A model generated the notes under the pieces. The model was not told the origin of the DNA. It ran no database searches and saw nothing but the letters and a program-made list of their open reading frames with translations. Both the position numbers and the translations under genes were made by a program. A stretch of DNA of 64,000 bases, from NCBI RefSeq assembly GCF_046119375.1, contig NW_027362772.1, positions 63,984,001 through 64,048,000 of the forward strand, in the 5' to 3' direction. Shown one piece after another: positions 1 to 64,000 of this stretch (its first letter is position 1; each line of letters begins with the position of its first letter). Source of the DNA: Phyllobates terribilis. Lineage: Eukaryota.

Positions 1-2179
1 TTTGTTTTTTATAGAAGGAATATTAGATTTCAGGATTCAATTGTGGTGTTTTAGACTTTTTTTTCTGGAAAATAAGAAATAGATCATATTATTGGGTTGT
101 ACTAATGCAAGAATGACTTTCAAAGGCTTAAAATCTACAGAAAATGGGGGGAAAATAGTAAAGAAAAGCAGAGAAAAAAAAACTGCAAAAAAATAGGGGT
201 AAAGGAAGAATAAAAAGAAAGGTGAAATATTATGGATGAATGCGGTACTGATGATAGATGTGAATAGTGCCTGGAAGGGTTGTATGGAGCCAGGACAGGT
301 AGTAAGAGAGAGCCAGGTAATGTACAAGAAGGGGAACGAAGACAGGTAGCAAGACAGAGCCAAGAAGAAAGGTAGCAAAAACAAAAAAAGGAAGGAGACG
401 TCTTTTAGTACACAGGGTAAAGTAGAAATGGCAAAAGATGGAGATGTAAGACAGAGAGCCACAGGCTAACACTTATCTTTTACGGGTGTATGTTGGAGTT
501 AAGAAGCAACAGATATAAAGAGTATTTGTGATTAAGCAAGAAAGACAGATATAGAGAAAGAAAGAGGTATAGCAGCAGACAGGTAAACTAAAAAGGAGCG
601 AAAGAGGGATGGCGAGAGAGACAGAGGGTAAGAGAGAGGCAGAGAGCCGTGTCTGGGGGGAGGGGATGCAGTATCGATCCATGCGGCTTCCATCATTTTG
701 TGACACAGAATGTCAGATGTGCTGAGGTCCCTTTAACTCCTTCCCTTCCAGTCCCCCCCCCCCGCCCGCGCCCCCTCAATCACTCCGTACCAGCCGCTCG
801 ATGAAAGAATTGATTTTCTTTTTAGCAACTCAAATGTACTTTGTAATGAATTAACTCCCGTCCCTGCACGCTGAGGAGCGGAGCGAGGGAACGAGGCAGC
901 CAAGAGAGGAAAGCAAGGAAGAGCTAATGAGAGGGATGCAATGAAAAGATATTGGGAAGCAGGTGATAGATAAAATAAGGGTGCGACGGGTCGTGGGGGG
1001 CCCTGAATCGATGATTAGAATTTGGAAAAATAATCCTTTTAGTAAAATGACAGGGTAGGAAGGTATTCGCAAATCCAAGTAACAAAAGGTGTCAGGAAAG
1101 GAAAGTCCAGGTGTATTAATATGGTACGTACAGGTAGAAAGGGCCGGGAAGCAGAATTACGGATGTACAGCTGCAGGAAAGGTGTAAAAAAGGTCGTTTA
1201 GAAAGAAACCTGTGAGAACGGCTTGCCATCAAAAGTTCAAGAGAAAAAAACAGGTGGAAACAGAGATAAAAATGACAAAAGAAGATGACAAGAGAGGAAA
1301 AGAAGGGCGAGGAGGATGACATATCCGCAGAAGATTACAGGAAAGTCCTGGTTAGCTAGAGCAAGCTCATAAAATGGAAGAAGGAGACAGGTGTCGAGAG
1401 CCCATATCAGGCGCTTAATATAAAATGTCTGATACTTTTATCCCAAGTGCACTGATCATATACGACTTGTACCGCTATCTGTACAGTCTCCGAAAGTGAA
1501 TCTTAATGGAGGAAGAGAGGAATGGAAGAGTTGGGGAAGGTATTTTTTTGGCTTAGTCGACTTTAATGGAAGCAAGTGTAAATATTAGAGAAAGAAAGAG
1601 AAAAAAGGCTAGGACCAAGTAAGATAAGGATGAGAGCTGGCATGGGACAATATGTCTGACAGTGCGTGCCGGCGAGAGACGGCACGGGACAATACGTAGC
1701 GGCGTGACACAGTACGTAACCGTGTGAGACAGCAGGCTACAATGTGAGAACGCAGGGCCCAGTATGAAACATTGCGAGATAGCAAGACTGTGCGAGACCC
1801 CCATGAGTGTCACCTGTCACCTTACACCATGTTCTGTATGTAGGTAGGAGGGGTTACATTAACCCCTTCATCGAGGGGTGTGTGGTTGGAGACATTAAAC
1901 CCTTTGGCATTGAATGGGTGCCCAGTGGCTGGGGGAGGAGCCCCTCCATTTAGCCTGTGCTCTGTCCCTGCTCTCTCTTGGAAATCTCCATTATTCCAAG
2001 GGAAATAATTCCTTTTGTGTGCATGGAATGGACCTCGGGAAGGAGGAGGGTGGGGGGGCGAACAGTGGCCAGAGTGGAGGGGGATAAAGGGGGGAGCGAG
2101 AGGTGGCCAGAAGGGGAGGGGGGAACCTGGGCATCAGGGGGGAGGTCTGTGAGGGACGAAGGGGTCGCTTATACAGCTG

Positions 2180-2900
2180 TCATCAGACAAGGAAGAAGGG
2201 AGGGAGAGAAGGGGAGAGAGAGAGAGAGGAGGAGATATTGTGAAGTGTAAGATGGAATAGCCGGGACTCGCAGGCAGTGTGTGCTGCTGTGCAGGGGGGG
2301 CCTTGGATGCGTGGGGGCCATATTGTAAAATTAACCGGCTCCAGAGAGAGAGGAGGCGAGCCCAAAGAGAAAATACCAACAAAAAAGACTTTAGCCGGTG
2401 AATGCATATCCAAGAGGTGGAGAAGACATCGGTATCCTGCAGAGCATCCTTCCCCGGACTGATGCTCTGCCTGTAATTCTGACCCCCGCACACTCCACTC
2501 AAACACTACTTCCATCAGCCACAATCCGTGGCGGTGCACCGGGCGACACACGCACACCCTCACTTCTCTCCCGCACTACACACACCGACAGGTTTTTTTT
2601 TTGAGCCTGGATCTCTCCTCTCCATCATTTCTCCCCTCCTCACTCAAACACACAGACATACACACACCCTCCCTCACTCTCGCATCGGCACCGCGCACCC
2701 CGGCCTAATTCATCGGGTTATGAAAGCTGCCTGCACGCTGCTATGTTTGTTCCGCTCTCCGTCCCCTTTCTGTTTCAGCGAGCCGGCTCTGAACACACAT
2801 GGCCCTTTAAGTCGCCTCTGTCCCTGGCAGGTGCTGACGGTAAGCTACATCGGTGCTAGCAAGCAGGAGAGGCAGGCAGAGTGTGCCTCGCTGCCAAACC
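2180..2900. promoter_or_regulatory. GC/CpG-enriched, TE-free promoter-like or 5'-exon region of an unidentified gene
   Basis: CpG-retaining sequence (cgcatcggcaccgcgcacccgg, gcggtgcaccgggcg), GA-rich tracts and a ggccctttaag motif in an otherwise AT-rich, CpG-poor window. Inference only. Confidence 0.3.
2779..2839 (+). other. Candidate 61-nt exon, probably non-coding
   Basis: Acceptor ctctccgtcccctttctgtttcag| and donor ACG|gtaagc. No recognisable protein in any frame. Confidence 0.3.
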
Positions 2901-5900
2901 CCGCTGCTGCCTTTTATTCATGTTTGTATTGATCTCTGGCTGTCAGAGGCAGCGGATTCAGCTCTTCTGGTCGATAGACAGGGAAAAAAAAAGAGAGAGG
3001 GAGAGGGAGAGAGGAGAGCTCGATTTAGAGACACTGGGATGTTTAGAAATTAGAGGGAAGAATTTTTTAGGGGGGTATCCCAAATAAAAGGAACCCCACA
3101 CTTACCTGCTCAATTGGTTTCCTTTTAATAGACCCCCCACTTCCAAAGAAAGATTGGGCAATTGGAGTTGTCTTCAAGGTGTCTCCCCCTCTCCTGATGT
3201 GGGAGTTCCAACCTTTTTAGAATAATTAAGGCTTATTAGTTTAATTGGGAGAGGCATGGGTGGGAGGACAGGAGGGGCACATTCAGAATAGCAGTAGGCT
3301 GGAGACGAGCAAAGAGTGAAATAATCTCATATTAAATGACAAAAAAAACCCAATATAAACCATTGTGTAACAATATCGGATACATTAGCAACTTGTTATT
3401 TGCTTACATACCAGAAACACTTTTGCACCCTCAAACTTTACTTATTCATTCCAATGTACCCCAACTTGTATGATCTGTTCTGTACCAGGGGGTAGTAGTT
3501 CTTGCACCTGATTTCATGTTTTGCATTATGATTTTCCTTTGCTTATATGCATGGTATTACTCTAGCCTGAAATATTTTTTTTTTTAAATTGCCTAATTTT
3601 AGAATAAGCAATAGTAGATTATGACCAATTTTATTTTTTCCCCCCTCATGTATTTGCCACAGGTAATTGCGAATCCTTACGTGTGTCTGTTCTGTGGAGT
3701 GTCTGGGGACCTCTTATTTGTTTGTCCTATTATAATATGTATCACTGGTGAGAGGTCTGAGATTAATGTTGCTAAATTGTTACTTAGAAGCACTTTATGC
3801 ACATGAATACATTTGAAAGAGTGGGGAGGAATGTAAGGGGGGGGGGGAGAGATGGTGGGTTTGGCACCAGAAAGTTAATTATTATTGCTGTAAAGTTGTA
3901 TATCATTCTCCAAATAATTTGTTACCAAAACGTATCAAGAATATTAACCCCTTAGAGTGCTGTAATAGAAAATACCATCTCTGCTTTGTGCCTTCTCTGT
4001 GTGTGTCTGATCTAGATGGATATATATACATTGTAAATTTTGTATAAATATTTATTTTGGTAATATTATTAATTTCCACATTAGGCCTCCATTATTTGTA
4101 GTAAGTGTGTATCTCATAGCTATCGGTCTCATATTTATTGTTTATTATCTATTTTCATTCATTCTTTTTTTTCTTCCTTTCTCTTTAATCTCATATTTAT
4201 TTTTATATTCATCATCTATATCTATCTATCTATTGTCTATTAATCTCATATCTATCTTCTACCTTCCTCGATCAGTATATACACATTGTAATAGTAATAT
4301 CTATTTTCAGCGAACTGTGATGAAGGCTGAGTGATTTGGGAAGGTGGATTTGGCCCTATGCAGTAGACTATCTATACACGAGCATCCAGAAATGGCTTTT
4401 TAATAGACTAATTACATTTGGTTTTGCAGTGCTTGCTGGATCCGGCCTCCCTGTGTAAAGTTTTTTTTTTTTTGTGAAAAGGCTCGTGTAACCCCCCATT
4501 TTATGACCAGATAAAATGTTGGTTCCTGTCCAAGACTGACTTGAATAAAATGTGGGAAGACATAGACTTTGATTAGAGATCAAAGTTTTTGAATTTCATT
4601 TTTTTTACCCGTGTGACGACTATAAAGGTCTTGAGTAATATGGTGGCGCGGGTCCACTGTACGGCGATATCAGGTCTCTGGCAGCAACATATAGTAAAGT
4701 TAAAAGAGGAACATATTAGTGGAAACAGCTTTAGATACTGCACAGAGAAATGCCAAATTAACTAATTAGATTGTAAGCTCTCAAGCACAGGTCTTCTATC
4801 ATGTGTGATAGAATGTGTATCCATACCAAAGTCATTTAACTTTTTTCTGAATATGTTCTTATTGATGAGGGGAACGATTGCAGGTTGTGGCAGAAATGTA
4901 TATGACTAAGAAAACATTTGTGGAAGTCATTTGTATCGCTGCACAAACATACCGTGAAGGTTTTTTTTTTTCCTCATAAGGTCGAAAAACTGCCAGCGAC
5001 GAGATCTTTATAGAGACGACCATTTAATAACAATGGGAATTTTTAGTTGACGCCGCCATTTCTGCAGCCCCCCCCCCCCCCATACGATAGAGTAGCTACA
5101 GCATATGGAAAGTTTGGGAATATTTTGTATAAATTAACCTACCTCAAAGCTCTTCTGGTTTTAGTTATCCAAAGTTTATTTTTCATATATATATATGTAA
5201 ATATATATATATATATTTATGTGTTGTTTTTTTTTAATAAATGCATTACATTGAATGGGGGACAACGTTTCCAGCCCCAATTCATAATGGACAGGATCGG
5301 AAAAAAAAAGCCAGACTAAAATGGCGTCATTCTTTAAAGATTATATGGATAGGTTGACCACGGATTAGTATAAAGAGTGAACGCTGAGACCTGACTGTCT
5401 ACAAATAGCTTCATGGCATATGAGAATGGTACCAAACCTGAGAAGTGGGCATATCGGGCGGAACGCCCTTGGGTTTTGTAATTTTTTTCTTTATGGCCGA
5501 CGTCCATTATAAAAGTCTGTATTCATTAATGGCCAGGTCTCCATTTTTTTCTTACAGTGATCTTGATCAATAAGACCATGATTTTTTTTAAGATGGAGTC
5601 AATGGTGGAACTTAAGGGTCTGCTGCGTAATTCCGCTCGTATAAAAGGCGATGACGATTTAGTCATTACTTATATTATTTTGGTAGCTAACCGATGAAGA
5701 AAACGCTGTTCTTTAGTCTAAAAATTATTAAGTCCATCAGTGCCAGATGCTGCAATTTTTTTAGCCAATGAGATCCATAGGGTATTATTTTATATGCATT
5801 TTTGCATACATTATATTATATAAGTCAAAGTAAATTCCAATGCACTCACTGCATCACTGAATATAAAGACTCATACATTGTCATAAACTTGCATATGTGT

Positions 5901-7299
5901 TAAACATTTATTAATATTACTTTTTAGTACTAGAAGAGTCATTTTGTATTTTTCATTTTTTTTTGCTAAGGAGATGAATAATGATTGAATTTTTGAATTT
6001 ATTGCAGTATCTACTACGTCACAGGTCTGTGGTTTCATTACTTGGGTGATAGTGACACCCAAATCTCCCCCCATTTGCAGCATTTGGTTTGTAAGTGTCT
6101 AAAAAAAAATCGTCCAACAGGGAATACTGCAGCCAACATCACATAACCCGGATCACTATAGGCCGGGCTAGTTCCTCTTAAAATGATGACGTACATTTAT
6201 TTTTCCTCCTAAATAAGCAGCCAGCATCACTTCATTTACTTATTCATCCTGTGCTATTTCTACTGGATTACTTTTTGCAATAGATTATTATAGAATTTCA
6301 CATTAGTTATAAGCAGCCAGTCTTAATTTTATATATTAGCATATTTATCGATCACCCATAGCTTTACTTATATGCATATATATTTAGATATATTCTTTTA
6401 TAAAGGCATATATATATACATATATATGTTGTATAGATATATAAAATTCATACTGTCGCACATTTGATGCAGTCGGGCTCAGCGGCATCGTGAAGGAGTA
6501 TGATATTGATTTTTTTTTTTTAGATGTAAACTCATTTTGTGTTTTTTGCTGAATTTATAATAAAAGAATATTTATTATTATTTGGTATAGCGATGTATAT
6601 TCTCCCCCCCAAAAAACACAACATTTTGAAGAGATAAATAAATCAGAATATTATATCAGGCTTCTTCTCCCATATATAATATATGACCCATCGCTACTGA
6701 ATAATAAAAACGCAGAATAAAGTTTCATCTGTTTTGAATTATTGTATATTAAAATATGATTTCATTTGTGAATTTTTAGCAGAGCTTTTATATATTTTTT
6801 AAAAACATAATCTCAGCATCACATAATAATTTAGTAATGAGTCCTTCCATTCTCAAAATCGAAGCGGGGCCATAGTTAACTTTGAGGCACCAAGACCAGT
6901 TTGGCGCTCCGTCATTCATACTCTACAAGTGAAACCAGTCACCTCCCCTGTTCAGTGGTACAAAGCATGGGGAAGGGATTCCCTATCCTAATGAACTTTA
7001 AATTTTGGGGTTAAAATAAAAAAATAAAAGTTCATGAAAGGTAAAAATAGAGTTCCCCTTTAAACATGACACAAGTTATCGTGATGATAGTGGTGGATGG
7101 TATTTTTATAAATTGTAATAAGTGCAAAAACTATTAAATTGTTGTATATCTCCAAAGGCTAGACCTTACTCTGACGTCTTTTATAATATTATAATATGTT
7201 TGTCAGAATCCAAGGGCTAGGACACTACTGCCATACCAAAAAACTGCTTTCGGTCTATGACGAAGCTAAGAGAAAAAAACATAATCTCTATAGTTAGAC

Positions 7300-7434
7300 N
7301 NNNNNNNNNNNNNNNNNNNNNNNNNNNNNNNNNNNNNNNNNNNNNNNNNNNNNNNNNNNNNNNNNNNNNNNNNNNNNNNNNNNNNNNNNNNNNNNNNNNN
7401 NNNNNNNNNNNNNNNNNNNNNNNNNNNNNNNNNN
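7300..7434. other. Run of 135 N (gap or mask)
   Basis: Seen directly; followed by (TA)n-like sequence. Confidence 0.98.
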
Positions 7435-7874
7435 TATGCATACATGCATATACATGTATATATATAAATATATATATACACACATATATATAGGGCAAGT
7501 GTAGTATTTTGTCTTAACCAAAGATATTTTAAAAACATATTTAGGTTGTTATACGTAGTTTGAAGATGCACTTTCTACATTGTTCATTATGTTGCTTAAT
7601 GTTAGCTTATATGGAAAGATTAAATATATGATTCACATATATTTTTTATAACATGATTAATATTTATCAATGACAATTTGAATGTTTTCATTTCAATCTT
7701 CATGATACGTATGTATAGGTGTGTATATATATATATATTTGTGTGTATAGTGTGTATATATATATATATATGTAGTGTGTATATATATATGTACAGTGTA
7801 TATGTGTATATAGATGTGTAGTGTGTATACCTATATATGTGTGTATAGTGTATATATATATGTGTATGGTGTAT
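7435..7874. repeat. (TA)n/(TG)n low-complexity microsatellite patches
   Basis: tatatata and gtgtatat tracts at about 7435-7492 and 7705-7874. Confidence 0.85.
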
Positions 7875-8087
7875 NNNNNNNNNNNNNNNNNNNNNNNNNN
7901 NNNNNNNNNNNNNNNNNNNNNNNNNNNNNNNNNNNNNNNNNNNNNNNNNNNNNNNNNNNNNNNNNNNNNNNNNNNNNNNNNNNNNNNNNNNNNNNNNNNN
8001 NNNNNNNNNNNNNNNNNNNNNNNNNNNNNNNNNNNNNNNNNNNNNNNNNNNNNNNNNNNNNNNNNNNNNNNNNNNNNNNNNNNNNNN
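7875..8087. other. Run of 213 N (gap or mask)
   Basis: Seen directly; preceded by TA/TG microsatellite. Confidence 0.98.
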
Positions 8088-10596
8088 GATCTAAATATGA
8101 ATGGTCCAATATGTCGTTTACCATTAGCATGAATATGCATTTTTCCAAGATAAGAAACCAAAATAATTTTCACACCTCTACTGTCCTGAAAGATAAATGT
8201 ATCCTACACCATCTGCACAATCGTGGCCAAAGAAAAGTGACAACCCCTAGTTCCAAGGCAGAGATGTGCTTACACTGGTTGTCAGTCCACCTCTTCCCAA
8301 CAGATTTTACAGCTCTCACTAATACAAGACTGTTGGTCCCAATGCTAAATGCAGTTGGCATCTATATACCGTATGGAAAACGCTCCTTACTTTTCTGTAT
8401 CATTATTTTTATTAATTTCGAAAAAAATAAAATAATTAATTCGCCAATTTAGTTAATTAAGAAGATATTGTTTAGTGGCATTAACCAAGCAGAAACGAGC
8501 AGGATTGTCCCAGTTAGGTGCGAGCTGAAGATAAAGTAGGGCAGTTGTAAAGATAAGACAGAATCTTTCATTCCTCTCTTCTCTTATAAAATCTCGCTAT
8601 AATGGGTAAAAACTTGTTCAAATAGGTGTTCATGTGAAGAAGGCGTATTTTGTGTATCAGTGGTTATACGCTCGGCAGACTTGGACCTACTAATAATATG
8701 TAATTTTTTTTTATTTCTTTCTGTGATTTGAGCGGCAAAGCTGCTATAAAGTCCTAAGTCAAGAGAATAGTCAGCAGTTATAAAAATGAACCAGTATAAT
8801 CGATGTGCGAGCGTGATGAATGTCCTGTACAGGGTGGAATTTTGTATGGAGTTGAATCATTTGTTGCATTTTTTTTCCCCCCATCTTTATCGATTTTACA
8901 AGTGATTTCAACCTGGTTGCTTTTGTATTTTAACACTTATGTTATGGGACTGAGTAAATGTATATTACTAGTTCAGTATGACTTTGATACAGTGCAAGCT
9001 AGGTTGGTGGATCCACTAACCTAAAGGCAACCATACACCTGTTGGTCTGATGCAACTTGTTCAGCCAGCCGACTTTTCCTCATACATATGCATGCTTGAG
9101 TTGGCCCTAACATATATGTGCATGTGTTTTGCATAGGATTTGGGGAGCACACCGTCCCCCAGGCACCTCTGGTGATGGCTTATCTCTTAGGAGGTGTTGA
9201 AATTCAACATAACTGATCCTTATCCTCAAGTCCACGCACTTGAAAGTGTCGTCTGATCCTGCTAAAATTGGCAGATTTGGACTACTTTTCTCTAGTGTGA
9301 ACAGTGCCCTTAATCCTCCTTCCACACTAGTATCATGGCTTCCATTTTAAAGGGACTGCAGGCTGCACCGTTCTTGCTGTAAAAATGACCATGAGGCCTA
9401 TAATGCAAGTATGAACCAAGTCTTCGAGAACATATATATTTGGTTTGGAGATGAGCAATGTCTTGTTGACGTGTTGCTAGGGATTTGGGTAAGATCCAGT
9501 TCTTGATTGGGATCTGTATCCAGGCCTTATACCAATGTATTCTCTGCTATGTCCCATGATCAGCAAATACAGACTAGAGGTCCTTAGACGACGATGCATT
9601 CCAACAGATGGATTTGTATGGTGAATGGACACCAAGATGTGAAGGAATCAGAAATGTTTAAATTGGTTTCCCATGGAATAAAAAAAATGTTTGAAGGTGT
9701 AGCATATGTTCACATAATCCTGATATATTTTGCTCAGGCTTTCCAAAATCATGGTAAAAATGCTGTTAAATCGCACTGCGGTCGCGACATGCGAACATGA
9801 CTCTCAGACTGCATCAAAAGAAAAACAAAAAAGAAGAAATAACTATCCTTACCGGATACACGCATCTCTCTGGTTTCGACAAATCGGAAATTGCAGGAAG
9901 TGCCATTCAGCCAATTACAGTCTGAGCCCTTCCAAAAATGTTTATTTTTTCCCCTTGAAAACCCTCTATTTTTTTTTTCATTCAAAATGCCCCATATATA
10001 TGTATGCAAGTTGTCTCTTCAGAGAGGAAGAGGACTTGAACTCTAGCTCCACCTATTGGACGTAGCAATCCTAAAAGTCAATATCAGCCCTTTAATGAGC
10101 CTTTGTCACATGACTTAGGATAAAAGTCAATTTGCAGACACGTGTTTCGGGGTACTGCCCATTGTCAGTGCAAAGCAAGAGGTCTGATTTGGCGGAAGAA
10201 CATCTCATACAGGGCTGCAGTCATAGATTCAGATTTCCCATGGTTATAATGCAGATCTTCAAAGTCAGTCGACTCCAGGTCACACATAGAGGGATTTAAT
10301 GAAAGCCATGGGGAGTTTTATCCTATATACTAAGAGTATTAAGAAATGATTTGCAGATATTAATGAATACATTTTGAGAACTTTGCTCCAGTGGCCACAT
10401 GAGTATTCTGCCAAAACCGAGCTCGGTGAGCCACCACCAGCCTGTAGGCATCCCCAGGCTGGCGCGACACCCACGCAAACCATCACGCCAGCTAATCAAA
10501 AGAGGAGCCGCAGATGACGGCAGGTAGGTGGTGGCTCACGTTTGGCTGCCACTGAATACTGACAGGGTCCTCTGAATCGATTTGCTCATCTCTTAA

Positions 10597-11155
10597 AGGG
10601 GATTTCCCACAAGCAAAAGTTAATTTTAATCAATAGATCTTGGAGTAATAATAGTTTCCACAATTGGATGTGTTTAAATAAAATGTTCCTGTGCTGAGAT
10701 AATCTTATAAATGTGTCCCCGCTGTGTACTGTGTAATGGCTGTGTCTGACCGTACAGGAACATGGTCTGATCATACCACAGCTCCTGGGCAGGGGGGGAA
10801 GCAAAAGAGAGTATACAGACATTACAGCATGGGATCATAAAAATGTTTTTCTTTGAGGTAAAACTTTGTTTGAAAACAGGCAGGGAAATGTTTTACCTCA
10901 CAAAAAGAATCAGCTGCGATCCCATGCTGTAATGTCTGTATACTCTTTTGCTTCCTCCCCTGCCCAGGAAATGTGGTATGATCAGACCATGTTCCTGTAC
11001 GGTCAGACACAGCCATTACACAGTACACAGCAGGGGCACATTTATAAGATTATCTCAGCACAGGAACATTTTATTTAATCACATCCAATTGTGGAAGTTA
11101 TTAATATTCCAAGATCTATTGATTAAAATGAACTTTTGTTAGTGGGAAAACCCCT
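10597..11155. mobile_element. T2/Kolobok-type MITE, near-palindromic
   Basis: TTAA|aggggatttcccac ... gtgggaaaacccct|TTAA, with about 250-bp inverted arms around a short spacer. Confidence 0.9.
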
Positions 11156-13154
11156 TTAAGTATTCGGCTTCTTTGACATTTTCTTTATTTATGGGTCTGC
11201 GCTGAACACATTTAGATTTTATACATACATTTGGCTTGTGCTGAAAACCTTTTGTTAAAAAAAGTTGAAGTTGCTTTATTTAGGTAAATATATTTGTAAA
11301 ATCGCCGTCACTAAATTCTGCACAGATTTGTACTCTGGAAGCTTTAAAATACATTATGAACACATTACTTAATCTTCTATCTGGCTGTATCCAATTATAT
11401 TATATAAGCAATTAGTTATCTGTTAGACTTATTTCATATCATCCTGCTACCCCCGGTTGTAAAACATAACTATACTGTTATGTCCTATTTCATGTATAAG
11501 TTATTCGGCTGTTTCTCTCCGGTTAATCTTCTTCTCGCTTCCCGTTTGGGTCCCACAAATCTCAGCCATCAGCCCTCTGCTCTTCTTTCAAAATCACCTT
11601 CCCTTTCTGTAAACTAATAAACCTCTTTAATATAGCTTCTAAAGCCTTCTTCTGCACCACGATAAAATAGACCCGGGAACAAAATCATGTGTAAATGTAT
11701 TGAACTCCTGACAAAATACATCACATTTTTCAAACGATGCGAGCGGGAGGCCTTTATCACGTCCTTTAATCATGTCCCAAACATTTAATCATTATGGAAA
11801 TCGGTCAATATGTTAATAAAAGACTTGACGGACGCAGTGGTTGCACATGGACCAGAAATCACGCCGCTCTCTTACCAGGTAGCTACAAATAGACGTCTGA
11901 TTATTTATGGCCCCTTTTGAGTATAATAGCGTATTGTTTGGCGTTCTGTCAGCCATCGGTTATATCTGTTAAGCTCACAATCGTGCATAAATAGGTCCGT
12001 TTTTATTATTATATACGACTTACACGGGAAGAAACAAATTAAGCTTATTGAATTTCAATTGACCGGTTCTTACTGAACTCTGAATATTTATCCTAATATG
12101 TAACATCAGATTTGTCATTCCCTATGATTACATGTTATATGGCATTTATAGACATTTTAAAAGAACCATATTATTTGAGGCATAGCTATTTGGAGCGGTG
12201 CTCTGGTTGAGGGAGGAGACAGCCCTGATATTTGATTTGTATGTGGCAATCATATGGATCTGATGCCTCCATAATATCAGACTTGGCCATATTTTTACAT
12301 TTTCTGTCTAATGTCTAATATCACACTACAGCCATAGGAGAAGGGCAGAAACATGGAGTGGAATGACATAATATACAGGCATCTGCCAGCCGTCTCCATT
12401 CAGCTAGAGTAGGGGCATATTTTTGGGGGGTACATAATACAGTTTAAAGTCCAGGACTATTAATTCTTTTGTCCAATTAAGAAAAATATCTGTTAACCTG
12501 CCCAATATAGCAAGTTATATAGCTTAGTAATATAGTTTCGTTATTCAACGTATCCCGATCTAAACATATGTGCTCCGATCCCGGGTTCCGGCACCTCCAC
12601 TTCAGGAGAGAAGAGCTTTTTGTTTGCCTGCGACCATTGATGCGTATGGAGGAGGCTGGCTCATTTTCATAGCTAAGCCAGTTCCTTCTCTCCAGTGAAT
12701 GTGACAGAGAAGGAGACTTGCTTAGCTATTGAAATGAGACGGTCCTTTTCAAACACAATAATGATGACATGTCAGCACAGGAAACACTGCTCTGTACTGG
12801 AAATATAGCTGCCAGGATCAGAGTGAATAAATGGCCAAATTGACAATATAAACTTTGCACATAACCTTTTATAACCCCAATAAAAGTCACAACTTATCTA
12901 ATCTCTGCCTCTGTACTGCAGATCCTGAAGTTTAATCAAACCTGCTAATTTAGGTGCTTGGTGCACACTTGGTGTGGCCAAGAGGCTCAGTGCCCCTATC
13001 CACCTACTGGTTTTGCATGCCCCACCTCCCTCACTAGTTATTGATAGTGATGGCTTTCCTGAGCTTTCTGTGCAGACTGTGCTCATTCCAAGCAAGTAAG
13101 TGCTGTCAATCACTAGTGAGGGAGGCTGGAACATGCACAAGCTGTGGCGGAATG

Positions 13155-13385
13155 GTGCCTCTTAGCCATGATTAGTGTGCCTTTTAACCATGACTACTTT
13201 GCACTGAGCCTCTTAGCCATGACAGGTGTACACTGAGCCTCTTAGCCATGACTAGTGTGCTCTGAGCCTCTTCTTAGCCAGGACAGGTGTGCCTGCGCCT
13301 CTTAACCATAACTAATGGCCACTGAGCCTCTTAGGCTTGACTAGTTTGCATTGAGCCTCTTAGCCTCGACTAGTTTGCACTGAGC
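13155..13385. repeat. Degenerate 29-bp tandem repeat, about 8 copies
   Basis: Unit about cactgagcctcttagccatgactagtttg; gagcc recurs at 13206, 13235 and 13264. Confidence 0.8.
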
Positions 13386-13409
13386 AGCCTAATGAGCATA
13401 TTTGATTAA

Positions 13410-14550
13410 AGGGGTGTTCCGAAGGCAAAATCATTTTGCTTCTAACTTCCTATCTATTTGATACTATAATCTAAGCTATTTTCTAATATACTTGCTTTAA
13501 AAGTTCCCAGTGATGTCACTTTTGGGGGTGACGCTAGTCTCCTGCACCACTGGGTATAGTGACACCGCTCTGTTCCCAGCTTATCACTATTCATCTAAGC
13601 AGACAACAGAGCGCACACGGGAGACAGCGCCCTGTGTACATTGCACAGAGGAGACAGCGCACGGGGGACACAGCAGGGACAACACAGACCCTGAAACAGC
13701 CGTCACTAATGATGCTTCAGCCCTCTGCTTTGATGACACTTTGTTTCAGGGAGGGGGCAGGGACTGTGACAGTGACCGCAGTCTCTGCCACCTGCTCTGA
13801 TGACGCTTCATTTCAAGGAGGGGGCAGGGGCTGTGACAGTGACCGCAGCCTCTGCCTCCTGCTCTGATGACCCTTCGTTTCAGGGAGGGGCAGGGGCGGT
13901 GACAGTGACCGCAGCCTCTGCCTCCTGCTCTGATGACCCTTCTTTTCAGGGAGGGGCAGGGGCGGTGACAGTGACCGCAGCCTCTGCCTCCTGCTCTGAT
14001 GACCCTTCTTTTCAGGGAGGGGCAGGGGCGGTGACAGTGACCGCAGCCTCTGCCTCCTGCTCTGATGACCCTTCGTTTCAGGGAGGGGCAGGGGCGGTGA
14101 CAGTGACCGCAACCTCTGCCTCCTGCTCTGATAACCCTTCTTTTCAGGTAGGGGCAGGGGCGGTGACAGTGACCACAGCCTCTGCCTCCTGCTCTGATGA
14201 CCCTTCTTTTCAGGGAGGGGCAGGGGCGGTGACAGTGACCGAAGCCTCTGCCTCCTGCTCTGATGACCCTTCGTTTCAGGGAGGGGCAGGGGCGGTGACA
14301 GTGACCGCAGCCGCTGCCCCTTGCTCTGATGATGCTTCGTTTCAGAGAGGGTTGTAACTGGGCATGCACTGGGATACTGAAATGAATTGTAATCACACAG
14401 GAAGTTGGGAAAAAAATACAATAGCTGTTAGTATAGTTAGGGAACGTTAGTGAATTTTTAAAGCAAGTATATTAGAAAAAAAGCTTAGATTATAGCATCA
14501 AATAAATAGGGAGTTTTAAGAAAAAATGACTCTGCCTTCGGACTACCCCT
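13410..14550. mobile_element. T2/Kolobok-type non-autonomous element carrying an internal 66-bp tandem array
   Basis: TTAA|aggggtgttccgaaggca ... tgccttcggactacccct|TTAA; about 90-bp inverted arms (ttttctaatatacttgcttt / aaagcaagtatattagaaaa). Confidence 0.88.
13727..14345. repeat. 66-bp minisatellite, about 9 copies
   Basis: gctctgatga recurs at 13861 and 13927; gives 22-aa periodic spurious ORFs. Confidence 0.95.
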
Positions 14551-15182
14551 TTAAACCACAGCTTTGGTAGAATGGAGGCAGAAATGAAAACACTAAATAT
14601 GCGATAAGTTTATAGAGGTTATACCTCTTACAGGGCTATGTACTTAGTTTATACCATTGGTTTGCGCTGACAAGACTCTCTTTAAGAACATTTTAAAGAC
14701 TGTAACTGGATAACCCCTTTAAGCACCATTACAGTTAAAGTTGATTTATATAAAAGTAGATTATTACTCCATATAAGGAGGACTGGTGGTATAACTGATA
14801 TCAGTAATAGAAGTAATATCATAGGCTACATTATCACTAGTGTCAACTGTGCAGCACCCAAGGTTATTGGGCCCCAATCCACTGTGATAGTAATTGTAAG
14901 AAAAGTTATGGGTCTTACTGGTAATAAGTTATGTGCACTGGTGATTGTGATTTTACATGATAAATTGTCCATTGATTCACAGTTCTTGGCATTGTCTAAA
15001 TTCAGACACTTAAATGACCCATCAATTGAACACCACATGTACAGAATACATGTCATAACCCAAATTTGCACCACTTTACATGTTATATCGGTGTAAAGTA
15101 AAACTAAAATAACCTCAAAGTAATTGTAGCAATTAATACCAACACAAAGCTGAGTATATACAATAGTCACCTAATAGCTATC

Positions 15183-15580
15183 AATACTAACCAAAGAAAA
15201 TAGTGCTCTAAAGTTTCATAAATAAATTATTTTATTAAAGTAAATACAATAATAAACAACTAAAAATAAATAGATAAGGCAGAGTAACCCAATGGAGAAC
15301 CATAAAAAGCAAGTGTGTACAAAAAGTAATACAAGTTAGTTATTAAATAGTGTACAGTATATCCCAGTGCCTATTATAGGGTATATCCTTATGAACTATG
15401 TGAAGTCAGCATGTTTTTTTGTGTTAAAGGCAACACTTACATCTAGTGACAAAGAAATGGGATAGTTGCTGTGCGGTCCAGGTGCCCCAATGCGCGTTTC
15501 ACCTTAGCTTCGTCAGGGGGCATGTAGTTGAATAAAATAATTTATGAGTATTTAGAGCACTATTTTCTTTGGTTGGTATT
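15183..15580 (-). mobile_element. Penelope-like element terminal relic with inverted ends
   Basis: About 50-bp inverted repeats (15183-15236 / 15531-15580) enclosing a hammerhead-like motif, an arrangement typical of PLE pseudo-LTR tails. Confidence 0.55.
15483..15522 (-). ncRNA. Minimal type I hammerhead ribozyme-like motif, probably decayed
   Basis: Minus strand: UGCCCC-CUGACGA-A-GC(UAAG)GU-GAAA-CGCGCAUU-GGGGCA. It has a 6-bp stem I, the conserved core and a near-palindromic stem III. Confidence 0.6.
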
Positions 15581-15978
15581 TATACATGTGAAATTAGTAG
15601 ATGTATGCACACTTTTCAGTACCTAACTCTGGCTGCTTTATCATCTGTTCGTTTACAGAGATCGTTGTTGCCAGTGCTTCATTAATTGTCTGCGTTGCTT
15701 CATATATTTTTAATTTACATTTCTGAAATGCTTGATCATTTCAACTTTTAAGTCCCACTCTACCCAAGAGCCCTGCACTTAAATTTCCCAGAAACAACCT
15801 AATTTAATTCAAATTAACATTGTCACTTTAAAGGGATTGTCCCATGAATATTTATCACATCTCCAGGGTAGTTAGGGTGAGGCCTTACCAATCACTAGAA
15901 TGGGGGGACGGAGTTCCTTTTTGGAATGAAGCAGCAGAACTGAGTACATCGCTTCATTTTTACTCTTCCTCACTGTAA

Positions 15979-16172
15979 GGCCACGTTCACACATTCAGTA
16001 TTTGGTCAGTATTTTACATCAGTATTTGTAAGCCAAGTCCAGGAGTGGGTGATAAATACAGAAGTGGTGACGTGTTTCTATTATACTTTTACTCTGATTG
16101 TTCCTCTCCTGATTTTGGCTTACAAATACTGATGTAAAATACTGACCAAATACTGAATGTGTGAACTCTGCC
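15979..16172. mobile_element. PIF/Harbinger-type palindromic MITE
   Basis: TAA|ggccacgttcacacattcagtatttggtcag ... ctgaccaaatactgaatgtgtgaactctgcc|TAA; 3-bp TWA TSD. Confidence 0.88.
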
Positions 16173-17808
16173 TAAACTTTCTGTGAGAAGAGATGGGGGG
16201 AAGTCAGGACTCACAGGCTAGTAATCATGGGTGCCCTATTGATTGGATTTTTTGAGCCCTATAACAATTAAAATACTTAAAACGGCAGAGTTTTACACTA
16301 ATCCATCGCCACTCTTCAGTGCTGTTGCTGGGGATGAAGTGTGACCACTGCAGCCAGTCATTGGCCACAGTGAATCAATGGCTTCAGAAATGACCAACAT
16401 GTCACTTTTTTGTGGCCAGTAATCGGCTGCAGAGGTCATGCGCGATCCCTGCCAGAAAAGAAAGCGAAAATGAGGAACCTCAGAAGTCTGGGGAATCTGA
16501 AGGTGTTTTTTTTTTTTTTTTAAATCCCCTTAAATCATATTTTCTTTTAATTTTTAACCCCTTTAAATCATCTATAATAATAAATCTGCTTAGTTGTAAA
16601 ATAAGACCCTGTAAAAACAAAACATACGACAGATGTTTTCATTCCTGACTGCATCTTGATTGATGTATATATGTGACTATACCCCCAGACTTTGCCAGGA
16701 CACCCAAAACAAACACATTTATAGGTATGAAAAATAGATACAATAAATATAAAGTGTATATTGCAGTGGCTTCTTATTCACCTTTTTGGCCTTAACTTTA
16801 AAAAAAAAGGCGTAGAAACACTTTAACCAGGCGCCCAATAATGAAAATGTACATCTAGGACGGTTATCAGTTTATGCCCATTTCGGACATGCTGTCAGTA
16901 ATATTCCAGATTACTGAGCACATACAACGTTCCTGCTTTCTTTTACCAGTAAACAGCATGGAACTGGTAAAACGTTATCATCTACAGGCTGGACGAGGAG
17001 CTGTGCTAAACGCAGCTCTCAACATTGGAGAATCGCTCACTTCCATTGCAACCAATTGATGCCCGGTGATTTTAATGGGAACCCTGGTGCTGCCGCAGGG
17101 AAAATTAGTATCAGTGTTATAATTTCCCGTTGATGCCAGCTGATCGTAAAAGGATTAAGCAGCCGGGCCACCTCAATCAGCCGGTGTCTGGGGCCCCCCA
17201 AAATATGAATAGAGGTGGTCCAAACCCGACTGGTAAAGTTTCCTTAGCTATCTACAATCACATCTCTTGTTGAAAACCTTGGCGTGTGCGCGATTAGATT
17301 ATGCCACAAGCTGATACGCACGCTGCGCTTTATCATTCCAGCCGCTTTTAGTAGTACCACATAGACAAATTAGTATACTTATGTCTGATGGGTAGAGGCG
17401 TGATGGATGTGTGAAATGGCACTATACAGCCAAGATATACAGCGAGGAAGCTGATGGACCCTCCGTTTTTTTTTTTGTGTTTTTTTTTTAATTTTTATTT
17501 TTGATCTGCCACTTTTGGGAGCAAAAATTATAAAACATGACAAGCGCAGGTTCAGAAAAATGTAATGACAATTATTTTAGCAAACCTGAGTCGGGTATTA
17601 CATGTAAAATTAATGGGCTTGTCTGGTTTAGAAAACCAATTTTTTTTTATTAATACTATTATTTTAATGATATAGTTATATGTTGGAGTCTTCCACACAG
17701 TATCCTCATTTATTAGATGGTTACTGTGGGTGTCCCCCATTGATTTCAAGGAGTAATCCACTACTATGATATTAATGATGATATTAATGATCTTTCATTA
17801 GTATAGAT

Positions 17809-20317
17809 CAGGGATGTCAAACTCAAACACACAGAGAGCCAAAATTAAAATCTTGGACAAAGTCACTGGCCAACCAGTATACAGTATAATGGGCCCCACA
17901 TAGTCCTCCATACAGTATAATGGGCCCCACATAGTCCTCCATACAGTATAATGGCCCCACATAGTCCTCCATACAGTATAATGGTCGCACATAGTCCTCT
18001 ATACAGTATAATGGCCCCCACATAGTCCTCCATACAGTATAATAGGCCCCACATAGTCCTCCATACAATATAATGGCCCCACATAGTCCTCCATACAGTA
18101 TAATGGCCCCACATAGTCCTCCATACAGTATAATGGCCCCCACATAGTCCTCTATACAGAATAATGTTCCCCACATAGTCCTCCATACAGAATAATGGGC
18201 CCCACATAGTCCTCCATACAGAATAATGTTCCCCATATAGTCCGTCATACAGTATAATGGCCCCCACATAGTCCTCCATACAGTATAATGGCCCCCACAT
18301 AGTCCCCCATATAGTATAATGGCCCCACATAGTCCTTCATACAGTATAATGGCCCCACATAGTCCTCCATACAGAATAATGGCCCCCACATAGTCCTCTA
18401 TACAGAATAATGGGCCCCACATAGTCCTCCATACAGAATAATGTTCCCCACATAGCCCCCCATACAGTATAATGGCCCCCACATAGTCCTCCATACAGTA
18501 TAATGGCCCCCACATAGTCCCCCATACAGTATAATGGGCCCCACATAGTCCCCATTACAGAATAATTTTCCCCACATAGTTCTTCATACAATATAATGGC
18601 CCCACATAGTCCCCCATACAGTATAATGGCCCCCACATAGTCCTCCATACAGTATTATGGCCCCACATAGTCCTCCATACAGTATAATGTTCCCCACATA
18701 GTCGCCCATACAGTATAATGGCCCCACATAGTCCCCCATACAGTATAATGGCCCCACATAGTCCCTCATACAGTATAATGGCCCCCACATAGTCCTCCAT
18801 ACAGTATAATGGCCCCCACATAGTCCCCCATACAGTATAATGTTCCCCACATATTCCTCCATACAGTATAATGGCCCCCACATAGTCCTCCATACAGAAT
18901 AATGTTCCCCACATAGTTCTTCATACAGTATAATGTCCCCACATAGTCCTCCATACAGTATAATGTGTCCCACATAGTCCTCCATGTAGTATAATGGCCC
19001 CGCATAGTCGCCCATACAGTATAATGGCCCCACATAGTCCTCCATACAGTATAATGGCCCCCACATAGTCCTCTATACAGAATAATGTTCCCCACATAGT
19101 CCTCCATACAGAATAATGGGCCCCACATAGTCCTCCATACAGTATAATGGTCGCACATAGTCCTCCATACAGTATAATGGCCCCCACATAGTCCTCCATA
19201 CAGTATAATAGGCCCCACATAGTCCTCCATACAATATAATGGCCCCACATAGTCCTCCATGCAGTATAATGGCCCCACATAGTCCTCCATACAGTATAAT
19301 GGCCCCCACATAGTCCTCTATGCAGAATAATGTTCCCCACATAGTCCTCCATACAGAATAATGGGCCCCACATAGTCCTCCATACAGAATAATGTTCCCC
19401 ATATAGTCCCTCATACAGTATAATGGCCCCCACATAATCCTCCATACAGTATAATGGCCCCCACATAGTCCCCCATATAGTATAGTGGCCCCACATATTC
19501 CTTCATACAGTATAATGGCCCCACATAGTCCTCCATACAGAATAATGGCCCCCACATAGTCCTCTATAGAGAATAATGGGCCCCACATAGTCCTCCATAC
19601 AGAATAATGTTCCCCACATAGCCCCCCATACAGTATAATGGCCCCCACATAGTCCCCCATACAGTATAATGGCCCCCACATAGTCCTCCATACAGTATAA
19701 TGGCCCCCACATAGTCCCCCATACAGTATAATGTTCCCCACATATTCATCAATACAGTATAATGGCCCCCACATAGTCCTCCATACAGAATAATGTTCCC
19801 CACATAGTTCTTCATACAGTATAATGGCCCCACATAGTTCTCCATACAGTATAATGTGTCCCACATAGTCCTCCATATAGTATAATGGCCCCACATAGTC
19901 GCCCATACAGTATAATGGCCCCACATAGTCCCCCATACAGTATAATGGCCCCACATAGTTCCCCATACAGTATAATGGCCCCCACATAGTCCTCCATACA
20001 GTATAATGGCCACACATAGTCCCCCATACAGAATGTTCCCCACATAGTCCTCCATACAGTATAATGTGTCCCACATAGTCCTCCATACAGTACAATGGGC
20101 CCCACATAGTCCTCCATACAGTATAACGTGCACCACATAGTCCTCCATACAGTATAATGGCCCCCACATAGTCCTCCATACTGTATAATGGCCCCCACAT
20201 AGTCCTCCATACAGTATAATGGCCCCACATAGTCCTCCATACAGAATGGTGTCACGGACCAAATATAACCACCTGGCAGGCCAGATTTGCCCCACAGGCC
20301 AGAGTTTAACATGAATG
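17809..20317. mobile_element. hAT (Charlie-like) non-autonomous element filled by a minisatellite
   Basis: Left end cagggatgtcaaactc, right end gagtttaacatgaatg; flanks gtatagat / atgtagat fit the NTNTAGAN target pattern. Confidence 0.7.
17878..20245. repeat. 30-31-bp minisatellite, about 77 copies
   Basis: Unit tacagtataatggccccacatagtcctcca with variable C-runs. Confidence 0.97.
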
Positions 20318-20810
20318 ATGTAGATCACCAATATCAGTTTGGTGGGAGTCCAAAGCACAACACCCCCACCAGTCAGCTCTTAACAGGTCCGGATGTAAAC
20401 AGTGTACACTACTGTGCCATCTCACTATTTAATGGATGCTGCTTATCTGTTTGGGATATGTAATGCTTAATTTTTCATCTTGATGTTACTGAAGGGCGTT
20501 AAATATTTGCTACCAGGTACTTCCACAAATTACAACAAATAGCTTTATTATTAAGGGAGTTGACCTAAGATCGCTAGGACTTGCCGAGAATGGGTGCGCA
20601 TCACTGCCACTCCAATTGAAACTCTATGGCACTGCTAAATGTAGACGAGAGCTTGAAAATAAGGTCAGTGCGAATACTCAACCATAGCTCCACTAAAGCA
20701 GGGGACTCGGGACCCCCATTCTGATGTTTTGGTGAGATCAGACACTTACCATGCATAGATTTGGATGGTGACAAATTTTGATCTTTGACCAACCCCTTTA
20801 AATAATTTAA

Positions 20811-21260
20811 AGAGTAACCGTCTTTTTTATTTCATAAATGAAAAATAAACAACTTTGTAATATATCTTCTCAGAGAAATCTGCTTCTTTCTCCTCCTGGA
20901 CTGACATTTTACTCTCTTTTTGGGAGTAAAATCTGTATTCAGTGAAGACTCCGACTTTTAAGATAAGAGATGACAGTTGGTGTTTATAAAATTTTATGAA
21001 GAAGGGAGAAGCTAGAGGCAGACACAGATGTACTGAAGCAAGAGTTACAGTCCTCCATAGAACTTTATGAGCACCAACTGTTATCTCCTATCTCAGTAAT
21101 AGGGAAGTCTGTATTTACTGAAGACACATTTCTCCTCCTGGACAGACTCTTTCTGATCATTCTATGAGGAGCAGATTTCTCTAATAAAATATAATAAAAA
21201 AATCTTTTATTTTCATGTGTACTATTGATTTCTGAAAAAAAATAAAGTGACGGCTGCTCT
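20811..21260. mobile_element. T2/Kolobok-type MITE
   Basis: TTAA|agagtaaccgtc ... gacggctgctct|TTAA; internal inverted blocks (agatgacagttggtg / caccaactgttatct). Confidence 0.75.
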
Positions 21261-21295
21261 TTAACATTTTTATCACTATCTACTTTTTTAATATA

Positions 21296-22925
21296 CAGTA
21301 CAGACCAAAAGTTTGGACACACCTTCTCATTTAAAGATTTTTCTGTATTTTCATGACTATGAAAATTGAACATTCACACTGAAGGCAGCAAAACTATGAA
21401 TTAACACATGTGGAATTATATAGCTAACAAAAAAATGTGAAACAACTGAAAATATGTCTTATAATCTAGGTTCTTCAAAGTAGCCACCTTTTGCTTTGAT
21501 GACTGCTTTGCACACTCTTGGCATTCTTTTGATGAGCTTCAAGAGGTAGTCACCGGAAATGGTCTTCCAACAATCTTGAAGGAGTTCCCAGAGATGCTTA
21601 GCACTTGTTGGCCCTTTTGCCTTCACTCTGAGGTCCAGCTCACCCCAAACCATCTCAATTGGGTTCAGGTCTGGTGACTGTGGAGGCCAGGTCATTTGGC
21701 GTAGCACCCCATCACTCTCGTTCTTGGTCAAATAGCCCTTACACAGCCTGGAGGTGTGTTTGGGGTCATTGTCCTGTTGAAAAATAAATGATGGTCCAAC
21801 TAAATGCAAACCGGATGGAATAGCATGCCGCTGCAAGATGCTGTGGTAGCCATGCTGGTTCAGTATGCCTTCAATTTTGAATAAATCCCCAACAGTGTCA
21901 CCAGCAAAGCACCCCCACACCATCACACCTCCTCCTCCATGCTTCACGGTGGAAACCAGGCATGTAGAGTCCATCCGTTCACCTTTTCTGCGTCGCACAA
22001 AGACACGGTGGTTGGAACCAAAGATCTCAAATTTGGACTCATCAGACCAAAGCACAGATTTCCACTGGTCTAATGTCCATTCCTTGTGTTCTTTAGTCCA
22101 AACAAGTCTCTTCTGCTTGTTGCCTGTCCTTAGCAGTGGTTTCCTAGCAGCTATTTTAACATGAAGGCCTGCTGCACAAAGTCTCCTCTTGGCAGTTGTT
22201 GAAGAGATGTGTCTGCTGCTAGAACTCTGTGTGACATTGACCTGGTCTCTAATCTGAGCTGCGCTTAACCTGTGATTTCTGAGGCTGGTGACTCGGATAA
22301 TCTTATCCTCAGAAGCAGAGGTGACTCTTGGTCCTCTTTTCCTGGGGCGGTCCTCAAGTGAGCCAGTTTCTTTGTAGCGATTTATGGTTTTTGCAACTGC
22401 ACTTGGGGACACTTTCAAAGTTTTCCCAATTTTTCGCATTGACTGACCTTCATTTCTTAAAGTAATGATAGCCACTCATTTTTCTTTACTTAGCTGCTTT
22501 TTTCTTGCCATAATACAAATTCTAACAGTCTATTCAGGAGGACTATCAGCTGTGTATCCACCTGACTTCTGCACAACACAACTGATGGTCCCAACCCCAT
22601 TTATAAGGCAAGAAATCCCACTTATTAAACCTGACAGGGCACACCTGTGAAGTGAAAACCATTTCCGGTGACTACCTCTTGAAGCTCATCAAGAGAATGC
22701 AAAGAGTGTGCAAAGCAGCCATCAAAACAAAAGGTGGCTACTTTGAAGAACCTAGAATATAAGACATATTTTCAGTTGTTTCACACTTTTTTGTTAAGTA
22801 TATAATTCCACATGTGTTAATTCATAGTTTTGATGCCTTCAGTGTGAATGTACAATTTTCAAAGTTATGAAAATACAGAAAAATCTTTAAATGAGAAGGT
22901 GTGTCCAAACTTTTGGTCTGTACTG
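21296..22925 (-). mobile_element. Full-length Tc1-superfamily transposon, DD38E (Intruder-type), 1630 bp
   Basis: TA TSD both sides; 268-bp TIRs (21296-21563, 22658-22925) starting cagtacagaccaaaagtttggacacac; transposase on the minus strand. Confidence 0.95.
21459..22511 (-). pseudogene. DD38E transposase, 350 codons, single premature TGA at codon 12
   Basis: ATG GCA AGA AAA AAG CAG CTA AGT AAA GAA AAA TGA GTG..., then open to EEPRL*. Motifs WSDESKF, FQQDNDPKH and SPDLNPIE, with 38 residues between the second D and E. The ORF-track start at 22475 is a GTG just after the stop. Confidence 0.9.
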
Positions 22926-23460
22926 TATATATATTACATTTTATGCAGGTGCAAGTTACAGTACGAATGTGAAAAATACGTAATTATCATTTTCTTCTTC
23001 ATCTGTCTACAAACACCTGGCTCTTAGTGACAGAACTGAAGGCAACGCTGTGTTTTTTTTTTTTTTGTTGGTTTTTTTTTAGTAAAGGTAATAATGTTAC
23101 AATTGTTCGAGAGCAACAAAAGATGACATTGATCTGTGTAGAAAATATTTTCTTTATGTCGTACGAAGAAGTTTGTTTCTCAGTTGAGACCAAATGGAAG
23201 TGACTTCAGTGTCGAGGCTGCCTGCATTAGATCCTCACAAAGGTGAAGGGAAGGAGCCTTGAAGACGGCTGTGCTCTCTTACTTATGTTTATAACACAAT
23301 ACTACAAGAAAGGTAACATTGTGGCAACTTTAAATGGAAGCTGTTGCTTGTTCTACTTAGTGCCCAGTGTACTTTTAATATTGTTTATTTTCCTGCAGAT
23401 TGATGTCTTTTTCTTTTGCAGTTTGAGCATAGAATTTGAGTGGGTGTGATTATTTCCTAC

Positions 23461-23905
23461 GGCCCCACTATCAGTATTTGGTCAGTATTCGGTCAGTATT
23501 TGTTATGCAAATTAAAAGCTGCGTTTTATAGTACCAGCAAAAGCTATGAGATTTCAGAAATCTCATGCACACACATTGGTTTTTTTTCTTGACTGATTTG
23601 GAAAACCTATGCCTTTTTGAAAACTGCAGCAAGTCACTTCTTTCAGCGTTTTTTTGCAGCGTTTTTTCACCCATAGAAAACAGAGTAAATGCAAAAAAGC
23701 AGCAAAAACGCAGGTATCGGGTTTTGCTGCATTTTTGGTGCAGAAAACTCAGGGACAACAGGCACTAAACTGTTAGCATGAAAAATGCAGCAAAAAAAAT
23801 GCTGTAAAACCTGCATTTTTTTAATCAACTTCTTAACTGTCAAGAAAGCAGGTTTTGCCTGCAGAAAAAAACGCAGAAAAAATGCAACGTGTGAATAAAG
23901 ACTTA
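23461..23905. mobile_element. Degenerate Harbinger-type MITE(s)
   Basis: ggccccactatcagtatttggtcagtatt start, aaaaacgc/gcgttttt inverted tracts, gtgtgaa end; related to the elements at 15979 and 43288. Confidence 0.5.
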
Positions 23906-24002
23906 TGTATATTTCTGAGAACATTATTATTATTGGAGGTGACATAATTTTACAAGTAGTGTTATATTGTGGCATGTGTTAAAAACTGGGTTACGTTATA
24001 TA

Positions 24003-25570
24003 CAAGTGCTTCTCACTAAGTTAGAATATCATCAAAAAGTTAATTTATTTCAGTTCTTCAATGCAAAAAGTAAAACTCATATATTATATAGAGTCATTAC
24101 AAACAGAGTGATCTATTTCAAGTGTATATTTCTGTTAGTGTTGATGATTATGGCTTACAGGCAATGAAAACACAAAAGTCATTATCTCAGTAAATTAGAA
24201 TACTTTATAACAGCTTGAAAAGTGTTTTAAAATCCGAAATGTTGTCCTACTGAAATGTATGTTCAGTAAATGCCCTCAATACTTGGTCGGGGCTCCTTTT
24301 GCATCAATTACTGCATCAATGCGGCAATGTGGCATGGAGGCGATCAGCCTGTGGCACCGCTGAGGTGTTGTGGAAGCCCAGGTTGCTTTGATAGCAGCCT
24401 TCAGCTCGTCTGCATTGTTGGGTCTGGGGTCTCTCATCTTCCTCTTGACATTACCCCATAGATTCTCTATAATAGATTCTCTATGGGGTTAAGGTCAGGT
24501 GAGTTTGCTGCCAATCAAGCACAGTGATACTGTTGTTTGTAAACCAGGTGTTGGTACTTTGGGCAGTGTGGACAGGGGCCAAGTCCTGCTGGAGAATGAC
24601 ATTTCCATCTCCAAAAAGCTTGTCGGCAGAGGGAAGCATGAAGTGCTCTAAAATTTCCTGGTAGACGGCTGCACTGACTTTGGTCTTGATAAAACACAGT
24701 GGACCTACACCAGCAGATGACATGGCTCCCCAAACCATCACTGATTGTGGAAACTTCACACTAGACCTCCAGCAGCTTGGATTGTGGCCTCTCCACTCTT
24801 CCTCCAGACTCTGGGACCTTGATTTCCAAATGAAATGCAAAATTTACTTTCATCTGAAAACAACACCTTGGACCACTGAGCAGCAGTCCAGGTCTTTCTC
24901 CTTGGCTCAGGTAAGACGCTTCTGGAGTTGTCTATTGGTCATGAGTGGCTTGACACAAAGAATGCGACACTTGTAGCCCATGTCCTGGATACGTCTGTGT
25001 GTGGTGGCTCTTGAAGCAATGACTCCAGCAGCAGTCCACTCCTTGTGAATCTCCCCCCATATTTTTGAATGACCTTTTCTTAACTATCCTTTCAAGGCTG
25101 CGGTTATCCCGGTTGCTTGTGCACCTTTTTCTATCATACTTTTTCCTTCCACTCAACTTTCCATTAATATACTTGTATACAGCACACTGTGAACAGCCAG
25201 CTTCTTTAGCAATGACCTTTTGTGGCTTACCCTCCTTGTGGAGTGTGTCAATGACTGCCTTCTGGACATCTGTCAAGTCAGCAGTCTTCCCCATGATTGT
25301 GGAGCCTACTGAAACAAACTAAGGGACCTTTTTAAACGCATTGGAAGTCTTTGCAGGTGTTTTTGTTAATTATTCCAATTTATTGAGATAATGACTTTTG
25401 TGTTTTCATTGGCTGTAAGCCATAATCATCAACATTAACAGAAATAAACACTTGAAATAGATCACTCTGTTGGTAATGACTCTATATAATATATCAGTTT
25501 CACTTTTTGTATTGAAGAACTGAAATAAATTAACTTTTTGATGATATTCTAATTTAGTGAGAAGCACTTG
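24003..25570 (-). mobile_element. Full-length Tc1 (DD34E) transposon with frameshifted transposase; Passport/Eagle-like from memory
   Basis: TA|caagtgcttctcac ... gtgagaagcacttg|TA, about 200-bp TIRs. Fragments MGKTADLTDVQKAVIDTLHKEGKPQKVIAKEAGCSQ and VMVWGAMSSAGVGPL...QQDLAPVH lie in different frames. Confidence 0.92.
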
Positions 25571-26063
25571 TAGCTAAAATGATGCATACATTTTTTTGGA
25601 GTGAACTTTTACATCCACCCAGACATCCCATTGATTTTAATGGGCACTATGCATTGCTTTCTTTTTCCTGCAATAATGCTGGAGGGAAATTGTACATTTG
25701 CTGATGAATTTCCACGAAAATTTTGTGCTATTCTTCTGGTTACTCTGTGATCAGCGTATTTCTGGAGGATCGTCAAAGTGAACAAACGGTTTAGAGTAAA
25801 AAAAAAAAAATATTAAAAATAAATATCAATATTAGGACTTATGTTTGAACACCATAAAAAAGGAATATTTGAGGGACCTTTTAAATGTTTAAACCTTACC
25901 CATTTATTTAGATGAGACCGGCTGACCAGGTGATGTTTATGGGAGTTCCTGACACTCCCTTGACTGATGATTTTGAAGGAGAGAAGGATTGGGAGGTTTG
26001 ATATTTCTACTCCTGAACCTTTTTTTTTTTTGAGGGGAGATAATCTGTGTAATAGCAGCTGTC

Positions 26064-26559
26064 TTGTCTCTTCTCATTGAAAAGACATGAATTCTATGGT
26101 GAACCGAGCACTCGTGTGTATGGGGGGGGAGAAGGGAGAGATAGCTGACTGTTAAACCAACGTTTCGCCAGCTTCAGCTTAGGCAGGTATCCTGAGTAGA
26201 TAGCTTTTCCATATAATTAGCACCATCTGCCTTGTCTCTTCTCATTGAAAAGACATGAATTCTATGTTGAGCGGAGCGCTCTTGTATATGGGGGGGGAGA
26301 AGGGAGAGATAGCTGACTGTTAAACCAACATTTTGCCAGCTTCAGCTTAGGCCGGTATCCTGAGTAGATAGCTTATCCATATAATTAGCACCATCTGCCT
26401 TGTCTCGTCTCATTGAAAAGACATGAATTCTATGGTGAGTCGAGCACTCGTGTGTATGGGGGGGGGGAGATAGCTGACTGTTAAACCAACGTTTCGCCAG
26501 CTTCAGCTTAGGCAGGTATCCTGAGAAGATAGCTTATCGTTATAATTAGCACCATCTGC
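26064..26559. repeat. Tandem triplication of a 168-bp unit
   Basis: ttgtctc...ctcattgaaaagacatgaattctat starts at 26064, 26232 and 26400. Confidence 0.9.
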
Positions 26560-27280
26560 AGAGTAGTAGTGCCCCTTTTTCACTGCAGACTATGGTTTGC
26601 CGTCACCAACTGAATCAAGATTGTGAACTTCATTAACGTAACTTGTAGAATTAAATAATCTTTTGGAAATAGTGGGCAAAGTTAGGTGTATTACTGTGAC
26701 TACCAGGCAGCAGAACATCCTAATACATTCCTGACTGTCCACAATCAACTAAACAACAATATAAGCGAGTCCAAAGCCTTCAGTCTATTACAACAATAAA
26801 AATAATTTGTGCTATTTAAGAATTTGTTTTATTAGGTTGAAATATGGCGCGCCAATATATTAGAAATGTCTCTCAAGAAAAGGTGACCCTGTTCCCCATT
26901 GCAAATTTTGAGATCTGAAAAAAATAAAATAAAATGGTTGCTATGAGCAACAACGACACTTTTTATCTTTTAATAGTTTTGATGCACAGGTTCAAGGTTT
27001 GCACATTATTTGTTAGATCAGATGTTTACATAGTTTATCTGATGAAAGTAGAAATTTTTTTTTGCTGGTAATGTATAGCAAAACAGCTACACAAAGGTGT
27101 TCATATGAAGTTTCTACACTGCTCTATCCTCTGATCATTAACATGGTTTCGCTCTGCAGAATGCATGCCCATATTTTGCTGTATATATCTCTATTGTTCC
27201 TACATATTTAGTACATCTCTAATGGGGGGGGTACTGAAAGGCTTGAATCATTTTCTCATTGTTTTTTTCATCAACAAGAG

Positions 27281-29290
27281 CAGTGGTGTAACTAGAATCC
27301 AATGAGACCCAGTGCAAAATTTGGACCTGGGTCCCCAGCTGCATGTCGGTCAGATGCACGGACTCTTGTAGCATTCAAGATTCTATGAAGACATATGTGT
27401 TCGCCCCTCACCTCTATGTAATACTGTCCCCCATCCTGTAATAATGTCCCCGATCCTGGCCCCTTCCTGTAACGATGTGCCCTCTCATGGGCCCTTTCCT
27501 AGTATAATGTTTCCTATCCTGGTCCCCTTCCTGGTTGTCACGCCAGGTGTGGGAAAAACTTAGTGCAACACAGAGGGAAAGGGAGCACAGACACTAGGGA
27601 GAGGGTGGAGTGAAGACCTCCTAGTCTGGTCTAGTGTCACCCTGTCTCAACTACTGTCCCTATATTGCCTCTTCAGCAATCGCCACACGTGTGCCTCGCC
27701 CTGCTCTCCCTGGCGTATGGGTAAGGCTAGGGATGGGAGGAGATGAGCACTAGTTGATCTCCACTAAACTCTATAGACAACAAGGGTAGACAAACAGAGG
27801 GAAATTGCTTAGCTTTAGACGACTCCAAATGCGCTCTTGGCCTCAAGCTCCAGAGAGGACGAAGTACTGCTCTTGCTAAAGCCTCACAAGTAGAAATGAA
27901 TATCGCCGGCACCTCCATCTCAGACACACTTGGTATATATACACCCAGGCCAGGGTGCTAATTAGCCAGAGGGAGGTAGCCGCTAGGTACTAGAGACAGC
28001 TTCTCATCTAAGAAGATGTCAGAAATGCCAAACGTAGAGATCTCCTGCAACCAACTGCAGGGCGACTGTCACCTCCAATACAACCGTGACACTGGTATAA
28101 TGTCCACCATCCTGGTATAATGTCACTTATCATTAGCCCCTTCCAGTAATAATGCCCCTCTTCATGGGCCCATTACTGGAATAATGTCCCCCTTCTTAGA
28201 CCCTTTCTGCTATAATGTTCCCCATCCTGGGCCCCTTTCTGATATGATGTCTACCATCCTGGTATAATGTCCCTTATCCTGGGCCCCTTCCAGTAATAAT
28301 GTCCATCTTCATAGGCCCCTTCCTGGTACAATGTCTGCCATCTTTGGCCCCTTATTGGTATAATGTCCCCCATCCTGGTATAATGTTTCTTATCCTGGGC
28401 CCCTTCCAGTAATAATGTCCCTCTTCATGGGCCCCTTCCTGGTATAATGTTCCCGATCCTGGGCCCCTTTTGGTATAATGTCCTCCATCCTGGTATAATG
28501 TCCCTCTTCATGGGCCCCTTCCTGGTATAATGTCCCCCATCTTGGGTCCCTTCCTGGTGTAATGTCTCCCATCTTGGGCCCCTTCCTGGTAAAATGGTCC
28601 CCATACTGGGCCCCTTTTTGGTATAAAGTCCCCCATTCTGATATAATATCCCTCATCCTGGGCCCCTTCCAGTAATAATGTCCATCTTCATAGGCCCCTT
28701 CCTGGTACAATGTCTGCCATCTTTGGCCCCTTATTGGTATAATGTCCCCCATCCTGGGCCCCTTCTTGCTATAATGGCCCCCATCCTGGTATAATGTTTC
28801 TTATCCTGGGCCCCTTCCAGTAATAATGTCCCTCTTCATGGGCCCCTTCCTGGTATAATGTTCCCGATCCTGGGCCCCTTTTGGTATAATGTCCTCCATC
28901 CTGGTATAATGTCCCTCTTCATGGGCCCCTTCCTGGTATAATGTCCCTCATCTTGGGTCCCTTCCTGGTGTAATGTCTCCCATCTTGGGCCCCTTCCTGG
29001 TAAAATGGTCCCCATACTGGGCCCCTTTTTGGTATAAAGTCCCCCATTCTGATATAATATCCCTCATCCTGGGCCCCTTCCAGTAATAATGTCCTTCTTC
29101 ATGGCCCCTTCCTGGTACAATGTATCCCATCTTGGGCCACTTATTAGTATAATGTCCCCCATCTTGAGCCCCTTCTTGGTATAATGTTTCCCATCCTGGT
29201 CCTCTTTCTAGTATAATGTTCCTTATCCTGAGCCCCTTCCAGTAATAATGTCCCTCTTCATGGGCCCTTTCCTGGTATAATGTCCCCCAT
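27281..29290. mobile_element. hAT-like non-autonomous element with a ~32-bp GC-rich minisatellite, interrupted by a solo LTR
   Basis: Left end cagtggtgtaactag; unit about ggtataatgtcccccatcctgggccccttcct at 27415-27530 and 28092-29285. Right TIR not found. Confidence 0.6.
27536..28091 (-). mobile_element. Solo LTR, 556 bp
   Basis: CTGGT|tgtcacg ... cgtgaca|CTGGT; 5-bp TSD, TG...CA ends, TATA at 27934-27941; homologous to 62840-63420. Strand inferred from the TATA context. Confidence 0.9.
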
Positions 29291-30445
29291 CCCTTTGCTA
29301 GTAAAGCCCACTTTTATACCAGGCAACACCAAGGGGGCACTATATCAATACCCTTTAATTGTGTCCTCTATGCTGATACTGCCCAGCCATGGATATGGTG
29401 GCCCCGCTCAACGTTGGCTGACTGCCCTAGGTGGCCATATGATAGAAAAGACCCATAAGGTCAACAGCCTATAGAAAATAGCCAAAGGAATAATGATGAC
29501 CCATATGATCATCATCCAAACAGATAATGGGCCAAGAAATGCAATTTTGACTATTCAACAGAAAGGGCACAAATGTTATGTATACAATAAATTCCTCATA
29601 AGAAATTATGAAAAAGAAGCCAGATACTCATCCATTCATAACGTGTTTCTTCATGGTATGCTTCATCAGGAGGCTGGTCTAGGTAAAGGAAAAAAACTAG
29701 TCACAAGTCCAGCCAGATTTTCTTGCTTAAAGTTTAAAGGGGTTTCAAAAAAAGTGATCCCCAAACCATTGGATACTTGTAAAAAAAAAACAACGAACAC
29801 AGATAGTACTACTCATCCTCACCCGGTCCAACGCCAGCTCCCTGCCACTGCTCCAGTTTCTGTTTTGGCTGCAAAGGTGACATCACAACTTCAGCGCTTA
29901 TCACTGCTGCAGCCAATCGCTGAGCTTAGCGGCTTTGCTAATGTAGAAGGCACAAGTAGCGGTCATGTGCACTGTAGGACCTATCGTTTGGGGGGGAAAA
30001 CTACAACTATCATGCACAGACTGCTGTAGTCTGGATGTGTTTATTGACTAGCACATATCATTGAGTAACTTACACTGCTCAAAAAAATAAAGGGAACACT
30101 CAAATAACACATCATAGATCTGAATGAATGAAATATTCTCATTGAATACTTGGTTCTGTACAAAGTGGAATTTGCTGACAACAAAATCACACAAAAATCA
30201 TCAATGGAAATCAAATTTATTAACCAATGGAGGCCTGGATTTGGAGTCACCCCCAAAATTAAAGTCGAAAAACACAGTACAGGCTGATCCAACTTTGATG
30301 TAATGTCCTTAAAACAAGTCAAAATGAGACTCCGTATTGTGTGTGGCCTCCACGTGCCAGTAGACCTTCCTACAACGCCTGGGCATGCTCCTGATGAGGT
30401 TGTGGATGGTCTCCTGTGGGATCTCCTCCTAGACCTGATCTAAAG

Positions 30446-31773
30446 TGTTATGCACACGCCCGGGCTAAGCGGCGTGTGCGTGTGATTGGTAGTGATTCCA
30501 CTGGACCGTGCCGGAGAGTGAATGCCTGGAGGGGCGTGACTAGGTATTCACCCGATCCGACCAGGGTCGCACGACGGCATACGACGCCAGTGCACCAAGG
30601 AGGAACCGAGCAGAGGGACCAGGTGCTACTCCAGGACAGACCCCGGACACGGCTGTTGACCCACACAGGGGAATACAGGAACAGGCTGGTAGGCTGGCAC
30701 ACAGACTGGTGGGTATAGGCAGGCACGACTGGTATGCAGGCAGGCGGGTATGCAGGCAGGGGGGTAAAGACAAGCACAGCTAGAGTGCAGACAGGGAGGC
30801 ACTAGCAGGTAGGAACACAGGCGGGATAGGACCCAGTACACACCGGGACTCAGGAACAATACAGGCAGAGGGTTACAGGCAAGCACAGCTAGAGTGCAGA
30901 CAAGGCTGAGCAGGGAGGACAGGGCTCTGTTCACACGGAACAGACAGGAAGGGAAAGACAGAGCCAGATACTCACACAGTACTTGCAGAGACAACAAGCA
31001 GGAGTTAGGTACGAGTTCAGACTCTGCAGAAAAAGGAAGGGAACGGACATAGAGGCAAAACAGGTAAAGGACAGGAGAGAGTTCAGACTGGAACTGAGTG
31101 TACGGAGGAGACCGACACTGCAGAGGGATACAGGAGCGGGTCTGGGAATACGGCCCCCAGAAGGCGGAACGAACAGGCAAGGAGCGTGTTCAGACAGGAC
31201 AGACCAGAGAACACAAAAAGGACACAGTTCAGACACGGGAGCTGATACCGCAAAGCAGGAGACATACAGGACTCAGTTCAGACACGGGAGCTGAAACCGC
31301 AAAGCAGGAGACATACAGGACTCAGTTCAGACACGGGAGCTGATACCGCAAAGCAGGAGACATACAGGACACAGTTCAGACACGGGAGCTGATACCGCAA
31401 AGCAGGAGACATACAGGACTCAGTTCAGACACGGGAACTGATACAAAAAGCAGGAGACAAGAGACGGGACCTGGCACCTTCAGAGTGCAAGCACACACTG
31501 AAGGAAACACTATGCTCAGGCAGGGATAAAAGGGAGCTGCTGAGCTATATACCAAGTGACAGACAGCAATAGGCTGAGGACGCACAAGGGGTGTGACCCA
31601 CAGCAGGTACAAAAGGCAGGAAGTGATCGGGCGCCGCCCTTAAGCAGCAGAAACAGACACAAACAGACAGCATGGAGGGAAGCCAGAGAGACATTCTGGA
31701 CAGGAGATCAAGTGCGCCCTCTTGCACAGTGGGAGATGGACCACCATGCAAGGACGCCGCCAGGTATGTTACA
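30446..31773 (-). repeat. 3' LTR of copy 1
   Basis: Direct repeat of 33764-35091 at offset 3318; at least 3 substitutions seen; contains 49-bp tandem units starting at 31225, 31274, 31323, 31372 and 31421. Confidence 0.96.
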
Positions 31774-33620
31774 GTACCTCCCCCCTTACGCCCCCTCTTC
31801 TTCAGGCCTGCCAGAATCTTCCGCAGGGAATTCGAGGGCCAGTCGTTCACTGGGTTGGAGGGGGACAGAGACTTAAGGGTAATCTCTGCTTCGAGGTACA
31901 TCTTGTCAAGCTCACAGGAAGAAATAGACGGGTTATCAGGTACATAATGAGGAAAAGTCACTGTCTCTTTGTTATCTGGTGGTATCCCGGAGGATTCAGG
32001 AAACAACTGGAGGTCCTCCGCCGGGTCAGAAGAGTGCAGAGGCTCAGAGAAAACAACTGCTTCAGAGTACACTAGGTCGGACTCACTGGAGGAAGCAGGC
32101 GAGGTATCGGGTACCGAGTATAGGAAAGTCTCTGTCCATTCACCACCAGGTGGCACCCCGAAGGGTTCTGGAGACAGCTGGCGGTCCTCCGCCTGGTCAG
32201 AGGGGTGTAGAGACTCACGGGTAACCTCTGCTTCAGAGTACACTAGGTCGGACTCACTGGAGGAAGCAGGCGAGGTATCGGGTACCGAGTATAGGAAAGT
32301 CTCTGTCCATTCACCACCAGGTGGCACCCCGAAGGGTTCTGGAGACAGCTGGCGGTCCTCCGCCTGGTCAGAGGGGTGTAGAGACTCACGGGTAACCTCT
32401 GCTTCAGAGTACACTAGGTCGGACTCACTGGACGAAGCAAGCGAGGTATCAGATCCAGGATATAGGAAAGTCTCTGTCCATTCACCACCAGGTGGCACCC
32501 CGAAGGATTCTGAACACAACTGGAGGTCCTCCGCCTGGTCGGAGGGGTGTAGAGACTCAGGAGTAACCTCTGCTTCGGAGTACACTAAGTTGGACTCACT
32601 GGACGAAGCGAGCGAGGTATCAGGTACAGAGTATAGGAGAGTCTCTGTCCTTTCGCTACCAGGTAGCACCCCGAAGGGTTCAGGAGACAACTGGAGATCC
32701 TCCGCCTGGTCGGAGGGGTGTAGAGACTCGGAGGTAACTACCACTTTGGGGTACCCATTGTCAGGCTCACAGGACGAAGCGGACAAAGTATTGAGTACCG
32801 GGTGTAGAGAAGTCTCTCTCCATTTGTCATCGAGTGGTATCCCGGAGGGTTCAGGAGGCAACAGGGGATCCTCCGCCAGGTAGTAGAGGTGCACAGACTC
32901 TGAGGTAACCACAGCTTTGGAGCATCCTTGGACATGCACACCGGTTAAAGAGAAAGAAGCATCTGATGCCGGGTGCAGGAAGTTCTCCTGTGTGGAGTCT
33001 GGATGGGCAGAAGTCTCTTCGGCCAGGAGAACTGGTGCACTACCCACGCACATTACCCATTGGGGTTTCTCCGGGATACAGGGAGATGAAGCTTCAGTAG
33101 GGACTTCAAGGTTGGGGTCAGGAGGTCTCAGGGAGGACAGACCCTGGCGTGACGGCTTGCCTCTAAGTCTAGCACGTCTGGACTGCCTCTTGAGGTTGAG
33201 AGAAGTATTCCGGAAAGCGTAGTCACCCTGTGAGGATTCTGGGTGGGCAGTAGTCTCATTGGGCTGGAGGACTATTGCGCTACCCACACACATTACCCGT
33301 CGGGGCTGCTCCGGGATATTGGGAAGTGAAGCTTCAGCAGGGGCTTCAGAGTTAGGGTCCTCGAAGACCATACGAAAGGCCACCAGGAAGGCCTGCAGGT
33401 CAAGGATGACAGGATCCCATGCTTCCCATAGGGGGGTGACCCATTTCAAGGCATCACCCGCTAGGTAGTCAATCATAAAGGCCACTTTAGCCCAATCGGA
33501 AGGAAAATAGAGAGGGTAGGCCTTAAAGTGTAGCATGCATTGCTCCACAAATGCACGACACTGTCTTGGATCCCCATAGTAACGTGGCGGATCCGCAGGA
33601 ACGAGGGCTGATAGATCCAT
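31545..33620 (-). CDS. 691-aa Gag capsid-NTD (Retrotrans_gag/DUF4939-like) plus acidic 57-aa repeat protein, copy 1
   Basis: Intact ATG-to-TAG ORF. N-terminus PPRYYGDPRQCRAFVEQC...SDWAKVAFMIDYLAGDALKWVTPLW...FLVAFRMVFEDP matches the Sushi/PEG10/RTL8/LDOC1 capsid-NTD pattern. Expression untested. Confidence 0.75.
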   Translation of the reverse strand: MDLSALVPADPPRYYGDPRQCRAFVEQCMLHFKAYPLYFPSDWAKVAFMIDYLAGDALKWVTPLWEAWDPVILDLQAFLVAFRMVFEDPNSEAPAEASLPNIPEQPRRVMCVGSAIVLQPNETTAHPESSQGDYAFRNTSLNLKRQSRRARLRGKPSRQGLSSLRPPDPNLEVPTEASSPCIPEKPQWVMCVGSAPVLLAEETSAHPDSTQENFLHPASDASFSLTGVHVQGCSKAVVTSESVHLYYLAEDPLLPPEPSGIPLDDKWRETSLHPVLNTLSASSCEPDNGYPKVVVTSESLHPSDQAEDLQLSPEPFGVLPGSERTETLLYSVPDTSLASSSESNLVYSEAEVTPESLHPSDQAEDLQLCSESFGVPPGGEWTETFLYPGSDTSLASSSESDLVYSEAEVTRESLHPSDQAEDRQLSPEPFGVPPGGEWTETFLYSVPDTSPASSSESDLVYSEAEVTRESLHPSDQAEDRQLSPEPFGVPPGGEWTETFLYSVPDTSPASSSESDLVYSEAVVFSEPLHSSDPAEDLQLFPESSGIPPDNKETVTFPHYVPDNPSISSCELDKMYLEAEITLKSLSPSNPVNDWPSNSLRKILAGLKKRGRKGGGTVTYLAASLHGGPSPTVQEGALDLLSRMSLWLPSMLSVCVCFCCLRAAPDHFLPFVPAVGHTPCASSAYCCLSLGI

Positions 33621-33763
33621 CTGGACGGGTGCGTAATTCGCCTGGAACTCAGCTAAAGGGGGAAAAAAATTTATTTATTTTATTTTAATGCATGTATTCG
33701 CTGGAAAAACTTCTCAAAGAGCGAAGGCCGTGGGGCTCAACGGGAACCATGGCCTGAGCATGC

Positions 33764-35091
33764 TGTTATGCACACGCCCGGGCTAAGCGGCGTGTGCGTG
33801 TGATTGGTAGTGATTCCACTGGACCGTGCTGGAGAGTGAATGCCTGGAGGGGCGTGACTAGGTATTCACCCGATCCGACCAGGGTCGCACGACGGCATAC
33901 GACGCCAGTGCACCAAGGAGGAACCGAGCAGAGGGACCAGGTGCTACTCCAGGACAGACCCCGGACACGGCTGTTGACCCACACAGGGGAATACAGGAAC
34001 AGGCTGGTAGGCTGGCACACAGACTGGTGGGTATAGGCAGGCACGACTGGTATGCAGGCAGGCGGGTATGCAGGCAGGGGGGTAAAGACAAGCACAGCTA
34101 GAGTGCAGACAGGGAGGCACTAGCAGGTAGGAACACAGGCGGGATAGGACCCAGTACACACCGGGACTCAGGAACAATACAAGCAGAGGGTTACAGGCAA
34201 GCACAGCTAGAGTGCAGACAAGGCTGAGCAGGGAGGACAGGGCTCTGTTCACACGGAACAGACAGGAAGGGAAAGACAGAGCCAGATACTCACACAGTAC
34301 TTGCAGAGACAACAAGCAGGAGTTAGGTACGAGTTCAGACTCTGCAGAAAAAGGAAGGGAACGGACATAGAGGCAAAACAGGTAAAGGACAGGAGAGAGT
34401 TCAGACTGGAACTGAGTGTACGGAGGAGACCGACACTGCAGAGGGATACAGGAGCGGGTCTGGGAATACGGCCCCCAGAAGGCGGAACGAACAGGCAAGG
34501 AGCGTGTTCAGACAGGACAGACCAGAGAACACAAAAAGGACACAGTTCAGACACGGGAGCTGATACCGCAAAGCAGGAGACATACAGGACTCAGTTCAGA
34601 CACGGGAGCTGAAACCGCAAAGCAGGAGACATACAGGACTCAGTTCAGACACGGGAGCTGATACCGCAAAGCAGGAGACATACAGGACACAGTTCAGACA
34701 CGGGAGCTGATACCGCAAAGCAGGAGACATACAGGACTCAGTTCAGACACGGGAACTGATACAAAAAGCAGCAGACAAGAGACGGGACCTGGCACCTTCA
34801 GAGTGCAAGCACACACTGAAGGAAACACTATGCTCAGGCAGGGATAAAAGGGAGCTGCTGAGCTATATACCAAGTGACAGACAGCAATAGGCTGAGGACG
34901 CACAAGGGGTGTGACCCACAGCAGGTACAAAAGGCAGGAAGTGATCGGGCGCCGCCCTTAAGCAGCAGAAACAGACACAAACAGACAGCATGGAGGGAAG
35001 CCAGAGAGACATTCTGGACAGGAGATCAAGTGCGCCCTCTTGCACAGTGGGAGATGGACCACCATGCAAGGACGCCGCCAGGTATGTTACA
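33764..35091 (-). repeat. 5' LTR of copy 1
   Basis: Followed on the minus strand by gc + atgctcaggc (33761-33752), the non-tRNA PBS. Confidence 0.96.
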
Positions 35092-36691
35092 TAAAGCATC
35101 GGCCAACTCCTGGACAGTCTGTGGTGCAACGTTGGTGGATGGAGCGAGACATGATGTCCCAGATGTGCTCAATCGGATTCAGGTCTGGGGAACGGGCGCA
35201 CCAGGCCATAGCTTCAATGCCTTCATCTTGCAGGAACTGCTGACACACTCCATCCACATGAGGTCTGGCATTGTCCTGCATTAGGAGGAATCCAGGGCCA
35301 ACCACACCAGCATATGGTCTCACAAGGGGTCTGAGGATCTCATCTCGGTACCTAATGGCAGTCAGGCTACCTCTGGCGAGCACATGGAGGGCTGTGCGGC
35401 CCTCCAAAGAAATGCCACCCCACACCATTACTGACCCACTGCCAAACCGGTCATGCTGAAGGATGTTGCAGGCAGCAGATCGCTCTCCACGGCGTCTCCA
35501 GACTCTGTCACGTCTGTCACATGTGCTCAGTGTGAACCTACTATCATCTGTGTAGAGCACAGGGCGCCAGTGGCGACTTTGCCAATCCTGGTGTTCTGTG
35601 GCAAATGCAAAGCGTCCTGCACGATGTTGGGCTGTGAGCACAACCCCCATCTGTGGAAGTCAGGTCCTCAGACCACCCTCATGGAGTCGGTTTCTAACCG
35701 TTTGTGCAGACACATGCACATTTGTGGCCTGCTGGAGGTCATTTTGCAGGGATCTGGCAGTGCTGCTCCTGTTTCTCCTTGCAAAAAGGCGGAGGTAACT
35801 GTCCTGCTGCTGGGTTGTTGCTCTCCTACGGCCCCCTCCACGTCTCCTGGTGTGCTGGCCTGTCTCCTGGTAGCGCCTCCAGCCTCTGGACACTACGCTG
35901 ACAGGCACAGCAAACCTTCTTGCTATAGCTCGCATTGATGTGCCATCCTGGATGAGCTGCACTACCTGAGCAACTTCTGTGGGTTGTAGAGTCCGTCTCA
36001 TGCTACCACGAGTGTGAAAGCACAACCAACATTCAAAAGTGACCAAAACATCAGCCAGAAAGCATTGGTACTGAGATGTGATCTGTGGTCCCCACCTGCA
36101 GAACCACTCCTTTATTGAGGGTGTCTTGATAATTGCCAATAATTTCCATCTATTGTCTATTTCATTTGCACAACAGGATGTGAAATTGATTGTCAATCAG
36201 TGTTGCTTCCTGAGTGGACAGTTTTATTTCACAGAAGTTTGATTTACTTGGAGTTATATTCTGTTGTTTAAGTGTTCCCTTTATTTTTTTTATCAGTGTA
36301 TTATGTTTTGTACCTTTACTCAAAAAAGTTGATAAGAATCATGACTTTCTCAGCGAATGATCACATGATTCCAATGATACCTTCCTTCTAATGTACTATA
36401 GCATATTCTTTAATGTTGGGAACTATGTAACATCACTGCACCAATTAGAATTATCAAGTAGAAAACTACAATTGTGTGATTTGGAAGCCCTACTAACTAC
36501 CATGTTTCCCCAAAAATAAGGCAGGATCTTATATTATTTTTTGCTTCGAAAGATGGGTCAGAGCTTATATTCAGGGGATGTCTTATTTTTTTCCATGAAA
36601 AGCAATCCACATTTATTCTTGAACAAAAAAAATCAACATTTATTCAAATATAATCATGTCACGACATATACACACACACACGTATATACAT

Positions 36692-37000
36692 TAGTGATGA
36701 GCGAGCATGCTCGTTTAACCCTTTAAACAAGAACGCTCGGGTACTCGCCGAGTATTTGCGGCGTGCTCGGCATCTCTGTTTCAGCTGCTGCGGCTGCATG
36801 TGTCGTGGCTGTTAGTCAGTTGTGACACATGCAGGGATTGCCTAACAAACAGCAAATCCCTGCATGTGTCACAGCTGTCTAACAGCCACGATACATGCCG
36901 CCGCGGCGGCTGAAACAGAGATGCCGAGCACGCTGAAACTACTCGGCAAGTATCCGAGCGTGCTCGTTTAAAGGGTTGAACGAGCACGCTCACTCAACTA
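36692..37000. mobile_element. Palindromic hAT-type MITE
   Basis: tagtgatgagcgagcatgctcgtttaaccctttaaac ... gtttaaagggttgaacgagcacgctcactcaacta; the whole element folds back. TSD only partly matched. Confidence 0.8.
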
Positions 37001-37004
37001 ATAT

Positions 37005-37221
37005 GAACACACTACACATACACACACACTGCACATACACATGTATATGCACACACTGACAATACACAAACACACTGCACATACATACACTGCACATACA
37101 CATGTATATACACACACTGCACATACACACACATACATACTGCACATACAAATATGTATACACACCCAAACAATGCACATACAGATGTATATATGTACAC
37201 ACACCTATATATATATATGCG

Positions 37222-37254
<33 letters not shown>

Positions 37255-37290
37255 TGCACTTACACATGTATACATACACTGCACAGATGG
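37005..37290. repeat. (CA)n/(TA)n compound microsatellite
   Basis: acacactgcacatacac repeats and a long tatata tract. Confidence 0.9.
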
Positions 37291-38271
37291 TACATACCAG
37301 CCTGTCTCCTCTTCAATTACTCTAGACTTCCACAGTTAAAGGACCTTTGGTGACATAATGATGACATCAGGGTCACATGACTGTGATGTCATCAAAAGTC
37401 CTGAAGCAGTCTTAACCTCGGAATAGAAATGCTGGGGGTCCTTAAGATAGTGGGGGCCCTTAGAAATTGTCCAATGTTGTCTTTTCCTGTCTCTAAATTA
37501 CTTATTCTGGTCTGTGTAGGTAAAAGATGCAATTTCAACAGCTTGCAGACAAAATAATTATGTGGAAAGCTACAGACAAAATTTTCTCACATAATAAACA
37601 CAGCTCTAGTACACCGTTAAAGGGCTTTTTTTGGTACATTAATAAATAAAATATGCTCCCAACCAACTAATCCTTCATATTACTGTATAGGACCGCACTC
37701 TGATATTTAGCCAAAGCACTCTAACCACAAAAAAGGGAAATGAATGTGTGCACAATATTCCAAAAATACATCTCTTTTACTAAACAATATCTAGTTTAAA
37801 AAATCAAAATAAAGTATAAATACATATAAAAATATAGATTAGGCAGCCAAATAAGGGGCACAGCTACCCCCGCTATTACTTGCTTAATAATATACAAATA
37901 TGTATCAATTATATGAGGACTAGTGAACAGCAGAAAAGTTATAAAATGCATTCCCAAAGAAGCAGCAAGTATATAGCAATCACTGAATGTCAGTAAACCG
38001 GCTAATGTAGGTCTATATTAATCCTACTAAAGTCACATTAATCAATAATATTAAGCAATAATCAGTAGGATTGAGGCTTTATATTAGTGTAAAATGTAGG
38101 CAGTAAAGAAAAAAAAATGCATATGCAGTTATATACATTGGAAATTATATCAAAATACCACTTAGTCACTAGATGCCCAATTGCACCAAATGTACAATCA
38201 CAAGAAAAATCTATATTAAATATAGTGTATACTTACATAGAAAAAGCTCTAAGTGGTTGCATATCCATGCG

Positions 38272-38316
38272 CTCAAACCCACGTTTCGCTCTGCTTCATC
38301 AGGGGGTGTGATTGAG
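38272..38316 (-). ncRNA. Decayed hammerhead-like motif in a probable Penelope-type tail (about 37700-38320)
   Basis: Minus strand: cccc-CUGAUGA-A-GC(AGA)GC-GAAAC-gugggu. The core is intact, but stem III and the cleavage triplet are not canonical. Confidence 0.4.
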
Positions 38317-38614
38317 ACCCCCATTCTATCTGCACCAAATAAAATTATCAACTAGAAAACTACTCTTGTGGTTGTAATTTGGAAGCATTACTTACTATCA
38401 GTAATGGAGTCTTTTTCTATCTCTAATTTACTTATTCTGGTCTGAGTAGGTAAAAGTTCTGACCTGTAGGGCTTGCAGACCGAATAATTATTTGTAAAAC
38501 GACAGAGAATACATGCATACATGGCAAACATGTATTACTAGAATATCTAAACGGCTGGGAACTTTGTGCTGTTATACAGTATATGCTGGTCGACCTCTTC
38601 TTGCTGACTACTTA

Positions 38615-40140
38615 CAGTGGGGGAAAAAAATATTTGATCCCTTGCTGTTTTTGTAAGTTTGCCCACTGACAAAGACATGAACAATCTATAATTTTAAGGG
38701 TAGGTTAATTTTAACATTGAGAGATAGAATATCCCCAAAAAAAAAATTCAAGAAAATCACATTGTATAAATTAGATAAATTTATTAGCATTTTGCAGTGA
38801 GAAATAAGTATTTGATCCCTGTGGCAAACAACACTTAATACTTGGTGGCAAAACCCTTGTTGGCAAGCACAGCAGTCAGACGTTTTTTGTAGTTGATGAT
38901 GAGGGTTGCGCACATGTCAGGAGGAGTTTTGGTCCACTCCTCTTTGCAGATCATCTCTAAATCATTCAGATTTTGAGACTGTCACTTGGCAACTCGGAGC
39001 TTCAACTCCCTCCATAAGTTTTCTATGGGATTAAGGTCTGGAGACTGGCTAGGCCAATCCATGACCCTAATGTGCTTCTTTTTGAGCCACTCCTTTGTTG
39101 CCTTGCCTTGTATGTTTTGGGACATTGTCTTGCTGGAAGACCCAGCCACGACCCATTTTTAATGTCCTGGCGGAGGGAAGGAGGTTGTCACTCAGAATTT
39201 TACGGTACATGGCTCCATCCATTCTCCCATTAATACAGTGAAGTATTCCTGTGCCCTTAGCAGAGAAACACCCCCAAAACATAATGTTTCCACCTCCATG
39301 CTTGACAGTGGGGATGGTATCATAGGCACCATTTTTCTTCCTCCAAACACGGCGAGTTGAGTTAATGCCACAAAGCTCAATTTTTGTCTCGTCTGACCAC
39401 AGCACCTTCTCCCAATAACTCACATAATTATCCAGGTGTTCATTGGCAAACTTCAGACGGGCCTGCACATGTGCCTTCTTGAGCAGGGGGACCTTGCGGG
39501 CACTGCAGAATTTTAAACCTTTCAGGCGTAATGTGTTACCAATGGTTTTCTTGGTGATTCTGGTCCCAGCTGCCTTGAGATCATTAACAAGTTCCCCCCG
39601 TGTAGTTTTAGGCTGATCTCTCACCTTCCTCATGATCAAGTATACCCCACGAGATGAGATTTTGCATGGTGCCCCAGATCGATGCCTCAGCGTCTTACTT
39701 ATGATTTTGTAGCCCGTTCCAGCTATGTGCAGGTCTATGATCTTGTCCCTGACATCCTTAGAAAGCTCTTTGGTCTTGCCCATGTTGTAGAGGTTAGAGT
39801 CTGACTGATTAATTGAGTCTGTGGACAGGAGTCTTTTATATAAGTGACTATGTAAGACAGCTGTCTTTAATGCAGGTAACGAGTTGAATAGGAGCGTCTA
39901 ACTGGTCTGTAGGAGCCAGAACTCATAATGGTTTGTAGGGGATCAAATACTTATTTCTCACTGCAAAATACAAAAAAAATGTCTAATTTATACAATGTGA
40001 TTTTCTTGATTTTTTTTTTGGGATATTCTATCTCTCAAAGTTAAAATTAACCTACCCTTAAAATTATAGACTGTTCATGTCTTTGTCAGTGGGCAAACTT
40101 ACAAAAACAGCAAGGGATCAAATACTTATTTCCCCCACTG
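38615..40140 (-). mobile_element. Tc1 IR/DR-type transposon (Frog Prince/Sleeping Beauty-like), internally deleted and frameshifted
   Basis: TA|cagtggggga ... tcccccactg|TA, about 215-bp TIRs. ORF 39067-39783 reads [17 protein letters not shown]...WSDETKIEL...FQQDNVPKH, with a deletion after ISKTL. Confidence 0.93.
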
Positions 40141-40660
40141 TAGATGGGCAGGATAGGCAAGAGATGTCATTGCAGACACCTGCATCTTTTGCATTGCATG
40201 TGTCCATAGGTCCTAATTCAACTGATGTTTGTTTGTTAGGCATCTGTACACACTGTATCCTTTAGGGTGAATTCACATTGTGCAGATTTTTTAGTGCAGA
40301 AAAATTCACAATGTATTACAGGACCAGCCAAGTAATTGAGATTTTTAAATTCTCACCTACACGTTGTGGAATTTTTATTGTGTATATTGACTTGAGGTTC
40401 AGATTTGGAAAACCGCACCTAGGCGATCCATAGGGGGAAATCTGCATCAAAATCCGCATGTTACACACAATGTTTAGTGCTGATTTGAAGTGGAAAATTC
40501 TGTATATATCTTTGTTTGCCCCTATTATCTAATTTATTTTTTTTTGCTGGATTGAAAAATGTAGTTGAATATTTTATTATATTCAGAGGCATTTTGCAAC
40601 CCAACGTCCCTCCTCAACCCCCCACCCTCCCGCGATGAACAGTGCTTTTCTTTCCTTTGA

Positions 40661-41448
40661 ATGGTATGTGTCAGCAGGTTTTTGCTATTTAATCAGAGAG
40701 TGGCATAATATAGGTGCAGAGACCTTGATTCCAGTGATGTGCCACTTGTTCGGTTTTAATACAACCAGTGTTTTATCAGCAGGAGATTATTACTGCCTGA
40801 CTAGGTCTCATGTGCAAGTCAGTCCAGCTAATCTGTATAATCCCGCCACCACCACTGATTGGCAGCTTGCAGACACTGTACATAGGAAGCAGGGATGTGG
40901 GCGGGGTTATACACAGCTCAGCAGTCAGAGCACTGCTACATCTACAGCAGGAAAAACAGGAATTCTATCAAAACTGCAGCAAGCAGCGCAGTAACATAGT
41001 AACATAGTTTGTAAAGCCGAATAAAGACTTGCGTCCATCAAGTTCGACCTGTTAGTTCTGTAATTGCTAAAGTTGATCCAGAGGAGGGCAAAAACCCCAA
41101 ATGATTTAGCCAATCTTCACCTGAGGAAAAATTCCCTCCCGACTCTGAAACCAGCAGTCAGAATAAATCCCTGTATCAACCTACTATTTTATTTTATTTT
41201 TAAGTATATGCTGAAATCTGCCTGGTATCTAGAAATGCATCCAGTCCCCGCTTGAACTGGTGTAGTGAATCCGACATTACCGTCTCCTCACTCAGTGAAT
41301 TCCATATTCTCACTGCTCTTACCGTAAAGAACCCCTTCCTATGCTGGTGCTGAAACCAGTAAGTGACACATCGCTGGAATCAGGGTCTCTGACCCATACA
41401 TTGTGTTGTTCTGAGATTACATAGTTCAAACCTGCTGACGGATTCTCT
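40661..41448. mobile_element. Kolobok/T2-type MITE interrupted by a CR1 fragment
   Basis: Inverted arms gtcagcaggttttt...gatgtgccactt / aagtgacacatc...aaacctgctgac; right end ctct|TTAA. Confidence 0.7.
40995..41356 (-). mobile_element. CR1 LINE 3' fragment
   Basis: gtaacatagtaacatag tail and agttgatccagaggagggcaaaaacccc; flanked by a cagtaa direct repeat (40989-94, 41357-62). Confidence 0.75.
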
Positions 41449-43287
41449 TTAACATGGAAGCTTATGGGGTAATGCATCTCACTGTATACTTAGGGGTATA
41501 TTTAGGGGAATCCTCCAGAATGATACGTCCTGACATACACTGCAAATTACAGGGTGAACTCATTTTACAAACTTTGTCACAATGAAAAAAAAGATTAAAG
41601 AAAATCTCGCACAAAAAAAAAAAAAACATCAATGATCTATGAGAAGAGTCGCGTTGTATGAAACATTGAAATAATTGTTCTGGTAAATTAGGTAATAAAA
41701 TGTATCATGAAATGTAGCTGCAATCAGTCCTTGTGAGTTCGGCAGTTTGATAGTGTGAACGGCTGTTGTAAGCTTCGAGTTTAGAATCATTACTTTGGGG
41801 GTTATTTTCTGTAGATGAAGGTGTACAAGACTATGAGAATTTCTTGCATATTTTAGGTTTTCGTCTCTAATGAGATTAGTTTTAATGCTGCAATATATTT
41901 ACGATTAAACATACTTATATGATGTGGTGATGGAAGTCCTTTCCTTTTGACAAATGTTAATTCTTTTAGTTTGTCATTCTTAGAGCGTATTGATTTAATT
42001 CACACCTAGCCCCTCTGTTTCCTTTCCTCTTTCGCCCACGCACCTTATCCCGCTATATGTATTTTGTGCTCTAAAACGGTTCTGTATCTGTTGACATCTT
42101 TCCTCCTCCTCCACGGTCCCTCCTTTGTTATCCAGGGGGGGTTCCTTTGACCTGTGACCCCTCCTGAGCTCTCCATGCTGTAAATGACACGTTATGTCCC
42201 AGACTCGCAGCTTGTGTCCCTCTGCCAGACGCCGAGTGACGGACAGCTTCGCCCATCGCTCAAATTGCACAGGAGCGGTAAAGGGGGAGAGAGCGCTCGG
42301 AGCCCCAGGGGGAAGAGTGAGGCAAAGGTGGAGGAGGAGAGGTCCCCAAGGAGGTGACTGGGACAGTAGGTCCAGCAGGTCCAGCATCCTCTTGAGAAGT
42401 CACCTACAGTAAATTAGTCTAGCTCTTCAATGGATATACAGATTAAAAGTTAGGTGACGAAGGCACGCAGGCATCACTGTCATGATAGGAAGAGGGACGC
42501 TGAGATAGGGGGACATCTAGAGGTAACGTCAGGCAGTCATAGGAACAAAGGCATAGCTAAGCACCTGCACCTCAAATCTGTATGTCGGCGACACCACAAT
42601 AAAAGAACACATCGCAGACGTGTCCGTCAGATGAGCTGGACGGGGTTCAGTCTCTTATCATATACTAGTGGGATGCACAGACTCCAAACCCGGAATTAGC
42701 AATCCAAATGGTTTAACTGATCCGCAGCCCTCAAAGCGAAACAGATGCAACCCCGAGCAGCATGTGGGTATAACGGAAAGCCGGCCTATTCCACTCCTCT
42801 CCTAAGAAGAGCACTGAGCTAGGGGGTTGGGATGCAGGGCTTTTCCATGCCAAATTAGGTTATTTTTTTATATTTATTCAGCTGGTGGTGCAAGTAAATG
42901 GTCGGGATAATAGATGGGTGGAATGGACTAAAACAAAGACTATTGCTCTGTTACGATTGTAGCTCCTGGTATCATTACTATTACTTGGCCATTTTGTATC
43001 ATATAAAACTTTAAATAATGTCACTGTATCAAAACCCAATAATACCTAATTATTTTATCAGGTATCCCAGGTCCAGTTGTGGATATCTGACTGATTAACA
43101 TCAGGGGTCTTTGTGTATCCCTGTAAATATTGGTCTAAGGGGTAACGTTTCTCCTTGTGGAGAGTGACATCCCAGCCCTGGCATGCCAATGTAAGGAGGC
43201 TTATTTGCTCCTCTGGGAAAATTAAATATGCAAATTGAGGCAATTTGCATATGTAAATATTGGAAGAGGCATGAAGTGATTTCCTTA

Positions 43288-43555
43288 GGCTATGTTCACA
43301 CGTTGCGTTTTTGCAGCGTTTTTTTTGCTGCTTTTTTTTAATGCAAATTTTCAGCTGCGTTTTACAGTACTAGCAAAGTCTATGAAATTCCAGAAATCTC
43401 ATGCACACACTTATCGGCATGCACAAGAGACAAATGTACCCTGTCAAAAACGCAGCAAAAACCTGCTTTTTGTAAGCAGCTTCTTTACTTCCAAGAGAAA
43501 AGGTTTTGCCTACAGGAAAAAAAACGCAGCAAAAATGCGACGTGTGAGCATAGCC
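43288..43555. mobile_element. PIF/Harbinger-type palindromic MITE
   Basis: TTA|ggctatgttcacacgttgcg ... cgacgtgtgagcatagcc|TTA. Confidence 0.9.
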
Positions 43556-43776
43556 TTATAATCCAAGCAAATCCTATGTGGCAACAATGAGGTGTCTTAG
43601 AAATATATATAAAAAAAGAAGGTGATAACCCGGTCACCTTGGAGAACAAATATAATTTGGTTAAGAATATACCGTCCCTCATCTAAGAAAAATCAGCATT
43701 AAATGCTATTGTAGTAGTTTTTCTTCTTCTTTGTAAATATTTCTGCTGAAATTCTTATAGATATATTATTAATATA

Positions 43777-43812
<36 letters not shown>

Positions 43813-45500
43813 TAATACAAAGTACAACTAATTGTTTTTATATTAAGTTTAATTAGTCATTGTGAAGTCACAGTCATTACGTGAGGCCCACATACATGTC
43901 TTCATTGTGGCAGGTGGTCATGTCACAGATAAAAAACATGTATTATATACTGTAATTCCATTAATAATGAGCTTGCGTGACGTGAGAGCCTTAACGTATC
44001 GGACAACGGAGGGCACAGTTATTACAATAGGTGATAATGTTATTGCATATTGTTTTTGGAAAGGGTCATTAGTTTAAATATAAGGGGATCATTCAGCAGA
44101 AACCGAGATGCCGCTGCCAATTCTGACCATGAATTGAGATTTGCTTGAACATAACCCAGTCTTAGTTTATTAGAAGCTTTCGCTAACTATGTAATTGTTC
44201 GTTGGTGGAAAATTAATCAGCATCGAATCCAGCCGATCTTATTAAAAAGCCGTCTATAAGCTTGGATGTCAGTTCCCCTGTTGGGGGACATCTCTCTTCA
44301 ATAGAGGGGGGGGGGGTAATAGATCTCATTGAAAAGGGGGTCCCGCTGGTTGAAGACCAAGGTCTCATCGGAAGCTGAGTCTTTAGGATGCCTTCCTCAC
44401 TAATTACACTGAAGCTCTCTGGAAGTCACTGTCATCCATTGAGGCCGTCTCATTGTTTGATAAGTAATCTTCATTATTGGAAGTAATTGAATGGATCTAA
44501 GGGACTGACCCCCCTGATATGCTTACACTACAACTCCCAAGATGCTCTGCTCAAAATGACAGGTTGTAAAGGTTTATTAAAAGAGAAATATTTGAAATTG
44601 ATATTATTAATGTAGAGACTATTTCATGGTCTCCGAGGTCAATTATTTATTGGTAGCTCTAGTAAATAGCAATTTAAAATGAATAGTAATAAAGCAGGTA
44701 TCTTTTTTTTTAAGGAGACAGATAATGCTTTAAGCCATCATTGGAAGGAAGCTTTAGCATTTGTAGCTTTTTTTCCCCAAAATTAATTGGAGAACGGGTC
44801 TGGTCTTAGCAAAGGTCACAGTCTTTGAGGGCACTCGATGGACTCTGCCTGCTATTTCTTTGCATAGTATTTTTCATACGAGAGCTGCAGCTCTCCGCGT
44901 ATCTCCTTGGAAGTAGCACCTTTTAAGAGCATCCTTTCGCCTTAAATGTAGTCTCTTTCTCATTTGTAAGCAGTTTCTCGCCTTGAAAAGCAGTTTCATG
45001 CAGTGATTTGAAAGTGTCCATCATCCTTCAAAGAGCAGAATGTGGTTGGGGCTTGCATGTACGTGTAACATGTTTGCATGTTACATGGTTACGGCACAGC
45101 AGGAAAGTGCGATCTTTTTAGGCTCGTGGCTTCTTTTGTGTCTTTTGCTGTCATGATGTCTTGGGTATTGTCTATGTTTTAGCTCCGAGTACTATGCCAA
45201 TCTCTCAGTAACCTGTTTCATCTACACCTCATATTCCTCCTCGCTTGCTCTGGCACGCTTGCTGTACTTGGCTTGACTTCTCATGCATCTTCTTCCCAGC
45301 GTTCCTCATTGTCATCTTAACGTAACAGCCTGAAACCTATGGATTAGATGCCCTTGGTCAACTCTTACCCGCTGGCGACTGCCACTCGTGTCCCGGTCAA
45401 ACCTCTACCCCTCTGTGGTATCGATGTCCGACTGCTCGTTTGTTGGAATAATTGAGGAAATTATGAAACAATGAAAGAATTGAGAATTAATTTTTATACT

Positions 45501-47917
45501 AAAGGGCGGACAACCTGTGGGCTACCGGCAGTTCTAGAAGGACACATTCCGGTATGCCCTGATTCCTAGCAGCAGTTCTAGAAGGACACATTCCGGTATG
45601 CCTTGATTGCTACCGGCAGTTCTAGAAGGACACATTCCGGTATGCCCTGATTCCTACCAGCAGTTCTAGAAGGACACATTCCGGTATGCCCTGATTGCTA
45701 TCGGCAGTTCTAGAAGGACATATTCCGGTATGCCCTGATTGCTTCCGGCAGTTCTAGAAGGACACATTCCAGTATGCCCTGATTGCTATCGGCAGTTCTA
45801 GAAGGACACATTCCGGTATGCCCTGATTGCTACCGACAGTTCTAGAAGGACACATTCCGGTATGCCCTGATTGCTACCGGCATTTCTAGAAGGACACATT
45901 CCGGTATACCCTGATTCCTACCGACAGTTCTAGAAGGACACATTCTGGTATGCCCTGATTGCTACCGGCATTTCTAGAAGGAAACATTCCGGTATGCCCT
46001 GATTGCTACCGGCAGTTCTAGATGGACACATTACGGTATGCCCTGATTGCTATCGGCAGTTCTAGAAGGACACATTCCGGTATGCCCTGATTGCTACCGA
46101 CAGTTCTAGAAGGACACATTCCGGTATGCCCTGATTGCTACTGGCATTTCTAGAAGGACACATTCCGGTATCCCCTGATTCCTACCAGCAGTTCTAGAAG
46201 GACACATTCCGGTATGTCCTGATTCCCACCGGCAGTTCTAGAAGGACACATTCCAGTATGCTCTGATTCCAACCGGCAGTTCTAGAAGAACACATTCCGG
46301 TATGCCCTGATTGCTACCGACAGTTCTAGAAGCACACATTCCGGTATGCTCTGATTCCTAACGGCAGTTCTAGAAGGACACATTCCGGTATGCCCTGATT
46401 GCTACCGGCAGTTCTAGAAGGACACATTCCGGTATGTCCTGGCTGCTACCGGCAATTCTAGAAGGACACATTCCGGTATGCCCTGATTGCTACCGGCAAT
46501 TCTAGAAGGACACAGTCCGGTATGCCCTGATTCCTACCAGTAGTTCTAGAAGGACACATTCCGGTATGCCCTGATTCCAACCGGCAGTTCTAGAAGGACA
46601 CATTCCGGTATGCCCTGATTCCTACCGGCAGTTCTAGAAGGACACATTCCGGTATCTCCTGATTGCTACCGGCATTTCTAGAAGGACACATTTTGGTATG
46701 CCCTGATTCCCACCGCAGTTCTAGAAGGACACATTCTGATATGCCCTGATTCCTACCGGCAGTTCTAGAAGGACACATTCCGGTATGCCCTGATTGCTAC
46801 CGGCAGTTCTAGAAGGACACATTCCAGTATGCCCTGATTGCTACCGGCAGTTCTAGAAGGACACATTCCGGTATGCCCTAATTCCTACCGGCAGTTCTAG
46901 AAGGACACATTCCCGTATGTCCTGACTGCTACCGGCAATTCTAGAAGGACACATTCCGGTATGCCCTGATTGCTACCGGCAATTCTAGAAGGACACATTC
47001 CGGTATGCCCTGATTCCTACCAGCAGTTCTAGAAGGACACATTCCGGTATGCCCTGATTCCAACCGGCAGTTCTAGAAGGACACATTCCGGTATGCCCTG
47101 ATTCCTACCGGCAGTTCTAGAAGGACACATTCCAGTATGCCCTGATTGCTACCGGCAGTTCTAGAAGGACACATTCCGGTATGCCCTAATTCCTACCGGC
47201 AGTTCTAGAAGGACACATTCCCGTATGTCCTGACTGCTACCGGCAATTCTAGAAGGACACATTCCGGTATGCCCTGATTGCTACCGGCAATTCTAGAAGG
47301 ACACATTCCGGTATGCCCTGATTCCTACCAGCAGTTCTAGAAGGACACATTCCGGTATGCCCTGATTCCAACCGGCAGTTCTAGAAGGACACATTCCGGT
47401 ATGCCCTGATTCCTACCGGCAGTTCTAGAAGGACACATTCCGGTATCTCCTGATTGCTACCGGCATTTCTAGAAGGACACATTTTGGTATGCCCTGATTG
47501 CTACCGGCAGTTCTAGAAGGACACATTCCGGTATGCCCTGATTGCTACCGGCAGTTCTAGAAGGACACATTCCGGTATGCCCTAATTCCTACCGGCAGTT
47601 CTAGAAGGACACATTCCGGTATGCCCTAATTCCTACCGGCAGTTCTAGAAGGACACATTCCGGTATGCTCTGATTGCTACCGGCAGTTCTAGAAGGACAC
47701 ATTCCGGTATGTCCTGACTGCTACCGGCAGTTCTAGAAGGACACATTTTGGTATACCCTGATTGCTACCGGCAGTTCTAGAAGGACATATTCCGGTATGC
47801 CCTGATTCCTACGGGCAGTTCTGGAAGGACACATTCCGGTATGCCCTGATTGCTAAAGGAACCTTTAGACTTGCAGCCTTGTCTGTCTGCCGGTAGCCTA
47901 CAGTTTGCCCAGGTTTG
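45501..47917. mobile_element. Probable hAT-derived element consisting almost entirely of a 44-bp array
   Basis: Inverted flanks ggacaacctgtgggctaccggcag (45508-31) and ctgccggtagcctacagtttgccc (47887-910). No TSD recognised. Confidence 0.55.
45521..47855. repeat. 44-bp minisatellite, about 53 copies
   Basis: Unit gctaccggcagttctagaaggacacattccggtatgccctgatt; gttctagaag recurs at 45531 and 45575. Confidence 0.97.
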
Positions 47918-50884
47918 CCTGACGTCATATTTTATTGCATATGTAGATTTGGTGCCTAAGCTGGTTGCATAAGAACACCCAGTAATGCTCCTGATTGGTG
48001 TGGGGCGGTGCTTTAGAGATAGGTAATCAGTAAACTACTGGAAGGCGAATGAGAGTCAGAAAAAGAAGTAGAGCTCAGAAAGCAGGAGGGTAAAACAGGA
48101 TTAGAGAAGGAGAAATGGGATCAGTGGATTAAAGTAAGGCAGAACCGTACAGGTAGAGAGGGAAGGCAATAGGTGACAGGCGGTGGGGGGACGACAGACT
48201 TTGTATTAATGAGCATTGATTAGAAAGCCGTTAAAAAACGTAAGTGGATTCTGATGAAGAATAGACTGAGAGCTAATGAGCGAGACTCACCCCAGAGAAG
48301 AGACCCTCACAGAGGTTCAGCAAGGTATTAGCGATACATTGCAAAAGCATGAGATAAAATAGGTGAAGACAGTCTTTAGGATGAGGGAGGGAGAAACGAC
48401 CGAAATACATTTCCTTTAATAGTGTGATAAAAGGGATGAAGAGAAAGCAAAGAGATGGAGGAAGTGGAAAAGGAAAAGTCAGGAAGAGAAGAAAAAAAAA
48501 ATGACAGGAGGAGAGAGAATAAGACTGAGAGAGACTCAGTGAGTTGGAGTGTGATTAGAGAGGGAAGAGTGTGAATAAAAGAAGAGAGAGAGGATGGAAG
48601 GCAGGAGCAGCGGGGGGCTGCGAGGAGGAGAGAGCCGCAGAGGTGTGGGGGGAGAGGAGGAGGCTCAGGGAAGCAGTAGTGGATTGTGCAGTGCAGTAGA
48701 GAACCCCCCCTCGAGCCCCCTCGTCACCGATCGATACAAGACTAAGCAATAAAGCATTTTCATTGTCAGATGCCCTGCATATAGTGACTGGTGTGAGAGC
48801 GGCTGCACTCCCCCTTCCACCTAATCTGAGCAGGAGAGCTCTGCAGCTTCAACACCCCCCTCAAGGCCTAGCTCACCCCCCCAGAATTGTACCCCCCCAT
48901 CCCCCACCCCCAGAGCCTCCACCTTCCGACTCTTCAATAATTCAGAGCTAGCACCTTTTTATTACTCTATGGAAATCTTTCTTCCGCCTCCCCCCCATTT
49001 TTTTTTTACCTTTTTATAGCTTCCCCGCCACCTTATCTCCTATTTTTATTTACCCCACTTGCTTTCATCCTTCAGAGCCCATTTGCCTAAGTGTGTCTTT
49101 CCAGTGCTGCCATTTCTTGCCTATTTACCTAATATCCCCCCCCACTACACCCTCCTCGATTAACTATGTTCTTCTGAACTCCCATCTTTCGCTAACCATG
49201 CCATGATGTGCAATCTCTTGTCAATACACTGTCAGATACAAGAGGGTGAGGTTTTTATTTTGTAGGACTCTCCGCATAGAGAAATAGTATGGTATTATTA
49301 TGACCGCCTATAGTGCATAGAAAAGATGAAAAACACTGTCCGCTATATGGACAAATGAGGAAAGGTAATAAAATTAGACATCGGAGTAGATATAGGAGCC
49401 GGCGATAGAAATGTATTGGGGGTTTTATAGAGAGACTTCTGTAAAACAATAGAACATAACAGAAGAGTCGTCCGGCACAGCGGGACTTATGGGAGCATTA
49501 GAGAATTATATAGGGTCATATCAGTTATATATAGAACCATAGGAGGAGCTGTAAAAAGGAGGACACAGTGCCATAATGTGTATTGTATAGATGGGTTGGA
49601 AGGAGCAGTTCTTGTTTTATTAGGAACAGTTATATAGGGCAATAAGATAGTGACCAGATGGAAGGAACGGACGATTTTTATAAAAATGATTTTATATTGA
49701 ACGGGAATTTATATAAAGGGCCCCTGAGGTGTTTGTGGTGGAGTCGACGGTTTCCCTACTTTATCTGTGGTGTAGGACATAGGACCGGCCGTGGACCGGA
49801 GCTGAGGGTGTCACAGTTATGATTTCAGGGACCGTGCAGGGTCCAGAGGAAGGTTAATTACGCTAATTCTACATATGGATGCAGGGCTCGCATATGGGCG
49901 CGCTCATAATTAATTATATTACATTTTATGTGCTTTTGGTTGAGCTGTAAATGACCTGTGTCAGATGTAACGTACCTGATGAATTATCTAATTAATGGTC
50001 AAATTAATCATCTTAATGAGCATCTTATACGGTGCAGCTGGGAAATTTATCTATCAGGATTTGTGTGAGCATCGGCCTTTCCTATAACGGGTTGTCCAAA
50101 TATAGCCTTTATGTTCTCAGCGCCCCAAATCTCTTGCACCCCAAATCTCTTGCACGCCAGGAACCACCACACATATCCAGCAATTAGCACCAGCAGCATT
50201 CTCTGTCTCAGCCTCCATTCTCAAGCATATTTAGGAAAATAATCATTAATAAATAGTAAGATACCTCCATGCAGGCAGATAGATCTGCATAGTATGAATG
50301 TGGCTACTTGTAAGAATTGGGACTTGTTGGAGCAGTGACCATTGCTGGATGCTGAGGTTTAACACAGTTCACACAGTGCAATTTTTCGGCAGTTATGCGT
50401 GTGTTTCCAGTAGGGTTTTTCTCATTTTACCCACTTGTTTAGATTCAAGCAAACATAATGGTAAGCAAATCAGCGCTTAAAATTACCAACCATGTAATAC
50501 ATGAACAACCAGGTCGGCCAGATCAATACATACTCTTTGTTAGGAGCTGACTCCATTCTATGACCATCATATACCCTAAGAGGCAGAAGTGATGGTAGCG
50601 GTTTGGGCAATCATGTACAGAGGTCCCAGAGCTTTAATCTCCACTGACATGAACAGTCTGCAGAACTCCGCACATTAATGACACCGGGAGTCGTTCACAT
50701 CCTGTATTCAGCTGCGTCTCTCTCTTCTATTACATTCACGCTGCAATATAATTATAAATGCAAAGCAAACTAATCATAGGAGGAATATTCCAGACCAACA
50801 AGCGAGCAGTCTGTCAGCTCCTCTAATATAAGGAATGAGGCAGGCGGGACGTCTTCTTACATTATTTACTAAATAGCATCTATT

Positions 50885-51640
50885 TACCCCATAGCTATCA
50901 TCTATCTATCCATATATCTATTATCTATCTATCTATTCATCTATCTATCTATTCATATATCTATCTATATATCTATCTACCTCATACCTATCTATCATAC
51001 CTATCTATCTATTTATCATATCTATCAATCAATCTATTATCTATCTATTATCTATCTATCTATCAGCTATCTATATATCCTCCCATCTATCTATATCTAT
51101 CATATCTATCTATTTATCATATGTATCTATCAATTATCTATTATCTATGTATCTATTATCAATCAATTATCTATCTAATATATGTAATCTATCTATTTAT
51201 CTCCTATCTATCTATTATCTATCAATCATCTATTATCTATTTAGCATCTATCCATGTATCATCTAGCTATCATATCTATTATCAATCTATTATCTATTCT
51301 CTATCTAATATCTGTCTATCTATATTATCTATTTAATATCTATATCTGTATATCTATTATCTATCTCGTCTATTATGTATATAATATTTATTATCTATCA
51401 TCTATCTATTATCTATATAATATCTATTATCATGTCCATCTATATTCTATTACCTATCTACTTAATATACTGTATATCTACGTAATATGTATATATAATC
51501 TATATATCTTGGTTGTCATATTTATCTAATATTTATGTTGTTTATATAACACCTAGCTATTTAACTATCTATCTAGTCTATGTATCTCGCCTAGCTAATA
51601 TTTATCTATCTAATTATCTATCTAATTCTATCTAGAGATA
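50885..51640. repeat. Degenerate (TATC)n / GATA-type simple repeat
   Basis: tatctatc throughout. Confidence 0.92.
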
Positions 51641-53119
51641 AAAAAAAAAATAAAAGCAGCACTTTTCCATGCAAAGATTGGTGCCTAGCATTCAGGTTTA
51701 TCACCAAAATCTCTTGCATATAAAAACTCCCCAAAAATGGAAGCAGCCCTATAAAGTAAGATGATCAAAAAAATGGATATTAATCAGCCCATGCAGCGTT
51801 TCGCCTCAACATGCCAGATCCTTTCTCAAGCATCGAACTCATATCTATTTCGTATCTGTCTACTTTTCTACCTGTCTTTCCACACAGCTCTATATAAAGA
51901 ACATCCCTGTTACATCTTCCTGTGTTTTCATGGAAAGGTGCAGACGACCATTTTCTGGCTGTGGCTTGTGCCCTGCCCTTCTCTATTGTACGCTGTGTGG
52001 GCTGACATCATGTGTATCATATCATATCTTCTACTATATCCTCTTCCCTTAATCTTTTTGTGTCTTTCTCTTTTCACAACATCCAGTTTGATTTGATCTG
52101 CACTTTAATGTATCATTACAGCTACCCCTAATCTCATATTAAACCATACAGTTACATTACATTCCTGTATCTGGCTAAGCAGCAGCGAACCTTAAATTAC
52201 AAGGCTTGGGGGCAGCCTATCAAATAGTGTCGGATACAATTTACATCTATGCATGCAAATAATATGTAGACAAAAATTGACTTTGTGCCAAAACTGTCAA
52301 TAGATTTTAGTCAGTAGAGTCAAAGATGTCCAACAAATATCTATAGGACGTCGCAAACAATCCCCTGACATCTCCCACCGGGTATCACAGGGATTCTACG
52401 GACTTAATTTTTTTCATTGTCTTTGTTACTATCCCCCTGAGATAAGTGGTGCCAGAGGCATCTGGCAACCGCTGCCAGCAGGTCTTCAGCTGAAAGCTAG
52501 CTTTAGTGACTCTTTAAGAGAAAAGGTACAACTTAGAGATTAGATCTTAATGGTAGATGGAAAGATTGAATGCAGAAGCGCAGATTTTTCATCGGGACAG
52601 TGATAATTGTGCCGGGATGATCTTGGTCTGTAAACTGGATCAGCTAATTCAAGCTTCTCATTACGTAATGTATGCAGATTGTAACTCACAAATGTTGGCC
52701 TTCAAAGCGGAAACACAATGACACAATAAAATAAACTGTGGCACACTCCAAAATATTCACTACTCATTTATATGAAAACATAGCTCGTCTACCTAAGTCT
52801 TACTACAAAGCAGATAACACAACCACCAGCATAACCACCATTGTGAAATGACGTCCAATGTCGAGTTTCTCCGACTTCTATTCCAAGGTCCATGGCTTGG
52901 AACAGGGTTAGACTGGTCGACCAGAGAACTGAAGAATCCTCCGGTGGGCCCTGGCTTCTCCTTCAGGAGAGTTCATAGTGCAAACCTTGCAGCTGCTATG
53001 GGGCTCTTGAGTGGGGGAGAAAGGTGGGCCCTTAGAATCAAATCCTCTGGTGGGCCCAATGTTCTTCAGTATGAAATTGGCTTGGAATAGGAATTAGAAA
53101 ACCTCGACTTTAGATTTAA

Positions 53120-53480
53120 AGGGGCTGTCCTATGAAAACAAATTACCACTTATCCACAGGATAGGTAATAACTTATTGATCAGTTGAGGTCTCACGGCTG
53201 GGACCTGCTCCGATCAGCAGAACGGGGCAACTTTTATCCTTGTTGGAATGGAGCAGTAGTGTGCAAGCTCAAGCTCCGCTCTATTCACTCCCTATGGAGC
53301 TAGCGAGTTCTGCACTTGTCTTTTTTTTGGAAGCCCCATAGTGGATTAATGGATTGGCATTTGGGCATCCGACCTACCTCTCCATATTGTAATGGGGATA
53401 AAAAGAAATCCCCAGCGGTCAGATCCCTACTGGTTGGTAAGTTTTCACCTATCCTGACTCGTTTTTACCCGACAACCCCT
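53120..53480. mobile_element. T2/Kolobok-type MITE
   Basis: TTAA|aggggctgtcc ... gacaacccct|TCAA; inverted subterminal caggataggt / acctatcctg. Confidence 0.7.
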
Positions 53481-53558
53481 TCAATTCTGCAATGGTGATT
53501 ATGCTAGTGGCTGTGTTATCTGCTAATTATTGATGTGAGAATATATATGTATGTATAT

Positions 53559-54067
53559 TGTGAGACGGTCACTGCTAAAATACTAGAGGGGAAATATGTA
53601 TCACTGAGGATGGTAGCTTCAGTGATATGAACTTGGAAAAATGTTCCAGCACACTATGTGCTGAGAGGGGTTAATCGGCCATATTAAGGGCTGGGTTTTT
53701 GTGAACAGCTGAAGAGAGGGTGTGAGGCTGTTCACCATATATCCACACCCAGGGTGTGGTCCAGAAGGTAAATGTGGAGCCTTTGGACTCATTCAGTCTT
53801 CGGTGTGTCTGGAGATGAGATCTCCAGAGCCGTGCTCATGTTAAAGAGAACTGAACCTTGTATTGTCCCCCTGAGCGGGTGGATCCCCGCAGCCACACAG
53901 ACTACTGTATGTTATTTTGTTTTTCCTGTTATGCCAGAAGGGCGGGTTTATTTTACTTAACATTGCACTGGTTGATGCAGTACATTTTTAATAAACCAGT
54001 TGAAAACGTAAATGAAAAGTGTTCCTGTGACTACCTCCTTGAGCAGCTGAGTGAGCCGATCTCCCAC
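53559..54067 (+). mobile_element. Probable older solo LTR, about 510 bp
   Basis: TATAT|tgtgagac ... gatctcccac|TATAT, with AATAAA near the 3' end (taataaaccagttg); terminal CA imperfect. Confidence 0.5.
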
Positions 54068-54273
54068 TATATATAATCTGTCATATCTATGTTTTCGTAT
54101 AAATGAGCATTAGATATATTGGAGATTGCTGCGGTTTATTTTATTGCGTCTGATTCACATCTTCAGGAGAGAGTATACCTAATACACATGTCAAGTGTTC
54201 AATGTGATAAACTGTGATTTTACTGAATTTGTGTGGATGAAACCGAAACCCAATTGACCCCCATTATAGTTAT

Positions 54274-55626
54274 TGTAACATACCTGGCGGCGTCCTTGCA
54301 TGGTGGTCCATCTCCCACTGTGCAAGAGGGCGCACTTGATCTCCTGTCCAGAATGTCTCTCTGGCTTCCCTCCATGCTGTCTGTTTGTGTCTGTTTCTGC
54401 TGCTTAAGGGCGGCGCCCGATCACTTCCTGCCTTTTGTACCTGCTGTGGGTCACACCCCTTGTGCGTCCTCAGCCTATTGCTGTCTGTCACTTGGTATAT
54501 AGCTCAGCAGCTCCCTTCTATCCCTGCCTGTGCATAGTGTTTTCCTTCAGTGTGTGCTTGCACTCTGAAGGTGCCAGGTCCCGTCTCTTGTCTCCTGCTT
54601 TTTGTATCAGTTCCCGTGTCTGAACTGAGTCCTGTATTTCTCCTGCTTTGTGGTATCAGCTCCCGTGTCTGAACTGAGTCCTGTATGTCTCCTGCTTTGC
54701 GGTATCAGCTCCCGTGTCTGAACTGAGTCCTGTATGTCTCCTGCTTTGCGGTATCAGCTCCCGTGTCTGAACTGACTCCTTTCTGTGTTCTCTTGTCTGT
54801 CCTGTCTGAACACGCTCCTAGCCTGTTCCTCTCGCCTTCTAGTGGCCGATTTCCTAGACCCGCTCCTGTGTCTGGTCTGTCCTGTCTGAACACGCTCCTT
54901 GCCTGTTCGTTCCGCCTCTCTGGGGGCCGTATTCCCAGACCCGCTCCTGTATCCCTCTGCAGTGTCGGTCTCCTCCGTACACTCAGTTCCAGTCTGAACT
55001 CTCTCCTGTCCTTTACCTGTTTTGCCTCTATGTCCGTTCCCTTCCTTTTTCTGCAGAGTCTGAACTCGTACCTAACTCCTGCTTGTTGTCTCTGCAAGTA
55101 CTGTGTGAGTATCTGGCTCTGTCTTTCCCTTCCTGTCTGTTCCGTGTGAACAGAGCCCTGTCCTCCCTGCTCAGCCTTGTCTGCACTCTAGCTGTGCTTG
55201 CCTGTAACCCTCTGCCTGTATTGTTCCTGAGTCCCGGTGTGTACTGGGTCCTATCCCGCCTGTGTTCCTACCTGCTAGTGCCTCCCTGTCTGCACTCTAG
55301 CTGTGCTTGCCTTTACCCCCCTGCCTGCATACCCGCCTGCCTGCATTCCAGTCGTGCCTGCCTATACCCTCCAGTCTGTGTACCAGCCTGTTCCTGTATT
55401 TCCCTGTGTGGGTCAACAGCCGTGTCCGGGGTCTGTCCTGGAGTAGCACCTGGTCCCTCTGCTCGGTTCCTCCTTGGTGCACTGGCGTCGTATGCCGTCG
55501 TGCGACCCTGGTCGGATCGGGTGAATACTTAGTCACGCCCCTCCAGGTATTCACTCTCCGGCACGGTCCAGTGGAATCACTATCAATCACACGCACACGC
55601 CGCTTAGCCCGGGCGTGTGCATAACA
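54274..55626 (+). repeat. 5' LTR of copy 2
   Basis: tgtaacatacc ... gtgtgcataaca; repeated at 57619-58971, at least 2 substitutions seen. Confidence 0.96.
54496..54535 (+). promoter_or_regulatory. LTR TATA box and predicted transcription start / self-primer GCCTGTGCAT (54526-35)
   Basis: TATATA at 54496; the 10-mer complementary to the PBS starts exactly 30 nt downstream. Confidence 0.7.
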
Positions 55627-55628
55627 GC

Positions 55629-55638
55629 ATGCACAGGC
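55629..55638 (+). other. Non-tRNA primer-binding site ATGCACAGGC
   Basis: Starts 2 nt after the LTR's terminal CA; lacks the TGG of tRNA PBSs; perfect reverse complement of 54526-35. Confidence 0.8.
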
Positions 55639-55771
55639 CATGGTTCCCGTTGAGCCCCACGGCCTTCGCTCTTTGAGAAGTTTTTCCAGCGAATACATGC
55701 ATTAAAATAAAATAAATAAATTTTTTTTTCCCCCTTTAGCTGAGTTCCAGGCGAATTACGCACCCGTCCAG

Positions 55772-57847
55772 ATGGATCTATCAGCCCTCGTTCCTGCGGA
55801 TCCGCCACGTTACTATGGGGATCCAAGACAGTGTCGTGCATTTGTGGAGCAATGCATGCTACACTTTAAGGCCTACCCTCTCTATTTTCCTTCCGATTGG
55901 GCTAAAGTGGCCTTTATGATTGACTACCTAGCGGGTGATGCCTTGAAATGGGTCACCCCCCTATGGGAAGCATGGGATCCTGTCATCCTTGACCTGCAGG
56001 CCTTCCTGGTGGCCTTTCGTATGGTCTTCGAGGACCCTAACTCTGAAGCCCCTGCTGAAGCTTCACTTCCCAATATCCCGGAGCAGCCCCGACGGGTAAT
56101 GTGTGTGGGTAGCGCAATAGTCCTCCAGCCCAATGAGACTACTGCCCACCCAGAATCCTCACAGGGTGACTACGCTTTCCGGAATACTTCTCTCAACCTC
56201 AAGAGGCAGTCCAGACGTGCTAGACTTAGAGGCAAGCCGTCACGCCAGGGTCTGTCCTCCCTGAGACCTCCTGACCCCAACCTTGAAGTCCCTACTGAAG
56301 CTTCATCTCCCTGTATCCCGGAGAAACCCCAATGGGTAATGTGCGTGGGTAGTGCACCAGTTCTCCTGGCCGAAGAGACTTCTGCCCATCCAGACTCCAC
56401 ACAGGAGAACTTCCTGCACCCGGCATCAGATGCTTCTTTCTCTTTAACCGGTGTGCATGTCCAAGGATGCTCCAAAGCTGTGGTTACCTCAGAGTCTGTG
56501 CACCTCTACTACCTGGCGGAGGATCCCCTGTTGCCTCCTGAACCCTCCGGGATACCACTCGATGACAAATGGAGAGAGACTTCTCTACACCCGGTACTCA
56601 ATACTTTGTCCGCTTCGTCCTGTGAGCCTGACAATGGGTACCCCAAAGTGGTAGTTACCTCCGAGTCTCTACACCCCTCCGACCAGGCGGAGGATCTCCA
56701 GTTGTCTCCTGAACCCTTCGGGGTGCTACCTGGTAGCGAAAGGACAGAGACTCTCCTATACTCTGTACCTGATACCTCGCTCGCTTCGTCCAGTGAGTCC
56801 AACTTAGTGTACTCCGAAGCAGAGGTTACTCCTGAGTCTCTACACCCCTCCGACCAGGCGGAGGACCTCCAGTTGTGTTCAGAATCCTTCAGGGTGCCAC
56901 CTGGTGGTGAATGGACAGAGACTTTCCTATATCCTGGATCTGATACCTTGCTTGCTTCGTCCAGTGAGTCCGACCTAGTGTACTCTGAAGCAGAGGTTAC
57001 CCGTGAGTCTCTACACCCCTCTGACCAGGCGGAGGACCGCCAGCTGTCTCCAGAACCCTTCGGGGTGCCACCTGGTGGTGAATGGACAGAGACTTTCCTA
57101 TACTCGGTACCCGATACCTCGCCTGCTTCCTCCAGTGAGTCCGACCTAGTGTACTCTGAAGCAGAGGTTACCCGTGAGTCTCTACACCCCTCTGACCAGG
57201 CGGAGGACCGCCAGCTGTCTCCAGAACCCTTCGGGGTGCCACCTGGTGGTGAATGGACAGAGACTTTCCTATACTCGGTACCCGATACCTCGCCTGCTTC
57301 CTCCAGTGAGTCCGACCTAGTGTACTCTGAAGCAGTTGTTTTCTCTGAGCCTCTGCACTCTTCTGACCCGGCGGAGGACCTCCAGTTGTTTCCTGAATCC
57401 TCCGGGATACCACCAGATAACAAAGAGACAGTGACTTTTCCTCATTATGTACGTGATAACCCGTCTATTTCTTCCTGTGAGCTTGACAAGATGTACCTCG
57501 AAGCAGAGATTACCCTTAAGTCTCTGTCCCCCTCCAACCCAGTGAACGACTGGCCCTCGAATTCCCTGCGGAAGATTCTGGCAGGCCTGAAGAAGAGGGG
57601 GCGTAAGGGGGGAGGTACTGTAACATACCTGGCGGCGTCCTTGCATGGTGGTCCATCTCCCACTGTGCAAGAGGGCGCACTTGATCTCCTGTCCAGAATG
57701 TCTCTCTGGCTTCCCTCCATGCTGTCTGTTTGTGTCTGTTTCTGCTGCTTAAGGGCGGCGCCCGATCACTTCCTGCCTTTTGTACCTGCTGTGGGTCACA
57801 CCCCTTGTGCGTCCTCAGCCTATTGCTGTCTGTCACTTGGTATATAG
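55772..57847 (+). CDS. 691-aa Gag capsid-NTD plus acidic 57-aa repeat protein, copy 2
   Basis: Intact ORF; three amino-acid differences from copy 1 in the track (SESFG>R, DTSL>DTLL, YVPD>YVRD); the last ~75 codons lie in the 3' LTR. Confidence 0.75.
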   Translation: MDLSALVPADPPRYYGDPRQCRAFVEQCMLHFKAYPLYFPSDWAKVAFMIDYLAGDALKWVTPLWEAWDPVILDLQAFLVAFRMVFEDPNSEAPAEASLPNIPEQPRRVMCVGSAIVLQPNETTAHPESSQGDYAFRNTSLNLKRQSRRARLRGKPSRQGLSSLRPPDPNLEVPTEASSPCIPEKPQWVMCVGSAPVLLAEETSAHPDSTQENFLHPASDASFSLTGVHVQGCSKAVVTSESVHLYYLAEDPLLPPEPSGIPLDDKWRETSLHPVLNTLSASSCEPDNGYPKVVVTSESLHPSDQAEDLQLSPEPFGVLPGSERTETLLYSVPDTSLASSSESNLVYSEAEVTPESLHPSDQAEDLQLCSESFRVPPGGEWTETFLYPGSDTLLASSSESDLVYSEAEVTRESLHPSDQAEDRQLSPEPFGVPPGGEWTETFLYSVPDTSPASSSESDLVYSEAEVTRESLHPSDQAEDRQLSPEPFGVPPGGEWTETFLYSVPDTSPASSSESDLVYSEAVVFSEPLHSSDPAEDLQLFPESSGIPPDNKETVTFPHYVRDNPSISSCELDKMYLEAEITLKSLSPSNPVNDWPSNSLRKILAGLKKRGRKGGGTVTYLAASLHGGPSPTVQEGALDLLSRMSLWLPSMLSVCVCFCCLRAAPDHFLPFVPAVGHTPCASSAYCCLSLGI
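57605..57615 (+). other. Polypurine tract
   Basis: (gaagaagagggggcgt)aaggggggagg-tac|tgtaaca, immediately before the 3' LTR. Confidence 0.85.
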
Positions 57848-58971
57848 CTCAGCAGCTCCCTTCTATCCCTGCCTGTGCATAGTGTTTTCCTTCAGTGTGT
57901 GCTTGCACTCTGAAGGTGCCAGGTCCCGTCTCTTGTCTCCTGCTTTTTGTATCAGTTCCCGTGTCTGAACTGAGTCCTGTATTTCTCCTGCTTTGCGGTA
58001 TCAGCTCCCGTGTCTGAACTGAGTCCTGTATGTCTCCTGCTTTGCGGTATCAGCTCCCGTGTCTGAACTGAGTCCTGTATGTCTCCTGCTTTGCGGTATC
58101 AGCTCCCGTGTCTGAACTGACTCCTTTCTGTGTTCTCTTGTCTGTCCTGTCTGAACACGCTCCTAGCCTGTTCCTCTCGCCTTCTAGTGGCCGATTTCCT
58201 AGACCCGCTCCTGTGTCTGGTCTGTCCTGTCTGAACACGCTCCTTGCCTGTTCGTTCCGCCTCTCTGGGGGCCGTATTCCCAGACCCGCTCCTGTATCCC
58301 TCTGCAGTGTCGGTCTCCTCCGTACACTCAGTTCCAGTCTGAACTCTCTCCTGTCCTTTACCTGTTTTGCCTCTATGTCCGTTCCCTTCCTTTTTCTGCA
58401 GAGTCTGAACTCGTACCTAACTCCTGCTTGTTGTCTCTGCAAGTACTGTGTGAGTATCTGGCTCTGTCTTTCCCTTCCTGTCTGTTCCGTGTGAACAGAG
58501 CCCTGTCCTCCCTGCTCAGCCTTGTCTGCACTCTAGCTGTGCTTGCCTGTAACCCTCTGCCTGTATTGTTCCTGAGTCCCGGTGTGTACTGGGTCCTATC
58601 CCGCCTGTGTTCCTACCTGCTAGTGCCTCCCTGTCTGCACTCTAGCTGTGCTTGCCTTTACCCCCCTGCCTGCATACCCGCCTGCCTGCATTCCAGTCGT
58701 GCCTGCCTATACCCTCCAGTCTGTGTACCAGCCTGTTCCTGTATTTCCCTGTGTGAGTCAACAGCCGTGTCCGGGGTCTGTCCTGGAGTAGCACCTGGTC
58801 CCTCTGCTCGGTTCCTCCTTGGTGCACTGGCGTCGTATGCCGTCGTGCGACCCTGGTCGGATCGGGTGAATACTTAGTCACGCCCCTCCAGGTATTCACT
58901 CTCCGGCACGGTCCAGTGGAATCACTATCAATCACACGCACACGCCGCTTAGCCCGGGCGTGTGCATAACA
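57619..58971 (+). repeat. 3' LTR of copy 2
   Basis: Direct repeat of 54274-55626. Confidence 0.96.
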
Positions 58972-59084
58972 GTTATAACCCTTTGGTATTCAAAATGTAT
59001 AGTTATGTACTAAATTTTAAAACACTGGGTGCCAACCTGACACTGCCTGTAGTCTACTTAGGTATGCTGATGACAAGGGTAAGC

Positions 59085-59700
59085 TTTAAGGGAATGGGTG
59101 GACTGCAATACCAAGATAGTTTGGAAAAACTAAGGCTTTGGGGTGATCTTATTACAATATGCAAATATATGAGGGGACAGTACAGAGATCGATATAATGA
59201 TCTTTTCAGACCTAGGCCTGTGATGGGGACAAGGGGCATCCTCTACATCTAAAAGATAGTTCTAATCATAATTACAGACCATGATTCTTTACTCTACAAG
59301 TAGTGAAACTATGGATTCTTTACTGTAAGAGCAGTGAGACTATGGATTCTTTACTGTAAGAGCAGTGAAACTATGGATTCTTTACTGTAAGAGCAGTGAA
59401 ACTATGGATTCTTTTCTGTAAGAGCAGTGAGATTATGGAACTCTCTGTCACAACTTGTTGTAATGGTCTAAACCAGTTCAAGAAGGGCCTGGATGCCTTT
59501 CTTGATAACTGATATTACAGGTTATAGATATCTGTGTTAGGATGCTGATCCAGGGAACTAGTCTGATTGTTGTATGTGGAGTCGGAAAGGAATTTTTCCC
59601 TTAATATTGGGAAATTTTTTATCTGACTCAAGGGTTTCTCTCCCTTCCTCTGGATCAACATGTTAGGGTATAAGTTAAAGTTGATGGAATTGTGTCTTCT
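59085..59700 (+). mobile_element. CR1 LINE 3' fragment (RT C-terminal tail and 3' UTR) with an internal 31-bp tandem expansion
   Basis: Translates as GLQYQDSLEKL..GDLITICKYMRGQYRD...TRG; ggattctttactgtaagagcagtgag (FFTVRAV motif) repeated; ttcaagaagggcctggatgcctt downstream. Confidence 0.85.
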
Positions 59701-61733
59701 TTCAACCTTAAAACTTTGTGCTGATTCTATCACAGATGTTATTTTCCTTTTTATGTTCATATAGGTTGCACAAAACCAAAAATAATAGCACTGGTGTCCT
59801 TACCCCAATATTCTCCAAGACAAGAATGGGAGTAGGGGGGTCATGGATGTGGAGACATCTTTACAGGGATCCTTATACGGTAAAAAAAAGTGGGGAAGCT
59901 ATGTAGAAGATATTTGTACACCACTTTGACTGCTGAAGAATGAATTATGTACTTGTATTGACTATGGCGTAAAATGCATCTACAGTTTGACAAAACTTTT
60001 GAAGGCTGAAAGTTTGCTGGGCGATAATGCAGGTGCTGAGACCACGATCAATTGCTAAAATAAAGGGTCAGAAGCGCTCATTTATACACTTGGCCCCTTT
60101 GGCTGTGTTTGCCCATGGGACACTGCTGGCAGTATATGGGCTCATACAAAGTACTTGGGTTTGTGCCTCGCTTTGCTCATTCTCTGCCAAGACCTGAGAA
60201 CAACCAACCAAAATGGCACAGTGGTCATCCGAGTGCTTCTGCCCTTTCGTTAGAATTGGTGAGGATCCCAACACCACCTGGACCCCATTGTTCAAAACTT
60301 TTAAAGCTATTCTGAAAAAGTAGTACAACTCTAAATAAAGTAGCATAATATATAAATATAAAGTAGCATAATGTATATTCTGGTTGTTTTTTTTGTATGA
60401 CCAATGTATCTAGATACATTATTGACATTTTATTTACATCCTAATCAGAGGAGAGTCATTCATGCACATAGATAGACACTATGGACAAGTGTACCACAAC
60501 CCATCTTATTAATGTCTAGATAGGCAAATTTTGGACCATTCAACTATATAGAAGTCTCTGATGTCTCATTTACTGACCTGTTTACACAGGGCGCTAAAAA
60601 CTGATGGGGCAGAACAACCATTAATATCATTGTTCTTACAAATACAGCATCATATTCTCAGCAGGACATCCGTTTGCACTGTCTATAATGATAATGTTTA
60701 TGCTGGCTTAAAAGATCCAATCATCCAACTAATGAGCGTTTAACTTGTTCGTCGTGTAATCGTCGGCATGTTTACACTGCCTTCAGTCATGAACATTCGT
60801 TTGCTGATTATCGGACCGAACACTTTAGAAAACTCCATTGAAAGAACAAATCATAGATGCTGTAAAGATCTATACATTTTTATTGAGTTGTCTGCACTAC
60901 ACATTGAGGAAGGGTTCGCTAACGAGGCTTCTGATGGTTGTGTAGGTAAAGTAAGAAAGCAAGGGTACAATTATAAATGAGAAAAATAATGAAGGGGCGC
61001 AATTTTTTTTAAAGAACTTACTAAAATAATGCAGAGAAAAATCAGCCGCTGATTCTTGATAAGGTAGAAAATAAATCAAGTAACGGGTTAAAATCGGTTA
61101 ACAAGTGAAGGGGAGAAGACATTGCCACCAGATATATAGTGGTCACCAACCAGCACAAGATATGGACAATTAGAAGAGGACCAAAACGCGTCTCTTCTCA
61201 ATGCCGAAAAGTTAAAAAGGGTTGTATGCTACTAAAAGAAATATGGCTGCTTTCTTCTAGAAATGACTCCCCTTTTGTGCACTGGCTGTTGTGTGTGATA
61301 TTGCAGATCAACCGCTGTCCAGGTGGAGCTGTTTCTGGATGAAATTTTATCCAGCCACTTTTTAGTAATAAAGATTAACACAATATTCAGTTATTATTTG
61401 GAGAAATCAAAACAGGGTTAGGGGATTTAATTTCTACTTCTGGCTTTAAAGGAGCAGTTCAGTGATTTTTGTTATTTTCCTGTGTGCTAGTTATCATGTA
61501 TATGAGTGTAATTCGTGTAGTAACATGGTCACCGTCTTGTCCCGGTATCTGCTTGGATCCGGTCCACTCCGGTGTTACGTGACTGCCTCTGTTACATTGT
61601 AAAGCAATGTTACAATCTTAATTTAAGGACGCATTCAGACGTTCGTACAAATCGATCCAAGATCGGACCGCAATGCATGGAGTGGCCGTAGGTCTCCCAA
61701 TTGAAGCATGACAGCTTCATAGAAATATATGAA

Positions 61734-62800
61734 TGTAACGGGTCTGGGAGGCGGAACCTCTGAGCTACTATACAAGGGGGCGGTCCTTGTAAGGGAGCGG
61801 GTGGCGACCAGGGAAGACGGGCTGGAAGTCTCAGCAGGTGAACGGGACAGTCTCTGAGTGAACGGGCCAGTCTCTGAGTGAACGGGCTGGAGGTCACGGC
61901 AAGTGACCGGGGCAGTCTCTAGGTATAGGGTTGGTACGACCTGTGGCGGCTGAAGATAGACGTGAGCTCCCAGGTGAGCAGGCGAGAGTCTCTGGATGAA
62001 CGGGTGGTCACAGCATGTGACGGCGGAGCCTCCAGGAAGACCAGCGGACAGGCGACAGATGAGCGCTCCCAGGTGAGCGGGCAGAAGTCTCTGGACAGGC
62101 GGGTGGTCACAGCACGTGACGGCAGAGCCTCCGGGTAGGCAAGCAGACTGGTAGCAGATGAGCGCTCCCAGGTGAGCGGGCAGGAGTCACTGGACAGGCA
62201 GGTGGTCACAGCACGTGACGGCGGAGCCTCCAGGTAGGCTAGCAGGCAGGTAGCAGATGTGCGCTCCCAGGTGAGCGGGCAAGCTGGTCCATAGACAGAC
62301 TGACAGGAGTTGGAAGGCAGACCGTCGGACCACAGGCAAGCAGGCAGGTAGCTGATGAGCGCTCCCAGGTGAGCGGGCAGGCTGGTCCTTAGACAGACTG
62401 ACAGGATTAGTAAGGCAGACCGTCGGACCTCAGACTAGCAGGCAGGTAGCAAGTAATCAGGCAGGAATCTGGCAGGTAACTGGCAGGTAACTGGCAACGG
62501 GACCTGAGGGCTGAAGCACAGGTGAGACACAGGTGCAAACAACATTGCTCGGGCACCTCCATTTTGGAGGAGGTGCCTTATATATGGTAAAGTCCTCCGG
62601 CCATTGGCCGGGGACTCCTTAGGACGGCGCGCGCGGCCCCTTTAAGAGGGAGGGAGAGCGCGCGCGCGCGCGCCCTAAGCGTAGTGGCCGGGAAGGAGCG
62701 CGCGCTGCCAGCAGAGTGGGAGAGGGACGCCGGGCACGGAGCAGAGCGGTGAGGGGAACAGCGTCCCTGCCTAGCAGAGGGCAGGGACGCCGGCACTACA
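61734..62800 (-). mobile_element. Solo LTR, 1067 bp
   Basis: ATGAA|tgtaacg ... cactaca|ATGAA; TATATAA on the minus strand at 62584-78; GC-rich U3 with a (GC)n run; internal tandem repeats. Confidence 0.92.
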
Positions 62801-62839
62801 ATGAAGCTGTCATGGTTGGATCAGGAGACCCGTGGTTAG

Positions 62840-63420
62840 TGTCATGCAAGGTGTGGGAAAGACTAAGTGCAACACGAAGGGAAGAGAGGGAGGAAGCCCA
62901 AACACTAGGGAAAGGGGGAGTGGAGACCCCTAGGCAGATCTAATATCACCCTGCCTACCCTACTGTCCCTATATAGGTTCCATACTTATCGCCAAGCAGG
63001 ACCCTAAGCCCTGTATGTCCCTAGAGCTTGGCTCTATTTAGGGAGGGGGAGGGGTGAGCACTGGTCAGGCCCCACTACAAACTAAAGACAATAAGGTAGA
63101 CAAACAAAGGGAATAAACTTAGCTTGAGCAAACACCAGAGGAGTAACGCCAACTGTTCTCCAAGGGTGCCAGAGAAGAAGCTAGCCGACTGCTAGTGCTC
63201 CAAGCCTGCACAAAGATACATAGAAGTATCACCGGTGATTCCCTGGAGCAAACAGTGTTTTTAATTCCCAAACAAAGGTGTGTCAATCAGCAGCAGGAGG
63301 CAGGTCGCTGCTGGGTCCTAAAGGAAGAAGGGTTAAGAAGGGGTCTGCAGTGCCAAGCGCAGTGACCTTCTACATCCAGATCCAGAGCGACTGTCTACTA
63401 CACCTGACCCACCCGTGACA
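62840..63420 (-). mobile_element. Solo LTR, 581 bp, same family as 27536-28091
   Basis: GTTAG|tgtcatgcaaggtgtgggaaagactaagtgcaacac ... cccgtgaca|GTTAG. Confidence 0.92.
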
Positions 63421-64000
63421 GTTAGTCCATTACATTGCAGTCTGATCTCGAACTGATACATACGGACGTCTGAATGTGCCCTCAGTCTGTGGGACTCAGG
63501 ACAAGGCAACAGAGCTTTCTGGATTCCCAGGTACAAGGGTTCCTAGGTATGTTTGCTCACAGCAATCCGCCAGTGTAAATCCAGCTTTAGAGTCATAAGT
63601 TACAAAGTTATGAGATCTCACGTCAGATGCATTCCCATTGTCTTGGGTGGAAGTCTAATAACTAGAAAGGGACCACATCAACCATGGAAAGCTTTGAATG
63701 GCAATGCCCACCTTTGCAATCCAGTGTTTTAAATTGTCCTAAAATGATAATTGATGCAACTTTGCATTATGTGTTAATTAAAAATTCTCTATATTGTTTC
63801 TACAGCAACTATGTGTGTTGATGAAATCAGGCAACCAACAAGCTGAACATTCTGATCTGATCTTGCCACCGTACTTTTTCCCATCTGTCCCCTAATTTAT
63901 GCTATCATATAGTCTTTGGGTTATGAATGAAATACAAGACAAATTGCAGAGAGAATCACTGAGGGAGCAGACTTTGCAGAGATTATCATCATACAAATAT

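Follow-up and report, generated by a model that had tools for sequence, protein, structure and literature searches.

LTR retrotransposons that belong to the Tf1/sushi group of Ty3/gypsy chromoviruses, including Tf1/Tf2 of Schizosaccharomyces pombe and Tj1, have a PBS that complements the predicted 5′ end of their own RNA and not a tRNA, according to the available parts of two reports (PMC10085805, PMC4600332). In the literature searched, itself available in part, self-priming is shown by experiment only for yeast Tf1 and is predicted from complementarity for vertebrate sushi-type elements. For the plant lineages Tcn1 (gypsy) and TAR (copia), it was predicted from at least 10 bp of complementarity between the PBS position and the 5′ LTR (PMC6317226); the accessible part of that work, unlike the present analysis, has no test of co-variation or inheritance across copies. 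In HIV/SIV, interchange of PBS-Lys3 and PBS-Lys5 shows that the primer dictates the PBS, with 50:50 resolution (PMC4549124, in the portion available), and we infer a similar copying of primer into PBS here. In HIV/SIV, however, the PBS is returned to one constant sequence by a host tRNA, whereas here the primer is element-encoded, so that primer and PBS are free to drift jointly and to become fixed in new matched combinations. Self-priming is already known in this group; what is new is a non-autonomous member and natural evidence on inheritance. Our literature search, which did not extend to the main primary papers, found no natural co-variation or inheritance of a self-primer, and we therefore make no claim of absence.

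The window, a 64,000-nucleotide stretch of the Phyllobates terribilis genome, contains two copies of one LTR element, each with TG..CA LTRs, a 5-bp TSD, a polypurine tract (PPT), a single gag-like ORF and no pol. Copy 1 (35091..30446, minus strand, TSD CTTTA) has 1328-bp LTRs, the 5′ one at 33764..35091 and the 3′ one at 30446..31773. The first T of its TATA box (34864..34869) lies 30 nt before the start of a 10-mer, GCCTGAGCAT, the predicted self-primer (+1..+10, 34830..34839; variable base +6 at 34834); the 3′ LTR holds a second GCCTGAGCAT at 31521-31512. Beyond the LTR end come GC (33762..33763), which would be the first two DNA bases of the minus strand, then the 10-nt PBS ATGCTCAGGC in its majority state (33752..33761, variable base 33757), and then CATGG. 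The gag-like ORF (31545..33620, 691 aa) contains 171-nt (57-aa) repeats at 31978-32917, and the internal length of copies varies in ~171-nt steps; it extends past the PPT (31776..31790) into the 3′ LTR and ends within the TATA box there. There are also 49-nt repeats within the LTRs (31219-31459 and 34537-34777). Copy 2 (54274..58971, plus strand, TSD GTTAT) has 1353-bp LTRs at 54274..55626 and 57619..58971, a predicted self-primer GCCTGTGCAT at 54526..54535 with a variant T at 54531, a second GCCTGTGCAT at 57871-57880, the PBS ATGCACAGGC at 55629..55638 with a variant A at 55633, and a gag-like ORF at 55772..57847. Both copies are young, since their LTR pairs differ at just three bases (copy 1) and two bases (copy 2).

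These elements resemble Tf1/sushi elements in that the PBS complements their own 5′ LTR at the predicted RNA 5′ end and has no tRNA-type TGG start. They differ in lacking pol, being non-autonomous, and in having a 10-nt primer that lies ~1.1-2 kb from the PBS across tandem repeats. Their 3′ end matches the Sushi motif CNTNACA and their 5′ end is off TGTYANR by one base (Table 3 of PMC3601003, a source available in part); the TG..CA LTRs, PPT and 5-bp TSD are hallmarks of integrase-type insertion. In the window element itself pol and a chromodomain integrase are absent, the gag-like ORF being the only one. The DUF4939 match of that ORF is below the cut-off, a search with 95 aa of gag against longer proteins only found no homologous protein, and a PDB search gave nothing better than E 0.48. 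Of 11 C/D-type loci compared, 10 have gag frames that share 44-53% identity with the N-terminal 100 aa of the window's gag, and U5 and PPT are similar as well. One of these relatives in this genome (L311) encodes Retrotrans_gag, protease, RVT_1, RT_RNaseH, Integrase_H2C2, SH3_Tf2-1 and Chromo domains. Judging by sequence, we class the window elements as a non-autonomous derivative of Tf1/sushi chromoviruses and not as full members. Tandem units with one common LTR occur in this genome (L159/L160, L228, L251, L293, L204), as for integrase-independent Tf1 insertion (PMC11042837, in part). Other chromovirus elements are nested in B and C elements (L316-L318, L310).

The letters at both sites of the two copies are as an earlier sequence-only reading had given them: primer and PBS are complementary at 10/10 positions in each copy, complementarity stops at both edges, and the U5 end is identical in both copies. 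The 10-mer begins exactly 30 nt past the first T of TATATA, and the PBS, without a TGG start, is its exact complement. A perfect 10-mer somewhere in a 1.3-kb LTR has a chance of ~0.1% (1328/4^10), and a far lower one at a fixed distance from TATA. Between families (the labels A1, A2, B, C1, D, H1 and H2 are ours; A1 is the promoter type of the window copies) matched pairs vary at three positions, +4, +6 and +10. The pair is GCCTGAGCAT/ATGCTCAGGC in family A, GCCTGAGCAA/TTGCTCAGGC in the older subfamily B, GCCTGTGCAA/TTGCACAGGC in family C1 and GCCCGAGCAA/TTGCTCGGGC in family D, that is, GCCCG(A/T)GCAA/TTGC(T/A)CGGGC. In C1, 11/11 co-located pairs among the 31 PBS matches in range agreed, at least 1350 PBS matches were in the variant state and 97/100 starts fitted; in D, 34/34 co-located pairs among 37 PBS matches agreed, and in one of these elements the variant state occurs throughout, as T in each LTR and as A in the PBS. 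These co-located pairs were counted by eye from listings, and the C1 and D search patterns fix +4 and PBS position 7 and leave only +6 and PBS position 5 free. The spacer from TATA to the 10-mer differs among the four promoter types A1, A2, B and C/D, and its length is 30 nt in all of them. Co-variation between families, together with this constant spacing, makes the strongest case for a functional pairing, and it supports the earlier reading in so far as the pairing is genuine and conserved. Exceptions to matching exist (L192, L329, L331-L336 are mismatched). D-type LTRs with PBS TTGCTCAGGC (L331-L336; 597 matches) were considered as evidence of cross-priming and dropped, because CpG decay, a known mutational source, yields the same change; a third B pair (+8/PBS position 3), matched in one LTR of 2/10 elements, was too rare for use. 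Family D comprises 19,962 PBS matches and 47,200 starts; its ~20,000 PBS copies and ~47,000 LTRs, with LTR-LTR spacing near 5.3 kb, suggest a very large burst of a full-length chromovirus.

Folding of natural 1.1-1.4 kb 5′ regions at 20 °C (10 copies) gave the primer/PBS helix a pair probability of 0.99 when matched (5-6 copies), 0.61-0.88 with a U.U mismatch (3 copies) and 0.03-0.36 with A.A (2 copies); the better-tolerated mismatch, U.U, is the commoner class. This helix would be the central one of a three-duplex 'pretzel' RNA structure; the flanking helices vary between folds. A 9-bp U5 stem, predicted at 33770..33797 on the minus strand of copy 1, occupies the U5-end GTGTGC.

Searching the PBS pattern through the 10.6-Gb genome gave 5656 matches, of which 89 had a base other than T at position 5; 67 of these were the element (66 A, 1 G), and the other 22 were excluded as not the element. 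Among subfamily A1 LTRs, 6467 have A at +6 and 387 another base (T in 98 of the first 100 of these). Such counts, with 66/5656 PBS-A matches, make copy 2 the rare variant and not copy 1, the reverse of the polarity in the earlier reading, which had placed the change in copy 1. For comparison between classes we fetched the 66 other position-5 matches, 37 two-LTR start-T elements from genome sequences C1-C3 plus 7 single start-T LTRs, and, from the initial 127 Mb of genome sequence C1, 36 start-A elements. Before the final set of 129 elements was reached, 5 duplicates and 4 tandem second units were taken out, and among the 148 loci 14 were without a parsed PBS, 10-mer start or LTR terminus (7 had a single LTR). 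Both LTRs share the same 10-mer in 128/129, so that the state of the 10-mer is set at replication.

Strict co-variation of the two sites, as read from the two window copies, does not extend to the family. Among 60 independent PBS-A insertions, 31 start with T (matched), 27 start with A (25 A1, 2 A2) and 2 have another change, leaving 29/60 unmatched; of the start-T elements on genome sequences C1-C3, 5/42 have PBS-A and 37/42 keep the old PBS. All 35 parsed start-A controls have the majority PBS. The mismatched copies are young, with no LTR-LTR substitution in 16 start-T/old-PBS and 13 start-A/PBS-A elements, and young mismatched copies outnumber matched variant ones. Many young copies with mismatched letters, which the earlier reading had named as the observation that would speak against it, are thus present, and tight selection for 10/10 pairing is not the pattern of this family.

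The letters are strongly linked all the same. In A1, PBS-A occurs in 5/42 start-T elements (12%); among the start-A elements, whose number is put at 700-870, it occurs in 3 (an estimated 0.4%; Fisher p ~1e-5). Samples were picked by class, and the start-A denominators were estimated from LTR counts. On these estimated denominators the link persists inside both haplotype pools, with odds ratios of about 6 and 50. In pool H2, 17/100 LTRs start with T and ~5-6% of start-A elements have PBS-A; in pool H1 the values are ~3% and ~0.2%; and in A2, 6/2413 LTRs are non-A at +6, none of them paired, with 2 PBS-A copies. The PBS-A rate among start-A elements thus goes up with the pool's start-T level (A2, H1, H2). 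The link recurs in a small sample of subfamily B, where 2/4 start-T elements with a readable PBS were matched, versus about 7/500; 3/5 PBS-A copies in B were unmatched, and PBS-G was almost as frequent. Tabulating the two 10-mers, as the earlier reading had proposed, therefore yields a mixed outcome, in which strong residual linkage coexists with common young mismatches. This combination agrees more closely with primer copying than with tight selection; of the explanations offered earlier, a PBS re-copied from the primer stands as the best, and close selection on pairing is unsupported.

The surroundings of the PBS letter point the same way. If the PBS came from the template RNA alone, PBS-A should travel with the adjoining gag bases, which is not what we see. 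Paired with each of five gag markers at a distance of 32-59 nt, PBS-A gives four-gamete tables with a smallest cell of 6-21; pairs of the markers themselves are nearly tree-like, with 0-1 in 9/10 pairs and 5 in one. PBS-A lies on six gag-side haplotypes (counts 18, 19, 6, 7, 3 and 3) with no founder; oversampling of PBS-A enlarges the four-gamete cells but cannot erase a founder. Clusters of near-identical elements contain all four classes, 17/28 close pairs differ in class, and copy 2 differs from its sibling L226 (both 4698 bp) at eight positions, one of which is the PBS letter.

We consider it highly probable that these elements prime from their own RNA, and probable, with less assurance, that the PBS receives a copy of the primer and that strands are exchanged between RNAs packaged together. 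Transcription would start at the 10-mer, which would pair with the PBS, be cut off and then be extended, the GC beside the LTR end being added first. Both progeny LTRs would take +1..+10 from one RNA, often other than the one that primed, and the new PBS would be a heteroduplex, one strand copied from the primer and one from the template, that resolves to either. If a central mismatch is tolerated, a primer variant could spread first and then convert the PBS in part of the progeny. Exchange between co-packaged RNAs would reshuffle the primer and PBS sites, intermolecular strand transfer would give the start-A/PBS-A class, and over long times families could fix matched pairs. Against primer copying, conversion is well below 50:50, with most start-T elements keeping the old PBS. 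Rare paired primer variants at +4, +5, +8, +9 and +10 had no matching PBS change among the matches listed, and those family-A copies that were fetched for a PBS change at another position were unmatched. Most rare unmatched primer variants may be dead-end events of the last cycle.

Other explanations leave parts of this pattern unaccounted for. Self-priming might be real and the PBS nevertheless derive from the template only, PBS-A being a compensatory mutation of one or few origins that was spread by recombination and selection. Enrichment of both variants in the same young pool (H2), heavy recombination in the family and conversion below 50% would all suit such a history, which we nonetheless regard as unlikely given the missing gag-side founder next to nearly tree-like gag markers, the near-identical sisters in different classes and an association that holds within both pools on estimated denominators. 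Quasi-palindrome correction is a known mutational mechanism, and PBS-A could be a recurrent correction of this kind templated by the U5 end (TGTGCAT..ATGCACA), with T at +6 arising repeatedly by slippage onto that near-repeat and the linkage only apparent. The U5 end had earlier been used as a control against a hairpin; it points the opposite way, because the variant PBS completes a 7-bp inverted repeat with it, and a hairpin could therefore template the variant. Furthermore, 66/67 position-5 changes in family A are to A, +6 T recurs in subfamily B (32/41 non-A LTRs), and it is unlinked to both flanks. On the other hand, A2 has an identical U5 end and almost no variants, the next templated change is found in 0/66, the U5 end is predicted to sit in its own 9-bp stem, and independent hot spots would not yield the within-pool odds ratios. 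We hold this explanation to be about as improbable as the previous one.

A gag-only element needs a helper, and the T-type primer might come from co-packaged pol-bearing helpers, GCCTGTGCAA being the normal primer of C1, and be copied from there into the non-autonomous element, at its PBS and in its LTR. At least 1350 C1-type PBS copies are in the variant state, and a Chromo search found many ~1500-aa frames in the genome; among 30 matches, none pointed to a large family that combines the PBS of the window copies with a different gag start. However, the helper's A at +10 should travel along, and TTGCAC is found in 0/67 in-family matches, T6 with A10 in just 10 LTRs versus 387 non-A6 LTRs with T10. 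The far larger family D has left no trace either (G at PBS position 7 in 0/21 matches, its C at +4 in 0/100 and 3/15 LTR matches), and an origin from such a putative helper seems quite improbable. Least credible of all is priming by a host RNA, a tRNA or a fragment, with the LTR complementarity serving another purpose. The RNA start is predicted and the primer deduced from sequence, which leaves some room for it; against it stand the PBS without a TGG start, a TGG 13 nt further on whose distance does not suit the 2-nt end found in the TSDs, and a PBS whose changes from family to family follow those of the LTR 10-mer.

Separately, the TSDs bear on where DNA synthesis starts. Among 125 TSDs, 117 are perfect at 5 bp and 8 are imperfect, all at positions 1-2 of the right copy and all toward GC (right flanks, U5 end, at L172, L224, L227, L230, L233, L234, L244 and L282). 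All 10 changed bases conform to the order G, C, which is what the element itself has directly inward of the CA that ends its LTR; the third base is never reached, and no counterpart was found at the left (U3) end in the 125 TSDs. GC in the TSDs suggests that the linear DNA likely ended 2 nt beyond CA, with the 3′ end of the primer on the first PBS base. This DNA end fits a 10-nt primer, and the start of DNA synthesis likely adjoins the PBS. In the available part of a study of Tf1 (PMC11042837), about half of the cDNA has a copy of the PBS at its 3′ end, and the Tf1 reverse transcriptase (RT) adds non-templated bases to most cDNA ends.

At the other end of the pair, the base at +6 shows no linkage to either flank (D′ 0.04-0.22; 0.04 with -1 and 0.11 with +11), compared with D′ 0.87 between +11 and +19, and both +6 alleles are found in 12/16 exact flank pairs. 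The classical Tf1 scheme ties +6 to U3, so that an extra route or recurrent mutation is needed; the pattern needs crossovers on either side of a 12-nt interval, patch exchange or recurrent mutation. Variation is also concentrated at the edges of the 10-mer. The -1 base (34840) is G in 14-22/100 A1 LTRs on many haplotypes and C in 100/100 A2 LTRs. The +10/+11 junction (34829-34830), a predicted cleavage site, is hypervariable (AGTG, AAGTG, ATGTG, TGTG), with non-T at +10 in 100 LTRs, mostly in both LTRs of an element, plus insertions. Elsewhere in the 10-mer there are 15 variant matches at +4, and 49 at +5, +7, +8 and +9 combined. The variation at -1 and +10/+11 may mark the two end points of strong-stop DNA, an idea offered tentatively because A2 lacks the -1 change. 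RT can copy a cap, and in every family examined the PBS is followed by a C, with which a cap G would pair; cap copying is a candidate for the general cause of G at -1, but a doubtful one, given 14-22/100 in A1 and 0/100 in A2.

More speculatively, and with the chances somewhat against it, the self-primer could be a freely exchanged cassette in particles, passing from one co-packaged RNA to another and entering both the PBS and the start site in the LTR without regard to the flanks. Strong-stop DNA would then end at the cleavage site and at the capped end, leaving scars at +10/+11 and -1, and a still-attached primer end would leave GC in the TSDs. If so, a vertebrate genome would record the whole self-priming cycle, and a self-primed pair could change its sequence without crossing a fitness valley. 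Unlike for Tf1, thousands of natural copies with primer and PBS variants make inheritance readable from the genome, so that the inheritance of a self-primer, in cis or in trans, and its co-evolution can be tested without an active element. Self-priming thus has independent genomic support from three sides: the co-varying positions, three in number, the physical footprint left where priming starts, and the linkage at population level.

The window contains other repeats. Copy 1 sits in a Tc1-type transposon (DDE_3 match; 35092-36200 and 30050-30445), and more Tc1 frames lie at 21459-22475 and 39067-39897. A 93-nt tRNA-Gly(CCC) was called by ARAGORN at 27492-27584 and may be a SINE or a false call. 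A 44-bp tandem-repeat array runs from 45390 to at least 46970, with more than 50 overlapping register copies.

Follow-up and report, generated by a model that had tools for sequence, protein, structure and literature searches.

A pol-less LTR retrotransposon family of Phyllobates terribilis that is probably primed by the 5' end of its own RNA

A complete LTR retrotransposon lacking pol lies within a 64,000-nt stretch of the Phyllobates terribilis genome (contig NW_027362772.1, positions 63,984,001 to 64,048,000; hereafter the window, whose numbering is used throughout). It very probably represents a Tf1/sushi-related family in which minus-strand synthesis is primed by the capped first 10 nucleotides of the family's own RNA, with reverse transcriptase (RT) likely provided by a chromovirus resembling the family designated here E2. 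The narrower statement, that the primer derives from the element's own RNA, can be made with slightly greater confidence still. Judged from its sequence, the family is a non-autonomous relative of vertebrate chromoviruses that would work like Tf1. It is regarded as a relative and not as a full chromovirus member since it has no pol: RT/integrase (IN) with a C-terminal chromodomain, which characterizes the V-clade chromoviruses, is missing from the focal family, so its placement relies only on the capsid and on cis-acting signals.

The focal element (54274-58971, forward strand) is flanked by a 5-bp target site duplication (TSD), GTTAT, at 54269-54273 on the left and 58972-58976 on the right. 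Its 5' LTR (54274-55626) and 3' LTR (57619-58971) are 1353 nt long each and differ at two positions; the 5' LTR starts with TG, ends with CA, and contains neither AATAAA nor ATTAAA. A polypurine tract (PPT, 57592-57618) ends in GGTAC, as in E2. A 691-aa ORF (55772-57847) encodes a capsid N-terminal domain and acidic Ser/Pro/Glu repeats. The capsid match is weak (DUF4939, 27.6 bits, under the Pfam cut-off of 29), a Pfam scan of the ORF detected no RT, integrase or any other pol domain, and a protein search with ORF residues 1-100 returned 41 candidates (380-1210 aa), none of them with E≤0.001. An upstream ORF of 21 codons (55640-55705) begins at the C-ATGG that follows the primer binding site (PBS), the site where the autonomous relative begins gag. 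Read by eye, the segment 55701-55739 (an A/T tract, a pyrimidine run, and TTTAG before the ATG of the long ORF) resembles a 3' splice site; splicing from R to this putative site would bypass the PBS and seven upstream ATGs. To the left of the element, a stretch at 53559-54067 is similar to a solo LTR, with a TG start and TATAT flanks.

The PBS and its partner were found exactly where the initial annotation had located them. A 2-nt spacer, gc (55627-55628), separates the LTR end from the PBS ATGCACAGGC (55629-55638), which places the primer 3' end 2 nt from the LTR edge. The reverse complement, GCCTGTGCAT (54526-54535), begins 30 nt past the TATA box TATATA (54496-54501) and constitutes the predicted RNA 5' end and self-primer. 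Both sites of the focal copy carry rare variants, T at R position +6 (54531) and A at 55633 in the PBS, whose majority form is ATGCTCAGGC. Priming by a full tRNA 3' end requires a match to CCA, i.e., a TGG in the PBS. As TGG is absent from the end of the LTR and from the 13 nt next to it, the PBS lacks a complement to a full tRNA 3' end; in the tRNA-Lys(ttt) gene set, the one compared, the best match to the PBS is 6 nt long.

The probability of a chance 10-mer, originally given as 0.13%, proved too low: the 10-mer turned up in 32 of 3000 dinucleotide shuffles of this T/C-rich LTR, or about 1%. The case thus rests on the position of the 10-mer and on co-variation, with a chance occurrence of about 1% before position is considered. 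All 10 nucleotides are complementary at TATA+30 in the focal copy, in 39 of 39 background copies and in a second full copy of the window, copy B (30446-35091, reverse strand, TSD CTTTA). Copy B carries the majority pair, i.e., R GCCTGAGCAT (34830-34839, reverse strand, present in both LTRs) and PBS ATGCTCAGGC (33752-33761, reverse strand), so that both pairing partners differ from those of the focal copy at the paired base and the two copies form a reciprocal pair. The distance from a TATA-like box to the start of R is 30 nt under unrelated U3 sequences, too (L179, L185, and six loci of the TTACA subfamily), and a spacing of 30 or 31 nt recurs in two other families, E2 and E3. In L179, L185, L212, L224 and L227, differing U3s precede an identical R 10-mer with unchanged TATA spacing; U3 swaps appear to have happened there at the U3/R border. 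All three families have C directly after the PBS (55639 in the focal element; L151-L165; L238-L264), except for a T in one of 15 E2 loci, and this base stands opposite the predicted position of the primer cap.

Counted as exact LTR-PBS pattern matches over the whole 10.57-Gb assembly, the focal family has at least 8,650 junctions. In the 5,381 with the main LTR end, PBS position 5 is T in 5,316, A in 64, G in one, and C in none; the focal copy is hence a rare variant (PBS-A, 64/5,381), a rarity overlooked earlier. In the other 3,269 junctions the LTR ends differently, with TTACA in all 30 loci that were read. They were considered as a candidate autonomous family with an identical PBS, which was rejected: all 30 loci belong to the same pol-less-type family, and no CCHC Gag was found within 1.5 kb of any of them. 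Among 77 full copies, LTR length ranges from 1,128 to 2,118 nt, a 5-bp TSD is present in 71, and the ORF for the capsid and acidic repeats is intact in 70 (488-740 aa). The family is young and has recently retrotransposed, as the median LTR-LTR divergence in these copies is 0.07% and 30 of the 77 LTR pairs have no substitutions. Two LTRs, a PPT, a TSD, and recent spread without pol are the properties of a non-autonomous LTR retrotransposon. The ORF that stays open may be under selection, e.g., to co-assemble with the Gag of a helper.

The PBS allele follows the R allele of the same copy in part. Of the LTRs that share the common context, 372 carry T at R+6 and 6,448 carry another base, which gives a genome-wide frequency of R-T of 5.5% (372/6,820). 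All 64 PBS-A places were fetched, and 54 insertions were left after the removal of duplicates and of copies in which R was deleted or out of range. R-T, the matching allele, is present in 29 of these, the majority R in 23, and other alleles in two. R-T is accordingly enriched tenfold over background (binomial 1e-22), and in the main subfamily considered separately it occurs in 14 of 23 PBS-A insertions (1e-12); both values are overstated, since the copies share ancestry and are not independent. The rare PBS base is nearly always the compensating one (64 A versus one G), and the matched majority pair was found in 39 of 39 background copies (20 picked as PBS-T, 19 as R-A). Coupling is nevertheless partial, and mismatched copies are abundant: R is mismatched in 25 of the 54 PBS-A insertions, and of the 42 multi-LTR insertions with R-T among the matches listed, only 5 carry PBS-A, 36 of the remaining 37 having been read directly as PBS-T.

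The double variants do not constitute one clade, since none of 84 sites distinguishes R-T/PBS-A from R-T/PBS-T copies (lowest p=0.037); the focal copy itself is identical to an R-T/PBS-T copy (L093) at every compared site except the PBS. Near-identical double-variant sisters do occur (L019/L062 and L053/L058), and a second subfamily is enriched for both rare alleles. Homoplasy was assessed on leave-one-out trees of 127 insertions by counting changes per site against shuffled data. PBS position 5 requires 30 changes, 0.73 times the shuffled value, and ranks third among the 24 sites in its block; R+6 requires 33 (0.78 times, second of 18). Both results are inflated by the sampling of rare alleles. 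The recurrent A>T change at R+6 is unlinked to its flanks (|D'| of 0.15 with U3 and 0.27 with R from position 11 onwards). Coupling could have arisen by primer copying or by selection for a match; either route would imply that the pairing must work.

The same architecture was found in two further families represented by solo LTRs on the reverse strand of the window. In E2, an autonomous chromovirus family (solo LTR 61734-62800, TATA 62579-62584, R 10-mer 62545-62554), the 10-mer at TATA+30 of this LTR was used to predict the PBS blind, and the predicted pattern was searched genome-wide. It yielded 13,415 matches with a 2-nt spacer and none for the reversed control; R matches the PBS in 14 of 15 loci. 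All 10 loci examined encode a CCHC Gag, and eight of them have a pol frame of at least 1,000 aa. The two pol proteins scanned contain PR, RT, RNase H, IN, SH3_Tf2-1 and Chromo (E=4e-11) domains, and their best relative of solved structure is Ty3 Gag-Pol. With a CCHC Gag, the domain order PR-RT-RH-IN, a chromodomain, and an overlapping -1 pol frame, E2 has the features of V-clade chromoviruses such as sushi-ichi, Amn-san, Amn-ichi and Amn-ni. Its Gag is 49% identical to the focal capsid over 89 aa (E=7e-31), and the two families agree in eight of 10 primer letters, in the C-ATGG that follows the PBS (the gag start in E2), and in the GGTAC end of the PPT. Sequence relatedness of this kind makes E2 a candidate helper, and the chances that it is the actual source of RT are about even. 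Among the matches listed, E2 LTR pairs lie 3.4-4.0 kb apart in addition to 5.1-5.5 kb, a spacing which suggests that internally deleted E2 derivatives exist. One focal-family copy (L166) is nested within the pol frame of an E2 element.

E3 is an older gypsy family (solo LTR 62840-63420, R 10-mer 63227-63236) with older, broken copies. Eight of its 30 loci carry a shared PBS, which occurs in four versions. In these eight loci, the complement of the copy's own R is perfect in three, contains one G-U pair in two, one mismatch in one and two mismatches in one, and was not found in one; in most of them it lies 30-31 nt past a TATA-like box.

When the natural leader was folded from 54526, the primer helix had a predicted probability of 0.93-0.99 in matched copies. 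With the leader extended by 250 nt at its 3' end, the value was 0.5 in the focal copy and 0.9 and 0.2 in two other matched copies (range 0.22-0.91). One mismatch lowers the predicted probability to at most 0.01 in all five mismatched copies folded, though such copies are abundant. Beside the primer helix, TGTT (54538-54541) is predicted to pair with AACA at the LTR end (55623-55626), with a probability of 0.47-0.65 for this 4-bp helix. A U5 hairpin resembling the U5-IR (55593-55620) has a 9-bp stem, GCACACGCC/GGCGTGTGC, with every pair intact in 191 of 196 junctions (duplicates included); its loop varies. A duplex between U5 and the leader is not claimed: the sequences are complementary in 195 of 196 junctions, yet its probability is at most 0.01 in full folds. 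The three-duplex 'pretzel' of Tf1 is thus matched in part only by the predicted structure.

The position directly upstream of the putative RNA start (-1, 54525) shows a recurrent T>G change in other copies, which is likely a footprint of cap copying. Among the matches listed, G occupies this position in 14 of 100 R-A LTRs and 27 of 100 R-T LTRs, and in all 81 full copies compared the two LTRs have the same base here. No other site in its 18-site block is as homoplastic (15 changes for 18 copies), and position -1 was not sampled for. A T>G change immediately before a start site is also reported for HIV-1, where cap copying causes it at a rate of about 5% per cycle (PMC12172438), and owing to this resemblance, with the change in both LTRs, the RNA is inferred to start at G54526. 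TATA spacing and the recurrent -1 G provide indirect support for the R 10-mer as the RNA 5' end. HIV-1 differs in being primed by tRNA and in copying R to the cap as a rule, which strict self-priming should not do. The -1 G fits strict cis priming badly, because a minus strand primed in cis should stop at +11/+12; it may instead stem from a fraction of events in which a second RNA served as primer. By class, G is found at -1 in one of 29 R-T/PBS-A, 11 of 37 R-T/not-PBS-A, four of 24 R-A/PBS-A, and six of 36 background copies; the contrast between matched-rare and mismatched copies (1/29 versus 11/37) has a post hoc p=0.008, and that with the background p=0.12. In E2, -1 G is rare: 349 LTRs have a non-T base against 13,415 full junctions, with G in 39 of the first 100 of the 349 listed, 13 G pairs and no A pairs. 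Two further ideas were discarded. If a single primer oligonucleotide were copied into both R and PBS in one step, -1 G should be more frequent in R-T/PBS-A copies, and the opposite was seen (1/29). A cleavage footprint at +11/+12 (AG, ATG and AAG variants) is not claimed, as ATG tracks a subfamily.

In the proposed mechanism, RNA polymerase II would start the transcript at G54526, and nucleotides 1-10 would form a helix with the PBS beside the U5 hairpin, at a distance of 2 nt from the LTR end. RT/RNase H of a helper would free a 3'-OH after nucleotide 10 or 11, as in Tf1, and then copy U5 and R. The plus strand would copy the primer, whereby the PBS could take the primer's allele. For a share of events, the primer would come from a second RNA, the template would be copied to its cap, and G would appear at -1 in both LTRs. 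RNAs would then exchange their capped 5' 10-mers in a mixed mode of priming: priming in cis would rewrite the PBS and give products that do not copy the cap, while priming in trans would keep the template uncleaved and gain the -1 G. This mixed mode is put forward tentatively, and a substantial trans share in priming is likewise conceivable but somewhat doubtful. The initial annotation had proposed self-priming across a ~1.1-kb R-U5 loop with a helper RT. Its self-derived primer and helper RT are supported by allele coupling, the blind E2 prediction, and the co-varying E3 versions; cis self-priming is probably only a part of the process, since mismatched copies are common and the -1 change resembles cap copying. 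The novelty it suggested for such evidence has to be narrowed, because self-priming had already been described for the Tf1/sushi group, including vertebrates, while the population evidence obtained here is unusually good.

Strict cis self-priming of the Tf1 type, with -1 G generated by slippage on G+1 or by selection and not by cap copying, is a serious alternative whose probability falls only a little short of even. As the T>G change adjoins G+1, slippage would yield the same letter; the change is rare in the autonomous E2, the class contrast is post hoc, and the background contrast is not significant. However, the frequency of -1 G and its constant presence in both LTRs would exceed ordinary slippage, and the top homoplasy rank of the site is reminiscent of HIV-1 cap copying (PMC12172438). 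Another explanation concerns the coupling, which might have arisen with PBS-A formed by U5 fold-back and R-T by template switching, the two co-occurring through subfamily membership and selection for a match. A possible template is available in the U5-end motif TGTGCAT (55616), which both rare alleles match: it could form a 7-bp hairpin with PBS-A and is identical to positions +4 to +10 of R-T. E2 has no such hairpin donor. The 23 PBS-A insertions with the majority R and the near-identical sister pairs are also in line with such an origin. The persistence of R-T enrichment in the main subfamily (14/23 versus 5.5%) and the lack of a clade of double variants argue against it, and it is considered rather unlikely. 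Even so, it would alter only the step in which the plus strand rewrites the PBS, and selection for a match would still need functional pairing.

It is improbable that a host RNA (a tRNA end or fragment, or a small RNA) acts as primer, with the helix between 5' end and PBS bringing the cap beside the AUG for translation or packaging. The PBS adjoins C-ATGG in the focal family and in E2, where this ATG starts gag, as such a role would have it. A TGG is present at 55641, where 8 nt presumably resemble the start of a tRNA-Glu PBS; however, it is 14 nt away from the LTR end, which is fixed by the 3' LTR and the TSDs (71/77 copies). For the pol-less Xenopus LTR element xretpos(L), tRNA-Arg has been suggested as primer (PMC4585706). 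Variation of the PBS between and within families, in step with the copy's own R, is not expected of a fixed host primer, and the 6-nt match in the tRNA-Lys(ttt) set is short. Least probable by far is that the complementarity is due to chance or is a dead relic and that copies spread without it. A 10-mer arises in about 1% of shuffled LTRs and mismatched copies are common, but the exact TATA+30 position under several unrelated U3s, the blind E2 prediction, and retrotransposition as recent as 0.07% divergence speak against such an origin. A primer supplied by the family's own RNA is the preferred reading.

Self-priming was demonstrated for Tf1 in fission yeast and is 'implicated' from fungi to vertebrates (PMC4600332); it is presented as a common Tf1/sushi trait over this range, with credit to Butler et al. 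2001 (10.1101/2022.12.06.519325, PMC6317226, PMC4600332), and as described for the group in both yeast and vertebrates (PMC6317226). The Tf1 primer is reported to be cleaved between bases 11 and 12 (PMC7175516) and to be copied into the cDNA at its PBS end (PMC11042837). Like the self-primed Ty3/gypsy chromoviruses Tf1/Tf2 (Schizosaccharomyces pombe), Tj1 and Tosmo1-3, the focal family has a PBS by the terminal CA that complements its own predicted 5' end, and predicted extra U5 pairing (PMC7175516, 10.1101/2022.12.06.519325, PMC4600332). It differs from this group in a primer of 10 instead of 11 nt, a loop of about 0.9-1.9 kb, and the lack of pol; compared with Tf1, two of the three 'pretzel' duplexes are predicted, -1 G resembles cap copying, and self-priming is predicted from sequence and not demonstrated by experiment. 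A DUF4939-type capsid, TGT...ACA ends, and a 5-bp TSD are shared with the vertebrate V-clade elements, for which a chromodomain in Silurana is reported only in Amn-san (PMC4131045). The Xenopus laevis elements 1a11, xretpos(L) and lambda-olt 2-1 are LTR elements without pol as well, likened here by description only (PMC4585706). 1a11 encodes a 71-kDa Gag-like protein, and xretpos(L) is set apart by its suggested tRNA-Arg primer (PMC4585706).

The thousands of very young copies provide population-level support for tRNA-free priming in a large animal-type genome. This support comes from a PBS allele that follows the R allele of the same copy, from a blind prediction borne out in an autonomous family of 13,000 copies, and from a -1 footprint that may map the RNA start. 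An enzyme-less element can evidently retain self-priming signals over a loop of 1-2 kb. Should the trans share be real, primer sharing between RNAs would be a twist not found in the literature searched, which lay outside most subscription papers and yielded no report that describes trans priming, cap footprints, or the tracking of alleles for elements of this kind. If priming is indeed mixed, the genome copies themselves would reveal, with no experiment needed, where the RNA starts, which RNA donated the primer and how priming took place. Self-priming elements might also escape the competition of tRNA fragments at the PBS.

Several other features were observed. Tandem copies apparently sharing an LTR were seen at L127, L134, L096-L098, and on contig C1 near 86.49-86.50 Mb. 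Insertion of Tf1 without integrase is reported to give such copies (PMC11042837), and unequal recombination would be another source. In the window, frames for Tc1/mariner transposases (Pfam HTH_Tnp_Tc3_2, DDE_3) lie at 21459-22475 and 39067-39897, both on the reverse strand. The flanks of copy B are also Tc1/mariner-like and, by eye, copy B seems to be inserted in such an element. Four regions of the window (about 45390-47000+, 17880-20250, 13720-14350, and 10592-11160) are occupied by tandem arrays with units of 44, about 31, and 66 nt and by a self-complementary stretch of 570 nt.

What the first reader, a model, noticed from the sequence alone, without database searches (positions are those of the whole stretch)
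55772..57847. Mobile element encoding a capsid-NTD-only Gag fused to a long acidic tail, an RTL8/LDOC1-like design still inside LTRs
Seen: residues ~10-89 match the Ty3/gypsy capsid N-terminal domain and stop at VFEDP. No capsid C-terminal domain, zinc knuckle or pol motif follows; instead there are ~500 Ser/Glu/Pro/Asp-rich residues. The frame is intact in both copies. Established: mammalian RTL8 and LDOC1 are sushi-derived genes made of essentially this domain plus an acidic end, and RTL8 has been reported to bind and antagonise PEG10 particles. Inference: a satellite retroelement whose protein could co-assemble with or modulate helper Gag capsids, converging on a domesticated-gene architecture. 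The intact ORF may simply reflect youth: the three protein differences give no evidence of selection.
Basis: partly seen in the sequence, partly recalled or inferred. Interest (0 to 1): 0.8.

Follow-up and report, generated by a model that had tools for sequence, protein, structure and literature searches.

The report
Half-capsid satellite retrotransposon under selection
This is one of more than 5,500 young copies of a jumping gene that lacks all copying enzymes but keeps, under selection while it spreads, a protein made of half a viral shell plus a long acidic tail, which likely helps its own RNA get into the shells of related complete elements.

Summary
The 691-aa ORF lies in a 4.7-kb LTR element (target-site duplication GTTAT) with at least 5,553 copies in a 10.57-Gb genome. 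It is a non-autonomous, self-priming Tf1/sushi-type derivative. Residues 11-86 are a Ty3-type capsid N-terminal domain; no C-terminal domain, zinc knuckle or enzyme follows. Youth does not explain the intact frame. The ORF is open to the 3' LTR in 86 of 92 copies and the 6 breaks are private. Variants shared between copies show purifying selection on the domain (dN/dS 0.25; private variants 0.71). About 245 copies carry two tandem domains that diverged under selection (0.37-0.49). The tail stays open (0 shared stops, about 9 expected) but drifts in sequence. Corrections: the last 76 codons run into the 3' LTR and are neutral, and residues 599-617 are the end of pol. A splice acceptor 32 nt before the ATG is used in RNA. 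Selection acts during transposition, not after insertion, which points to a self-serving role, most likely docking its RNA on helper capsids (inferred, 0.45). Translation and binding are not shown.

The parts
54269..54273 (+). 5' target-site duplication GTTAT (repeated at 58972-58976)
54274..55626 (+). 5' LTR, 1,353 bp, TGTAAC...ATAACA, with internal 49-, 80- and 51-bp tandem repeats
54496..54501 (+). TATA box, 30 nt before the self-primer
   Evidence: function inferred
54526..54535 (+). Predicted self-primer (5' end of the RNA), complementary to the primer-binding site
   Evidence: co-varies with the PBS across 88 scored copies, p 6e-10, and in the autonomous clade
55627..55639 (+). Primer-binding site, non-tRNA type; this copy carries the rare variant (66 exact hits against 5,487)
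55640..55705 (+). Short upstream ORF from the old gag start codon (21 aa here; 19-25 aa and any frame among copies)
   Evidence: same position as gag ATG in autonomous relatives
55706..55739 (+). A/T tract, polypyrimidine tract and splice acceptor AG (exon starts at 55740)
   Evidence: YAG|CTGAG in 88 of 92 copies; two host exons spliced to it in run X1
55772..56041 (+). Capsid N-terminal domain, aa 1-90, under purifying selection
56042..56469 (+). Linker with an 80-aa duplication and a basic patch; near-neutral in sequence
56470..57414 (+). 171-bp (57-aa) acidic Ser/Glu/Pro tandem repeat, 5.5 units; unit number varies in frame
57566..57618 (+). Remnant of the pol C-terminus, overlapping the polypurine tract
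   Evidence: 81-97% DNA identity over about 40 nt in 19 of 20 chromodomain elements fetched; 2,591 such pol ends
57619..57847 (+). Incidental read-through of the ORF into the 3' LTR (aa 617-691)
   Evidence: shared-variant dN/dS 0.98; stop position varies between lineages
57619..58971 (+). 3' LTR, 2 mismatches to the 5' LTR
30446..35091 (-). Second complete copy (ORF 31545-33620, duplication CTTTA, common PBS/primer pair)

Best explanation
This is a non-autonomous, predicted self-priming sushi-type LTR retrotransposon whose half-capsid protein is kept by selection during transposition and likely works for its own RNA, by docking on capsids that related complete elements build. Shown: structure, copy number, absence of pol, lineage-level selection on the domain, an open but drifting tail, a working splice acceptor, young intact gag-pol relatives with matching priming and polypurine signals. 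Inferred: the RNA starts about 30 nt after the TATA box, folds back on its primer-binding site and is copied and integrated by helper enzymes. The domain would fold and join a helper Gag lattice while the ribosome is still translating about 500 further residues, so the tail acts as a spacer that holds the RNA at the assembling particle. With no C-terminal domain it cannot build shells alone.
For: 86 of 92 distinct copies open to within 17 nt of the 3' LTR; the 6 breaks are each private. Domain: shared variants 29 synonymous / 24 non-synonymous, dN/dS 0.25, p 6e-7 against site counts; private 10/24, 0.71; shared against private p 0.027. Tandem domains a and b within one ORF: dN/dS 0.37-0.49, p 0.0025-0.027 in 3 copies of one subfamily, so the constraint post-dates loss of the C-terminal domain. 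Tail: 252 shared variants, 8.8 stops expected, none shared (P about 1.5e-4), yet distant repeat units differ at dN/dS 0.6-1.3. Shared indels break frame freely in the leader (16 of 20) and U3 (7 of 9); in the ORF real shared frameshifts occur only in the last 12 nt. Private stops match neutral decay (6.4 expected). RTL8 enters PEG10 particles through NTD contacts (PMC11684626 passages), so such half-capsids can join a lattice.
Against: No protein evidence. The closest full Gag domains found are only 45-58% identical, and no chromodomain element with this LTR start was found. The acceptor could yield a spliced mRNA without the primer-binding site, whose protein would act in trans; no LTR-to-acceptor joint was seen in 2 lay-ups, but these were contigs. 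Constraint on tail sequence is weak (0.62 shared against 0.92 private, p 0.13). Repeat alignments and recombination make the counts non-independent.
Confidence: 0.45

Rival explanations
1. The protein acts in trans as an RTL8- or Ty1 p22-like modulator: made from a spliced RNA, it enters helper particles and disturbs or redirects their assembly, favouring the satellite family or limiting the helper.
For: Functional acceptor 32 nt before the ATG; same half-capsid design as RTL8, which lowers PEG10 particle release (PMC11684626 passages); p22 is an element-encoded truncated Gag inhibitor (abstract listings).
Against: A shared good in a family of thousands should let ORF-less lineages spread; none was found among 92 copies. 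The helper clade is abundant (2,591 pol ends) and includes a young intact copy.
Confidence: 0.2
2. What is selected is translation itself: a long ORF running to the 3' LTR protects or routes the RNA (for example against nonsense-mediated decay), and the protein does little.
For: The tail stays open but drifts in sequence and length. A paper title states that translation from non-autonomous IAP determines its transposition (reference line only).
Against: It does not explain amino-acid conservation of the domain, nor purifying divergence of tandem domains a and b.
Confidence: 0.2
3. The protein is kept because the host needs it, as for zebrafish Bik-1/2 Gag.
For: Bik-2 is a non-autonomous gag-only family needed in development (PMC12067270 passages); the family's sequence is in runs shown or guessed to be RNA.
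Against: Inserted copies decay neutrally; no single conserved locus was seen. A few source loci under host selection are not excluded.
Confidence: 0.08
4. The ORF is a functionless relic that is open only because the copies are young.
For: Median LTR divergence 0.15% in 49 position-ordered copies.
Against: Subfamilies differ by dS up to 0.5 in the domain with dN/dS about 0.3; no shared stop among 252 tail variants.
Confidence: 0.05

Closest known systems
Tf1/sushi group chromoviruses (Ty3/gypsy), including the autonomous clade in this genome (L219)
   Same: TG...CA LTRs, 5-bp duplication, self-priming site, polypurine tract inside the pol end, homologous capsid NTD (45-58%), U5 stretch 71-82% alike
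   Different: No coiled coil, capsid CTD, zinc knuckle, protease, RT, integrase or chromodomain; own LTR family; new repeat tail
TR-GAG elements of plants (PMC4350172, passages)
   Same: Non-autonomous LTR elements with a single gag-derived ORF, recently active
   Different: TR-GAG1 keeps a Gag precursor with a zinc finger; this keeps half a capsid, sometimes doubled; the word 'selection' does not occur in that paper's main text
Zebrafish Bik-1/Bik-2 and chicken ENS-1 (PMC12067270, passages)
   Same: Vertebrate non-autonomous LTR families encoding only a Gag-derived protein
   Different: Those are endogenous retroviruses, and Bik-1/2 have shown host roles; this is sushi-type with an NTD-only protein and no tested role
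Mammalian half-capsid genes RTL8 and LDOC1 (PMC11684626, PMC10516033, passages)
   Same: Sushi-type capsid N-lobe without C-lobe
   Different: Those are fixed host genes of about 110-150 aa (length recalled); this is mobile, in thousands of copies, with a 400-700 aa tail; independent origin inferred
Ty1 p22/p18 restriction factor (abstract listings)
   Same: Element-encoded fragment of capsid
   Different: p22 is the C-terminal half, from an internal transcript of an autonomous element

Membership tests
LTR retrotransposon | TG...CA direct terminal repeats, 5-bp target-site duplication, polypurine tract | tested here: met
Tf1/sushi group | PBS complementary to the 5' end of own RNA (self-priming) | tested here: met
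   10-bp complement 30 nt after TATA; co-variation 21/12 against 2/53, p 6e-10; criterion from PMC4600332 and PMC6317226 passages. Transcript start not measured
Tf1/sushi group | Gag and pol end related to chromodomain-bearing gypsy elements | tested here: met
Autonomous Ty3/gypsy element | Full capsid, nucleocapsid and pol (PR, RT, RH, IN) | tested here: not met
   internal region 1.4-2.5 kb in all copies scored; no Pfam hit in aa 91-615
TR-GAG-like (gag-only non-autonomous LTR element) | Single ORF of gag origin, no pol domains, multi-copy | tested here: met
TR-GAG-like (gag-only non-autonomous LTR element) | Gag precursor able to form particles (both capsid lobes, zinc finger) | tested here: not met
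   homology to full Gag ends at the NTD boundary
RTL8/LDOC1 half-capsid genes | Capsid N-lobe only | tested here: met
RTL8/LDOC1 half-capsid genes | Fixed host gene without LTR mobility, conserved between species | tested here: not met
   at least 5,553 dispersed young copies with target-site duplications
RTL8/LDOC1 half-capsid genes | Binds and antagonises a full Gag capsid | not testable with these tools
   needs co-IP and particle assays

The most novel reading that the evidence does not exclude
A vertebrate satellite retrotransposon has evolved a dedicated capsid-hijacking adaptor: one or two capsid N-lobes on a long flexible tether that, while still being translated, plugs its own RNA into a distant helper's shell. 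It would be a living, still-mobile source of RTL8/LDOC1-type half-capsid genes, showing that this design can arise for selfish reasons before any domestication.
Probability: 0.35. Interest if true: 0.82.

Novelty: new variant of a known kind. Interest (0 to 1): 0.63.

Why it matters
Half-capsid proteins are known as domesticated mammalian genes and as restriction factors. Here one is maintained by selection inside a very successful mobile element, with natural one- and two-domain versions and a young intact candidate helper in the same genome. That makes two open questions testable: how non-autonomous LTR RNAs win packaging, and whether capsid truncation can precede domestication. The primer/PBS co-variation is also natural-population evidence for self-priming in a vertebrate sushi element.

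Tried and rejected
The search for homologous proteins found nothing at E<=0.001 in two searches; weak, word-index limited. phmmer over 1.84 billion representatives: 1,170 hits at E<=0.001; all 150 listed match only the domain region, none the tail; among these 150, 84 continue into the CTD and the 11 with a truncated match and a tail of 100 aa or more are not acidic. Single-sequence PDB search gave chance hits only; Foldseek gave no E<=0.001, top rows capsids. Complex prediction of helper capsid with the domain: no answer (score 0.01, alignments not used); no evidence either way. Same-LTR autonomous partner: 3 hits to a chromodomain-plus-LTR pattern, none with the expected pol end in the printed match, not read further; all 11 PBS variants led to the same ORF; of 9 unexplained LTR pairs 7 were ordinary family members, 1 two LTRs without internal region, 1 held a nested autonomous element with different LTRs; Gag families found through an FDDPN...LRQG pattern are further away (34-49%). 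No run on record as RNA was listed; depth from contigs says nothing on expression. No LTR-to-acceptor joint seen; the two X2 loose ends at the acceptor were not traced. In the tree three rows named aut_L204, aut_L219 and aut_L225 are satellite domains (name collision); read so, all satellite domains form one group at 91/89, below the starred level. Five loci were dropped as duplicates before counts (L039, L049, L050, L057, L067); L039 is frameshifted where its twin L036 is not. The 7 'shared frameshifts' include 4 alignment artefacts in copies whose ORF is open. Literature: 'non-autonomous + gypsy + truncated gag + frog' 0 papers; 'DUF4939' 0; two searches listed nothing describing such an element (listings only). 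Saito 2008 could not be read. Repbase/Dfam were not available, so a family entry may exist. Earlier scan findings: none.

Full report
Anatomy. The ORF (55772-57847, 691 aa) lies in an element of 5' LTR 54274-55626, internal region 55627-57618 and 3' LTR 57619-58971, with duplication GTTAT and 2 LTR mismatches. A second copy lies at 35091-30446 on the minus strand; the proteins differ at three codons. Residues 11-86 are a Ty3-type capsid N-terminal domain by Pfam, by profile match to Ty3 Gag 32-107, by 45-58% identity to the matching part of full Gag proteins in the same genome and by a confident model that fits capsid lobes. Homology to Gag stops where the C-terminal domain would begin. Then come a linker, 5.5 units of a 57-aa acidic repeat, the last residues of a chromovirus pol over the polypurine tract, and 76 codons inside the 3' LTR.

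Family. The genome has 10.57 Gb; an amphibian host is my inference from size and repeats. Exact patterns count 5,487 + 66 LTR-PBS junctions, a lower bound because a variant LTR end is missed, 21,233 LTR starts and 245 junctions typical of two-domain copies. I analysed 92 distinct copies: the window's two, best matches to this copy's leader, 50 copies taken in position order on C1, and unexplained LTR pairs. All have a 1.4-2.5 kb internal region without pol. Median LTR divergence in the position-ordered set is 0.15%, maximum 1.2% (49 of 50 scored).

Priming. No tRNA-type site follows the LTR. The PBS is complementary over 10 bases to a motif 30 nt after the TATA box. Copies with the rare PBS base mostly carry the matching LTR base (21 of 33 scored), copies with the common base almost never do (2 of 55), p 6e-10, over 17 sequence backgrounds. 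The autonomous clade shows the same pairing with compensating changes (L219, L270, L271, L272, L281). This is the Tf1/sushi self-priming arrangement (PMC4600332 and PMC6317226, passages). The 12 unmatched rare-PBS copies are exceptions; mutation after insertion would explain them.

Selection. The ORF is open to within 17 nt of the 3' LTR in 86 of 92 copies (46 of 50 in the position-ordered set); five nonsense changes and one frameshift are private, close to the 6.4 stops expected from LTR ages. In 75 in-frame copies, single-step variants shared by two or more copies give dN/dS 0.25 in the domain (p 6e-7), 0.64 linker (p 0.10), 0.62 repeats (p 0.004), 0.47 C-terminal part (p 0.10) and 0.98 in the LTR part; private variants give 0.71, 0.98, 0.92, 0.98 and 0.49, the last an unexplained excess of synonymous changes (p 0.04). 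Shared against private is significant only for the domain (p 0.027). Four of 92 copies have two tandem domains, about 70% identical, with dN/dS 0.37-0.49 between them; several one-domain types are patchworks of the two. As all satellite domains group apart from autonomous Gag, this constraint arose after the capsid was halved. The tail has 252 shared variants and no shared stop where 8.8 are expected (approximate, repeats may be counted twice), while its older repeat units differ near neutrally. Stops and frameshifts at the polypurine tract and in the LTR part are shared by many copies, so that part is incidental.

Expression. No run on record as RNA was listed. In guessed-RNA runs, four contigs have long foreign ends exactly at the acceptor. 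The two from X1 map uniquely to host sequence followed by GT donors, with sense-oriented family copies 10.5 and 50 kb downstream. So X1 holds spliced RNA and the acceptor works. Whether the element's own LTR splices to it, and whether the ORF is translated, is open. The leader holds a short uORF at the old gag start in any frame, which marks 55772 as the likely start.

Helper. No autonomous element with this LTR was found. The nearest clade has other LTRs but similar PBS, polypurine tract and U5 stretch; it has 2,591 pol ends and at least one young intact copy. It is the likely helper (inference).

Mechanism. Selection on variants that passed through transposition, with neutral decay afterwards, is the signature of a protein that benefits the RNA encoding it. 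A conserved and sometimes doubled lattice-forming domain on an open but drifting spacer suggests co-translational docking onto helper capsids (0.45). Rivals: trans-acting RTL8/p22-like modulation from spliced RNA (0.2), selection on translation itself (0.2), host benefit (0.08), youth alone (0.05).

Comparison. It works like a gag-only satellite (TR-GAG, Bik, ENS-1) and shares the design of RTL8/LDOC1 without being a member. No tail relative appeared among the 150 best of 1,170 hits, and four literature searches listed no such element; repeat databases and supplements were not seen. Papers seen: passages of PMC11684626, PMC10516033, PMC4350172, PMC12067270, PMC4600332, PMC6317226, PMC4340606, PMC7411935; Ty1 p22 as abstract listings; Saito 2008 and Butler 2001 as reference titles only. 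Verdict: new variant of a known kind, interest 0.63.

Noticed in passing
L332 about 8900-9420 (-), G000:C5 near 141.455 Mb: Old degenerate relative that still has the N-terminal coiled-coil part of gag before a related domain and a related post-domain linker; a possible earlier stage of this family. One copy seen.
   Followed up: partly
L219:1712-8420: Young autonomous chromodomain element (gag, GGGAAAC slippery site, 1,166-aa pol frame, 5 LTR mismatches, duplication CTCAG) inserted in the LTR of a family member.
   Followed up: yes
L314/L317 (C14) and L315/L331 (C5): Host exons with GT donors splice into sense-oriented intronic copies 10.5 kb and 50 kb downstream; the family can act as a gene trap.
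   Followed up: partly
window about 61734-62800 (-): Probable solo LTR of the autonomous sushi clade (86-88% to L219/L189 LTRs).
   Followed up: partly
window 21291-22930: Tc1-type DNA transposon with 277-bp inverted repeats and a 326-aa open transposase frame.
   Followed up: no
window 35087-35650 and 39067-39783: Further Tc1-like transposase frames by eye (not scanned); copy B of the element abuts the first.
   Followed up: no
window about 45400 onward and 17800-20300: 44-bp tandem array (53 family members listed) and a long simple-repeat array giving spurious ORFs.
   Followed up: no
G000:C1 880484525, 880488021, 880495013 and 86492389-86504703: Head-to-tail runs of the element at 3.3-4.2 kb spacing, probably sharing LTRs (L195 is one such).
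   Followed up: no
window aa 127-150 of the ORF (about 56150-56220): Basic patch preceded by a stretch that may be a decayed zinc-knuckle region; by-eye lead only.
   Followed up: no
window 56470-57414 (-): One antisense frame over the repeat is open for about 250-420 codons in many copies; probably a by-product of the 171-bp period.
   Followed up: no
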